NCBI GenBank assembly: GCA_026016245.1 | Contig: CP061211.1 | Span: forward strand, 678,725 to 710,724 | Origin: Candidatus Pacearchaeota archaeon | GTDB taxonomy: Archaea; Nanobdellota; Nanobdellia; Pacearchaeales; UBA284 | Reading direction: 5' to 3' | DNA: 32,000 nucleotides | Shown: one piece after another, positions 1-32,000 of the stretch | Layout: the number at the start of each line of letters is the position of its first letter | Numbering within the stretch: the first letter of the stretch is position 1 | Position numbers and translations under genes: made by a program | Notes under the pieces: generated by a model | Database searches by the model: none | Told to the model about the DNA's origin: nothing | Seen by the model: only the letters and a program-made list of their open reading frames with translations

Positions 1-2
1 TC

Positions 3-704
3 TTTAAATGGAGCATGAGATTTTTCACCCTTGTCCCCATAATAAACAGGATAAAAATGACAATGAAGATTTCTTAAAAATTTTTTTCCAAGTTCTTTTT
101 CAATTTTTTCTAAAATTATCCTAAAATCTTTTTTAGTTTTCAAACTTCCAAAAGTTCTTGCATGCACATGTGCAAAATCAATGCAGGGTATACATTTAGT
201 CTCCTTGCATATTTGGATAATATGATCAAATGAACCTAATTGTGAAGTCTTACCCATTGTTTCGAGTGCAATTTTAGTTTTATATCCTAATTGTTTTGCT
301 TTTTCATTTATTTTATTCAAGTTTTTGATGACTCTTCCGATTGGATCATTAACATTCATAAATCCGGGATGTAACACAGCAGTTTTTGAATGCATTAAAT
401 CAGATAATTTAAGAGTCTTAAGCATCTCATTAAATGAATTTTTAATCACTTTCTTTTTATTGCTTGTTAAAACAACATAATAAGGAGAATGAACACTTAG
501 CTGAACATCAAACTTCTTAGCATTTATTCCCATCTGCAAAGCATTTTGTTCTGAGGTTCTTGCGCCATACGTAAACATAATTTCCAGAGCATTCAATCCA
601 ATAGAATTTAACCATTCAGGACAATTTAATCTATTATTGATAAATTTTGAACTAAAAAAATTGGGGGGATTTCCGGAAGTACCTATTCTTATCATTTTAG
701 ACAT
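3..704 (-). CDS. AP endonuclease family 2 / endonuclease IV-like TIM-barrel protein (C-terminus runs off the window start)
   Basis: Absent from the ORF track because it is open to the window edge. My minus-strand translation from ATG 704-702 reads MSKMIRIGTSGNPPNF..LSVHSPYY..AVLHPGF..IALETMG..CIDFAHVHA..HCHF with no stop down to base 3. The spacing of H, HPG, E, D-AH-H and H ligands fits the Nfo-like fold. Alternative start is ATG 695-693. Confidence 0.6.
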   Translation of the reverse strand, partial: MSKMIRIGTSGNPPNFFSSKFINNRLNCPEWLNSIGLNALEIMFTYGARTSEQNALQMGINAKKFDVQLSVHSPYYVVLTSNKKKVIKNSFNEMLKTLKLSDLMHSKTAVLHPGFMNVNDPIGRVIKNLNKINEKAKQLGYKTKIALETMGKTSQLGSFDHIIQICKETKCIPCIDFAHVHARTFGSLKTKKDFRIILEKIEKELGKKFLRNLHCHFYPVYYGDKGEKSHAPFK

Positions 705-808
705 GGGCCCGACGCGATTCGAACGCGCGACACCTTGGTTGCTTCAAAGCTTAGGCTTTGACCCTTGCTTATAAAAGCCAAGTGCTCTACCAACTGAGCT
801 ACGGGCCC
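705..808 (-). tRNA. tRNA-Lys(UUU): tRNA-Lys (anticodon UUU) with a 32-nt intron at the canonical 37/38 position
   Basis: Reverse complement folds as GGGCCCG-TA-GCTC-AGTTGGTA-GAGC-A-CTTGG-CTTTTA[intron]A-CCAAG-GTGTC-GCGCG-TTCGAAT-CGCGT-CGGGCCC. The mature length is 72 nt. It is a GC-rich island in AT-rich DNA. Confidence 0.9.
740..771 (-). other. tRNA-Lys intron (TAAGCAAGGGTCAAAGCCTAAGCTTTGAAGCA)
   Basis: Removing these 32 nt restores a 7-nt anticodon loop CUUUUAA between the CTTGG/CCAAG stem. A hand fold gives a bulge-helix-bulge: 4-bp helix CUUU:GAAG flanked by 3-nt bulges UA|U and CA|A. Confidence 0.8.
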
Positions 809-831
809 TTGTTTTAAAGAGTGTAAATAAA

Positions 832-839
832 TTTATAAA
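832..839. promoter_or_regulatory. Palindromic TATA box TTTATAAA shared by divergent units
   Basis: It lies 29 nt upstream of ATG 861 on the plus strand. On the minus strand it lies 31 nt upstream of the mature 5' end of tRNA-Lys (808). The box is its own reverse complement. Confidence 0.55.
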
Positions 840-860
840 GTTTCTTATTAAAATATAGAG

Positions 861-1079
861 ATGGAACAAGCAACTTTAATGATTTTAATTTTAATTGCAC
901 TAGCTTGGACAATACCTTGGAAAGGTGTTGCTTTATGGAGAGCATCAAAAAAGAATCATCTGGTTTGGTTTATTGTTCTTCTTTTAGTAAACACTCTAGC
1001 TATTCTTGAAATCCTCTACATTTTTATATTTTCTAAAGAAAAGAAAAAACAGAAGAAAAGGAAGAGAAGAAAAAGGTAG
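861..1079 (+). CDS. Small 2-TM membrane protein with a poly-K/R tail (resembles DUF5652-type proteins)
   Basis: ORF track 72 aa. Motif PWKGVALWRASKKN..WFIVLLLVNTLAILEILYIF. TATA sits at -29, so the gene is leaderless. Confidence 0.6.
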   Translation: MEQATLMILILIALAWTIPWKGVALWRASKKNHLVWFIVLLLVNTLAILEILYIFIFSKEKKKQKKRKRRKR

Positions 1080-1128
1080 AAGAGAAGAAATAACAATAGA
1101 AAATGAGTTTTAAATTTTCTTAGATTCA

Positions 1129-1431
1129 TTAGCCTTTCATGTGTTTTTTAAGATACTGCCAAGGAATTAATATAAATAAAAACCAGAGAACAAGACAGCC
1201 AAACTCTTCTATTGGAATGCCAAATCCTACTGTTATTCCTGTGATTTGTTCTGGAAAATTAACCCACCACCTACCATAAGCTATTATTTCTATTAAATAT
1301 AAAAAAACAATACCAGATACCCAGAAAATAATTTTTCCTTTAGTAAACTTAAGAACCTCTGTTTTAAGAAAATAATCTAGCAAGATAAGTATTACAATTC
1401 CTACAATTGTGGTAATCGTGTATTCCATCAT
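1129..1431 (-). CDS. Small membrane protein, lycopene cyclase domain-like (CrtYd-like half)
   Basis: 100 aa with 3 TM segments. Motif GFGIPIEEFGCLVLWF matches the hPhEE..F signature of the lycopene cyclase domain. There is a 4-nt ATGA overlap with the upstream gene. Confidence 0.45.
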   Translation of the reverse strand: MMEYTITTIVGIVILILLDYFLKTEVLKFTKGKIIFWVSGIVFLYLIEIIAYGRWWVNFPEQITGITVGFGIPIEEFGCLVLWFLFILIPWQYLKKHMKG

Positions 1432-1751
1432 TTTTTCTTATGTTCTTTGTCAAATTTTAAATATCTTTCCCAGACAGCTATGACTATCATAGGAGCTATT
1501 ACATACAGAAAAGCGTCTTCAAGATAAATTGGTGGAAGAGAAATTCCAACTAAAACCTCATGACCTATATCCCACCATTGTCTGGCATAACCTAACATTG
1601 CAAGAGTTTCAGCAATAAAAAATGAGAGAATTATAACTAAGATTAATTTTTTTCTGTTCTTTTTATTAAATAAATTAAGATTATATGTTTTGTTTACAAT
1701 AAGTGCTATTACAAGAATGATAATATTAAAGATCAAAAATTCTCCAATCAT
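1428..1751 (-). CDS. Small membrane protein, lycopene cyclase domain-like (CrtYc-like half)
   Basis: 107 aa. Motif LPPIYLEDAFLYVIAPM is a degenerate PxEE/D..F signature. It is translationally coupled to 1129-1431. Confidence 0.45.
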   Translation of the reverse strand: MIGEFLIFNIIILVIALIVNKTYNLNLFNKKNRKKLILVIILSFFIAETLAMLGYARQWWDIGHEVLVGISLPPIYLEDAFLYVIAPMIVIAVWERYLKFDKEHKKK

Positions 1752-1772
1752 AATTTTAATTATTTTATTAGA

Positions 1773-1780
1773 TATATAAA
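1773..1780 (-). promoter_or_regulatory. TATA box (TTTATATA on the minus strand)
   Basis: 29 nt upstream of minus-strand ATG 1751. Confidence 0.5.
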
Positions 1781-1923
1781 ATTTTCCAAGAAAACGCCCT
1801 AGCCAAATGGTTAGAATTTGTTTGACGCTCTTATTGAATTTTTACAAGAGGATTAGGTTTAAATATTTTGCTTCTTTTAGAAAATTACCTCCTTAGTCTT
1901 TGATCTCAAAATTAAATGGTCAA

Positions 1924-1931
1924 TTTATATA
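1924..1931 (+). promoter_or_regulatory. TATA box TTTATATA
   Basis: Exactly 29 nt upstream of ATG 1953. This is the same spacing seen at most other units in the window. Confidence 0.5.
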
Positions 1932-1952
1932 GTATATTCAATTATTGTAATC

Positions 1953-2096
1953 ATGAAGAAAAAAAATAAAAAGTTTGATGAATTAGTAGAGAAAGAACGT
2001 TTAAAATTAAAGGATTTTATGGATATTCTTGAAAAAATAAATCAGACGGAGGAAAAAGATGTCGCAGAAATCAAGTTCAAATTCTCAGCAAGTTAA
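1953..2096 (+). CDS. 47-aa small basic/acidic helical protein (hypothetical)
   Basis: Below the ORF-track cutoff. My translation is MKKKNKKFDELVEKERLKLKDFMDILEKINQTEEKDVAEIKFKFSAS. Its ATG sits at the canonical leaderless distance from a TATA box. It overlaps the start of the next gene by 38 nt in another frame. Confidence 0.4.
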   Translation: MKKKNKKFDELVEKERLKLKDFMDILEKINQTEEKDVAEIKFKFSAS

Positions 2097-2988
2097 GACA
2101 ACTAAAACTTCTTTTAATTTGGGTCAATTAGATAAAGAACAAAATTTAAAGCGTAAAGAATTAATATTGGACATAGAAAAACAATTGAAAGGAAAAGTTA
2201 TTATTTATTTCGCAAATTTCACTCACCCCTTTGGTATAATTTCTGGAGAAGACATAATGCTTTTTGAAGAAACTCTTGCATCAATAGGGAAAACAGAGAG
2301 ATTATTTTTAATTATAAATAGTCCAGGAGGTTACCCTGATGCTGCAGAAAAAATGATAATGTTGTGTAGAGCGAGATGTAAAAAATTCTATGTGGTGGTT
2401 CCAAATGAAGCCAAAAGTGCAGCCACAATGATATCTCTTGGAGCAGACGAAATATGGATGAGTCACATATCTGAACTTGGCCCGATAGACCCAATTATAA
2501 CACATAATCAAAACAATTTCCAAGCTTGGGCATATCTTAGTGGTTTTAATAGTATCAAAGGGGAAATTATAGAATCTAAAAATCCTTTATTAATACAAAT
2601 GTATTTACCTTTATTGAATAAGATAGATCCAACTATCTTAGATATCTGTTTGAGAACTACATATGATGCAAAAAAATTTGCGGAGAAATGGCTTAAGAAA
2701 CATATGTTGAAGAGAAATCAAAAGCAGGCTGAGAAAACAGCAGAGATTTTATCTTCAGCTGATAAATATTTAACTCACACAAAAGTAATTGATTATAAAG
2801 AAGCAAGGAGACATCTTAAATTAAAGGTGAAATACATAAGAAAAGAAACGCGATTGTGGAAAAATATATGGGAACTATACGTAAGGGCCCAGAAACACAT
2901 TACAGATCAAAATCTAACAAAAATGGTCGGCAGCAGTTCTATAGAGATTGGGCAGAGTGTTTCTGTAAAGAAAATTGAAAAGAGTTAA
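2059..2988 (+). CDS. Clp-fold serine protease, SDH (serine dehydrogenase proteinase) family
   Basis: Motif LFLIINSPGGYPDAAEKM..VVVPNEAKSAATMISLGADEIWM..ELGPIDP matches the ClpP/SppA-like SDH pattern. GGAGG lies 8 nt upstream of the ATG. Confidence 0.65.
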   Translation: MSQKSSSNSQQVKTTKTSFNLGQLDKEQNLKRKELILDIEKQLKGKVIIYFANFTHPFGIISGEDIMLFEETLASIGKTERLFLIINSPGGYPDAAEKMIMLCRARCKKFYVVVPNEAKSAATMISLGADEIWMSHISELGPIDPIITHNQNNFQAWAYLSGFNSIKGEIIESKNPLLIQMYLPLLNKIDPTILDICLRTTYDAKKFAEKWLKKHMLKRNQKQAEKTAEILSSADKYLTHTKVIDYKEARRHLKLKVKYIRKETRLWKNIWELYVRAQKHITDQNLTKMVGSSSIEIGQSVSVKKIEKS

Positions 2989-3001
2989 TATAAAAAACCA
3001 T

Positions 3002-3226
3002 CTACTTCTTCACATAATGCCTAAACCTATCATCTTTTGGATTAATGCACTTGATAAAGCCTTTCTTTTCCAGCTCTAAAAGAATACGACTTATTGAACT
3101 CCTATGTTTTTTCATTTCCTTTGCCAATTCTGTTGCGGTTTTTGGCTCTTTTAATCTTGACAAGACTTCTTTTCTTAACCTACCTTTCTTTAGAAATATC
3201 TCTTTTTTCCACTCTCTTTTATTCAT
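3002..3226 (-). CDS. Small winged-helix (ArsR-like) transcriptional regulator
   Basis: 74 aa. Motif PKTATELAKEMKKHRSSISRILLELEKKGFIKC. A TATA-like TATTAAAA lies 29 nt upstream on the minus strand (3248-3255). Confidence 0.65.
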   Translation of the reverse strand: MNKREWKKEIFLKKGRLRKEVLSRLKEPKTATELAKEMKKHRSSISRILLELEKKGFIKCINPKDDRFRHYVKK

Positions 3227-3277
3227 AGAGAAAAAGCGTATTATTTATTTTAATATCAGAGTAATGTTAGCGTAACA

Positions 3278-3285
3278 TTTATAAA
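3278..3285 (+). promoter_or_regulatory. TATA box TTTATAAA
   Basis: 29 nt upstream of ATG 3307. Confidence 0.5.
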
Positions 3286-3306
3286 ATAAGAAAAATTAAG
3301 TTAATC

Positions 3307-3864
3307 ATGGAAACTAAATATCTATGCATAGTTTTAGTCTTGCTATTGACAATAGGTATTCTTTTTGTTTCTGGATGTGGAAAACCGGTTTACTTTGGAA
3401 ATGAGAGTAATGCATCTCAAGGTGATAACCAAAATAATCAGCAATCAGGTGATCAAGTCCAAGAAACTAAAGTTCAAACAATAGGAGATGTATATTTTCT
3501 TGCTAAAAATTGGGATAGTGATTCAGAAGTAGATGGATTAGAATTTGATTTAAATCCAAAGGACAAGGATGATTCTCTTGTAATGACTGATGGAAAAGTT
3601 TCTATAAAATTATGGAAAATAGTGCAGCAAGGATATGAAAACAAATGCTTGAAAAGAAATGAAGACCTTTTAGAGTCTTGGGATAACATTCAGGTTAAAA
3701 AAGGTGATTACAGTATTTTTGGAGTAACAGTAAGAGCAGAATACAAAAGTTATGAAATTACTGATGACAAGTATGCCCTTGGTTGTGCAGAGGTGGTCTT
3801 TACAACCCCAGATGGAAAGAATTTTACATCTTCAGAAGATACAATATTTATTAATGGATTGTAA
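3307..3864 (+). CDS. Secreted lipoprotein-like protein
   Basis: Signal peptide with the lipobox-like LFVSGCG, followed by a Q/N-rich linker. Confidence 0.6.
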   Translation: METKYLCIVLVLLLTIGILFVSGCGKPVYFGNESNASQGDNQNNQQSGDQVQETKVQTIGDVYFLAKNWDSDSEVDGLEFDLNPKDKDDSLVMTDGKVSIKLWKIVQQGYENKCLKRNEDLLESWDNIQVKKGDYSIFGVTVRAEYKSYEITDDKYALGCAEVVFTTPDGKNFTSSEDTIFINGL

Positions 3865-3865
3865 A

Positions 3866-4192
3866 ATGGCAAAAACAAGTTTTATTTTGGGTTTAATTGG
3901 AGGAATTTTGGGATTTTTTAGTGGAATTCTAGCTTTAACTATTGGTGGGGTAGGTGAAGCATTTAACCTTTTAGGAGCTGGAGAACTTACCGGATTAGGA
4001 ATTGCTGCTATTATTTTTTCTATAATTGCCATAATATTCTCAGTTATATCTACAAAGAAGCCAAAATTGGGTGGTTGGATTATGATAATTTCTGGAATAG
4101 CTATTTTGATATGTATTTCATTGTTTGGATTGCTTCCTGCAGTACTTATTATAACTGGTGGAATAATGGCTTTAGTTAAAAAGAAAAAATAA
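3866..4192 (+). CDS. Gly-rich multi-TM small membrane protein
   Basis: In-frame ATG 3866 (MAKTSFILGLIGGILGFF..) begins 2 nt after the upstream stop. I regard the track ORF start at 3752 as an artefactual extension into the lipoprotein gene. Confidence 0.6.
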   Translation: MAKTSFILGLIGGILGFFSGILALTIGGVGEAFNLLGAGELTGLGIAAIIFSIIAIIFSVISTKKPKLGGWIMIISGIAILICISLFGLLPAVLIITGGIMALVKKKK

Positions 4193-4222
4193 TTTTTAGA
4201 AAGCTTTTTAAGAAATAAGAAA

Positions 4223-4537
4223 TCATTTACTTTTTATTTTTTTATAATAACCTTTATTTTTTAATTCTTCGTAAAGTTCTTTTCCTTTCAGTGTTAAGAT
4301 ATAAGAATCAAAAGTTCCATTTTCAGTAGGAATCATAGTTCCTGAAGCTTTTTTCTCTACCAAACCTATTTTTTGTAATAATTTTAGAGACAAAATATTA
4401 TTGCTAATGATATAATAATCATTTCCTAAATAATCTTTACTTGAAAAAATTTCTTTTAGATATAATGCAATTGTTTCAAATATAAAATTCTTATTTATTT
4501 TTCCTATTTCTTTCTTGATATCTTGTTCTAGTCCCAT
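4223..4537 (-). CDS. Hypothetical protein (possible winged-helix fold)
   Basis: ORF track 104 aa. It begins 25 nt downstream of the tRNA-Asp 3' end on the same strand. Confidence 0.5.
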   Translation of the reverse strand: MGLEQDIKKEIGKINKNFIFETIALYLKEIFSSKDYLGNDYYIISNNILSLKLLQKIGLVEKKASGTMIPTENGTFDSYILTLKGKELYEELKNKGYYKKIKSK

Positions 4538-4562
4538 TTTCCCTTAACCTAAAATCATGAAG

Positions 4563-4634
4563 CGCCCCCGCCGAGAATCGAACTCGGGTCGGAGCCTCGA
4601 CAGGGCTCTATGCTAACCTCTACACCACGAGGGC
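4563..4634 (-). tRNA. tRNA-Asp(GUC): tRNA-Asp (anticodon GUC), no intron
   Basis: Reverse complement folds as GCCCTCG-TG-GTGT-AGAGGTTA-GCAT-A-GAGCC-CTGTCGA-GGCTC-CGAC-CCGAG-TTCGATT-CTCGG-CGGGGGC-G. Confidence 0.9.
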
Positions 4635-4657
4635 ATAATTAATAGGGAAGTCAGGAA

Positions 4658-4665
4658 TTTTTAAA
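4658..4665 (-). promoter_or_regulatory. TATA box (TTTAAAAA on the minus strand)
   Basis: 31 nt upstream of the tRNA-Asp 5' end (4634). This is the same spacing as at tRNA-Lys. Confidence 0.5.
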
Positions 4666-4682
4666 GCTTTCTCATCGCTATC

Positions 4683-4898
4683 TTACTTCCTTCTTTTCTT
4701 GTTCTTTTTGTGGAAAGGTTTGAAATGATCTACAATTAATTCACTTATAACAGCAAAAGGTAATGATACTAATGCTATAATTCCTACAATATGCCAAGTT
4801 ATTGTTGCTCCTGTTGCTAGTCCTATTGCTATAAGATCTTCGATTATTCCTAAACCCATACCAACAATAAAAAATTCTAATAAGCGTCCTAATTTCAT
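4683..4898 (-). CDS. Small 2-TM membrane protein with a K/R tail
   Basis: ORF track 71 aa. There is a 4-nt overlap with trxB. It is the last gene of the long minus-strand run. Confidence 0.5.
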   Translation of the reverse strand: MKLGRLLEFFIVGMGLGIIEDLIAIGLATGATITWHIVGIIALVSLPFAVISELIVDHFKPFHKKNKKRRK

Positions 4899-5845
4899 TT
4901 TCTTTTTTTTATTTCTTGAATATAATCTTGGGCTGATATTGCGGCTGTGGCGCCTTGAGCTGCTGCAGTTAGGATTTGTTTTAATTTTCTGTTTGTTATG
5001 TCACCTGCAGCAAATATTCCTTTAATGTTTGTTTTCATTTCTTCATCTACAACAATAAAACCACCCCCATCTAATTTTATATCTAATTGTTTTACAAGTT
5101 CTGTTGAGGGAGTCATACCTATTTCAATTATTATGCCCTGAATTGGGAGCTCTTTTTTCTGTCCAGTTTCTTTGAATTCCTTATCCTGCCATTCAACTTC
5201 TTCTATTTCTATTGCATTGACAAATTCTTTTCCCTTGATTTCATTGACTTTATGACTGCTTAAAATTTCAAGCTTTTCTTTACCTTCTTTTTTTAACTGC
5301 TCTAATCTGAATGCTTTTGCTCGAGGTTTCTTTTCTATATCTATCATATAAATCTTGTTAGCATATTTTAACATTAATAATGCTGCAATTACTGCTGAAT
5401 CTCCTCCTCCAATTATTGCTACATCTTTGTCCTTAAAAAAAGGAGCATCACATAATACACAATAGGTAATCCCCTTTCCCTTAAACTCTTGTTCTCCTTT
5501 AATGCCTAGCTCTCTCCTTTTGCTGCCTAAAGCAAGAATTAGTGTTTTTCCCAAGTAAGTGTCTTTATTTGTTTTTATTACAAATTCATTTTCTACTTCT
5601 TTAATTTCTAATATTTCTTCCTCTATTTTGATGTCTATGGCTTGAACTTGCTCATACATCTTTTTTGCCAAATCCATGCCAGAAATTTCCTTAAATCCAG
5701 GATAGTTTTCTATTAAAGGAGTTTCAACTACATAGCCTCCTACTTGTTTTCCTACAAGAAGAGTATTGAGTTTTGATCTTTCTGCATATAAGGCTGCTGC
5801 AAGTCCTGCTGGTCCTATGCCCAAAATAATTAAGTCATATATCAT
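4895..5845 (-). CDS. trxB: Thioredoxin-disulfide reductase
   Basis: N-terminal FAD motif ILGIGPAGLAAALYA, redox-active CVLCDAPFF, NADPH motif IIGGGDSA, and C-terminal AAGD. Confidence 0.85.
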   Translation of the reverse strand: MIYDLIILGIGPAGLAAALYAERSKLNTLLVGKQVGGYVVETPLIENYPGFKEISGMDLAKKMYEQVQAIDIKIEEEILEIKEVENEFVIKTNKDTYLGKTLILALGSKRRELGIKGEQEFKGKGITYCVLCDAPFFKDKDVAIIGGGDSAVIAALLMLKYANKIYMIDIEKKPRAKAFRLEQLKKEGKEKLEILSSHKVNEIKGKEFVNAIEIEEVEWQDKEFKETGQKKELPIQGIIIEIGMTPSTELVKQLDIKLDGGGFIVVDEEMKTNIKGIFAAGDITNRKLKQILTAAAQGATAAISAQDYIQEIKKRK

Positions 5846-5858
5846 TTTTTATATTTTA

Positions 5859-6560
5859 TTAGTAAACCCAGCCAAATAATAAAGCTATACCAATTAACAC
5901 AAGCAAGATACCAGCAATAAGATGCAATAATCTTAGATTCTTCTCACGCCATCCATAAACAGCGTCAATAGTTGAAAAGCCAAAATAAATTATTAAGGTT
6001 ATTGCTATCATTGGCAAGACAAAAATCAAATTATAAACCAAAAGCATGGGGACTATTTCCAGAAGCGTTATAGGTTCGAGAATTCCACAACATATTATGT
6101 AAGGGCCCATAGTACATGGAGTGAGGAATAAAGAACAGAAAATACCAATAATAATAGCTCCCTTTACTGAAGTAATTCTTGAAATGAGATCTTTCATTCT
6201 TGGACGCCATTTTCTTGGCACCTCAGTAACAAAACCTCCTGCTCCATAAGAGAAGAAATCTTTTATGTTAAATCCTCCTAATACAATGCCAACAATACCT
6301 AGAGTACGGTAAAGCCATATTTTAAACACAGCAAGTTGGGTTAATGCTTTGAAAAAATTAATTAGGATAAGACCATAAAAAAAATACATTACAAAGATAG
6401 CAGCTGTAAAAGCAAATCCTATTTGTAAAACTTTTTTTCTTTGTCTTGGAAATCTTGTAAGTATGGCTATGAGCGCAAGAGTTAGGACTGCTAGCTCACA
6501 AGGATTCACAGCATCAGCTGCAGCAAGTCCTAATAATGTTGCCCAAGTTAGATCTACCAT
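5859..6560 (-). CDS. ccdA: CcdA/DsbD-family transmembrane thiol-disulfide electron transporter
   Basis: Polytopic protein with paired membrane-embedded Cys motifs DAVNPCELAV and LTPCTMGPY. Confidence 0.8.
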   Translation of the reverse strand: MVDLTWATLLGLAAADAVNPCELAVLTLALIAILTRFPRQRKKVLQIGFAFTAAIFVMYFFYGLILINFFKALTQLAVFKIWLYRTLGIVGIVLGGFNIKDFFSYGAGGFVTEVPRKWRPRMKDLISRITSVKGAIIIGIFCSLFLTPCTMGPYIICCGILEPITLLEIVPMLLVYNLIFVLPMIAITLIIYFGFSTIDAVYGWREKNLRLLHLIAGILLVLIGIALLFGWVY

Positions 6561-6561
6561 T

Positions 6562-6966
6562 TTATTCAGCTAAAATTGCCTCTTTATATTGCTCTTTACT
6601 TCTGACACCAACATAAACTTTACAATTTATAATTATTGTTGGTATAGCTTCAGGAATTAACCCTAAACTTAATATTCTTTCTTTATCAGCATCTATAGCA
6701 AGATCATAATAACCAAATTCCATTTCTAGTTCTTGTTCCAATTCTTGTAATCTTGGAATAGCTATTGCGCAAGCCCCACAGCCTGCTCCATGAATTGTAA
6801 TGACTTTTTCCAATTGTGAACATTTTTCTGAAGGAATGATCATACCATCCTTTAATAAAATATCTTCTGTGTTTTGATTGGAAAATTTAGGGATAAGTAT
6901 TAGAATAACAATTATCAAAACTGCGATAATTAATGCTACTATGCCCAAAAAAAGTTTTTTATTCAT
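6562..6966 (-). CDS. Membrane-anchored thioredoxin-fold protein (CGAC active site)
   Basis: N-terminal TM anchor followed by HGAGCGACAIAIP..IPTIII, i.e. a Trx fold with a cis-Pro. Confidence 0.7.
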   Translation of the reverse strand: MNKKLFLGIVALIIAVLIIVILILIPKFSNQNTEDILLKDGMIIPSEKCSQLEKVITIHGAGCGACAIAIPRLQELEQELEMEFGYYDLAIDADKERILSLGLIPEAIPTIIINCKVYVGVRSKEQYKEAILAE

Positions 6967-6967
6967 T

Positions 6968-7204
6968 TTATTCTTTTATCTTGAGCAGTTGTTTCAATTT
7001 ATTTATATCAAAACCTACAATAAATCGGCCATCTATCTCTGTTACTGGAACTCCCATCTGCCCAGTTTTTTCAACCATCTTTTTTGCTGAGTCTAGATCA
7101 ATACTTACATCAATTTCTTCAAATTCAATATTTTTTTCTTTTAGCCAATCTTTTAATTTACCGCACCAAGGACATATCGGCGTTGAATAAACTTTTACTT
7201 TCAT
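6968..7204 (-). CDS. Glutaredoxin/NrdH-like small redoxin (CPWC)
   Basis: Sequence MKVKVYSTPICPWCGKLKDWL..GVPV..G..G. Confidence 0.8.
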   Translation of the reverse strand: MKVKVYSTPICPWCGKLKDWLKEKNIEFEEIDVSIDLDSAKKMVEKTGQMGVPVTEIDGRFIVGFDINKLKQLLKIKE

Positions 7205-7207
7205 TTT

Positions 7208-8122
7208 TCAAAGGCATATTTTTGATTTTAATTTCATTAGTGCTCTTAACTCTTTCATCGTGTTTTTCAGCGAAGGAAGTTCTTCTGATTTCTCAAGCAA
7301 AGACTCCTTAATTTTCCATAAAACCCAAGTTATCATTAGAATAAGAAGTGCTTTTTTCTCCTCATTGTTTAATCTTATACGTTTTTGATATATCTCAAGA
7401 TATCTGGAAGCTTTTTTTGTATCAAATTTTTTTGTTATGCACAAACTTAAAAGTGCCTTGGAAAGGTCATAAGCAACATATCCATATGCTAAATCATCAA
7501 AATCAATTATCCCTATTCTTTTATTGAAGATGATAGCATTCTCTTTTTGTATATCATTGTGCACTATTTGTTTTTTAAGTTTGACCCAATTGATTTTTTT
7601 GTATTCAAACTTGACAAAATTATAGGCTTGCAAAGTTAATTTATGGTTTATCTGCTTATGTCTTCTTATTTTATTTAGTTCTTCTTTGCTTAGAAAGATT
7701 CTTGGATTATCGAATTTGCTTATTGGCTTTATTTTCTTGAGGTTTTTTGTTAATCCGCTATGTGAATCAGCTATTAATTCTATTTCCCTCAAATTTGGAA
7801 ACCTTTTCTTGAATGTTCTTCCAGGTATATATTCAAGAAGAGCAGTTCTTCTTGGTTTAGTTGGGTTTATTAGTTCTTTCTTCTTTGTTCTTGTTGGCCT
7901 TGGAACTGATTCTACTGAAAGTTTTTCAAGAACTTTAAAGATATCGTCTTTCTTCATTTTTGGGATCCCAATATTCCAACCTTCTTTTATTCTTCTAAAA
8001 ACATATTTCTTATCACCATCATAAATTAAATAAGATTCATTTTCAACTCCTTCAGTAAATCTTTTAATTATTTTTGGATTTTTTAGCTTCCAGGCAGATA
8101 GCTCTTTTTTAGTTGGTTTCAT
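7208..8122 (-). CDS. APH/choline-kinase-family phosphotransferase
   Basis: Catalytic loop [13 protein letters not shown] and [10 protein letters not shown]. Confidence 0.7.
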
Positions 8123-8316
8123 TTTATATCCTTACAAAAATTTTTAAAACTTCTATCATAAGTGGCTTCAGCTTCTTTTGAAAAACAGCAAGCTGGAAGT
8201 TCATTTCTTGATAAATGATAGGCTATACATTCACAACATATTCCTTTTTTATCACAATCATAAGTGCAAGGACATTTTTTTAAATTTTTTTCTCTGTTAA
8301 TACAATCTTTGGTCAT
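8119..8316 (-). CDS. Small Cys-rich protein (resembles DUF6485-type proteins)
   Basis: Motif [26 protein letters not shown], with 9 Cys in 65 aa. There is a 4-nt overlap with the kinase gene. Confidence 0.55.
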
Positions 8317-8317
8317 T

Positions 8318-9301
8318 TTATATTCTTAATTTTTCTACTTTTTCTTTATTAATTGGAAAAATTTCTATTGATTTATTAAGTTTTCTCTTTCCATACCTCA
8401 CAATGCATTTTTTCTCATGTTTTGCATCTGAATGTGGTGCTGTAAGGGCTGCAGCTAATTGTATACTTCTTTTATTTACTTTTCCTTCTAGTAATGTTAT
8501 AGGACTTGGCCAATCTTTTACTTCAAATATCAGGTTTTTTGCTAGCTTCATTAGTTTTTTATTCTCTTGTTCATTTCTTCCAATGATTATTTTATTTTTC
8601 TTATAACGAAAATGTCTTCCTATCTTTAGTAATTCAATATCTCTTGGCTCAATTTTCTTTTTATGCTTGAATAGATCTATAAGTTTAGATGCAAAAACCT
8701 TCTCACATAACAGACAGCCTCCTGCTGGTGTTGGATATGAAATTTTGTATTTTTTTGCAAGAACTATCTGTTGTATTCTTCTTCTACCTTCTATGGCTAA
8801 TAATTTATTTCTATCAACAAATTTTTTCTTTTCAGCTTCTGTTTTAGGTAATAATTTTGCTGAAAGCGGCCTGAGAATTTTTCCTTTCAAGCCAGCCTCT
8901 TTTTCTATTAACATTAAAGCATGTTTTGTCTGGCTCATTGGCCTTTCATTAAGAACTTCCCCTGTTACTATAAATGCTGCTTTTTCCTTCTTCATGACTT
9001 GTTTTGCTTTTTTAAACATGAAAATTTTACAATCAATACATGGATTAACAGCTGAGCCATAACCATGTCTAGGTCTTTTTATCATTTTAATATATTCTTG
9101 AAAATCCTTCCCTTTATTTAGGTCTACTCTTATTAATTTAGTTTTTAATTGTCTTGTTGCTTCTAATGCTTTTTTTTCAGAAAAGAATGAAGATGAGAAA
9201 TTTATTGTTATAACTTCTATTTTTTGATCTTGCAGAAGTTTTACAGCTAGAATTGAATCCAAACCACCGGATAAGAGAGCAATAGCCTTAGCCTTAATCA
9301 T
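8318..9301 (-). CDS. PP-loop ATP pyrophosphatase, ThiI/MnmA-like (probable tRNA sulfurtransferase without a THUMP domain)
   Basis: N-terminal SGGLDS PP-loop, NPCIDCK CxxC motif, and GGCLLCE. It is adjacent to iscU. Confidence 0.65.
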
Positions 9302-9729
9302 TTTCCCTTTTTCTTACTTTTCTTTTGATAGTTTTTAATTGCAAGATGTAGGGCATCAGCAGCAAGATTCGAACAATGCATCTTTATTGGTGGCAATCCT
9401 TTCAAGGCAGAAGCAATATCATTTCTTGTTATTTTTTTTGCTTGCTCCAGAGTTTTTCCTTTAGCTAGTTCAGTTATCATTGAAGAACTGGCTATTGCAG
9501 CAGCACATCCTAAAGTCTTGAATTTTATTTGTTTGATGTAATCTACCTGCTTATCTTTCACTTTTTTCTTGCTGACTTTGATATAAACCCACATTATATC
9601 CCCACATATAGGATTTCCAATCTTTCCCATACTATCAGGGCTCTTTATCTTACCAACATTTTTTGGGTGCATAAAGTGCTGTATTACTTTTTTGCTATAG
9701 TGGTATGGCATTTTCTTTGTTTGGATCAT
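9298..9729 (-). CDS. iscU: IscU/NifU-like Fe-S scaffold
   Basis: Motifs GNPICGD, LGCAAAIASSS and MHCSNLA. The likely true start is MPYHYSKKV at 9711. It carries a lysine-rich insert. Confidence 0.85.
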   Translation of the reverse strand: MIQTKKMPYHYSKKVIQHFMHPKNVGKIKSPDSMGKIGNPICGDIMWVYIKVSKKKVKDKQVDYIKQIKFKTLGCAAAIASSSMITELAKGKTLEQAKKITRNDIASALKGLPPIKMHCSNLAADALHLAIKNYQKKSKKKGK

Positions 9730-9910
9730 ATCCTAAGCATTTAGTTTTAAATCCATTACATTCTCCACAGAGATAGATATAATTGATTAAGGAACTTCTG
9801 TAATCATCTATTCTTCTTTCTGCTTCTTTAGATTTTTTAAGGAGCATCTTATAATTACAGATCTTTATACCTTCTTCATTCTCATCTTCAACTTCTTCAT
9901 CTAATGGCAT
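9695..9910 (-). CDS. Small acidic/Cys-containing hypothetical protein
   Basis: ORF track 71 aa. It fills what would otherwise be a 167-nt gap in a tightly packed run, but it overlaps both neighbours. Confidence 0.3.
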   Translation of the reverse strand: MPLDEEVEDENEEGIKICNYKMLLKKSKEAERRIDDYRSSLINYIYLCGECNGFKTKCLGYDPNKENAIPL

Positions 9911-10526
9911 TTTTCAGACAAGTTAGATCTTTTATTATAAATTTTTGTTTTCTTTTTTTGAATATTGCTTTATCCCAAGAGCAAGCTAGAACAATTATAA
10001 TTTTACAACCAACTTTTCTTGCTGTTTTTACATCACTTTTTTTATCAGCAACATAAATAATTTCTTTTTTCTTTACTTTGTATTTTTTGGCAATATATCT
10101 AATGGCTTCTTTTTTTGTTTTAAAATTTTCAGCACAGAAAATTCTGTTGAAGAATTTGTCTAGTTTATTTCTTTTTAAGAATAAAGTGGTATATTTTCTT
10201 GCAGAATTTGTTAGAAGTACAATCTTAACTTTTTCTTTTTTTAATCTTTTAAGGGTTTGTTTGACATAAGGGCATAATTTTAATTTTTTTGTTTCTTTTA
10301 CAATCCATTCATTGATTTCTTTCTTTAATTTATCTACAATTTTTGGATCAAATTTTGCAATATTTTTGAGAGTAAACTCAACTTTTGGTCCTAAGGATTT
10401 AGCAATATGACTTTTTGGAAAAATAAGATAATTCTTAAGTAGAGAACCGTGAATTGTTTCTATGTAAAGTTTTTTTGAATCAACAAGAGTCCCATCAAGA
10501 TCAAAAATAATTAATTTTGTTTTCAT
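9897..10526 (-). CDS. HAD-superfamily phosphatase
   Basis: Motif I is FDLDGTLVDS, motif II is LTNS, and a late K..D.D-type region is present. Confidence 0.8.
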   Translation of the reverse strand: MKTKLIIFDLDGTLVDSKKLYIETIHGSLLKNYLIFPKSHIAKSLGPKVEFTLKNIAKFDPKIVDKLKKEINEWIVKETKKLKLCPYVKQTLKRLKKEKVKIVLLTNSARKYTTLFLKRNKLDKFFNRIFCAENFKTKKEAIRYIAKKYKVKKKEIIYVADKKSDVKTARKVGCKIIIVLACSWDKAIFKKRKQKFIIKDLTCLKNAIR

Positions 10527-10750
10527 TTTTTCTTTTTTAATTTTTTATTTAACTCTTCGATTAATTTTTTTGTGCTGATGCCATGGACTTTTGCTCCTTG
10601 TTCTATTGTTTCTTGCATTGCAAAAGGACATCCAACACACATCATTCCATGTTTAAAGAAAATCTCTGCTGATTCAGGATACTTTTCTAAGACCTTAGCA
10701 AAAGTCATATCTGTTGTTATTCTTTCTTTTTGTTTTATTTGTTTTTTCAT
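10523..10750 (-). CDS. DUF1858 / hybrid-cluster-protein-associated redox disulfide domain protein
   Basis: Motif TFAKVLEKYPESAEIFFKHGMMCVGCPFAMQETIEQGAKVHGI. Confidence 0.7.
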   Translation of the reverse strand: MKKQIKQKERITTDMTFAKVLEKYPESAEIFFKHGMMCVGCPFAMQETIEQGAKVHGISTKKLIEELNKKLKKKK

Positions 10751-10950
10751 CTTTTCTTTTTTAATTTTTTTTGAAAATCTTTTACTTTAGTTTTCTCTAT
10801 TTCAGGAAAAATTCCTCTAGCTCTACAATCAAGACAATAATCTCTAAAAGTCAATTTTAAATCCATTCCTGCAGGAGGCATCTTCACTTTTGTTGAGCCA
10901 CATTTAGGACATATTTTAATAAATTGCTTCTTGCTTTTTTTCTTTACCAT
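10747..10950 (-). CDS. Zinc-ribbon small protein
   Basis: CPKC..(22)..CLDC, with basic ends. Confidence 0.5.
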   Translation of the reverse strand: MVKKKSKKQFIKICPKCGSTKVKMPPAGMDLKLTFRDYCLDCRARGIFPEIEKTKVKDFQKKLKKKR

Positions 10951-12098
10951 GGGCTTATTTTTCTTAATGAATTTATAATTTTTTTAAGTTGTTCTAAAAC
11001 ATAATCAATATCTTGTTCTGTGTTATCTTTTCCTAAAGTAATTCTAAGAGAGCCGTGAGATTGTTCTGCTGTTAGACCTATTGCTGTTAATACATGACTT
11101 GGTTTAAGACTTTTTGTTGAACATGCTGAGCCAGTTGATACTGCCATTCCTTTATCATTTAATCTTATCAATAGGGCTTCTCCTTCTATTCCCTTTATAC
11201 TCACATTAATATTATTTGGGAGTCTTTGTGTTCCATGGCCATTTAATTTTGCTCCTTCTATTTTTAGGATTTCTTTAATTATTCTATCTCTTAATCTTAT
11301 TTCTCGTTCTGCTTCTTTTTTCATATTCTTGTCTGCTAGCTCTATAGCTTTTGCAAAACCAACTATTCCAGAAGTATTTTCTGTTCCACTTCTTAAACCA
11401 GATTCATGACCACCTCCATGTGTTATTGGTTCTATTTTGACATCCTGCTTGATGTACAGAAGACCAATACCTTTTGGTCCATATAATTTATGAGATGATG
11501 CACTTAGAAGATCAATATTCATTTTTTTTATGTCTATTGGAATTTTTCCGAATGCTTGAACAGCATCTGTATGAAAATAAATTTTATGTTTTTTGCAAAT
11601 TTTTCCTATCTCTTCTATAGGTTCAATTGTTCCTATCTCATTATTTGCGAACATGATTGAAACAAGAATAGTGTCTTTTGTTATTGCTTTTTCTAATTGT
11701 TCTGTATTTATTAGGCCTGTTTTATCTACATCTAAGTATGTTACTTTGAAACAATGTTTTTCTAACCATTCGCATGGCTTGAGTATTGCTGGATGCTCTA
11801 TTTTACTTGTTATAATATGATTCCCTCTGTTTTTGTTAGCAAAAGCAATTCCTTTTAGTGCCAAATTATCTGATTCTGTTCCGCCGCTTGTGAAAATTAT
11901 CTCTACTGGCTTGGCATTTAGAAATTTAGCTGCTGTTTTTCTTGAATTCTCTACAGCTTGTCTTGCTTCCTGACCAAATGAGTGTAAGGAAGAAGCATTT
12001 CCAAATTTTTCTGAGAAATATGGTTGCATTGCTTTTAGAACTTCGCTATCTACAGGGGTTGTTGCAGCATGATCTAAATATATTTTTATTTTTGACAT
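10944..12098 (-). CDS. iscS: Cysteine desulfurase (NifS/IscS class)
   Basis: PLP lysine motif SSHKLYGPKGIG, active-site loop STGSACS, and the N-terminal YLDHAATTP. Confidence 0.9.
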   Translation of the reverse strand: MSKIKIYLDHAATTPVDSEVLKAMQPYFSEKFGNASSLHSFGQEARQAVENSRKTAAKFLNAKPVEIIFTSGGTESDNLALKGIAFANKNRGNHIITSKIEHPAILKPCEWLEKHCFKVTYLDVDKTGLINTEQLEKAITKDTILVSIMFANNEIGTIEPIEEIGKICKKHKIYFHTDAVQAFGKIPIDIKKMNIDLLSASSHKLYGPKGIGLLYIKQDVKIEPITHGGGHESGLRSGTENTSGIVGFAKAIELADKNMKKEAEREIRLRDRIIKEILKIEGAKLNGHGTQRLPNNINVSIKGIEGEALLIRLNDKGMAVSTGSACSTKSLKPSHVLTAIGLTAEQSHGSLRITLGKDNTEQDIDYVLEQLKKIINSLRKISPW

Positions 12099-12418
12099 TT
12101 TTTACACACTATGCAGATATATCTTGTTTTTTTCATCTTATTTATTATCTTTAAAATTTCAGTGTTAGCATCTTTTCCTTTAGATATCTCTTTTGCAGAT
12201 TTTTCTATTTCTTTTTCTATATCTTTTGGAAATTTGAGATGTTTGCCTCTTTTTTTGTGTTTATATTGGCTTACTGCTGCCTTTGTAATATTAAATCTTT
12301 TAGCTATTTCTGAATCTTTCATGCCTTGCTTTTCTAGAATTTCTATAAAATGAATTCTTATCGCTGGAATAATGTAATTCAATTCAATTTTCTGTGTTAA
12401 ACAATTAAATAATTTCAT
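12086..12418 (-). CDS. HTH transcriptional regulator (COG2522-like) with a C-terminal CxxCxxC
   Basis: Motif SEIAKRFNITKAAVSQYKHKKRG, ending YICIVCKKC. It is the first gene of the run. Confidence 0.6.
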   Translation of the reverse strand: MKLFNCLTQKIELNYIIPAIRIHFIEILEKQGMKDSEIAKRFNITKAAVSQYKHKKRGKHLKFPKDIEKEIEKSAKEISKGKDANTEILKIINKMKKTRYICIVCKKCQK

Positions 12419-12422
12419 AAAA

Positions 12423-12443
12423 ATAGTTAACGTTGATAACTAT
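12423..12443. promoter_or_regulatory. Inverted repeat ATAGTTA-N7-TAACTAT (candidate operator)
   Basis: Perfect 7-nt arms. The repeat lies between the minus-strand TATA (12441-12450) and ATG 12418, so it covers the predicted transcription start. Confidence 0.4.
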
Positions 12444-12450
12444 TTAAATA
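12441..12450 (-). promoter_or_regulatory. Palindromic TATA element TATTTAAATA
   Basis: TTTAAATA on the minus strand starts 30 nt upstream of ATG 12418. Confidence 0.5.
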
Positions 12451-12465
12451 TTGTGGATGGTAAGA

Positions 12466-12473
12466 TTTAAATA
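12466..12473 (+). promoter_or_regulatory. TATA box TTTAAATA
   Basis: 29 nt upstream of ATG 12495. Confidence 0.5.
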
Positions 12474-12494
12474 TTCATTCTCTTATTTTGTTGT

Positions 12495-13058
12495 ATGATA
12501 TGGTGGCTAATAGTTTTAATTATAGTAATTGTATTGATTTTGCTTATTGTTTTTGGCTACTACAACAGATTTACAGTTTTGCAAAATCGCATTAACAATT
12601 CTTTTGCACAGATAGATGTTCAACTCAGGAAGAGATCGGATTTAGTACCTAATTTGGTTCAGGCAGTGAAAGGCTATATGAAACATGAGCAAAAGATAAT
12701 GAAAGAGGTTACTGAAGCAAGAAAAGCTCTGCTTAAAGTTATACCTTCTAAAGATGTGGCAAGTAAAATGAAAGCAGGAGACGCATTGCAAGGAGCTTTG
12801 AAGAGTTTATTTGCTATCGCTGAAAATTATCCTAACTTGAAAGCTAGCGAGAATTTCTTACATTTACAAAGAGAGCTTAGTGCCATAGAGGATAAGGTTG
12901 CTTATGCTAGACAATTTTACAATGATTCTATTTTAGGTTACAATAATCTATGCAAAACTATTCCAGGAAGATGGTTTGCAGCTATGTTTAGCAAAAAAGC
13001 AGGCAAGTACTTGGAAATACCAGCAGCTTCAAGAGCAGTTCCAAAGATAAGTTTCTGA
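12495..13058 (+). CDS. lemA: LemA family protein
   Basis: N-terminal TM segment, then YN.F..L.N....A.A.IDVQLKRR.DL.PNLV and ENYP.LKA motifs. Confidence 0.85.
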   Translation: MIWWLIVLIIVIVLILLIVFGYYNRFTVLQNRINNSFAQIDVQLRKRSDLVPNLVQAVKGYMKHEQKIMKEVTEARKALLKVIPSKDVASKMKAGDALQGALKSLFAIAENYPNLKASENFLHLQRELSAIEDKVAYARQFYNDSILGYNNLCKTIPGRWFAAMFSKKAGKYLEIPAASRAVPKISF

Positions 13059-13062
13059 TTAA

Positions 13063-13953
13063 ATGAAGAAAATAAGTTTTCATGACCAAATAGCTAGAAA
13101 TAAGAGGAATTCATTTTTCTTGGTTATTATTGTTTTTATTGTCATGATTGTTCTTGGTTATGTTATTAGTATGGCATTTTCTCCAGATTATTTCTTTTTT
13201 ATTATGATTCTTGCCATCATAATCTCCTTAGTTTATGTTCTTATTACATATTATAATTCTGATAAAATTGCTCTTGCTTCTGTGAAAGCTAAAAAAGCTG
13301 ACTCTGTAAGGCATAGATCTTTGTATCATGCAGTAGAGAATATGAGTATTGCTTCAGGAATGCCGATGCCAAAAGTGTATGTTATGCCAGGCTCACAGAT
13401 TAATGCTTTTGCTACTGGTAGAGATCCTAAACATGGGGTGGTTTGTGTTACAGAGGGCGCATTGAATAGATTAAATAAACAAGAATTAGAAGCAGTTGTT
13501 GGACATGAGATGAGCCATATTGCAAATTATGATATAAGATTTATTACAACTATTGCTATTGTAGTCGGCGCTATAGCTATATTTTCTCAATTATTTCTTA
13601 GGAGTTTATGGTTTGGCAGTGGGAGAAGTAGAGGAAGAGGACAGGGAAATATAATTTTCTTTTTAATTGCCATAGCTCTTGCAATTCTTGCTCCAATTAT
13701 TGTTAAACTTGTTCAGCTTGCCATTAGTAGGAAAAGGGAATTTATGGCAGATGCTGGCAGTGTGAAACTTACAAGATATCCTCCGGGAATGGTTAATGCC
13801 CTAAAAAAGATAAAAGCAGATCATGAGCAATTAAAAGTTCCTGATGCTGTTGCTCCAATGTTTTTTTCTGACACAACAAAAAGAAGAATGGCTAATTTAT
13901 TCCAGACACATCCACCAATTGAAAAAAGAATTTCTGTTTTAGAAAGAATGTGA
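13063..13953 (+). CDS. htpX: HtpX-like M48 zinc metalloprotease
   Basis: Motifs HEMSHI and REFMAD, four TM segments, and a C-terminal THPP..KRI. Confidence 0.85.
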   Translation: MKKISFHDQIARNKRNSFFLVIIVFIVMIVLGYVISMAFSPDYFFFIMILAIIISLVYVLITYYNSDKIALASVKAKKADSVRHRSLYHAVENMSIASGMPMPKVYVMPGSQINAFATGRDPKHGVVCVTEGALNRLNKQELEAVVGHEMSHIANYDIRFITTIAIVVGAIAIFSQLFLRSLWFGSGRSRGRGQGNIIFFLIAIALAILAPIIVKLVQLAISRKREFMADAGSVKLTRYPPGMVNALKKIKADHEQLKVPDAVAPMFFSDTTKRRMANLFQTHPPIEKRISVLERM

Positions 13954-13966
13954 TTGAAGAATATAA

Positions 13967-14320
13967 TCAAAAGGACTCGTTTTCTTGGTTTTTGATATAT
14001 TTTTCAATATAACGTTTCTCATATCCAGGGAATAAAACATTAATTATTTGTTTTTTTAAACCATTTTTTTCATAGATTCCTTTTCCAATCCCATCATATA
14101 ATTGATCATTTAATGACTGATTTACATTAATGCCCTCTTCATATCGTGGTGTTTTATCATTTAATTTTCTTACTAATTCTAAATTACTCCTATCACTTTT
14201 AAAACCCATATAAATTACCCCACATAACCCAACATACAATATACCCGCTAGGGCTAGGGCAATGCATGTTACTCTATCCATAATTTTTTGTTTATCTTTT
14301 AAACTTTGTTTAGTTTCCAT
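13967..14320 (-). CDS. Membrane-anchored hypothetical protein
   Basis: ORF track 117 aa with a single TM segment. Confidence 0.5.
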   Translation of the reverse strand: METKQSLKDKQKIMDRVTCIALALAGILYVGLCGVIYMGFKSDRSNLELVRKLNDKTPRYEEGINVNQSLNDQLYDGIGKGIYEKNGLKKQIINVLFPGYEKRYIEKYIKNQENESF

Positions 14321-14408
14321 TTCTATTTTACCTTCAGTTGTTTCTGTATAAAAGGTATATTTAACATATATAAATTAATGTGTGGGATTTTCCACACCAT
14401 TAGAAAGA

Positions 14409-14416
14409 TTTAAAAA
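14409..14416 (+). promoter_or_regulatory. TATA box TTTAAAAA
   Basis: 30 nt upstream of ATG 14439. Confidence 0.5.
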
Positions 14417-14438
14417 TATATATTTCTCCTTATTCTAT

Positions 14439-15161
14439 ATGGAAATAATAAACAATTTAGAAAAGTTAGGATTGACAAACACAGAGTCAACAATATACCT
14501 CGCATTATTAAAAATAGGGGAATCAACTGCTGTTCAATTAGCTAAGGAAATAAAGATTCATAGAAGAACAATATATGATAATCTTAATATACTTCTAAAA
14601 AAGGGTTTGGTTGGTTATAAAATAAAAAACAATGTAAGATATTTTGAAGCTAATAATCCAATAACATTTCAATCATTTTTAGAAGAGAAAGAAAAAACGC
14701 TAACAAATATTTTGCCAGCACTGCAGTCATATTATAAAAATAAACAAAAATCTCCACAGATAAATGTTTATATTGGAGTTCAAGGAGCAAAATCAATTAT
14801 AGAAGAAGCCATACAAACAAAACAAACACTTTATTGGGTAGGTGGAGGCTTGTATTTTTTTGATGCAATTGGATACTCTAGAAAGTTTATTGAGGAAAAA
14901 TTGTCAAGAACAGATATAAAAATTATACAAACAGCAACTCCCAATATAAAAGAAAAATTAAAAATATTCAAGAAAAATAATATTAAGATTTTGCCTGAGA
15001 AATATTCATCAAAAGTGGGTTATCTGATATATGGTAACACAATTGCTATTGGGTTGTTACAGGAAAAAGAAATGATAATAATAAAAATAATAAGCAAGGA
15101 ATTTTCAAAAGGATATAAAAATTACTTTGACATAATGTGGAACCTTGGAAAAAATATATAA
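14439..15161 (+). CDS. TrmB-family transcriptional regulator
   Basis: Sequence MEIINNLEKLGLTNTESTIYLALLKIGESTAVQLAKE..RRTIYDNLNILLKKGLV. I chose this start by TATA spacing. The track start at 14382 would place the TATA box inside the CDS. Confidence 0.75.
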   Translation: MEIINNLEKLGLTNTESTIYLALLKIGESTAVQLAKEIKIHRRTIYDNLNILLKKGLVGYKIKNNVRYFEANNPITFQSFLEEKEKTLTNILPALQSYYKNKQKSPQINVYIGVQGAKSIIEEAIQTKQTLYWVGGGLYFFDAIGYSRKFIEEKLSRTDIKIIQTATPNIKEKLKIFKKNNIKILPEKYSSKVGYLIYGNTIAIGLLQEKEMIIIKIISKEFSKGYKNYFDIMWNLGKNI

Positions 15162-15301
15162 AAGAAAACGAATTCTCTAAAAATAAAATTTTTTTTATCA
15201 ATTGAAACTAACAAACTTTTAACGAAATCCCTTTATTTTTGGGCTTAAAGTCTTTATTTTTGAACAACGACTATGAAAATTTAATGATCTTAGAATAATA
15301 A

Positions 15302-16798
15302 TTAACACTGTCCGCCTTGATTAGATGTTCCCCAACCAAATCCTGGATTTGGATTTTCTGTGCTTAGAGTTTCTGAACATTCACTTGGTTTTGTTGAAAA
15401 TGCCTCGCATAATTTTTGTTTAATATCTTCAGGACTTCTTGGCCAAATCTCAACAACTTGACCATCAATAACTGTAGTTGGACTTCCTTTTACATCATAT
15501 TTATCATTAAGAGTTTTATCTTCTTCAAAATAACTTTCTGCTTTTGATTCCATACAAGAGTTAAGTTTTGATTCATCTGTACCTATTTGTGTTAAACAGC
15601 TTTCATAATCACCAGATCCAGCATAACATTTTAAGTAGGGTATTAATTTTGAATATTGTTCTTCTCTTATGCAAATCATTCTATAATTCTCATCTTCTTC
15701 TTTTTGGCCATGCATTGTATAACTTACAAACCTTAATTCTATGTTAGCCTTGTCTTGGAATTTTTCCATAACTGGCAACATACCTTTTAACATCTGTAAG
15801 CCATAAGGACAGTAAGACATTATGAAAACTTGCATTGTTGGTGCTCCTTGAATTTTTGTTGCACTTCCTGTAGTACTTCCTTTTTCAATATATTTTTCGT
15901 GAAGTGTTACTTTAATTGTTATTTTCTGGCCAGCAAATTCAGGATTTGCATCCAAGAAAATGTGAGTATCATTCATATCTGTAACAATGGCTTCTGGAAA
16001 ATTTGGTAATTCCATTTCTTGTCCAATTTCTGGGGTTAGTGTCAGGGTGATTTTATTTTCTGTAAAGTTTATGTAAAGATCTCCGTTTGGTGTAGGGATA
16101 ATTGAATCTACACCAAGAAGTTTTAGCTTGATTTTATCTTCTGTGATTCCTATGACTTCAGCTGGGAAATATCCTAATGAAGCAATTTCATCACCTATTT
16201 TTGTTTCTATTGATAATTTTACTTTTGTGTCAGTGACTTCCAGAACTTTGTATTTCCATTGTGAGAATTGTAATGTATATATTTTGTCCACTTCTGGCTG
16301 TTCCTTAAATATCTCTATGAATTCATCTGTTGTTAGGGTATCTGTTCTATTTATCTCATTTATTCTATCAATTTCTTCTACTCTAACATATTCAAATACA
16401 AGCTCTTTATCATATTCTCCAAAAGCATCACTAGGTTCGAGCGTGATAGTTTTATCTTCACCTTCCTGCATGATTTCAATTTCCTGGTCAAGTTTATCTG
16501 TTTCAAATCCAAGAGATGAGGCAATTGTTCCTGGCATAAAACTTTTTGTGCCAGAATCAAGAATTGTGCCATCTGCGAGCTCAATACTATAGCTTATATT
16601 AGTCATTTCTTGAGTTGGTGTTGTTTTTGTTAAGATTAAAATTAGAACTATTATCAAAATAATTACAACAATAGCAAAAATACCAATACCAATTCTCTTC
16701 CAGTTTGGCTTTATTTTTGTTTTTGGCTTAGGATTAGGATCAGAAGTTGTTTCTTCTTTGTTTATTTCTACATCTCCCTTAGCCTCGTCTGTTTCCAT
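15302..16798 (-). CDS. Membrane-anchored exported fusion: SlyD-like FKBP peptidyl-prolyl isomerase (with IF-like insert) plus a DsbA-like thioredoxin-fold domain
   Basis: Basic N-terminus followed by a TM segment. FKBP pattern ISYSIELADGTILDS..LEPSDAFGEYDKELV and FLDANPEFAGQKITIKVTL (compare SlyD D.NHPLAGK.L.F). The C-terminal DsbA-like part is QVFIMSYCPYGLQ..GSPTTVIDG. Confidence 0.65.
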   Translation of the reverse strand: METDEAKGDVEINKEETTSDPNPKPKTKIKPNWKRIGIGIFAIVVIILIIVLILILTKTTPTQEMTNISYSIELADGTILDSGTKSFMPGTIASSLGFETDKLDQEIEIMQEGEDKTITLEPSDAFGEYDKELVFEYVRVEEIDRINEINRTDTLTTDEFIEIFKEQPEVDKIYTLQFSQWKYKVLEVTDTKVKLSIETKIGDEIASLGYFPAEVIGITEDKIKLKLLGVDSIIPTPNGDLYINFTENKITLTLTPEIGQEMELPNFPEAIVTDMNDTHIFLDANPEFAGQKITIKVTLHEKYIEKGSTTGSATKIQGAPTMQVFIMSYCPYGLQMLKGMLPVMEKFQDKANIELRFVSYTMHGQKEEDENYRMICIREEQYSKLIPYLKCYAGSGDYESCLTQIGTDESKLNSCMESKAESYFEEDKTLNDKYDVKGSPTTVIDGQVVEIWPRSPEDIKQKLCEAFSTKPSECSETLSTENPNPGFGWGTSNQGGQC

Positions 16799-16819
16799 TT
16801 CTGTTTTAGACTTATATTC

Positions 16820-16827
16820 TTTAAAAA
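16820..16827 (-). promoter_or_regulatory. TATA box (TTTTTAAA on the minus strand)
   Basis: 29 nt upstream of minus-strand ATG 16798. Confidence 0.5.
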
Positions 16828-16843
16828 TCTTTCGAACTAAAAA

Positions 16844-16851
16844 TTTATAAG
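16844..16851 (+). promoter_or_regulatory. TATA box TTTATAAG
   Basis: 44 nt upstream of ATG 16888. The SD-like AGAGGT lies 5-10 nt before the ATG, so this unit has a leader. Confidence 0.45.
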
Positions 16852-16887
16852 TTACTCCTTCTTGATTTTTTTGAAAAAGAGGTTGAG

Positions 16888-18216
16888 ATGCCAGAAGATA
16901 TTATTATTGGAAGGAGTGAGGCTGATAAAAAAAGATTTGGTTCTGAAGCTTTGATATATCTAGGCAAGCATTTTGTGAAGATGGGCCAGATTACTAGTTT
17001 GAGTAATAAGATTATGATGGATGTTGCTCGAGCTCACATAGTTCTTGTGGCAGGAAAGAGAGGAAGTGGAAAATCATACACCTTAGGTGTTATTTCTGAG
17101 GAAATAAGTAATTTGCCTAGGGCTGTCAGTCAAAATATGGCTGTGCTGATTTTTGATACTATGGGAATTTTTTGGACCATGGCTTATAGGAATGAGAAGG
17201 AAAGGGAGTTGTTGAAAGAATGGAGGCTTGAGGCAAGGAAATTGGATGTAAATATTTTTGTTCCTTTTGGTTATGCTGAGAAATGGCGCGAGAAAGGAAT
17301 TCCTGTCACTAAGGAATTTGCTATTAAAGTTAGTGAGATTGAGGTTGATGATTGGATTTTGACTTTTGGATTGGATTTTATTGATCCTATTGCTATTGTT
17401 ATTGCAAGAAATGTTACTAAGTTAAGAGAAGGACTTGAAGAAGAAACTATCAGGGATTTTGATGTTGATGATATAATTAAAGCTATAAGGCTGGATAAAG
17501 ACGCTGGAAAAGATGAGAGAGATGCTGCTGTTAATTTATTTGGAGGGGCTAAGACATGGGGGATTTTTGCTTCTAAAAAACAGAAAGGAACCAAGATTTC
17601 TGAGCTGATAAGTGCTGGCAAAACTTCTGTTCTGGATTTAAGTGCTTATTCAAGTGTTGGAACTGTAAATATTCGCGCTTTGGTTATTGGCATTATTTCA
17701 AAAAAATTGTTTAAGCAAAGAATGACTGCAAGAAAACATGAAGAAATCGAGGCTGTCAGGCATGGTTTAGATTATTTATATTACAAGGAGAAGAGAGAGA
17801 TGCCAATGGTGTGGATTTGTATTGATGAAGGACACGAATTTCTGCCATTGACAGGCAAGACTGCTGCAACTGATGCTCTTATACAGTTGCTTAGAGAAGG
17901 AAGGCAGCCTGGCATAAGTTTGGTTATAGCAACTCAACAGCCTGGTCAAATCCATAAAGATGTTATGACGCAGTCAGATATTGTTGTAAGCCATAGAGTT
18001 ACTGCTAAACCAGATATAGATTCCTTGAATTATATAATGCAGACTTATTTGCTGGCTGATATTAAAACTTATTTAGATAATTTACCTCGGTTGAAAGGTT
18101 CTGCAATCATATTAGATGATAACAGCGAGAGGATTTATCCTATGAGAGTCAGGCCAAGATTCACATGGCATGGTGGTGAAGCCCCAACTGCTGTTAGAGT
18201 AAAAAAAAGAATTTGA
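16888..18216 (+). CDS. HerA/FtsK-superfamily (DUF87-type) P-loop ATPase
   Basis: Walker A is AGKRGSGKSYT and Walker B is VWICIDEGHEF. The HerA-type REGRQPGISLVIATQQP..QSDIVVSHRV motif is present. Only about 50 aa precede Walker A. Confidence 0.8.
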   Translation: MPEDIIIGRSEADKKRFGSEALIYLGKHFVKMGQITSLSNKIMMDVARAHIVLVAGKRGSGKSYTLGVISEEISNLPRAVSQNMAVLIFDTMGIFWTMAYRNEKERELLKEWRLEARKLDVNIFVPFGYAEKWREKGIPVTKEFAIKVSEIEVDDWILTFGLDFIDPIAIVIARNVTKLREGLEEETIRDFDVDDIIKAIRLDKDAGKDERDAAVNLFGGAKTWGIFASKKQKGTKISELISAGKTSVLDLSAYSSVGTVNIRALVIGIISKKLFKQRMTARKHEEIEAVRHGLDYLYYKEKREMPMVWICIDEGHEFLPLTGKTAATDALIQLLREGRQPGISLVIATQQPGQIHKDVMTQSDIVVSHRVTAKPDIDSLNYIMQTYLLADIKTYLDNLPRLKGSAIILDDNSERIYPMRVRPRFTWHGGEAPTAVRVKKRI

Positions 18217-18259
18217 GGAAGGGAATAGTTACTATTGTTTAATGACAATAAACGAAAAG

Positions 18260-18267
18260 TTTATAAG
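18260..18267 (+). promoter_or_regulatory. TATA box TTTATAAG
   Basis: 30 nt upstream of ATG 18290. Confidence 0.5.
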
Positions 18268-18289
18268 TTAGAAATTCTTATTTTTTCTG

Positions 18290-20422
18290 ATGGCAGAGTT
18301 AGAAAGTCTTTTTAATGGAAATGGAAAACCTCTAGTTAAAGGCATTAATTTCTCATTTAGTGATCTTCATCTTTTTGAAAAAGGTGAACCAAGATTATAT
18401 ATTGAGAAAAAGATACAAAGGCAAGAATTTCTACCAGTTATTTATGTAGAATATGCTCTTGAATTAGGTGAAGCTTTAAAAAGTCTTTTTAAAAGTATGG
18501 TTGGTAATTTTTCTACATGTATTAGTGATTTGGGTGAGAAATTAAGTAAGAAAGAAGAAAAATCAAGAAAAAAATATTCAAGGAGAGAAGAGCAGGAAGA
18601 ACAGCAAAGAAAAATAGATATAAAATTTGCTGGTAGAGTAAACCCACTATTTAATTTTAAATTAATCTGGCCTAAAGAAGAACTAGAATTTTTTGAAAAA
18701 ACAGCTTGGCAAGATAGAGATTTTAATGCTTTAGAAGAAGTTGTATCAGAGGTTAGGGGAACTAGGGGATATGATCTTGTAAAGGAACAATATATAAAAA
18801 ATATATTAGAAAAAATACCTCCTCAGGCTGAAGGAACTGAAAAAGCTAATATGGCTCTTCTTTCAATCGTCTCTCATGCTCATAATTATTTCAAAAAAGT
18901 TGAGAAAATGCTGAATGGCGTTCCTATGTGTAATAAAAACTTATTCAGATATAAAATTGCTTGTCCTATCTTAGAAGAAATTTTGGGAGAAAAAAATATA
19001 GAAGAGATTACAAAAAAATCTTCTTATTCCTATTTTTCATCCCCATTTTTTATAGTTTCAGGAAATGATTTTGAAATTTCTGATGTTATGCTTTACTTAG
19101 GAAAAGTGGATCCTATAAATTATTTGCTTATGGATAGAGAAGTTAAAAGAATTGTAAAACAGAAATTTAATGAAGAAGATTATTCTATTTTAGATGTATT
19201 TCCAGAAAGAGAGAAAAAAACAAGGAAAAATATTTTAAAAAGAATATTGGGTGAAGAATTAACAGAAATAAATAATGAGATGGAAACTTTTGCCAGAGAC
19301 CCAAGAATAGCAAGTAAAATCTTAGATACTATGTCTAGTGATTTAAAAAATAAAGGAATTAATGGAGAGGAAATAGAAAATTATATTTCTACATTGAAAA
19401 AGATCAAACAATCAGAAATTATTAATTTTCTTTCTGGTGTCATAGAAGAAACAAGCAGGGTGGAGAATAAAGAATTATATGAAAAAGGCTCTATTTATAT
19501 TATAAATAAAAATGCGCCGATAAGAAGGTCAAGAACAAAAGCTGTTTGCCAATCTACAGACATGAGGCATTCCCAATCATTTGATGATGAGAATAGGCAA
19601 CAGGTGATTGATGAAGTTCTAGGAGCTGGATCTATATTAGATAAACTTTTCAAAAGATATAGAATATGCAAGCATGATGTTTCATTGGGAGATGCAATAG
19701 AAGGAGTTGATATAACTGAATTCAAATACCTAAATACTCTTCTCTCACAACAAGATTTTTTTAGAGATCTAGAAAAATGGATGAAGGAGGGTAGGATTCC
19801 GAAATCATTAAGAGAAGAAGCAAAGTTTGGTAGCGTGATTTGTACTGGTGAAATATATGAAGATGATCTAAAAAAATACGTTAAAAATACTTGGAGTAAT
19901 TTAAGATATTTAACAGAATCTGGAAAGCCTGAGTCTGGGTTGATTATTAATGGTCAAAAGACCCGCTTTGAGAATACAGGCCTCATAGTTACTGGGGATT
20001 TTATAGATGGCCTTAAAAAGAACATTGAAGAAGTTGTAGGTTACATGAAGAAAGATGAATCCAGATGGATAGTCCCAGAACGTATAAGGTCTTGGTATGA
20101 AAATAAAATAAGAGAGATAAGAGCACAAATAAAAGACAAGAAACAGTTTGAGGGTATTAATCTTTATTTAACAGATGGTATTACAAATCCTATACAAATA
20201 CTAGAAGACCTAGGCAAGAGAATAAAAGAAGAGAGAAAAGAAGCTGAAATTTCTATGCTGGAAAATATCAAAATAAAATATTGGAGAACCCCTCTTTTAG
20301 AAACTATTTATCATCTAGGGCGTCCCATTAAAGGCAAGGGAGATTATGATATATATTTCATACCCATGGGTGAAGAGCAAAAGAAAGATTATAACAGGGT
20401 TCTTATATTCGGCGAGGTCTAG
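18290..20422 (+). CDS. Large K/E-rich soluble hypothetical protein (710 aa), no motif recognised
   Basis: Long uninterrupted ORF with its own TATA box. I see no TM segment or signal peptide. Confidence 0.7.
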   Translation: MAELESLFNGNGKPLVKGINFSFSDLHLFEKGEPRLYIEKKIQRQEFLPVIYVEYALELGEALKSLFKSMVGNFSTCISDLGEKLSKKEEKSRKKYSRREEQEEQQRKIDIKFAGRVNPLFNFKLIWPKEELEFFEKTAWQDRDFNALEEVVSEVRGTRGYDLVKEQYIKNILEKIPPQAEGTEKANMALLSIVSHAHNYFKKVEKMLNGVPMCNKNLFRYKIACPILEEILGEKNIEEITKKSSYSYFSSPFFIVSGNDFEISDVMLYLGKVDPINYLLMDREVKRIVKQKFNEEDYSILDVFPEREKKTRKNILKRILGEELTEINNEMETFARDPRIASKILDTMSSDLKNKGINGEEIENYISTLKKIKQSEIINFLSGVIEETSRVENKELYEKGSIYIINKNAPIRRSRTKAVCQSTDMRHSQSFDDENRQQVIDEVLGAGSILDKLFKRYRICKHDVSLGDAIEGVDITEFKYLNTLLSQQDFFRDLEKWMKEGRIPKSLREEAKFGSVICTGEIYEDDLKKYVKNTWSNLRYLTESGKPESGLIINGQKTRFENTGLIVTGDFIDGLKKNIEEVVGYMKKDESRWIVPERIRSWYENKIREIRAQIKDKKQFEGINLYLTDGITNPIQILEDLGKRIKEERKEAEISMLENIKIKYWRTPLLETIYHLGRPIKGKGDYDIYFIPMGEEQKKDYNRVLIFGEV

Positions 20423-20469
20423 ATATTAAACTTAAAGAATAAAAATGTCATCACTCAAAAATAAAAAAT

Positions 20470-20477
20470 TTTATAAG
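20470..20477 (+). promoter_or_regulatory. TATA box TTTATAAG
   Basis: 29 nt upstream of ATG 20499. Confidence 0.5.
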
Positions 20478-20498
20478 ATAAAGAATATTAGTTAAAAA

Positions 20499-21917
20499 AT
20501 GGCAGATAAAAACGAAAACCTTTCAATAATAACCTCAAAAATTGTAGAGGCAGAAATAGGCTGTATTATAAAAACAAAGAAAGGAGATAAATACAGGTTA
20601 GTTGGGACAGCACCGATAACAAAAATAAAAAAAGATTCAACTTTTGGCCCTAGAATTATCGAAATAATAGCTTATAAAAAAGGGCAAAAGAAAGGAAAGA
20701 AGAAATTAGATAGAGATAGAGAAAAAGAAATGAAAAATGAAATTAACAAGATGACTGAAACACTATTTGGTAAAAGCTATGATTATAACAATGAAATCCC
20801 TCTTGATATTCTTTACGAGATGCTAGATAGATATAAGGTAGGTGCTCTTAGAGAATTTGATGAAACTGCAAGAAAAGAGATTTACAAAAAAATTGGGTGG
20901 TATGTAAACTCTAATCCAAATACTCGGATGCAGCACTGTAACAATGAAAACCCTAAAGATAAAATAAGTTTCTCTGAAATTAAAAATAATGATGAAGTTA
21001 AAGTTAGTACATATTTAACTTACGAACCTTATTATTCATTAGAAGACTGCCTTAGAGATATGGACTTGAGCGTGGAGAGTATATATGAAGTTATTGAAAA
21101 AAAAGAAAAAGACAATGATAAAGAAAGAGAAAGAAAATTTGAGGCAAAGAAGAAATTATATTGGAATAAAACAATAAAAGCATTGAGTAACAGGGAATTT
21201 CCTTTAAATCTTGCTTTAGTTCTTCTTTCTTATTCAACTAGTGAAAATATCAGAAGAAAAGCAAAAGAAAATCTTTTTTCATATATAAAGGATGATGTTG
21301 TAATAGATGGTCCAAGATCTAAACAAGATGCACAGCAACTAGATTTTACATTTACTAGGGGAAATGGTGATCATCAACTTGTGGTATATTGGTTAAAATA
21401 TCTGAAAGAAGGAAATCTTCTGAATTCAATTATTGGAAAAATTGCTGAAGATAAAAAGAAGTATCCTGGCGAAGATTTAGAGAGAAAAAAGAAAAGAATT
21501 TATGATCTCTATAATGCTCGTGAAAAAGAAACCTTATATGAAGTTAGTATCAGAGCTAGTGATGTGTTGAAACAGAAAATTATGATTGGAATGATTAAGG
21601 AGGGTGTTGATTATAACTTCTTGGATAGCGCTCTTTTTTCAGACTTATTTGTGTGGAAGGGTAAGAATGATAGAAGAATTATTATGTTGAGACCTTATGA
21701 TGAGAGTTATTTATCTGAACCAGTAAACTTAGATGAAAGGACTAGAAAACTTTCCAAAGATTTGGATAAGTTAAAAATAGAAACAGAGTTACGTAATGAA
21801 TACTACAAAATATTTAGGAATGTAGGTGTTGGAACACAGATAATTAGCGCAGAAGGGAAAGATCTAGTGGAAGTAAAAAATACATTCTTTAAATATATTA
21901 TTCCTTCTATTCTATGA
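20499..21917 (+). CDS. K/E-rich soluble hypothetical protein (472 aa), no motif recognised
   Basis: Long uninterrupted ORF with its own TATA box and no TM segment. Confidence 0.7.
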   Translation: MADKNENLSIITSKIVEAEIGCIIKTKKGDKYRLVGTAPITKIKKDSTFGPRIIEIIAYKKGQKKGKKKLDRDREKEMKNEINKMTETLFGKSYDYNNEIPLDILYEMLDRYKVGALREFDETARKEIYKKIGWYVNSNPNTRMQHCNNENPKDKISFSEIKNNDEVKVSTYLTYEPYYSLEDCLRDMDLSVESIYEVIEKKEKDNDKERERKFEAKKKLYWNKTIKALSNREFPLNLALVLLSYSTSENIRRKAKENLFSYIKDDVVIDGPRSKQDAQQLDFTFTRGNGDHQLVVYWLKYLKEGNLLNSIIGKIAEDKKKYPGEDLERKKKRIYDLYNAREKETLYEVSIRASDVLKQKIMIGMIKEGVDYNFLDSALFSDLFVWKGKNDRRIIMLRPYDESYLSEPVNLDERTRKLSKDLDKLKIETELRNEYYKIFRNVGVGTQIISAEGKDLVEVKNTFFKYIIPSIL

Positions 21918-21923
21918 GAAGAT

Positions 21924-21931
21924 TTTTAAAA
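21924..21931 (+). promoter_or_regulatory. TATA-like TTTTAAAA
   Basis: 28 nt upstream of ATG 21952. Confidence 0.45.
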
Positions 21932-21951
21932 AAGAAAAACTTCTTCTATTT

Positions 21952-23220
21952 ATGCTTTGGACACATGTAGTATTGTATATTATTGCATATTTTGGCCTGT
22001 TTACAGCTAGTTTTTTTCTCTTGACTTATTTTGGAGGCAGAAAAAAAGAGCGTGATCCTGAACCAAAGCGTTTTCCTTTTGTTTCCATAATCATAAACAT
22101 GTGGAATGAGGAGAAAGCGATAGCTAGAACTATGAGATCTATACTTAACTTAGATTACCCAAAAAACAAGTATGAGATTATTGTTGTTGATGACGGTTCG
22201 ACTGACAGAACTTATGAGATAGCAAAATCTTATTCTGGATCTTTACCCCATGTTCGTGTATTTAAGAAAGAGAATGGCGGAGCAGCCTCAGCAAAAAATT
22301 ATGGTTTGAAAAAAGCTAGAGGAGAGATTATTGCTACTCTTGATGCAGATTCTTTTGTTTCAAAAGATGCCTTAAAAAAGATGGTGGGTTATTTTGAAGA
22401 TAAAGATGTATGGTCTGTTACAGCTGCTTTAAATGTTTACAAGCCCAAAAGATTCCTGCAACATTTACAGTGGGCAGAATACATAATGAGTATCTTTCTA
22501 AGGAAGGTTTTCAGTATAGCAGATGCTATCCATGTTATTCCTGGTCCTTTTTCCCTGTTCAGAAAGGAATTCTTCAAAAAGCATGGAGATTTTGATGAAG
22601 GTAATATAACAGAAGATACAGAAATAGCAATGCGCATACAGTCTTTAGAATATAAAATCAAGAATAGTGTAAGTGCAAACATCTATACTCTCTTACCAAG
22701 CACACTTGGCGGATTAATGAAGCAAAGAATAAGATGGTATTATGGTTTTATACATAATTCTTTACAATATAAACAACTTTTCAATCCAATCAGAAGAAGA
22801 GATAATCTTGCTGTTTTAATTCTTCCAGCAGCACTTATCTCAGTTGTTCTCTCAATTCTTGCTGTCTTCATATTCTTTTATGAAAATATAATTTTGTTGG
22901 AAGATAACGTAATAAGGCTTATGGTAACAGATTTTGATATTTTGCCTAGTTTATTGAGTATTGATTGGGGATATATCAAAGAATTTATTATTAGTTATGT
23001 TTCAAATCCACTTATTGCTTTTATTATAATTGGTATGGCATGCGCTGCTATGCTTATTATTTTAGGGAAAAAAGAATCAAAAGAGAAAAGAAAAATGGTC
23101 TGGGCTTTTGTTTCCTTTTTCCTTACTTACTGGTTTTTTTATGCTTCGTGGTGGATAGGAACTTTTATTTATCGTGGTGTTTTAAGAAGAAAAATTAAGT
23201 GGGGGCCCAGATATTATTAA
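21952..23220 (+). CDS. Membrane-integrated processive family-2 glycosyltransferase (PgaC/IcaA/NodC/cellulose-synthase-like)
   Basis: Motifs VVDDGSTD, LDADS, TEDTE and QRIRWYYG (D,D,D,QxxRW), with TM segments at both ends. Confidence 0.8.
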   Translation: MLWTHVVLYIIAYFGLFTASFFLLTYFGGRKKERDPEPKRFPFVSIIINMWNEEKAIARTMRSILNLDYPKNKYEIIVVDDGSTDRTYEIAKSYSGSLPHVRVFKKENGGAASAKNYGLKKARGEIIATLDADSFVSKDALKKMVGYFEDKDVWSVTAALNVYKPKRFLQHLQWAEYIMSIFLRKVFSIADAIHVIPGPFSLFRKEFFKKHGDFDEGNITEDTEIAMRIQSLEYKIKNSVSANIYTLLPSTLGGLMKQRIRWYYGFIHNSLQYKQLFNPIRRRDNLAVLILPAALISVVLSILAVFIFFYENIILLEDNVIRLMVTDFDILPSLLSIDWGYIKEFIISYVSNPLIAFIIIGMACAAMLIILGKKESKEKRKMVWAFVSFFLTYWFFYASWWIGTFIYRGVLRRKIKWGPRYY

Positions 23221-23227
23221 AAAGAAA

Positions 23228-23920
23228 ATGATAATTGGAAAAAGAGGTATAAGTCATTTTGAATTAATAACAGCGATATTAATTTTTATTTTTGCTATAG
23301 CTGTCATTGTTTATTTTATAAATACTGGTATGAAAATAGACACTTCACAAGCTGTTCTAGATGCTCTTGAAGCCAATCTTAAAGAAAATGCTGAAATTGA
23401 ATATGGAAAGATTTTATTGTTTGCTGATTCTGATGCAAATTGTTTTAATATTTCTCTTCATTCTGATTTAAGTGAGGATTTTCTTACTTTTATTAAAAAT
23501 GGGGATGGTGTTGCTTTTAATTTTTCAAATGGGTGGCTTTTAATAAATAATACAGGACAAAATCTTTACAAAATTTATTTTTTTCCTGTTAATATGACTA
23601 AAGATATAAGGTTAGAAGATGGAGAGTGTACTGAATTAACACAAGGCCAAGATTATAATTATAGCATAATATATCGTGGCAAAATTTTTACAGAAAAAAA
23701 TCTTTCACAGCTTGAAAATATGGATTATGGAAACTTAAAATCAATGTTTAATTTAGGAAATAAGGATTTTGAGATTAGAATTAATGCTTTAGATATTCAT
23801 ATTGGTGAGAAAATTCCGCCAGAGCAGGTTGAGGTTCAGGTAAGAGAGATTTTTGTGGATATTATTTTGGAAGATGGAACAATAATCAAAAAAGCAAAAA
23901 TAAATATGAAAGTTTGGTAA
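23228..23920 (+). CDS. Pilin-like protein with an archaeal class III (type IV prepilin-like) signal
   Basis: Sequence MIIGKRG|ISHFELITAILIFIFAIAVIVYFI has a basic residue, then Gly, then a hydrophobic helix. Confidence 0.55.
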   Translation: MIIGKRGISHFELITAILIFIFAIAVIVYFINTGMKIDTSQAVLDALEANLKENAEIEYGKILLFADSDANCFNISLHSDLSEDFLTFIKNGDGVAFNFSNGWLLINNTGQNLYKIYFFPVNMTKDIRLEDGECTELTQGQDYNYSIIYRGKIFTEKNLSQLENMDYGNLKSMFNLGNKDFEIRINALDIHIGEKIPPEQVEVQVREIFVDIILEDGTIIKKAKINMKVW

Positions 23921-23926
23921 AATAAA

Positions 23927-24349
23927 ATGTTGAAGAGAAAAGAGGGATGGATATTAATTGTTGAATCTGTTATTGCAATTATGATTCTGTTTGGTTTTCT
24001 TTTTACAACAATAGCCAAGCAGTCAGAACAGATAAAAGTTGTGGATAAGGGAGAGTATCTCTATAATGTAGTTAATGAACTTGCATTTAGAGCTGAAAAA
24101 AATGAAACAATAAGAAATTTTGCTCTAAAAGAAAAAAAAGATGAAGTTAAGTCATTATTAATCATTGAACTTAGTGAAATGAATGTTAAAGGAATAATCT
24201 TAGAATCAAAAATTTGTAATCCTGATGATGAATTTTGTGATATTCCTGTATCAGAAGATGTAGGGGATATTTATAGCTCAGAGATTATTATAGCTACAAA
24301 TTCAACAAGTTATGAGACAAAAAAATTAAAAATTTTTATTTGGGAATAA
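23927..24349 (+). CDS. Pilin-like protein with a class III-like signal
   Basis: Sequence MLKRKEG|WILIVESVIAIMILFGFLF has an early Glu after the Gly, as in type IV (pseudo)pilins. Confidence 0.5.
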   Translation: MLKRKEGWILIVESVIAIMILFGFLFTTIAKQSEQIKVVDKGEYLYNVVNELAFRAEKNETIRNFALKEKKDEVKSLLIIELSEMNVKGIILESKICNPDDEFCDIPVSEDVGDIYSSEIIIATNSTSYETKKLKIFIWE

Positions 24350-24365
24350 AAAATGAGGAATAAAA

Positions 24366-24788
24366 ATGAAGAAATATGAATTTCTCGAGCATACAGCTGA
24401 TGTTTTTATAGTTGGAAATGGCAAAACATTAGAAGAGGCTTTTCAAAATTGCGCACTTGGTTTGAGTCAGTATATGGTTAATCTGGGGGATGTTGAAAAG
24501 AAAATTCAGAAAAAAATTATGGCTAAGGGAACTGATTTAAAATCTCTTCTTGTTGAATTTCTAACACAATTTCTGATTTTACATGATTCAGAAAATCTTG
24601 TTTTTTCATCTATAAAAGTAACTAAATTTGATGATAAGAATTTTGAAATCGAGGCTATTATTGAGGGAGAGGAATTTGATCCAGAAAAGCATAAACAAGG
24701 AACTTTAATTAAGGCAATAACATATCATGAGCTTGAGATTAAAGAAAAAGAAGGCATTTATTCAGTAAAAGTCTTAGTGGACATATAA
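24366..24788 (+). CDS. Archease (RtcB activator)
   Basis: Sequence MKKYEFLEHTADVFIVGNGKTLEEAF..IKAITYHELEI. Confidence 0.85.
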   Translation: MKKYEFLEHTADVFIVGNGKTLEEAFQNCALGLSQYMVNLGDVEKKIQKKIMAKGTDLKSLLVEFLTQFLILHDSENLVFSSIKVTKFDDKNFEIEAIIEGEEFDPEKHKQGTLIKAITYHELEIKEKEGIYSVKVLVDI

Positions 24789-24792
24789 TAAG

Positions 24793-26247
24793 ATGGAAAT
24801 TAAGTTAAAGAAAATTTCAGATATTGAATGGGAAATACCTAAAGGCACAATCCAAGGGATGAAGGTTCCAGGAATTGTTTTTGCTTCTAAAATACTTCTT
24901 GAAAAAATGAAATTAGATAAGACATTGCAGCAGACAGCAAATGTAGCAACTTTGCCTGGCATCTATAAACATGCAATTTGTTTGCCAGATGGTCATGAGG
25001 GATATGGTTTTCCTATAGGAGGGGTTGCTGCTCTGGATTTCAAGGAAGGAGGTATTTCTCCTGGAGGAATTGGTTATGATATAAATTGTGGTGTTCGTTT
25101 GCTGAGAACTAGTTTGACTGATAAAGAGATTCATGAAAAATTAAAAGAGCTTGTTATGGCTATTTTTAGAAATGTTCCTTCAGGATTAGGTTCAAAAGGG
25201 AAGGTTAGATTGAGAAGCAGAGCTGAATTAGATGAAGTTTTGAAAATAGGTGCAAGATGGGCAGTTGAAAAAGGTTATGGATGGAAAAAAGATTTAAAAC
25301 ACTTAGAATCAGAAGGCGAACTTAAGATAGCAGAACCAAGATATGTTAGTGATACTGCAATAAAAAGAGGCTTGCCCCAACTAGGAAGTCTTGGTGCTGG
25401 TAATCATTTCTTAGAAATCCAAAGAGTGGGCGAGATTTTTGATGAGAAGACAGCAAAAGTCTTTGGTATAGAAAAAAAAGATCAGATTACTATTATGATT
25501 CATTGTGGTTCTCGTGGATTGGGACATCAAGTGTGTACAGATTATTTGCGTGAGATGGAAAAAACATTTCCAGATATTCTTAAAAAACTGCCTGACAGAG
25601 AATTGATATATGCCCCAGCAGGATCAGAACTTGCTGATAGATACTTGAAGGCAATGAGCTGTGCTGCAAATTATGCATGGGCAAACAGACAGATGATAGT
25701 ACATCAGATAAGAGAATCTTTTGAGAAAGTTTTTAACAGAAGTGCTGAAGATATGGGCATGGATATTATTTATGATGTTGCTCATAATATCGCAAAAATC
25801 GAAACTCATAAAATAAATGGAAAGGATGTGAAGGTTTATATGCATAGGAAAGGTGCGACAAGGGCTTTTGGCCCAGGACATCCAGAGATTCCTTCAGATT
25901 ATCAAAAAGTCGGCCAGCCTGTTTTACTTCCAGGATCAATGGGAACAGCTTCTTTTGTTTTGGTAGGTTCAAAAACTGCTATGGAAAAAACTTTTGGCTC
26001 AACAGCACATGGTGCAGGAAGATTAATGTCAAGACATTCTGCACTAAAACAATTTAGGGGAGAGGAAATAAAAAAGCAGTTGGAAGAAGAGAAAAAAATG
26101 TTTATCAGGAGTGCGTCTTGGAAAGGAATTGCTGAAGAAGCACCAGGAGCTTACAAAGATGTTGAAGAGGTTGCAAGAGTCAGCCATAAGGCAGGCATTG
26201 GAAATCTCGTTGTAAGATTAAGGCCAGTAGGAGTTGTAAAAGGTTGA
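24793..26247 (+). CDS. rtcB: RtcB 3'-phosphate RNA-splicing ligase
   Basis: Motifs GYDINCGVR, GAGNHFLEIQ, HCGSRGLGHQ and STAHGAGR. It is contiguous, with no intein. Confidence 0.95.
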   Translation: MEIKLKKISDIEWEIPKGTIQGMKVPGIVFASKILLEKMKLDKTLQQTANVATLPGIYKHAICLPDGHEGYGFPIGGVAALDFKEGGISPGGIGYDINCGVRLLRTSLTDKEIHEKLKELVMAIFRNVPSGLGSKGKVRLRSRAELDEVLKIGARWAVEKGYGWKKDLKHLESEGELKIAEPRYVSDTAIKRGLPQLGSLGAGNHFLEIQRVGEIFDEKTAKVFGIEKKDQITIMIHCGSRGLGHQVCTDYLREMEKTFPDILKKLPDRELIYAPAGSELADRYLKAMSCAANYAWANRQMIVHQIRESFEKVFNRSAEDMGMDIIYDVAHNIAKIETHKINGKDVKVYMHRKGATRAFGPGHPEIPSDYQKVGQPVLLPGSMGTASFVLVGSKTAMEKTFGSTAHGAGRLMSRHSALKQFRGEEIKKQLEEEKKMFIRSASWKGIAEEAPGAYKDVEEVARVSHKAGIGNLVVRLRPVGVVKG

Positions 26248-26266
26248 GAGTTAAGAAATAAAAATC

Positions 26267-26285
26267 AAAAAAATTTATATAGCAT
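26267..26285 (+). promoter_or_regulatory. BRE/TATA element AAAAAAATTTATATAGCAT
   Basis: The TATA box starts 37 nt upstream of ATG 26311. The 19-mer is identical to 28772-28790. Confidence 0.55.
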
Positions 26286-26310
26286 ATTTGCCCTTTGTTA
26301 TTATAAAAAG

Positions 26311-28773
26311 ATGGTCATTTCAAAAAAGATTGATCATAGAAAGAGAAAAAAAAGAGAGAATTTTTTTGGAATTCCTTTCCTGCCTTTGGCTTTTTTATTA
26401 TTACTTTTGATTGTTCTTTTTCTCTTGCCCCCAATTAAATTGCAGACTTCTGGCATCATGCCTAGCATTACTGGAAAAGTAGTTGATGATATTTATTTAG
26501 AAGAAACAACTTATAGGCCAGATAGACCTTTAGAAGGAGGTCTTAATTTGAGATTTTATTGGGGAGATTTAATTCCTCAAGAAACTAATGTCACTTTTGA
26601 TATCACATCAATAAAATGTAAACATTTTTATGTTTGTGGTTCAGATGGTGGTTTGATTGGGTGGGAGGTATATAATTTTACTAGCGGAAAATGTGAGAAT
26701 GTTTCTGTATGGGTTTATGGACCCTGGGATGAATGCGGGGAAGATAAATATTATACATACCCTAATATATTTAGTAATATTAATTGTGCTGGTTTGGGAG
26801 GAGCTTGCTGTAAATCTGGTGAAGGTTTGGGATATTTCTATCCTAACTTGGATTGCAATACAAAAGAATGCTGGGATGAATGCAAGATAACAAAGAAGAA
26901 AACATTGATTGAATCAATAGCTTTATCAACAACACCTTGGAAGGGAAATCATACTTCTGGGATATTTAATAATGTGAATGGTTCTAATCCTCCTGTAAAT
27001 TCTGGGTGGGGTTTTGGCGCATGTCCTTCTATTGCCCCTGCTCCTAATTATACTTATCCTGTTACTTATGCAATTAATCCTACAGGCTATATTGTCCAAC
27101 AACCATCACCACCACTGCCAGACTTAACTGTTTTAGATATTTACACTTCTGAATATGCCCCTCAACCACCACAACTATCATTATACGCTATCCAGCAACC
27201 AAGCCCAACCAAAAGACTCTACACAAAAATAAAAAATCTTGGAGGGCCAATTGGAAGTAAAAAGGTAAAAGCAGGAGCATTCACTGTTGTTGGCTGTTGG
27301 TATGATTATACTTCTCCAACACCACTAGGACGGGCAGGGCCTATACCTTCTAATTGTTTTTTTATTAAGAGGATTAATAATATGGCACAAAATCAAGAAA
27401 TGATTTTAGATATGGGTAGTTGGAATATACAAGGCAAGGCAGTTCAGGTTATTGTTGATTACTATAAAGAGATAGATGAAAAAAATGAATATAACAATGA
27501 GATGATAAAATATTTCCCTGGAGTAGTGCCGCCAAAACCAGACCTAGTTGTTTTAGATATTCAAAAAAAACAATATGAATCAGTAGAAGGTACGAAGATA
27601 ACAATGAAAAATATTGGTCCTGGTTCTGTTCTTGTAAAGTCTTTCTGGGTTAAAATTACTTATTATATTGGAGCTGAAAGATGGGAAAATGAATATCAGA
27701 TACAGAATCCAGGAATTGCGCCTAATACAGTATTTACTCTTGATGTTAGAGACAAGGATATAACTGGTAAGGCAGTTAATGCCACTGCTTTTGTTGATTC
27801 AAGATATAATGTAGATGAATTGGATGAGAATAATAATGGGTTGACTAAATGGCTATTACCTTATTCTTGTGAGAATTGGAATAATGTTTATGTTATTCCT
27901 TTAGATGATATTGGTTTAAAAACGCCAGATTATGAAGGAACATACATCTTAGATATCTCTCTTGTTTATGGAGATGTTACCATGTACAGTTCTTCAGTAT
28001 TATTCGAAGTTGCTGAAAAAGAACCAACACATAATGTTTGTCAAAACCAAAAGTGTGTAGAGGTAACTGGTGCTGGAACTGATCAGTGTCAGACTAATGC
28101 TGATTGTAAGACTACTTGTAATGAGAACTGGCAGTATGGTGTTTGGAGCGATTGTATAGGCGGACAGAAAAGAAGAGAGTGTTATGATGCTAATAACTGT
28201 AATACAACTTATAGTAAGCCATCAAATTGTATGCTTTTTGCAGGTAAATATTATCAGACTGAGAGCTGTTGTGTTTCAGAATGGCAGTGTGATGAGTGGA
28301 GTGTTTGCTATGATTACCAAGGAGAGAATGTTCAGAGCATGACTTGTGAGGATCTTAATAAATGCAGTCCACAGAATTACACTTACCTACAATTGAGAGA
28401 TTGTTGCATAGAAGAATGGGATTGTGAATGGAGTAGTTGTATTGATGGTAGGCAAGAACTTTTATGTGAGGACTTAAATAATTGTGGTACTGAATTTACC
28501 AAGCCTTCAGAAACAAAAGATTGCGAAGAAAGAGCTATAGCATGGTGGGTTTGGTTTATAATAATCTTGGTGCTTGTTGTAGTAATTCTTGCTGTTCTTA
28601 TTGGAACAAAACGATTACCTTGGTTCAAGAAGAAGCCTAAAGTAAGAAAATATCCTCAGCTTGATGAATATATAAGAAAAGCAACTGAAAGAGGCATGTC
28701 AAAAGCAGAAATAAAAACAAAACTCATTGAAACTGGCTGGCCAGAAGATGCAGTTAGCGAAGCTTTAAAATAA
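26311..28773 (+). CDS. Giant Cys-rich surface protein, paralog 1: signal anchor, 2 CARDB-like domains, 3 W/C-rich repeats, C-terminal TM and a cytoplasmic tail
   Basis: N-terminal FFGIPFLPLAFLLLLLIVLF. CARDB-like PDLTVLDI.. and PDLVVLDIQ..KNIGPGS..ELDENNN. The C-terminal TM is WWVWFIIILVLVVVILAVLIG. Many NxS/T sequons. Confidence 0.8.
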   Translation: MVISKKIDHRKRKKRENFFGIPFLPLAFLLLLLIVLFLLPPIKLQTSGIMPSITGKVVDDIYLEETTYRPDRPLEGGLNLRFYWGDLIPQETNVTFDITSIKCKHFYVCGSDGGLIGWEVYNFTSGKCENVSVWVYGPWDECGEDKYYTYPNIFSNINCAGLGGACCKSGEGLGYFYPNLDCNTKECWDECKITKKKTLIESIALSTTPWKGNHTSGIFNNVNGSNPPVNSGWGFGACPSIAPAPNYTYPVTYAINPTGYIVQQPSPPLPDLTVLDIYTSEYAPQPPQLSLYAIQQPSPTKRLYTKIKNLGGPIGSKKVKAGAFTVVGCWYDYTSPTPLGRAGPIPSNCFFIKRINNMAQNQEMILDMGSWNIQGKAVQVIVDYYKEIDEKNEYNNEMIKYFPGVVPPKPDLVVLDIQKKQYESVEGTKITMKNIGPGSVLVKSFWVKITYYIGAERWENEYQIQNPGIAPNTVFTLDVRDKDITGKAVNATAFVDSRYNVDELDENNNGLTKWLLPYSCENWNNVYVIPLDDIGLKTPDYEGTYILDISLVYGDVTMYSSSVLFEVAEKEPTHNVCQNQKCVEVTGAGTDQCQTNADCKTTCNENWQYGVWSDCIGGQKRRECYDANNCNTTYSKPSNCMLFAGKYYQTESCCVSEWQCDEWSVCYDYQGENVQSMTCEDLNKCSPQNYTYLQLRDCCIEEWDCEWSSCIDGRQELLCEDLNNCGTEFTKPSETKDCEERAIAWWVWFIIILVLVVVILAVLIGTKRLPWFKKKPKVRKYPQLDEYIRKATERGMSKAEIKTKLIETGWPEDAVSEALK
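26357..26420 (+). repeat. Conserved 64-nt block, copy A (N-terminal signal-anchor region)
   Basis: Matches 28838-28901 with 3 mismatches by hand alignment. Confidence 0.8.
27196..27312 (+). repeat. Near-identical 117-nt block, copy A (QPSPTKRLYTKIKNLGGPIGSK.VKAGAFTVVGCWYDYT)
   Basis: Matches 29383-29499 with 2 mismatches by hand alignment. Confidence 0.85.
28344..28512 (+). repeat. Near-identical 169-nt block, copy A (CEDLNKCSPQNYTYLQLRDCCIEEWDCEWSSCIDGRQELLCEDLNNCGTEFTKPSE)
   Basis: Matches 30903-31071 with a single mismatch (28449 T versus 31008 C, synonymous). Confidence 0.9.
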
Positions 28774-28790
28774 AAAAATTTATATAGCAT
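28772..28790 (+). promoter_or_regulatory. BRE/TATA element AAAAAAATTTATATAGCAT
   Basis: The TATA box starts 37 nt upstream of ATG 28816. It duplicates the element at 26267-26285. Confidence 0.55.
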
Positions 28791-28815
28791 CTCTACCGCT
28801 CTTTATTAATAAAAG

Positions 28816-31245
28816 ATGGAAAGATGGAAAGAAAAAAAGAATTTTTTTGGAATTCCTTTCCTGCCTTTAGCTATCTTATTATTACTTTTGATTGTTCTTT
28901 TAGTTTTGCCTCAAGTTAAATTGCAAGGTGATTTCATTACTGGAGAAGTAACTAGCAACATCCAATTAACAGAAACAGATTATGGGCCAAATGAGAATTT
29001 AAAAGGCAAGACAAACATAAAATTTTTCTGGGGTGATTTAATTCCTGGAACAACTAATGTTGAGCTCATAGTTTCTGGTGGTGATTATGGTTCAAATCTA
29101 ACAATGCAATTACCCCAAGCAATAGCTCTCTCAAGCACACCTTGGAAAGGAAATTTTACTTATGGGCCTTTTAAAAATATGAATGGTCCTTCTCCTGTAG
29201 GAGGGGGTTATGGTTTTGGAGCTTGTTCTTCTATTATTCCTGCTCCTAATTACACTTATCCTGTTACTTATGCAGTTCAACAGCCAGTACCAATCACACC
29301 AGACTTAACTGTTTTAAATATTTACACTTCTGGTCTTATCCCTGTTCCAACTTATCCTGCAGTAACAGGTATGATTACTCAACAACCAAGCCCAACCAAA
29401 AGACTCTATACAAAAATAAAAAATCTTGGAGGGCCAATTGGAAGTAAAGAGGTAAAAGCAGGAGCATTCACTGTTGTTGGCTGTTGGTATGATTATACTA
29501 GCCCTACACCAACACCTTTAGTAGCAGTTGATGGTTATATTCCTAGTAATTGTTTTTATATTAAAGATATTTCACAAATAAGATATGGTCAAGAAATAAT
29601 TTTAGATATGGGATACCGAGCTGTTGAAGGCAAAACAGTCCAGGTTATTGTTGATTATTATGATGATATACATGAGACTAATGAGCAGAATAATGAGATG
29701 ATAAAGAATTTTCCAGGAGTAGTTCCCCCTCAATGTATAGATCCTGATGGTTTGGATTATTTCACAAAAGGAACATGCACAGATATTGAAGGGAGCAAAG
29801 TTGATTACTGCAGTCCTGATGCTGAAAATCTTTTAATAGAATATTATTGTCCTACTATAGTACCATCACCTTTATGTGCCCCAACACAATATGTTTGTCC
29901 TAATGGTTGTGAGGATGGAAAATGTCTTGAACAAGAACCTACGCCAGCATGTAAAGACAGTGATGGTGGTAAGAATTATGGATTAAAAGGCACATGCCAA
30001 GATATTGATGGCATGTATACTGACTATTGTCTAGAAATAAGTCCTGGACAAAATGAAGGAAATCTTGCTGAATTCTATTGTACTGGTAATAATTTAATAA
30101 TGTGGGATTTTTGTAGTGATTGTTCTGAGCCTTATTGTGCTTATATTGGATCTAGAAGCGAAGGATGGTATGCCAAATGTCCTAAGGGTGAGAGATTGAT
30201 TAATTATGAAACATGTTCTATCAGAGAGAAATTTAAACCTCAATGCTTGTATAAAGGATCAAAAAGCGAAGGATGGTATACTCCTGATGTTTGTGATAGG
30301 GAAGATTTCAATTGTTATTATGGCTGTTTAGATGGTACTTGTAAAATAAGTAATTATTCTTGTGAAAATTGGAATAATATTTATGAGATTAATTTAAATA
30401 ATTTGAATATAAAGACTCCTCAAGAAGATGGAACTTATAATTTTACTGTAAGATTAACATATGTAGGAGGAGTGCCAGGTATTCGTAATGCTGTTCCAGC
30501 AAAAATAATTCTTTATTCTTATACTACTTCCTTTAATGTGCTTTCTCATAAAGCATGCCAGAGTTACCAGTGTATTTATATGGCTGGAAGCGGAGCTAAC
30601 CAATGTGAAAATGATAATGACTGCCGACCAACTGGTGGAGGTGGCGGCGGTGGCGGCGGAGGAGGCGGAGCCTGCAATGAATATTGGCAGTATGGTGATT
30701 GGAGTGAATGTATTGATGACAAAAGACAGAGAGAGTGTTTTGATGCTAGAAATTGTGGAACAATTTTTGCAAAGCCTTCATATTGCTTGCCTATTGAAGA
30801 TAAATATTATCAGACTGAATCTTGCATACCAGGATGTCAGGAAAACTGGCAGTGTACTGAATGGAGCTATTGTGATGAGCAAACACTTGAGCAGAGTTCT
30901 ATTTGTGAGGATCTTAATAAATGCAGTCCACAGAATTACACTTACCTACAATTGAGAGATTGTTGCATAGAAGAATGGGATTGTGAATGGAGTAGTTGTA
31001 TTGATGGCAGGCAAGAACTTTTATGTGAGGACTTAAATAATTGTGGTACTGAATTTACCAAGCCTTCAGAAGCAAGAGAGTGCAAGCCAGGACTTGCGTG
31101 GTGGATGTTATTGATAATAATTTTAGTGTTTGTTGTAGTAATTCTTGCTATTCTTTATGCGGCAAAGACATGGCCCTTTAAGAAAAAAGGGTTCAAAGCT
31201 GTTGGAAAAACAGAAGAAGCTGCTTTTAAAGAAATCAAAATATAA
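28816..31245 (+). CDS. Giant Cys-rich surface protein, paralog 2: signal anchor, 1 CARDB-like domain, extra Cys-knot-like cassettes, Gly12 linker, 3 W/C-rich repeats and a C-terminal TM
   Basis: It shares N-terminal, central and C-terminal blocks with paralog 1. Its unique cassette spans roughly 29734-30300. Confidence 0.8.
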   Translation: MERWKEKKNFFGIPFLPLAILLLLLIVLLVLPQVKLQGDFITGEVTSNIQLTETDYGPNENLKGKTNIKFFWGDLIPGTTNVELIVSGGDYGSNLTMQLPQAIALSSTPWKGNFTYGPFKNMNGPSPVGGGYGFGACSSIIPAPNYTYPVTYAVQQPVPITPDLTVLNIYTSGLIPVPTYPAVTGMITQQPSPTKRLYTKIKNLGGPIGSKEVKAGAFTVVGCWYDYTSPTPTPLVAVDGYIPSNCFYIKDISQIRYGQEIILDMGYRAVEGKTVQVIVDYYDDIHETNEQNNEMIKNFPGVVPPQCIDPDGLDYFTKGTCTDIEGSKVDYCSPDAENLLIEYYCPTIVPSPLCAPTQYVCPNGCEDGKCLEQEPTPACKDSDGGKNYGLKGTCQDIDGMYTDYCLEISPGQNEGNLAEFYCTGNNLIMWDFCSDCSEPYCAYIGSRSEGWYAKCPKGERLINYETCSIREKFKPQCLYKGSKSEGWYTPDVCDREDFNCYYGCLDGTCKISNYSCENWNNIYEINLNNLNIKTPQEDGTYNFTVRLTYVGGVPGIRNAVPAKIILYSYTTSFNVLSHKACQSYQCIYMAGSGANQCENDNDCRPTGGGGGGGGGGGGACNEYWQYGDWSECIDDKRQRECFDARNCGTIFAKPSYCLPIEDKYYQTESCIPGCQENWQCTEWSYCDEQTLEQSSICEDLNKCSPQNYTYLQLRDCCIEEWDCEWSSCIDGRQELLCEDLNNCGTEFTKPSEARECKPGLAWWMLLIIILVFVVVILAILYAAKTWPFKKKGFKAVGKTEEAAFKEIKI
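28838..28901 (+). repeat. Conserved 64-nt block, copy B
   Basis: Matches 26357-26420. Confidence 0.8.
29383..29499 (+). repeat. Near-identical 117-nt block, copy B
   Basis: Matches 27196-27312. Confidence 0.85.
30634..30669 (+). repeat. Twelve consecutive Gly codons (GC-rich island inside paralog 2)
   Basis: Sequence ggt gga ggt ggc ggc ggt ggc ggc gga gga ggc gga encodes G12. Paralog 1 has no equivalent at this position. Confidence 0.9.
30903..31071 (+). repeat. Near-identical 169-nt block, copy B
   Basis: Matches 28344-28512. Confidence 0.9.
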
Positions 31246-31269
31246 TTCATAATTTTTTTTCTAAAAAAC

Positions 31270-31277
31270 TTTATATA
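31270..31277 (+). promoter_or_regulatory. TATA box TTTATATA
   Basis: 49 nt upstream of ATG 31319. SD-like GAGGG lies 4-8 nt before the ATG. Confidence 0.45.
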
Positions 31278-31318
31278 TCCTATTTCTTTTAAAAATTTTG
31301 TAGTGTAAAAGAGGGAAA

Positions 31319-31999
31319 ATGGCATATAAACGTTATATTAAAATAGGTAATAAAGTCTATGGCCCTTATGAGTACCACAGTTATAGAGATAAAAATGGTA
31401 GTGTAAAAAGCCATTATTTGAGAAAAGTAGAAAAAGTAAAGAAAGAAAATGTAGAACTGAGAAAAAAACTGCGTTTTCTTGAATTAAGTGCCAGTATTCT
31501 TCTAATTTTAGTTGCTCTTTTTTTAATTTTTTATCTTACTACCTTTCCAATAACTGGAAGACTTGGTCTTGAACTTGAAAAATCTTATTTTTTTGTAAAT
31601 GAAACATTAAGTGGGTATGTTAATTTGGAATTTACTGAAGGAGAATTTTATCCTGCTGATTCTATCATAAAAATAAATTTTAATGGACAAATTGAAGAAT
31701 TGACTTTAGAGGAATTCATTGCTCTTTCTGGAGAGGATAGTCTTGAAAAAAAAGAAGAAAATTTTTACACTACTATGGATGATAAAATTGAAGGACATGG
31801 GGAAGGATATGGTCTTATAGGTTCAAAAGATATTCCTGTTGATGTTTCTTTCAAATTGATAACTATGAAAGAAATACTTGGAATAGAAGAAGCTATTGAA
31901 AATATAACTGAAGAAAATATCACAGAGCCATTAGAAGAAAATATCACTGAGATTGAAGAAGAACCAATAGAAGAACTAGAAGAACCAGAAGAACCAATA
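31319..31999 (+). CDS. Third member of the surface-protein array (partial, runs off the window end)
   Basis: Absent from the ORF track because it is open-ended. My translation is MAYKRYIKIGNKVYGPYEYHSYRD..LSASILLILVALFLIFYL..LSGYVNLEFTEGEFYPADS..GHGEGYGLIG..ENITEENITEPLEENITE. The block after the TM segment parallels LNLRFYWGDLIP and TNIKFFWGDLIP in paralogs 1 and 2. Confidence 0.65.
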   Translation, partial: MAYKRYIKIGNKVYGPYEYHSYRDKNGSVKSHYLRKVEKVKKENVELRKKLRFLELSASILLILVALFLIFYLTTFPITGRLGLELEKSYFFVNETLSGYVNLEFTEGEFYPADSIIKINFNGQIEELTLEEFIALSGEDSLEKKEENFYTTMDDKIEGHGEGYGLIGSKDIPVDVSFKLITMKEILGIEEAIENITEENITEPLEENITEIEEEPIEELEEPEEPI

Positions 32000-32000
32000 G

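Follow-up and report, generated by a model that had tools for sequence, protein, structure and literature searches.

In a tiny symbiotic archaeon of the Pacearchaeota, this locus raises the question of whether a HerA-clade ATPase and the two large orphan proteins encoded behind it act as one machine. A sequence-only reading of the window (the whole stretch of 32 kb that was analysed) had proposed such a three-gene module, serving either defence, with the orphans as the effector pair of a HerA motor, or translocation for the adjacent cell-surface locus.

Gene content of the locus and features of the ATPase

Three open reading frames were found on the + strand at exactly the positions reported earlier: 16888-18216, encoding the ATPase (442 aa), 18290-20422, encoding orphan A (710 aa), and 20499-21917, encoding orphan B (472 aa). 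Frames of this length are not due to chance, as the genome has a GC content of 31% and positional homologs of the same size are present in 8 lineages. Divergent from the ATPase, the - strand encodes at 15302..16798 an FKBP/thioredoxin (DsbA)-like protein (Pfam FKBP_C, DSBA and Thioredoxin) anchored in the membrane, with one strong TM segment. The downstream surface locus described earlier was present: a synthase-like GT2-family membrane glycosyltransferase (21952..23220, + strand; Pfam Glycos_transf_2, E=1.5e-39), two type-IV-pilin-like genes (23228..24349, + strand; 230 and 140 aa) whose products begin with class-III, prepilin-like signal peptides (MIIGKRG followed by ISHFELITAILIF... and MLKRKEG followed by WILIVESVIAIM...) and two membrane-anchored Cys-rich proteins of about 810-820 aa. 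The DsbA-like, GT2 and pilin-like genes were considered as context only. The GT2 gene occurs in the window and in lineage L169 (78% identity between the copies) and was deleted in lineage L001, where a deletion scar is left; the pilin-like orthologs of L001 are 51-56% identical to those of the window. A Pfam scan of the larger ORFs of the window (several short ORFs of ~100-146 aa lay outside it) detected no NurA, Mre11 or Rad50, which supports the earlier view that this is not a canonical end-resection operon.

The HerA/FtsK-clade motifs noted before were all located in the 442-aa protein: GKRGSGKS at residues 56-63, IDEGHEF at 312-318 and ATQQP at 348-352. GKRGSGKS, ICIDEGHE (310-317) and REGRQPG (336-342) were invariant in 12 homologs, and the protein displays the ASCE P-loop core, Walker A, Walker B with its catalytic Glu and arginine finger expected of the HerA clade. 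The HerA central domain (Pfam PF01935, DUF87) matched residues 42-256 (E=3.9e-9, above the gathering score), and the ~250 residues that separate Walker A from Walker B correspond to this helical-bundle domain inserted in the RecA-like core. The top sequence matches in the PDB were HerA chains (8wiv, 8xau, 9c1m, 8ziq and 4d2i), mainly over the Walker-B half. HerA models of PADLOC also matched, the best full-length PADLOC profile being mad8 (ATPase residues 39-435 against profile positions 17-313 of 314, E=5e-19). Scores were far below every NCBIfam HerA equivalog cut-off (best match HerA_Thermprot, 37.9 bits against a cut-off of 800), and the NCBIfam EssC/EccC models gave weak matches (E=5.5e-5 to 1e-2). 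As the ORF cannot be extended upstream and the same Met start is used in 12 homologs, only ~50 residues precede Walker A, as had been noted. A HAS-barrel, the domain through which NurA binds HerA (PMC9960219), gave no Pfam match at E<=0.1; no membrane anchor was detected, and no relative of the ATPase was found in IMG/VR. The protein is thus predicted to be a ring ATPase of the HerA clade, consisting of a RecA-like core with an inserted DUF87 domain and devoid of a HAS-barrel.

Homologs of the ATPase numbered 6,241, and the best 120 of these 6,241 were 64-100% identical and named DUF87 or ATP-binding proteins in Pacearchaeota. Homologs extend across Pacearchaeota and Woesearchaeota at 57-95% identity, and the ATPase is encoded by at least 498 GTDB species genomes among those scanned. 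Its dN/dS is 0.04-0.09, compared to 0.11-0.18 for neighbouring housekeeping genes. Over 166 loci, the most conserved neighbour is the DsbA-like homolog, upstream and divergent in 94, followed by TRM5/TYW2 (83), RFC (80), FEN1 (43) and PolB (37); nurA, mre11 and rad50 were not among the conserved neighbours of these loci. The ATPase is a core, strongly constrained and near-universal gene of Pacearchaeota and Woesearchaeota, and its product is probably a nucleic-acid translocase for replication, repair or segregation.

The A/B cassette: protein families, promoters and allele exchange

Neither A nor B had a match in Pfam, NCBIfam, PADLOC, PHROGs, the PDB or phage genomes; likewise, no Pfam, PADLOC or PDB match was obtained for any of 7 A and 7 B family members. 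The description of the orphans as soluble, K/E-rich and motif-less held, as no TM segment or signal peptide was detected and K+E content is 23%. A is mostly helical, with family members of 710-781 aa, and the B family ranges from 444 to 540 aa. In the family alignments, 12 columns are invariant in A and 4 in B, mostly G, aromatic or aliphatic, and neither a Walker motif nor a conserved acidic or histidine cluster is present. An N-terminal motif, L-E-x-L-F-x-G-x-G, is conserved in all 8 alleles of A, with E5 and L7 invariant. Using hhalign, A aligned with its positional homologs (90.5% probability, E=1.4e-6, collinear over 550 columns) and B with the B proteins of group 1 (73% probability, E=3e-5); B also shares 28% identity (94 bits) with its L166 partner. 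The sole relative of A retrieved by a context-blind search among 1.84 billion representatives was P0123 (28% identity), and its gene also lies directly after the ATPase. Judged by their sequences, A and B are two new, always-paired protein families, and their products are largely helical and probably non-enzymatic.

Of 172 ATPase loci, 99 had at least 4.5 kb downstream; A/B were absent from 85 of these informative loci and present at 14. The latter represent 9 distinct lineages, 8 of them with an intact cassette (including the window, L001, L169, L166, L090, L006, L003 and L088), and both A and B are present in all 8. All cassette-positive lineages fall within one clade of the ATPase tree, which also holds the pair-less L089, L091 and L171, and at least 3-4 losses occurred within this subclade. 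In L167, the cassette is degenerate and a different ORFan occupies the same site. In 7 of the 8 lineages with an intact cassette, A/B come directly 3' of the ATPase and in the same orientation; in L003, the exception, three mixed-strand genes intervene. Two downstream contexts were observed. In the window, L001, L169, L166, L090 and L006, the pair separates the ATPase from the pilin-like genes, whereas L088 and L003 have TRM5 and FEN1 after it and no adjoining pilin or surface genes. The pilin-like genes directly follow the ATPase in the A/B-less lineages L005, L007, L008, L089, L099 and L171. These counts describe A/B beside ATPases, as all copies other than P0123 were sampled there and occurrences elsewhere would have gone unseen. 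No rate change was seen in the ATPase of A/B-bearing lineages, and no column of its alignment discriminates lineages with A/B from those without.

Each gene has its own promoter, as had been proposed from TATA boxes. The extended core promoter motif AAWNTTTATAAG occurs 3 times in the 32 kb (0.47 expected), once before each gene. The ATPase promoter (16835..16874, + strand), with BRE/TATA AAAATTTATAAG at 16840-16851, is followed by a leader carrying a GAGGT Shine-Dalgarno-like site before the ATG at 16888; it is conserved in all lineages and is 78% identical to the A promoter over 40 nt. The TATA boxes of A and B (TTTATAA) were located at 18260 and 20470, 29-30 nt upstream of the ATGs. They are preceded by operator-like elements, TAGTTACTATTGTTTAATGAC for A (18226..18267 with the BRE/TATA, + strand; alignment of 8 lineages) and GTCATCACTCAAAAAT for B (20445..20477 with the BRE/TATA, + strand; conserved in the alignment). 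The conserved blocks upstream of A (40 nt) and of B were kept in all lineages, and the operator blocks had no other occurrence in 2.25 Mb: GTTACYATTNNNNARTGA was confined to the region upstream of A (13 of 171 loci, and the window at 18228) and GTYATCACTNNAAAAT to that upstream of B (8 loci, and the window at 20447). The ATPase promoter carries neither block.

A and B evolve about 8 times faster than the ATPase, with a dN/dS of about 0.3 (0.26-0.34; 0.32 for the pilin) against about 0.04. Between the window and L001, flanking DNA is 78-83% similar; similarity ends ~30 nt into A and returns just after the B stop codon. The proteins encoded in these flanks are 74-93% identical and yet A and B are mutually undetectable by BLAST, which points to cassette exchange. 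The rate observed between L169 and L001 (dN 0.3, dS about 1) predicts ~55% identity between the A/B proteins of the window and L001, whereas at most 22% was observed. ATPase and TRX trees group (window, L001, L169), (L166, L090, L006) and (L003, L088), whereas bit-score matrices group both A and B as (window, L166), (L001, L169, L090, L006) and (L003, L088). These comparisons indicate that A/B alleles have been swapped between lineages without the ATPase. By their joint occurrence, their common allele groups and the related cassette-specific operator and BRE/TATA of each, A and B behave as one cassette.

The proposed ATPase-A-B module therefore survives in part. The gene order is syntenic in related genomes and kept by 7 of the 8 lineages with an intact cassette; A/B are missing, however, from 85 of 99 informative ATPase loci, the allele groups conflict with the ATPase tree and no ATPase residue tracks the presence of A/B, so that the co-occurrence and co-variation expected of a three-gene module were not observed. 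The trio reading is weakly supported.

A probable accessory cassette beside a core ATPase, and other readings

We favour two separate things that are adjacent by descent, a core ATPase and an autonomous accessory A/B cassette, a reading to which we give about an even chance of being right. The ATPase would not depend on A and B, and a single acquisition at the root of one Pacearchaeota subclade would have brought in the pair. A and B would each be transcribed from their own BRE/TATA promoter of the leaderless type, with an operator upstream that is specific to the cassette and related between the two genes, an organisation which suggests that one dedicated regulator switches A and B on together. 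As the two are always found together and belong to the same allele groups, their products most likely form a heteromeric complex. Whole A/B alleles would be replaced by homologous recombination in conserved flanks, formed on the A side by the ATPase 3' end with the A promoter and on the B side by the sequence that follows the B stop codon. Weak constraint and allele replacement fit a fast-changing outside partner (virus, host or competitor), and A/B may act in conflict or interaction with such a partner; a mean dN/dS below 1 was counted against a role in conflict. A fixed subunit of a conserved motor would not be expected to show this pattern.

Neither function first proposed for the locus is supported, as the ATPase is a core gene that mostly occurs without A/B, also in close relatives, and lacks a HAS-barrel, and as A/B carry promoters and an operator of their own and move between lineages independently of the ATPase. 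Further points against a defence effector pair are the housekeeping and replication neighbours of the ATPase, the lack of a defence island and the lack of an effector-like motif in A/B. The motor for the surface locus is weakened by the missing membrane anchor of the ATPase and by L003 and L088, in which A/B do not adjoin pilin or surface genes.

The closest surviving version of the module idea sees in A/B swappable subunits of the adjacent HerA-like hexamer, acting as adaptors, for specificity or as substrates. The hexamer, a core motor, would then be moonlighting; the N-terminal peptide of A would dock on the ATPase and the variable bodies would meet fast-changing targets in defence, export or remodelling. 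Several observations were counted against a separate cassette and speak for such subunits: the same-strand adjacency, which holds in both downstream contexts and in 7 of 8 intact lineages, the ATPase-adjacent position of P0123, the AAWNTTTATAAG core promoter restricted to the three genes in the window, the 78% identity of the ATPase and A promoters over 40 nt, and the N-terminal peptide of A. This peptide is one of few conserved segments, is kept in all 8 alleles and could serve for docking on the ATPase or another conserved protein. Haloarchaeal plasmids also carry short HAS-less relatives of the ATPase within defence-like operons. However, the ATPase occurs universally and functions without A/B in the majority of genomes, sister lineages included, it shows no rate change or discriminating residues where A/B are present, A/B are swapped without it from a breakpoint at about the A start codon, and its promoter lacks the A/B operator. 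The absence of the NurA-binding domain of HerA (PMC9960219) and of an effector motif in A/B also weighs against these subunits, and we regard them as a doubtful, though serious, possibility. A narrower form, in which swappable, non-enzymatic A/B (specificity or adaptor subunits, or substrates) dock through L-E-x-L-F-x-G-x-G on the HAS-less HerA-like ring, appears rather unlikely. If it is correct, a housekeeping motor would have been turned into a subclade-specific, fast-diversifying DPANN system for antiviral defence or macromolecule delivery, and HerA motors would have a new type of partner, an allele-swapping, non-enzymatic pair.

A/B might instead be cytoplasmic accessory factors of the adjacent island of GT2, pilin-like and giant Cys-rich proteins, for instance scaffolds for pilus or polysaccharide assembly that evolve fast with the surface. 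The position of the pair before the pilin-like genes in six lineages, a dN/dS matching that of the pilin and a GT2 gene 3' of B in two lineages would agree with this; yet TRM5 and FEN1 follow the pair in L088 and L003, the pilin-archease-RtcB block lacks A/B in many genomes, A and B have no membrane segment or signal peptide, and the pilus assembly genes of L005 are elsewhere and conserved, which makes this role improbable. A virus or mobile element that left A/B as integrated remnants, for example structural or replication proteins, would account for the patchy distribution and ORFan status of the pair, for the variability of the insertion site behind the ATPase and for the different ORFan at the same site in L167. 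We consider such an origin highly improbable, as no integrase, tRNA target or bounding repeats were found, cassette composition matches the surrounding genome, the same site and conserved host-type promoters are used in 9 lineages, and neither phage genomes and PHROGs (for A/B) nor IMG/VR (for the ATPase) yielded a relative. Finally, the trio could be an end-resection set so diverged that its HerA partners of the NurA/Mre11/Rad50 type, A and B, can no longer be recognised, given the HerA-clade ATPase, its conserved RFC, FEN1 and PolB neighbours in many lineages and A and B sizes loosely similar to those of Rad50 and NurA/Mre11. With the threshold relaxed to E<=1, however, models of NurA, Metallophos, Rad50 and SMC still matched no A or B member, and the alignments hold no Walker motif or conserved acidic or histidine cluster. 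Most ATPase genomes lack A/B, repair enzymes on a 95%-conserved motor would not fall to 34-40% identity (L090 and L006) and the HAS-barrel that binds NurA is missing (PMC9960219). This last reading is barely credible and close to refuted.

Significance and comparison with known systems

Under the favoured separate-cassette reading, a core, itself uncharacterised HAS-barrel-less HerA-like ATPase is set apart from its neighbours, which corrects an assignment by guilt by association. A 3.6-kb cassette is unlikely to be idle in tiny DPANN genomes when it has dedicated and strictly conserved regulation. To our knowledge, almost nothing is known of the interface of DPANN episymbionts with viruses or hosts; conserved switches, coding divergence beyond recognition and allele exchange make A/B a candidate for this interface. 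The two family alignments can be used as search seeds and the two short DNA signatures find the cassette specifically.

The ATPase shares with HerA of HerA-NurA, Sir2-HerA and DUF4297-HerA membership of the FtsK/HerA P-loop superfamily and the motifs GKRGSGKS, IDEGHE, ATQQP and REGRQPG, but it lacks the N-terminal HAS-barrel and a NurA, Mre11, Rad50, Sir2 or DUF4297 partner. The Sir2-HerA and DUF4297-HerA systems have an adjacent Sir2 or DUF4297 (nuclease) effector and are patchy as a whole, typically in defence islands; here, A/B have no conserved catalytic residues, only A/B are patchy, and the ATPase is core and lies among housekeeping genes. Mad8 of MADS (PADLOC PDLC04140) has the same short architecture and a profile matching over its full length, but no other mad genes or methyltransferase lie near the ATPase of the window. 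A protein from a Haloplanus plasmid matches 90% of the ATPase query at 33% identity (E=1e-60); the operon of this haloarchaeal relative also encodes a PglZ-like protein and adjoins BREX/Dpd-type genes. No genes of these types flank the DPANN gene.

Type VII secretion systems combine FtsK-like EssC/EccC ATPases with polymorphic LXG/WXG substrates and offer a functional analogy, with an ATPase of the superfamily beside helical proteins whose sequence is hypervariable except for a short conserved motif at one terminus. The ATPase of the window differs in having a single ATPase domain, without TM or FHA, and no membrane channel partner nearby, and A/B (710 and 472 aa) are unlike WXG100 or LXG proteins. 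Strain-variable cassettes replaced via conserved flanks form a general class of hypervariable islands, such as surface-polysaccharide and pilin loci. Compared with this class as generally known, and not with a specific family, the A/B cassette has the conserved flanks, divergent alleles, conflict with phylogeny, patchiness and position at the edge of a surface cluster. It differs from these islands in that A and B are soluble, without signal peptides or enzymatic domains, and in that its promoters and operators are nearly unchanged inside the variable stretch.

The ATPase and its place in the core gene set

The window is AT-rich (GC about 31%) and its proteins find matches in Pacearchaeota and other DPANN MAGs. 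Three ORFs lie on one strand exactly where the sequence-only reading had put them: the ATPase (16888-18216, + strand, 442 aa), A (18290-20422, +, 710 aa) and B (20499-21917, +, 472 aa). The motifs quoted for the ATPase are all present, as are the TTTATAA boxes 29-30 nt ahead of the ATGs of A and B, and another such box precedes the ATPase. The ATPase matches Pfam DUF87, the HerA central domain (E=3.9e-9), and over its full length the PADLOC mad8 model (5e-19); several HerA models also match. Its PDB matches are HerA chains from the Sir2-HerA, DUF4297-HerA and NurA-HerA complexes, and they lie mainly in the Walker-B half. On these matches we place it in the HerA clade of the FtsK/HerA superfamily. 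About 50 residues precede the Walker A motif, the ORF cannot be extended and its start is common to 12 homologs, so that the protein is without the HAS-barrel, the domain through which HerA binds NurA (PMC9960219). The ATPase is thus related to HerA and would work in a like manner but has no HAS-barrel and no NurA neighbour, and it scores far under every curated HerA equivalog; as these three features of HerA membership are missing, we file it as a HAS-less HerA-clade ATPase and not as HerA proper. In architecture, PADLOC mad8 and the relatives on haloarchaeal plasmids come closest to it.

Outside DPANN, the closest relative seen is encoded on a Haloplanus plasmid (33% identity, E=1e-60; locus L172, Haloplanus sp. 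HW8-1 plasmid NZ_CP098519.1, 114950-117258). The gene of this relative runs over the stop codon of the gene for a 380-aa protein (weak PglZ C-terminal match) and lies beside genes for a BREX-type ATPase, a DpdA/TGT-like protein, a PD-(D/E)XK nuclease and a helicase. The gene set may be an undescribed defence operon, and short HAS-less HerA relatives can therefore be defence-associated. The partner of the haloarchaeal homolog showed no relation to A or B, and the genomic lifestyle of the DPANN ATPase is unlike that of the plasmid copy. Literature searches on DPANN HerA or hypervariable Pacearchaeota loci found nothing relevant.

A protein search returned 6,241 ATPase homologs, the best 120 of which are full length and 64-100% identical, and with each GTDB species represented by one genome, at least 498 genomes proved to encode the ATPase. 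A set of 12 diverse homologs has an average of 78% identical columns, and dN/dS (0.04-0.09) is lower than for the M48 protease (0.11) and the DsbA-like protein (0.15-0.18) encoded nearby. When all proteins within 6 kb of the ATPase were clustered over 166 loci, the recurrent neighbours were a divergently encoded DsbA/thioredoxin-like membrane protein (TRX; 94 loci), a TRM5/TYW2 methyltransferase (83), RFC-type AAA+ proteins (80), FEN1 (43) and family-B DNA polymerase (PolB; 37). The upstream genes of the window are likewise housekeeping (IscS, NifU, ThiI-like, thioredoxin reductase, LemA and M48), and on the strength of both sets of neighbours a defence island was rejected. We infer a housekeeping role in nucleic-acid handling, which the replication neighbourhood fits. 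This HAS-less HerA-like ATPase of Pacearchaeota and Woesearchaeota is an uncharacterised core protein that deserves study. One homolog, at 60% identity, lies on a 181-kb contig labelled 'Patescibacteria group bacterium' (L070, JAHYJW010000001.1) next to RFC-like and PolB-sized genes; this is probably a mis-binned or mislabelled DPANN contig.

Several features around the trio were recorded in passing. A TrmB-family regulator (14382-15161, +) stands between the M48 protease and the DsbA-like gene and is missing there in loci L001 and L169. Within a thioredoxin-reductase/glutaredoxin/Fe-S cluster, a 233-aa protein (5859-6560, -) has no Pfam match and is strongly conserved, with 86% identity to its L001 counterpart. 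A 105-nt tRNA at 704-808 (-), found by Rfam (59.9 bits) and not reported by ARAGORN, is probably an intron-containing archaeal tRNA. A scan of intergenic regions for Rfam families gave none. The surface-type genes announced downstream are there, namely a GT2 synthase, two prepilin-like genes and two giant Cys-rich membrane-anchored proteins, together with archease and RtcB genes. The giant proteins (26311-28773 and 28816-31245, both +) carry a C-terminal membrane anchor, have near-identical N-termini and share an identical stretch of ~55 aa (CEDLNKCSPQNYTYLQLRDCCIEEWDCEWSSCIDGRQELLCEDLNNCGTEFTKPSE); the second contains a run of 12 glycines, and the L001 ortholog matches the first copy at 63% identity and the second at 46%. 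This resembles surface-protein genes that have recently undergone tandem duplication or gene conversion. The GT2 gene is kept in L169 (78% identity); in L001 its initial bases are retained upstream of the pilin gene (14774-14814, ATGCTTTGGACAC; window 21923-21964), a deletion scar indicating that GT2 was lost there.

Two protein families downstream of the ATPase

As the sequence-only reading had held, A and B are orphans: they match nothing in Pfam, NCBIfam, PADLOC, PHROGs or PDB, and the HMMER search it had proposed gave no known family for either. A k-mer-seeded/HMMER search of 5.8 billion proteins returned the query alone for A, and likewise for B. A filter-free HMMER scan of 1.84 billion representatives gave one relative of A, P0123 (763 aa, 28% identity, E=1.9e-31), which directly follows an ATPase ortholog and is itself followed by a B-sized and then a pilin-like gene. 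Inspection of the ATPase loci revealed genes matching A and B in size and order, with respective lengths of 761 and 472 aa in L001, L002 and L086, 781 and 458 aa in L169 and L170, 768 and 540 aa in L006, 729 and 525 aa in L090, 765 and 460 aa in L088, and 741 and 498-516 aa in L003 and L004. Chance ORFs were rejected on this ground.

By BLASTP and jackhmmer the alleles of A and B fall into three groups that barely detect one another. When every ORF of the fetched loci was searched with phmmer and jackhmmer, the window alleles stayed unconnected to the others; profile-profile comparison alone made this link. Group 1 and group 2 of A were joined at 98.5% probability (E=1.7e-15, 648 columns) and window A to group 1 at 90.5% (E=1.4e-6, 550 columns), both collinearly. 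For B, groups 1 and 2 were joined collinearly at 96.5% (E=7.6e-10) and window B to group 1 at 73% (E=3e-5) over the C-terminal 225 columns; window B also matches the partner in L166 directly (28% identity, 94 bits). Control comparisons of A with B detected no similarity. Combined, the profile joins and the L166 match establish A and B as two new, mutually unrelated protein families that always occur as a pair.

Both proteins contain 23% K+E and no hydrophobic segment. The alignment of A has 12 invariant columns (start Met, E5, L7, K94, N187, F219, D424, S428, G520, G677, G684 and Y689) and that of B has 4, among which no catalytic or nucleotide-binding motif could be recognised; a short N-terminal motif, L-E-x-L-[FCIV]-x-x-x-G, is kept in every A allele. 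No significant internal repeats were detected in either protein, PDB profile searches with both alignments returned nothing, and member-by-member Pfam scans gave no recurrent family. AlphaFold2 models were too poor to use, with a pLDDT of 31.3 for A (two-sequence alignment with P0123) and 34.3 for B (single sequence); they were helix-rich, which at pLDDT 31 and 34 is indicative at best.

Conserved DNA blocks, distribution and exchange of alleles

The extended motif AAWNTTTATAAG occurs three times in the 32 kb, once ahead of each trio gene (0.47 expected; three reached in 1 of 100 shuffles). The ATPase and A promoters have a common BRE/TATA core (78% identity over 40 nt); that of the ATPase is without the upstream element of A and has a Shine-Dalgarno leader. 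In all 8 lineages ~40 nt ahead of A are nearly invariant (TAGTTACYATT-N4-ARTGAC...CGAAAG-TTTATAAG), while the coding sequence is saturated. In the 2.25 Mb searched, the pattern GTTACYATTNNNNARTGA was confined to the position immediately before A, in the window and in 13 of the 171 loci fetched. A related block in the A-B spacer (GTYATCACTNNAAAAT...GAAAAC-TTTATAA; GTAATCACT in group 2) was found in the window and 8 loci, only upstream of B. We take these blocks, each in front of a leaderless-type promoter, for putative operators of a dedicated regulator; recombination may also use them as anchors.

Sequence of at least 4.5 kb downstream was available for 99 of 172 ATPase loci, and the cassette signature was found in 14 of the 99, representing 9 distinct lineages with A and B intact in 8. 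The positive lineages all belong to a single clade of the ATPase tree, outside which the pair is absent from every lineage. Inside this clade, L089, L091 and L171 are without the pair and have pilin-like genes directly after the ATPase, and L167 and L168 carry a degenerate or different ORF at the site. In L167 (8398-10264), as in L168, an A-type operator and promoter directly follow the ATPase stop codon; in L167 the promoter leads to a 25-codon ORF and then to a 457-aa ORFan that shows no BLAST match with any A or B. The site in these two loci is that of a decayed or replaced cassette at the same position. The simplest history is one gain of A/B and at least 3-4 losses. No column of the ATPase alignment separates carriers from non-carriers. 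The pair directly follows the ATPase in 7 of 8 intact lineages, three mixed-strand genes intervening in L003; as sampling of A/B was biased to ATPase neighbourhoods, this adjacency is weaker evidence than it appears.

The pair diverges far faster than the ATPase. Identities for ATPase, A and B are 95%, 34% and 40% between L090 and L006, 93%, 21% and 19% between L166 and L090, and 92%, 54% and 54% between L169 and L001. For the last comparison (dS about 1), dN/dS was 0.04 for the ATPase, 0.11 for M48, 0.18 for TRX, 0.26 for B, 0.32 for the pilin and 0.34 for A. The pair is thus under weak purifying selection, about eight-fold looser than on the ATPase, with no blanket positive selection. Between the window and L001, flanking proteins are 74-93% identical and dS (0.83-1.26) is similar to that of L169-L001, a rate at which about 55% identity is expected for A and B; at most 22% was found, invisible to BLAST, and steady divergence therefore cannot explain the window. 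DNA similarity of 78-83% extends across the ATPase and the intergenic region, ends ~30 nt inside A and returns for 42 nt immediately past the stop codon of B. By bit score, ATPase and TRX group as (window, L001, L169), (L166, L090, L006) and (L003, L088), whereas A and B both group as (window, L166), (L001, L169, L090, L006) and (L003, L088). No variation in rate can reconcile the A/B distances with the species tree; whole A+B alleles have therefore passed between lineages, or ancient alleles have been sorted, and in either case the ATPase did not follow.

Interpretation of the accessory pair

On these data the trio falls apart into two units, the ATPase as core motor and A/B as an accessory pair. 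Of the ATPase-driven module proposed from sequence alone, the recurrent adjacency of the three genes stands; the ATPase is a core gene mostly found without A/B, whose alleles are exchanged independently of it, and a three-gene module is not established. The reading we prefer, at about even probability, is that A-B form an autonomous, co-regulated and probably heteromeric accessory cassette beside a housekeeping HerA-like translocase. The cassette would have been inserted once, downstream of the ATPase, and then kept, lost or swapped via recombination in the conserved flanks; the rapid turnover of A and B suggests that they engage an external partner which itself changes fast.

The main rival, which we consider rather unlikely, takes A and B for exchangeable adaptors or substrates that would dock on the conserved ATPase ring via the N-terminal peptide of A. 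The persistence of the adjacency in two genomic contexts speaks for it, as do the position of P0123, found by a context-blind search and also adjoining an ATPase, and the core promoter common to ATPase and A/B; however, the ATPase is independent of the pair and unchanged in sequence, A and B are regulated separately, the ATPase has no HAS-barrel, and allele exchange ends at the start codon of A. A role of the pair in serving the adjacent surface island is improbable, since in L088 and L003 B is followed by TRM5 and FEN1 and not by pilins. A prophage or mobile element was rejected, as phage genomes gave no tblastn match to A, B or the ATPase and a scan of IMG/VR with the ATPase returned nothing; that the pair is a mobile-element remnant is very improbable. 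The canonical HerA-NurA operon was rejected on the missing HAS-barrel and NurA neighbour, and diverged NurA/Rad50-type partners are the least probable identity for A and B.

The preferred accessory cassette represents an unusual, well-delimited evolutionary pattern in a poorly understood group. Both gene families, A and B, are new, as are the two DNA signatures; in its genomic behaviour the cassette is a variant of a known phenomenon. In their exchange pattern A and B resemble strain-variable cassettes lying between conserved flanks but, unlike the usual cassettes of this kind, they are soluble and non-enzymatic and have strictly conserved internal promoters and operators.

What the first reader, a model, noticed from the sequence alone, without database searches (positions are those of the whole stretch)
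26267..32000. Tandem array of three paralogous Cys-rich membrane-anchored surface proteins with conserved ends and swapped central cassettes
The 820-aa and 809-aa proteins share several blocks. These are a duplicated promoter, an N-terminal signal anchor (FFGIPFLPLA.LLLLLIVL), a W-K-G-N/G-F-G-A-C block, a CARDB-like domain, a YSCENWNN block, three C-terminal W/C repeats and a TM anchor. Between these blocks each carries unique inserts. Paralog 1 has a 100-aa Cys-rich insert (about 26611-26910) and a second CARDB-like domain (about 27529-27850). Paralog 2 has a roughly 200-aa cassette of other Cys motifs (29734-30300) and a Gly12 linker. A third gene (31319 onward) begins with a related post-TM block. 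This modular variable-middle, constant-ends layout is what one expects of host-attachment or adhesin families under diversifying selection. Each protein has dozens of cysteines, implying extensive extracellular disulfide bonding.
Basis: partly seen in the sequence, partly recalled or inferred. Interest (0 to 1): 0.7.

Follow-up and report, generated by a model that had tools for sequence, protein, structure and literature searches.

The report
Paired cysteine-rich archaeal surface proteins
Two neighbouring genes of a tiny Pacearchaeota archaeon encode related, disulfide-rich, membrane-anchored surface proteins built mostly from small domains no database describes. The pair is old and conserved, and its two genes exchange DNA segments with each other rather than forming a fast-changing cassette system.

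Summary
The sequence observation holds. P1 (26311-28773, 820 aa, 36 Cys) and P2 (28816-31245, 809 aa, 48 Cys) are true paralogues (BLASTP 8e-85, 7e-82, 3e-14). They share a promoter, an N-terminal anchor, CARDB-like sandwiches, three W/C repeats and a C-terminal TM. The third gene shares only the N-terminal leader module. It is the orthologue of a 2139-aa LamG/beta-helix giant, not a third paralogue.

The window is from a Pacearchaeota MAG. RtcB, a P1-type gene, a P2-type gene and a giant protein recur in that order in at least six related genomes. P2-type architecture (A-C-D-F-F-G-H-I-Gly run-3xWC-TM) is invariant. P1-type varies only in F-cassette number (0-2). dN/dS is 0.10-0.45 in every module, so diversifying cassette variation is not supported.

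The paralogues are mosaics of gene conversion. One 169-nt tract differs at a single base, and P1's C-D block derives from P2 (bootstrap 100/100).

The WC repeat (~41 aa, 6 Cys) and the F cassette (~64 aa, 6 Cys) are mobile domains, up to 10 and 22 copies per protein. They occur in many DPANN proteins and a few Patescibacteria proteins. Neither matches Pfam, NCBIfam or PDB sequences.

Most likely these are stalk-and-head envelope or adhesion proteins. The function is inferred.

The parts
26262..26310 (+). P1 promoter region with a BRE/TATA-like box (AAAAATTTATATAGCAT at 26269-26285), about 27 nt before the ATG
   Evidence: 79% identical over 53 nt to the P2 upstream region (D10). The box is conserved upstream of the orthologues in L001. 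The motif occurs 4 times in 32 kb, three of them here.
26311..28773 (+). P1, 820 aa, a P1-type protein with modules A-B-C-D-E-H-I-WC-WC-WC-TM-N
   Evidence: ORF. 100% identical to an NCBI 'hypothetical protein IB618_04295 [Candidatus Pacearchaeota archaeon]'. Module HMMs. AF2 model pLDDT 70.7.
26311..26610 (+). P1 module A: basic N-terminus, hydrophobic anchor FFGIPFLPLAFLLLLLIVLFLL, ITG motif and the first beta strands
   Evidence: Hydropathy. Helix 23-38. MVISKKIDYRKRKKRE-FFGIPFLPL is nearly invariant across the family.
26611..26904 (+). P1 module B: a 98-aa insert with 10 Cys, absent from P2
   Evidence: Module BLAST. Best-modelled part of P1, pLDDT 85-93. Present in all P1-type proteins.
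26905..27528 (+). P1 modules C (WKGN...GFGAC) and D (CARDB-like sandwich 1). This block derives from the P2 lineage.
   Evidence: C+D of P1 is 69% identical to P2, 58% to its own orthologue and 33-46% to other P1-types. The clade {P1, P1_L001, P2, P2_L001} has 100/100 bootstrap.
27193..27324 (+). Recent gene-conversion tract 2 (P1 copy); its partner is 29380-29511
   Evidence: 95% identity over 132 nt with a 50-nt exact core. Third-codon identity is 0.97 here against about 0.6 in the flanks. The orthologue is only 0.61 identical here.
27529..27858 (+). P1 module E: a bona fide CARDB domain, absent from P2
   Evidence: Pfam PF07705, 36 bits, aa 409-513. A PDB profile search hits only the CARDB structures 2l0d, 2kl6 and 3idu.
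27859..28116 (+). P1 modules H (YSCENWNN sandwich) and I (4-Cys hairpin C..C...G.G.DQC...DC)
   Evidence: Invariant Y518, C520, W523 and N525. Module HMMs.
28117..28524 (+). P1 three W/C repeats (6 Cys each), the membrane-proximal stalk
   Evidence: HMM domains at aa 603-653, 654-698 and 699-738. All Cys and Trp are invariant. Each repeat has about three strands in the model.
28344..28512 (+). Recent gene-conversion tract 1 (P1 copy, WC2 end and WC3); its partner is 30903-31071
   Evidence: One mismatch in 169 nt. P1-P2 nucleotide identity is 0.99 here, while P1-orthologue is 0.73. The L001 paralogues are also raised to 0.81 here.
28525..28770 (+). P1 C-terminal TM helix plus a 45-aa cytoplasmic three-helix tail (YIRKATERGMSKAEIKTKLIETGWPEDAV)
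   Evidence: Hydropathy. Helices 745-766, 782-793, 798-807 and 812-819. The tail is conserved in all P1-types and in many other WC proteins.
28774..28815 (+). P2 promoter with the same BRE/TATA-like box
28816..31245 (+). P2, 809 aa, a P2-type protein with modules A-C-D-F-F-G-H-I-Gly12-WC-WC-WC-TM and the C-terminal motif FKEIKI
   Evidence: ORF. Orthologues P0009 and P0170-P0173 are 49-70% identical over 98-100% of the length. Architecture. The exact sequence is absent from the protein and contig collections.
29728..30123 (+). P2 F cassettes a and b (CxDxDGG..KG.C.D..G...D.C....L.EYYC....C..GC.DG.C)
   Evidence: HMM domains at aa 305-373 and 377-436. Fa is modelled at pLDDT 76-94. The same cassette occurs once or twice in most P1-type proteins of other genomes.
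30112..30351 (+). P2 module G: two 'Y.GS+SEGWY' units nested before the closing C..GC.DG.C hairpin of cassette Fb
   Evidence: Internal DNA repeat 30142-30171 / 30250-30279, 87% identical (D12). Conserved in all P2-types. Not confidently modelled, pLDDT 30-48. The nesting is read from the sequence.
30634..30669 (+). Gly12 linker between hairpin I and the WC stalk, with mixed GGN codons
   Evidence: Gly runs of 9-11 sit at the same place in the P2-type orthologues.
30673..31083 (+). P2 three W/C repeats
   Evidence: HMM domains at aa 620-670, 674-716 and 717-756. pLDDT 72-88.
31084..31242 (+). P2 TM helix and a short cytoplasmic tail ending in FKEIKI
   Evidence: Hydropathy. The C-terminal F[KT]E[IV]K[IV] is conserved in seven genomes.
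31319..32000 (+). 5' end of gene 3: a giant surface protein that shares only leader module A with P1 and P2
   Evidence: 69% identical to the start of the 2139-aa L001 protein, which carries Laminin_G_3, Beta_helix and Y_Y_Y. The A-module HMM hits aa 41-122. No Cys.

Best explanation
P1 and P2 are an old, conserved pair of paralogous envelope proteins of one Pacearchaeota (DPANN) clade.

Topology and layout:
- Each protein is held in the membrane by a C-terminal TM helix and probably also by an uncleaved N-terminal anchor.
- Each exposes a roughly 700-aa ectodomain in which every cysteine lies (36 and 48, both even numbers), so the ectodomain is probably fully disulfide-bonded.
- The membrane-proximal part is a constant, rigid stalk. 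It consists of the H sandwich, the 4-Cys hairpin and three 6-Cys W/C repeats.
- The distal part is a head. It consists of the A/C leader domain, CARDB-type sandwiches and small Cys-rich modules B, F and G.
- The head most likely contacts other surfaces, such as a host cell or a mineral, or neighbouring envelope proteins. It may do so together with the LamG/beta-helix giant encoded next door.

Evolution:
- The two genes diverged by module loss and gain. P1-type keeps B, the CARDB domain E and a cytoplasmic three-helix tail. P2-type keeps F-F with the nested G insert, a Gly linker and an FKEIKI tail.
- They evolve under purifying selection.
- They repeatedly overwrite parts of each other by gene conversion. 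In this lineage one such event replaced P1's C-D block with P2 sequence, and it probably removed P1's two F cassettes at the junction.

Shown here: paralogy, architecture, conservation, selection regime and conversion.
Inferred: surface exposure, disulfide bonding, the stalk-and-head arrangement and the adhesion or envelope function.
For: - Paralogy.
- Lineage: P0001 is named Pacearchaeota, and the related loci are Pacearchaeota or Woesearchaeota MAGs.
- Conserved synteny of FKBP/Trx(-), DUF87 ATPase, two proteins, two pilin-like proteins, archease, RtcB, P1-type, P2-type and the giant.
- Architectures by module HMMs.
- P2-type orthologues at 49-70% identity end to end.
- dN/dS is 0.10-0.45 in all modules.
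- P2-type monophyly 99/100. The C+D clade mixing P1 and P2 of the same lineage 100/100.
- Near-identical tracts within 60-70% identical genes, with synonymous sites also identical.
- All Cys lie between the two hydrophobic segments, at 4.4% and 5.9% against mostly 0-2% elsewhere.
- The Cys of the stalk are invariant.
- The models are all-beta ectodomains with terminal helices.
- Whole-chain fold hits are tandem Ig-like arrays of extracellular proteins.
- The CARDB domain is recognised.
- There are 9 and 6 N-X-S/T sequons.
- The neighbouring giant carries LamG and beta-helix domains.
- WC and F modules recur in hundreds of DPANN proteins alongside S_layer_C, PKD, dockerin, LamG and PG-binding domains.
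Against: - There is no experimental or proteomic evidence for expression, localisation or binding.
- No signal-peptide or topology predictor was available, so N-terminal cleavage is undecided.
- No known adhesin, lectin or S-layer family matches except CARDB.
- Domain-level fold matches are not significant.
- Two related loci (L006, L007) have a P1-type gene without an adjacent P2-type. An obligate P1/P2 complex is therefore not required everywhere.
- dS is about 0.9, near saturation, so dN/dS is approximate. Site-level positive selection was not tested.
Confidence: 0.55

Rival explanations
1. Structural envelope or S-layer-like pair. P1-type and P2-type would be the main building blocks, or the membrane anchors, of the Pacearchaeota cell envelope, analogous to two-gene S-layer systems. 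The WC stalk would set the spacing and the heads would form a canopy. Adhesion would be secondary.
For: - The two genes are adjacent, conserved and under purifying selection, with invariant architecture.
- Each has its own canonical BRE/TATA box, one of only four such matches in 32 kb.
- The C-terminal TM anchor is typical of many archaeal S-layer proteins (established knowledge).
- F cassettes co-occur with Pfam S_layer_C (PF05124) in other proteins (P0174, P0186).
- A membrane-anchored FKBP/thioredoxin-like protein lies in the conserved neighbourhood.
Against: - No S-layer family hits P1 or P2.
- P2-type is missing next to P1-type in L006 and L007.
- The full-length family was found in only 8 of the 185,579 species genomes scanned (a pattern-based scan), so it is not a general Pacearchaeota envelope component.
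- Expression level is unknown.
Confidence: 0.25
2. One reading: a host-attachment adhesin family under diversifying selection, in which central cassettes are exchanged to vary the surface.
For: - Across the wider superfamily the middle modules vary in number and order between constant ends.
- F-cassette number differs (0, 1 or 2) among P1-type orthologues.
- The paralogues demonstrably exchange sequence.
- Cultivated DPANN archaea are episymbionts (abstracts listed).
Against: - P2-type layout is invariant in seven genomes.
- dN/dS is 0.10-0.45 in every module, including the 'unique' cassettes: B 0.24, E 0.28, Fa 0.15, Fb 0.21, G 0.16.
- Only two copies are present, with no silent cassette reservoir in the 32-kb window.
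- The most recent conversion tracts lie in the constant stalk and in sandwich D, so they homogenise rather than diversify.
- P1 and P2 are about as conserved between genomes (63% and 70%) as their neighbours.
Confidence: 0.12
3. Transmembrane receptor or signalling pair. The ectodomain would sense a ligand. The conserved cytoplasmic three-helix tail of P1-type, and the FKEIKI tail of P2-type, would relay the signal to cytoplasmic partners.
For: - Both the cytoplasmic tail and the basic N-terminus are strongly conserved.
- The tail folds as three helices at pLDDT of about 80.
- The tail travels with WC repeats in unrelated proteins, giving the W-W-N architectures.
Against: - The tail matches no signalling domain. 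The only hit is a weak RecX_HTH1 match, E 0.015-0.04.
- No kinase or regulator is linked in the conserved neighbourhood.
- A 45-aa tail could equally be an anchoring or sorting element.
Confidence: 0.08

Closest known systems
CARDB-domain cell-surface proteins of archaea and bacteria (Pfam PF07705; solved examples 2l0d, 2kl6, 3idu)
   Same: P1 module E is a recognised CARDB beta-sandwich. Module D ends in the CARDB-like D.Y..I.E.NE.NN motif. These are extracellular multi-domain proteins.
   Different: CARDB accounts for only about 110 of 820 residues. P2 scores below the Pfam cut-off. The rest (A/C, B, F, G, H, I, WC, tail) has no family.
Thrombospondin type-1 repeat (TSR) and the TSR-like domains of pleiotrophin and midkine
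   Same: The WC repeat is about 41 aa with 6 Cys and two Trp in the first strand. A 'WS.C...G.Q.R.C' stretch resembles the TSR 'WS.CS..CG.G.Q.R.R.C'. It has about three strands per repeat and occurs in tandem in extracellular proteins. The best Foldseek hits of the P2 model are pleiotrophin 2n6f, its C-terminal domain 8voi_B (prob 0.91, TM 0.60) and midkine 2luu.
   Different: Nothing is significant. Foldseek E is 0.1-2. There is no Pfam TSP_1 hit at E<=1 and no TSR protein in a PDB profile search. The Trp spacing is W-x4-W, not W-x2-W.
SPEARE and other giant surface proteins of DPANN archaea (Nanohaloarchaeota; Hamm et al. 2019, PMC6642349, listed; the description is from my own knowledge)
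   Same: They are lineage-specific, multi-domain, predicted surface proteins of host-dependent ultra-small archaea. The neighbouring gene 3 orthologue has LamG and beta-helix modules.
   Different: P1 and P2 are about 800 aa, are Cys-rich and have no protease or nuclease modules. No sequence relationship was found.
Two-gene archaeal S-layer systems (for example SlaA/SlaB of Sulfolobales; from my own knowledge)
   Same: Adjacent genes, one or both products membrane-anchored through a C-terminal TM with a stalk, and conserved within a lineage.
   Different: SlaA and SlaB are not paralogues of each other and are not Cys-rich. There is no sequence or fold match here.
Cys-rich type I membrane protein families of Giardia (VSP, HCMP; papers listed)
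   Same: High Cys content in repeated motifs, a single C-terminal TM and a short conserved cytoplasmic tail.
   Different: Those are large multigene families with antigenic switching and CXXC motifs. Here there are two conserved copies under purifying selection. No homology is implied.

Membership tests
CARDB (PF07705) | Score above the Pfam gathering threshold (22.7 bits) | tested here: met
   P1 scores 36.0 bits at aa 409-513. P2 scores only 17.1 bits (aa 270-295), so for P2 and for module D the test is not met or is inconclusive.
CARDB (PF07705) | Beta-sandwich fold related to solved CARDB structures | tested here: inconclusive
   The family profile hits 2l0d, 2kl6 and 3idu at E 0.02-0.15. 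The model shows a seven-strand region at pLDDT of about 85. No domain-level superposition was possible.
Thrombospondin type-1 repeat (TSP_1, PF00090) | Sequence-profile match to TSP_1 | tested here: not met
   No Pfam hit at E<=1 for P1 or P2 and none at E<=0.1 for WC-rich proteins. No TSR chain appears in a PDB profile search at E<=10.
Thrombospondin type-1 repeat (TSP_1, PF00090) | Three-stranded fold with a Trp/Arg ladder and three disulfides | tested here: inconclusive
   There are 6 Cys, 2 Trp, a QTR strand and about three strands per repeat. The best fold hits are TSR-like pleiotrophin and midkine domains, but at E 0.1-2.
Archaeal S-layer proteins (for example S_layer_C PF05124, SlaA/SlaB) | Match to an S-layer family model | tested here: not met
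   No such hit in Pfam or NCBIfam.
Archaeal S-layer proteins (for example S_layer_C PF05124, SlaA/SlaB) | Forms the regular, abundant outer lattice | not testable with these tools
   This needs proteomics or cryo-ET.
Variable surface-antigen or cassette-switching adhesin systems | Hypervariable region with an excess of non-synonymous change | tested here: not met
   dN/dS is 0.10-0.45 in all modules between the window and L001. Site models and population data were not tested.
Variable surface-antigen or cassette-switching adhesin systems | Cassette content differs between close relatives, or a reservoir of silent cassettes exists | tested here: not met
   The window and L001 have identical architectures. 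P2-type is invariant in seven genomes. P1-type differs only in F count between distant relatives. No further copies lie in the window.
DPANN SPEARE proteins | Giant protein with serine protease, adhesion and restriction-endonuclease domains | tested here: not met
   P1 and P2 are 820 and 809 aa, and CARDB is their only Pfam family above its gathering cut-off. The gene 3 orthologue has LamG, beta-helix and Y_Y_Y only.

The most novel reading that the evidence does not exclude
The W/C repeat is a genuine archaeal relative of the thrombospondin type-1 / pleiotrophin-type repeat. The conserved locus (HerA-like ATPase with hypervariable partners, two pilin-like proteins, P1-type, P2-type and the LamG/beta-helix giant) then encodes a dedicated cell-contact apparatus of Pacearchaeota. 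In that apparatus the two orphan conserved cysteines (C238 in GFGAC, C520 in YSCENW) tie the constant head to the constant stalk. The middle modules would form an exchangeable loop that inter-paralogue gene conversion can rewrite.
Probability: 0.1. Interest if true: 0.75.

Novelty: new variant of a known kind. Interest (0 to 1): 0.42.

Why it matters
Pacearchaeota are abundant, uncultivated, ultra-small archaea. How they contact hosts or surfaces is unknown, and their surface proteins are annotated as 'hypothetical'.

This locus supplies several usable results:
- A precise domain grammar for one conserved pair of envelope proteins.
- Two widespread disulfide-rich domain families, the WC repeat and the F cassette. 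With CARDB and the other modules they produce thousands of profile hits, and neither has a Pfam, NCBIfam or PDB counterpart. Both could be turned into family models and structural targets.
- A clear case of concerted evolution between tandem paralogues in a reduced archaeal genome.

It also corrects an attractive but unsupported reading, that of diversifying cassette swapping. The result is useful rather than surprising. Modular Cys-rich surface proteins are expected in DPANN, and the function remains inferred.

Tried and rejected
- **Third paralogue.** Rejected. Gene 3 shares only module A.
- **Low-complexity artefact.** Rejected by composition-corrected E-values and invariant Cys/Trp columns.
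- **Extending the window.** Exact-sequence contig look-ups for P1 and P2 found nothing on record.
- **Whole-chain fold search of P1.** It gave only generic tandem Ig-like arrays (C3/alpha-2-macroglobulin MG domains, transglutaminase barrels, arrestin, WxLIP), TM <= 0.25.
- **Fold search of P2 aa 304-760.** Nothing at E <= 1e-3 against PDB or viral models.
- **Curated families for WC and F.** PDB sequence profiles, Pfam and NCBIfam gave nothing.
- **Third large protein search.** Run with the 41-aa WC profile, it returned no candidates and was wasted.
- **Defence-system models.** PADLOC hits neither P1 nor P2.
- **Literature.** Searches for DPANN or Pacearchaeota with cysteine-rich, adhesion, thrombospondin and protein-family terms found nothing on this family.
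- **Module HMM error.** A first module-HMM run mislabelled F cassettes as E because of an off-by-one column boundary. It was corrected.
- **Timed-out script.** The first bootstrap script hit the time limit. It was rerun with a faster distance calculation.

Full report
**What is in the sequence**

The region holds two intact ORFs on the + strand. P1 runs 26311-28773 (820 aa) and P2 runs 28816-31245 (809 aa). Gene 3 begins at 31319 and runs off the window.

P1 has 36 cysteines and P2 has 48. All of them lie between an N-terminal and a C-terminal hydrophobic segment. That is 4.4% and 5.9% Cys, against mostly 0-2% (at most 3.6%) in the other 28 ORFs of the window.

BLASTP with composition correction aligns P1 and P2 in three collinear blocks:
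- aa 10-99 with 2-87, E 3e-14
- aa 199-445 with 99-344, E 7e-82
- aa 518-775 with 514-791, E 8e-85

The paralogy is therefore real and is not low-complexity similarity.

The 53 nt upstream of each start are 79% identical and contain AAAAATTTATATAGCAT, an archaeal BRE/TATA-like box about 27 nt before the ATG. A near-identical box precedes gene 3, and only one further match exists in the 32 kb.

**The third gene**

The first 227 aa of gene 3 contain no Cys. They are 69% identical to the start of a 2139-aa protein at the same position in a related genome (L001). That protein carries Laminin_G_3, right-handed beta-helix and Y_Y_Y domains.

Pairwise similarity between gene 3 and P1 is marginal (E 0.06). 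An HMM of the family's leader module A (TM, ITG motif and about 45 aa) does match gene 3 and two orthologous giants, at 21-25 bits. The following module C does not match.

Gene 3 is nevertheless a different protein that shares only a leader module, not a third paralogue.

**Source and relatives**

P1 is identical to an NCBI 'hypothetical protein' of a Candidatus Pacearchaeota MAG, on a contig of 710,724 bp. Only 13 proteins in 5.8 billion clusters match P1 by the word-indexed search.

P2 has five full-length orthologues at 49-70% identity. Its own exact sequence is absent from the collections, so it is probably unannotated in the source record.

A scan of 185,579 species genomes found full-length members in only eight MAGs. 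They are labelled Pacearchaeota, Woesearchaeota, 'archaeon' and, in one case, 'Bathyarchaeota'.

The gene order is conserved in L001, L002/L010 and L003/L004:
- a membrane FKBP/thioredoxin-like gene on the minus strand
- a DUF87/HerA ATPase
- two proteins
- two small pilin-like proteins
- archease and RtcB
- a P1-type gene
- a P2-type gene
- the giant protein

The P1-type/P2-type pair also recurs in L009, L011 and on the contig that carries P0011 and P0170.

**Module grammar**

I split the proteins into modules and built HMMs for each.

- P1-type is A-B-C-D-[F x 0-2]-E-H-I-WC-WC-WC-TM-N.
- There are two F cassettes in L002, L003, L007, L009, L011, P0008, P0010 and P0011.
- There is one F cassette in P0004, P0005 and P0006.
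- There are none in the window, L001 and L006.
- P2-type is A-C-D-F-F-G-H-I-Gly run-WC-WC-WC-TM, ending in F[KT]E[IV]K[IV]. This layout is identical in all seven genomes.

Reading the sequence, module G is two 'Y.GS.SEGWY' units. They are nested between the 'EFYC' of the second F cassette and that cassette's closing 'C..GC.DG.C' hairpin. P2's 'unique cassette' is thus F-F with an insertion.

Two loci, L006 and L007, have a P1-type gene with no adjacent P2-type gene.

An exhaustive profile search of 1.84 billion representatives returned 6120 hits at E <= 1e-3, of which 176 were at E <= 1e-30. In the closer hits the ends are constant (A-(B)-C ... H-(I)-WC-WC-(WC)-(TM)-N). The middle varies in number and order of D, E, F and G. 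'Constant ends, variable middle' therefore holds for the superfamily, but not for these two orthologous lineages.

**The small Cys-rich domains**

The WC repeat has this consensus: CxExWxCxxWSxCxxGxQTRxCxDxNxCGTxxxKPxxxxxC.

The F cassette has this consensus: CxDSDGGxxYxxKGTx(8)DxCx(5)LxEYYCx(11)CxxGCxDGxC.

Both behave as independent mobile domains. Among 231 fetched proteins, WC occurs in 83 (1-10 copies) and F in 180 (1-22 copies). Some proteins, such as P0042, alternate the two.

Named carriers are Pacearchaeota, Woesearchaeota, Nanoarchaeia, Bilamarchaeaceae and Iainarchaeum, plus single MAGs labelled Patescibacteria and Methanosarcinales.

Neither domain matches Pfam, NCBIfam or any PDB sequence.

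**Structure**

AF2 on the 14-sequence family alignment gave a P1 model with pLDDT 70.7 and pTM 0.40:
- an N-terminal helix
- an all-beta ectodomain (module B 85-93, CARDB about 85, WC about 70)
- a TM helix
- a three-helix cytoplasmic tail

A second model covered P2 aa 304-760, with pLDDT 68. Fa was 76-94, Fb 55-74 and WC 72-88. G was not modelled (30-48).

Foldseek of the whole P1 model finds only generic tandem Ig-like arrays. For the P2 fragment nothing reaches E 1e-3. The top hits are pleiotrophin (2n6f, E 0.1), its C-terminal TSR-like domain (8voi_B, probability 0.91, TM 0.60 over 46 columns) and midkine.

**Selection and exchange**

Between the window and its closest relative L001, Nei-Gojobori dN/dS is 0.10-0.45 in every module. 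This includes the modules unique to one paralogue: B 0.24, E 0.28, Fa 0.15, Fb 0.21, G 0.16. dS is about 0.9, so the values are approximate.

P1 and P2 are 63% and 70% identical to their orthologues. That lies within the range of the neighbours: DUF87 83%, FKBP/Trx 74%, and the pilin-like proteins 56% and 51%. This does not fit diversifying selection.

Along most of the genes the orthologues are more alike (0.7-0.85 nucleotide identity) than the paralogues (0.4-0.7). Two tracts invert this pattern:
- 28344-28512 against 30903-31071 has one mismatch in 169 nt. P1 versus its orthologue is 0.73 there.
- 27193-27324 against 29380-29511 is 95% identical. P1 versus its orthologue is 0.61 there.

Third codon positions are equally identical in these tracts. 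The L001 paralogues are independently homogenised in the WC3 region (0.81) and at aa 587-627 (0.86).

An NJ bootstrap analysis gives two contrasting results:
- On H+I+WC1+WC2, the P2-types are monophyletic (99/100).
- On C+D, {P1, P1_L001, P2, P2_L001} form a clade (100/100). P1's C+D is 69% identical to P2 but only 33-46% identical to other P1-types.

The most economical reading is an ancient duplication followed by recurrent gene conversion. One older P2-to-P1 event ends exactly at the D/F boundary ('FPGVVPP'), which is where P1 of this lineage lacks the two F cassettes. That last step is inferred.

**How it most likely works**

The following is inferred from anatomy.

The basic, nearly invariant N-terminus and its long hydrophobic stretch suggest an uncleaved anchor. 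With the C-terminal TM helix, the ectodomain would then be held at both ends. If the N-terminus is in fact cleaved, these are type I proteins.

The invariant H-I-3xWC segment, with 22 conserved Cys next to the membrane, would form a rigid disulfide-stapled stalk. The A/C domain, the CARDB sandwiches and the B, F and G modules would form the exposed head.

Two conserved 'orphan' cysteines, C238 and C520, are both present in 39 of 40 proteins that have both modules, and both are absent in the remaining one. This hints at a disulfide that ties head to stalk, but it rests on a single covariation event.

The domain types, the adjacent LamG/beta-helix giant and the episymbiotic biology of cultivated DPANN archaea favour a role in cell-surface contact or envelope architecture.

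**Verdict**

The claims of 'three paralogues' and 'diversifying cassette swapping' are not supported.

The proteins belong to no described family beyond one CARDB domain. They are built from widespread but uncurated DPANN domains. That makes this a new variant of a known kind (modular archaeal surface proteins) and of moderate interest.

Noticed in passing
window 16888-21917: A DUF87/HerA-like ATPase (442 aa) is 79-83% identical across related genomes. It gives PADLOC HerA/mad8 hits (E 5e-19). It is followed by two soluble proteins (710 and 472 aa) with no detectable similarity to their positional counterparts in the closest relative. The one exception is the first 17 residues (MAELESLFNGNGKPLVK vs MSGLESLFNGDGRLPVK). 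This looks like hypervariable partners of a conserved ATPase, and may be more variable than the finding itself.
   Followed up: partly
window 23228-24349: Two small proteins (230 and 140 aa) have N-termini that resemble archaeal type IV pilin (class III) signals: MIIGKRG|ISHFELITAILIF and MLKRKEG|WILIVESVIAIMILF. They are conserved in synteny at 36-56% identity.
   Followed up: partly
window 15302-16798 (-): A 498-aa protein has an N-terminal TM, an FKBP domain and a weak DsbA/GILT-like thioredoxin region (YCPYG motif). It is conserved at the edge of the same neighbourhood in all related loci. It is a candidate extracytoplasmic folding factor near the Cys- and Pro-rich proteins.
   Followed up: partly
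window 24366-26247: The archease and RtcB of the window are only 32-34% and 50% identical to those of all four related loci, whereas flanking genes are 63-83% identical to L001. This suggests that the pair was replaced or is unusually divergent in this genome.
   Followed up: no
window 21952-23220: A family-2 glycosyltransferase (422 aa, TM segments) has no counterpart at this position in L001-L004.
   Followed up: no
window 28816-31245: The exact P2 protein is absent from the 15-billion-protein collection and from the contig index, although P1 from the same contig is present. The intact 809-aa ORF is probably unannotated or annotated differently in the public record.
   Followed up: partly
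P1 aa 238 and 520 (window 27022-27024, 27868-27870) and P2 equivalents: Two conserved cysteines lie outside the Cys-rich modules, in GFGAC and YSCENW. Both are present in 39 of 40 proteins with both modules, and both are absent in the one exception (P0025). They may form an inter-module disulfide.
   Followed up: partly
family alignment A2; for example P1 aa 52-57 and 256-262: A short motif, [IV]TG.[AV][IV], follows the N-terminal anchor and recurs at inter-domain linkers in many family members. Examples are ITGKVV, PTGYIV, DITGRAIV and GITGQAV. Its meaning is unknown.
   Followed up: no
window 31319-31430; L001 15000 onward; L007 about 3100 onward: The giant proteins start with a conserved cytoplasmic motif, MAYKRYIKIG.K[VL]YGPYEYHSYR..DGSVKS.Y, before their TM segment. 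It has no Pfam match.
   Followed up: no
window 31189-31242 and P2-type orthologues: P2-type proteins end in a conserved acidic stretch plus F[KT]E[IV]K[IV] at the very C-terminus. P1-types carry the three-helix tail instead. This may be a sorting or interaction motif.
   Followed up: no
L007 (JAIMAA010000054.1): A contig labelled 'Candidatus Bathyarchaeota' carries a typical P1-type gene and the giant-protein gene of this Pacearchaeota family. It is probably mis-binned.
   Followed up: no
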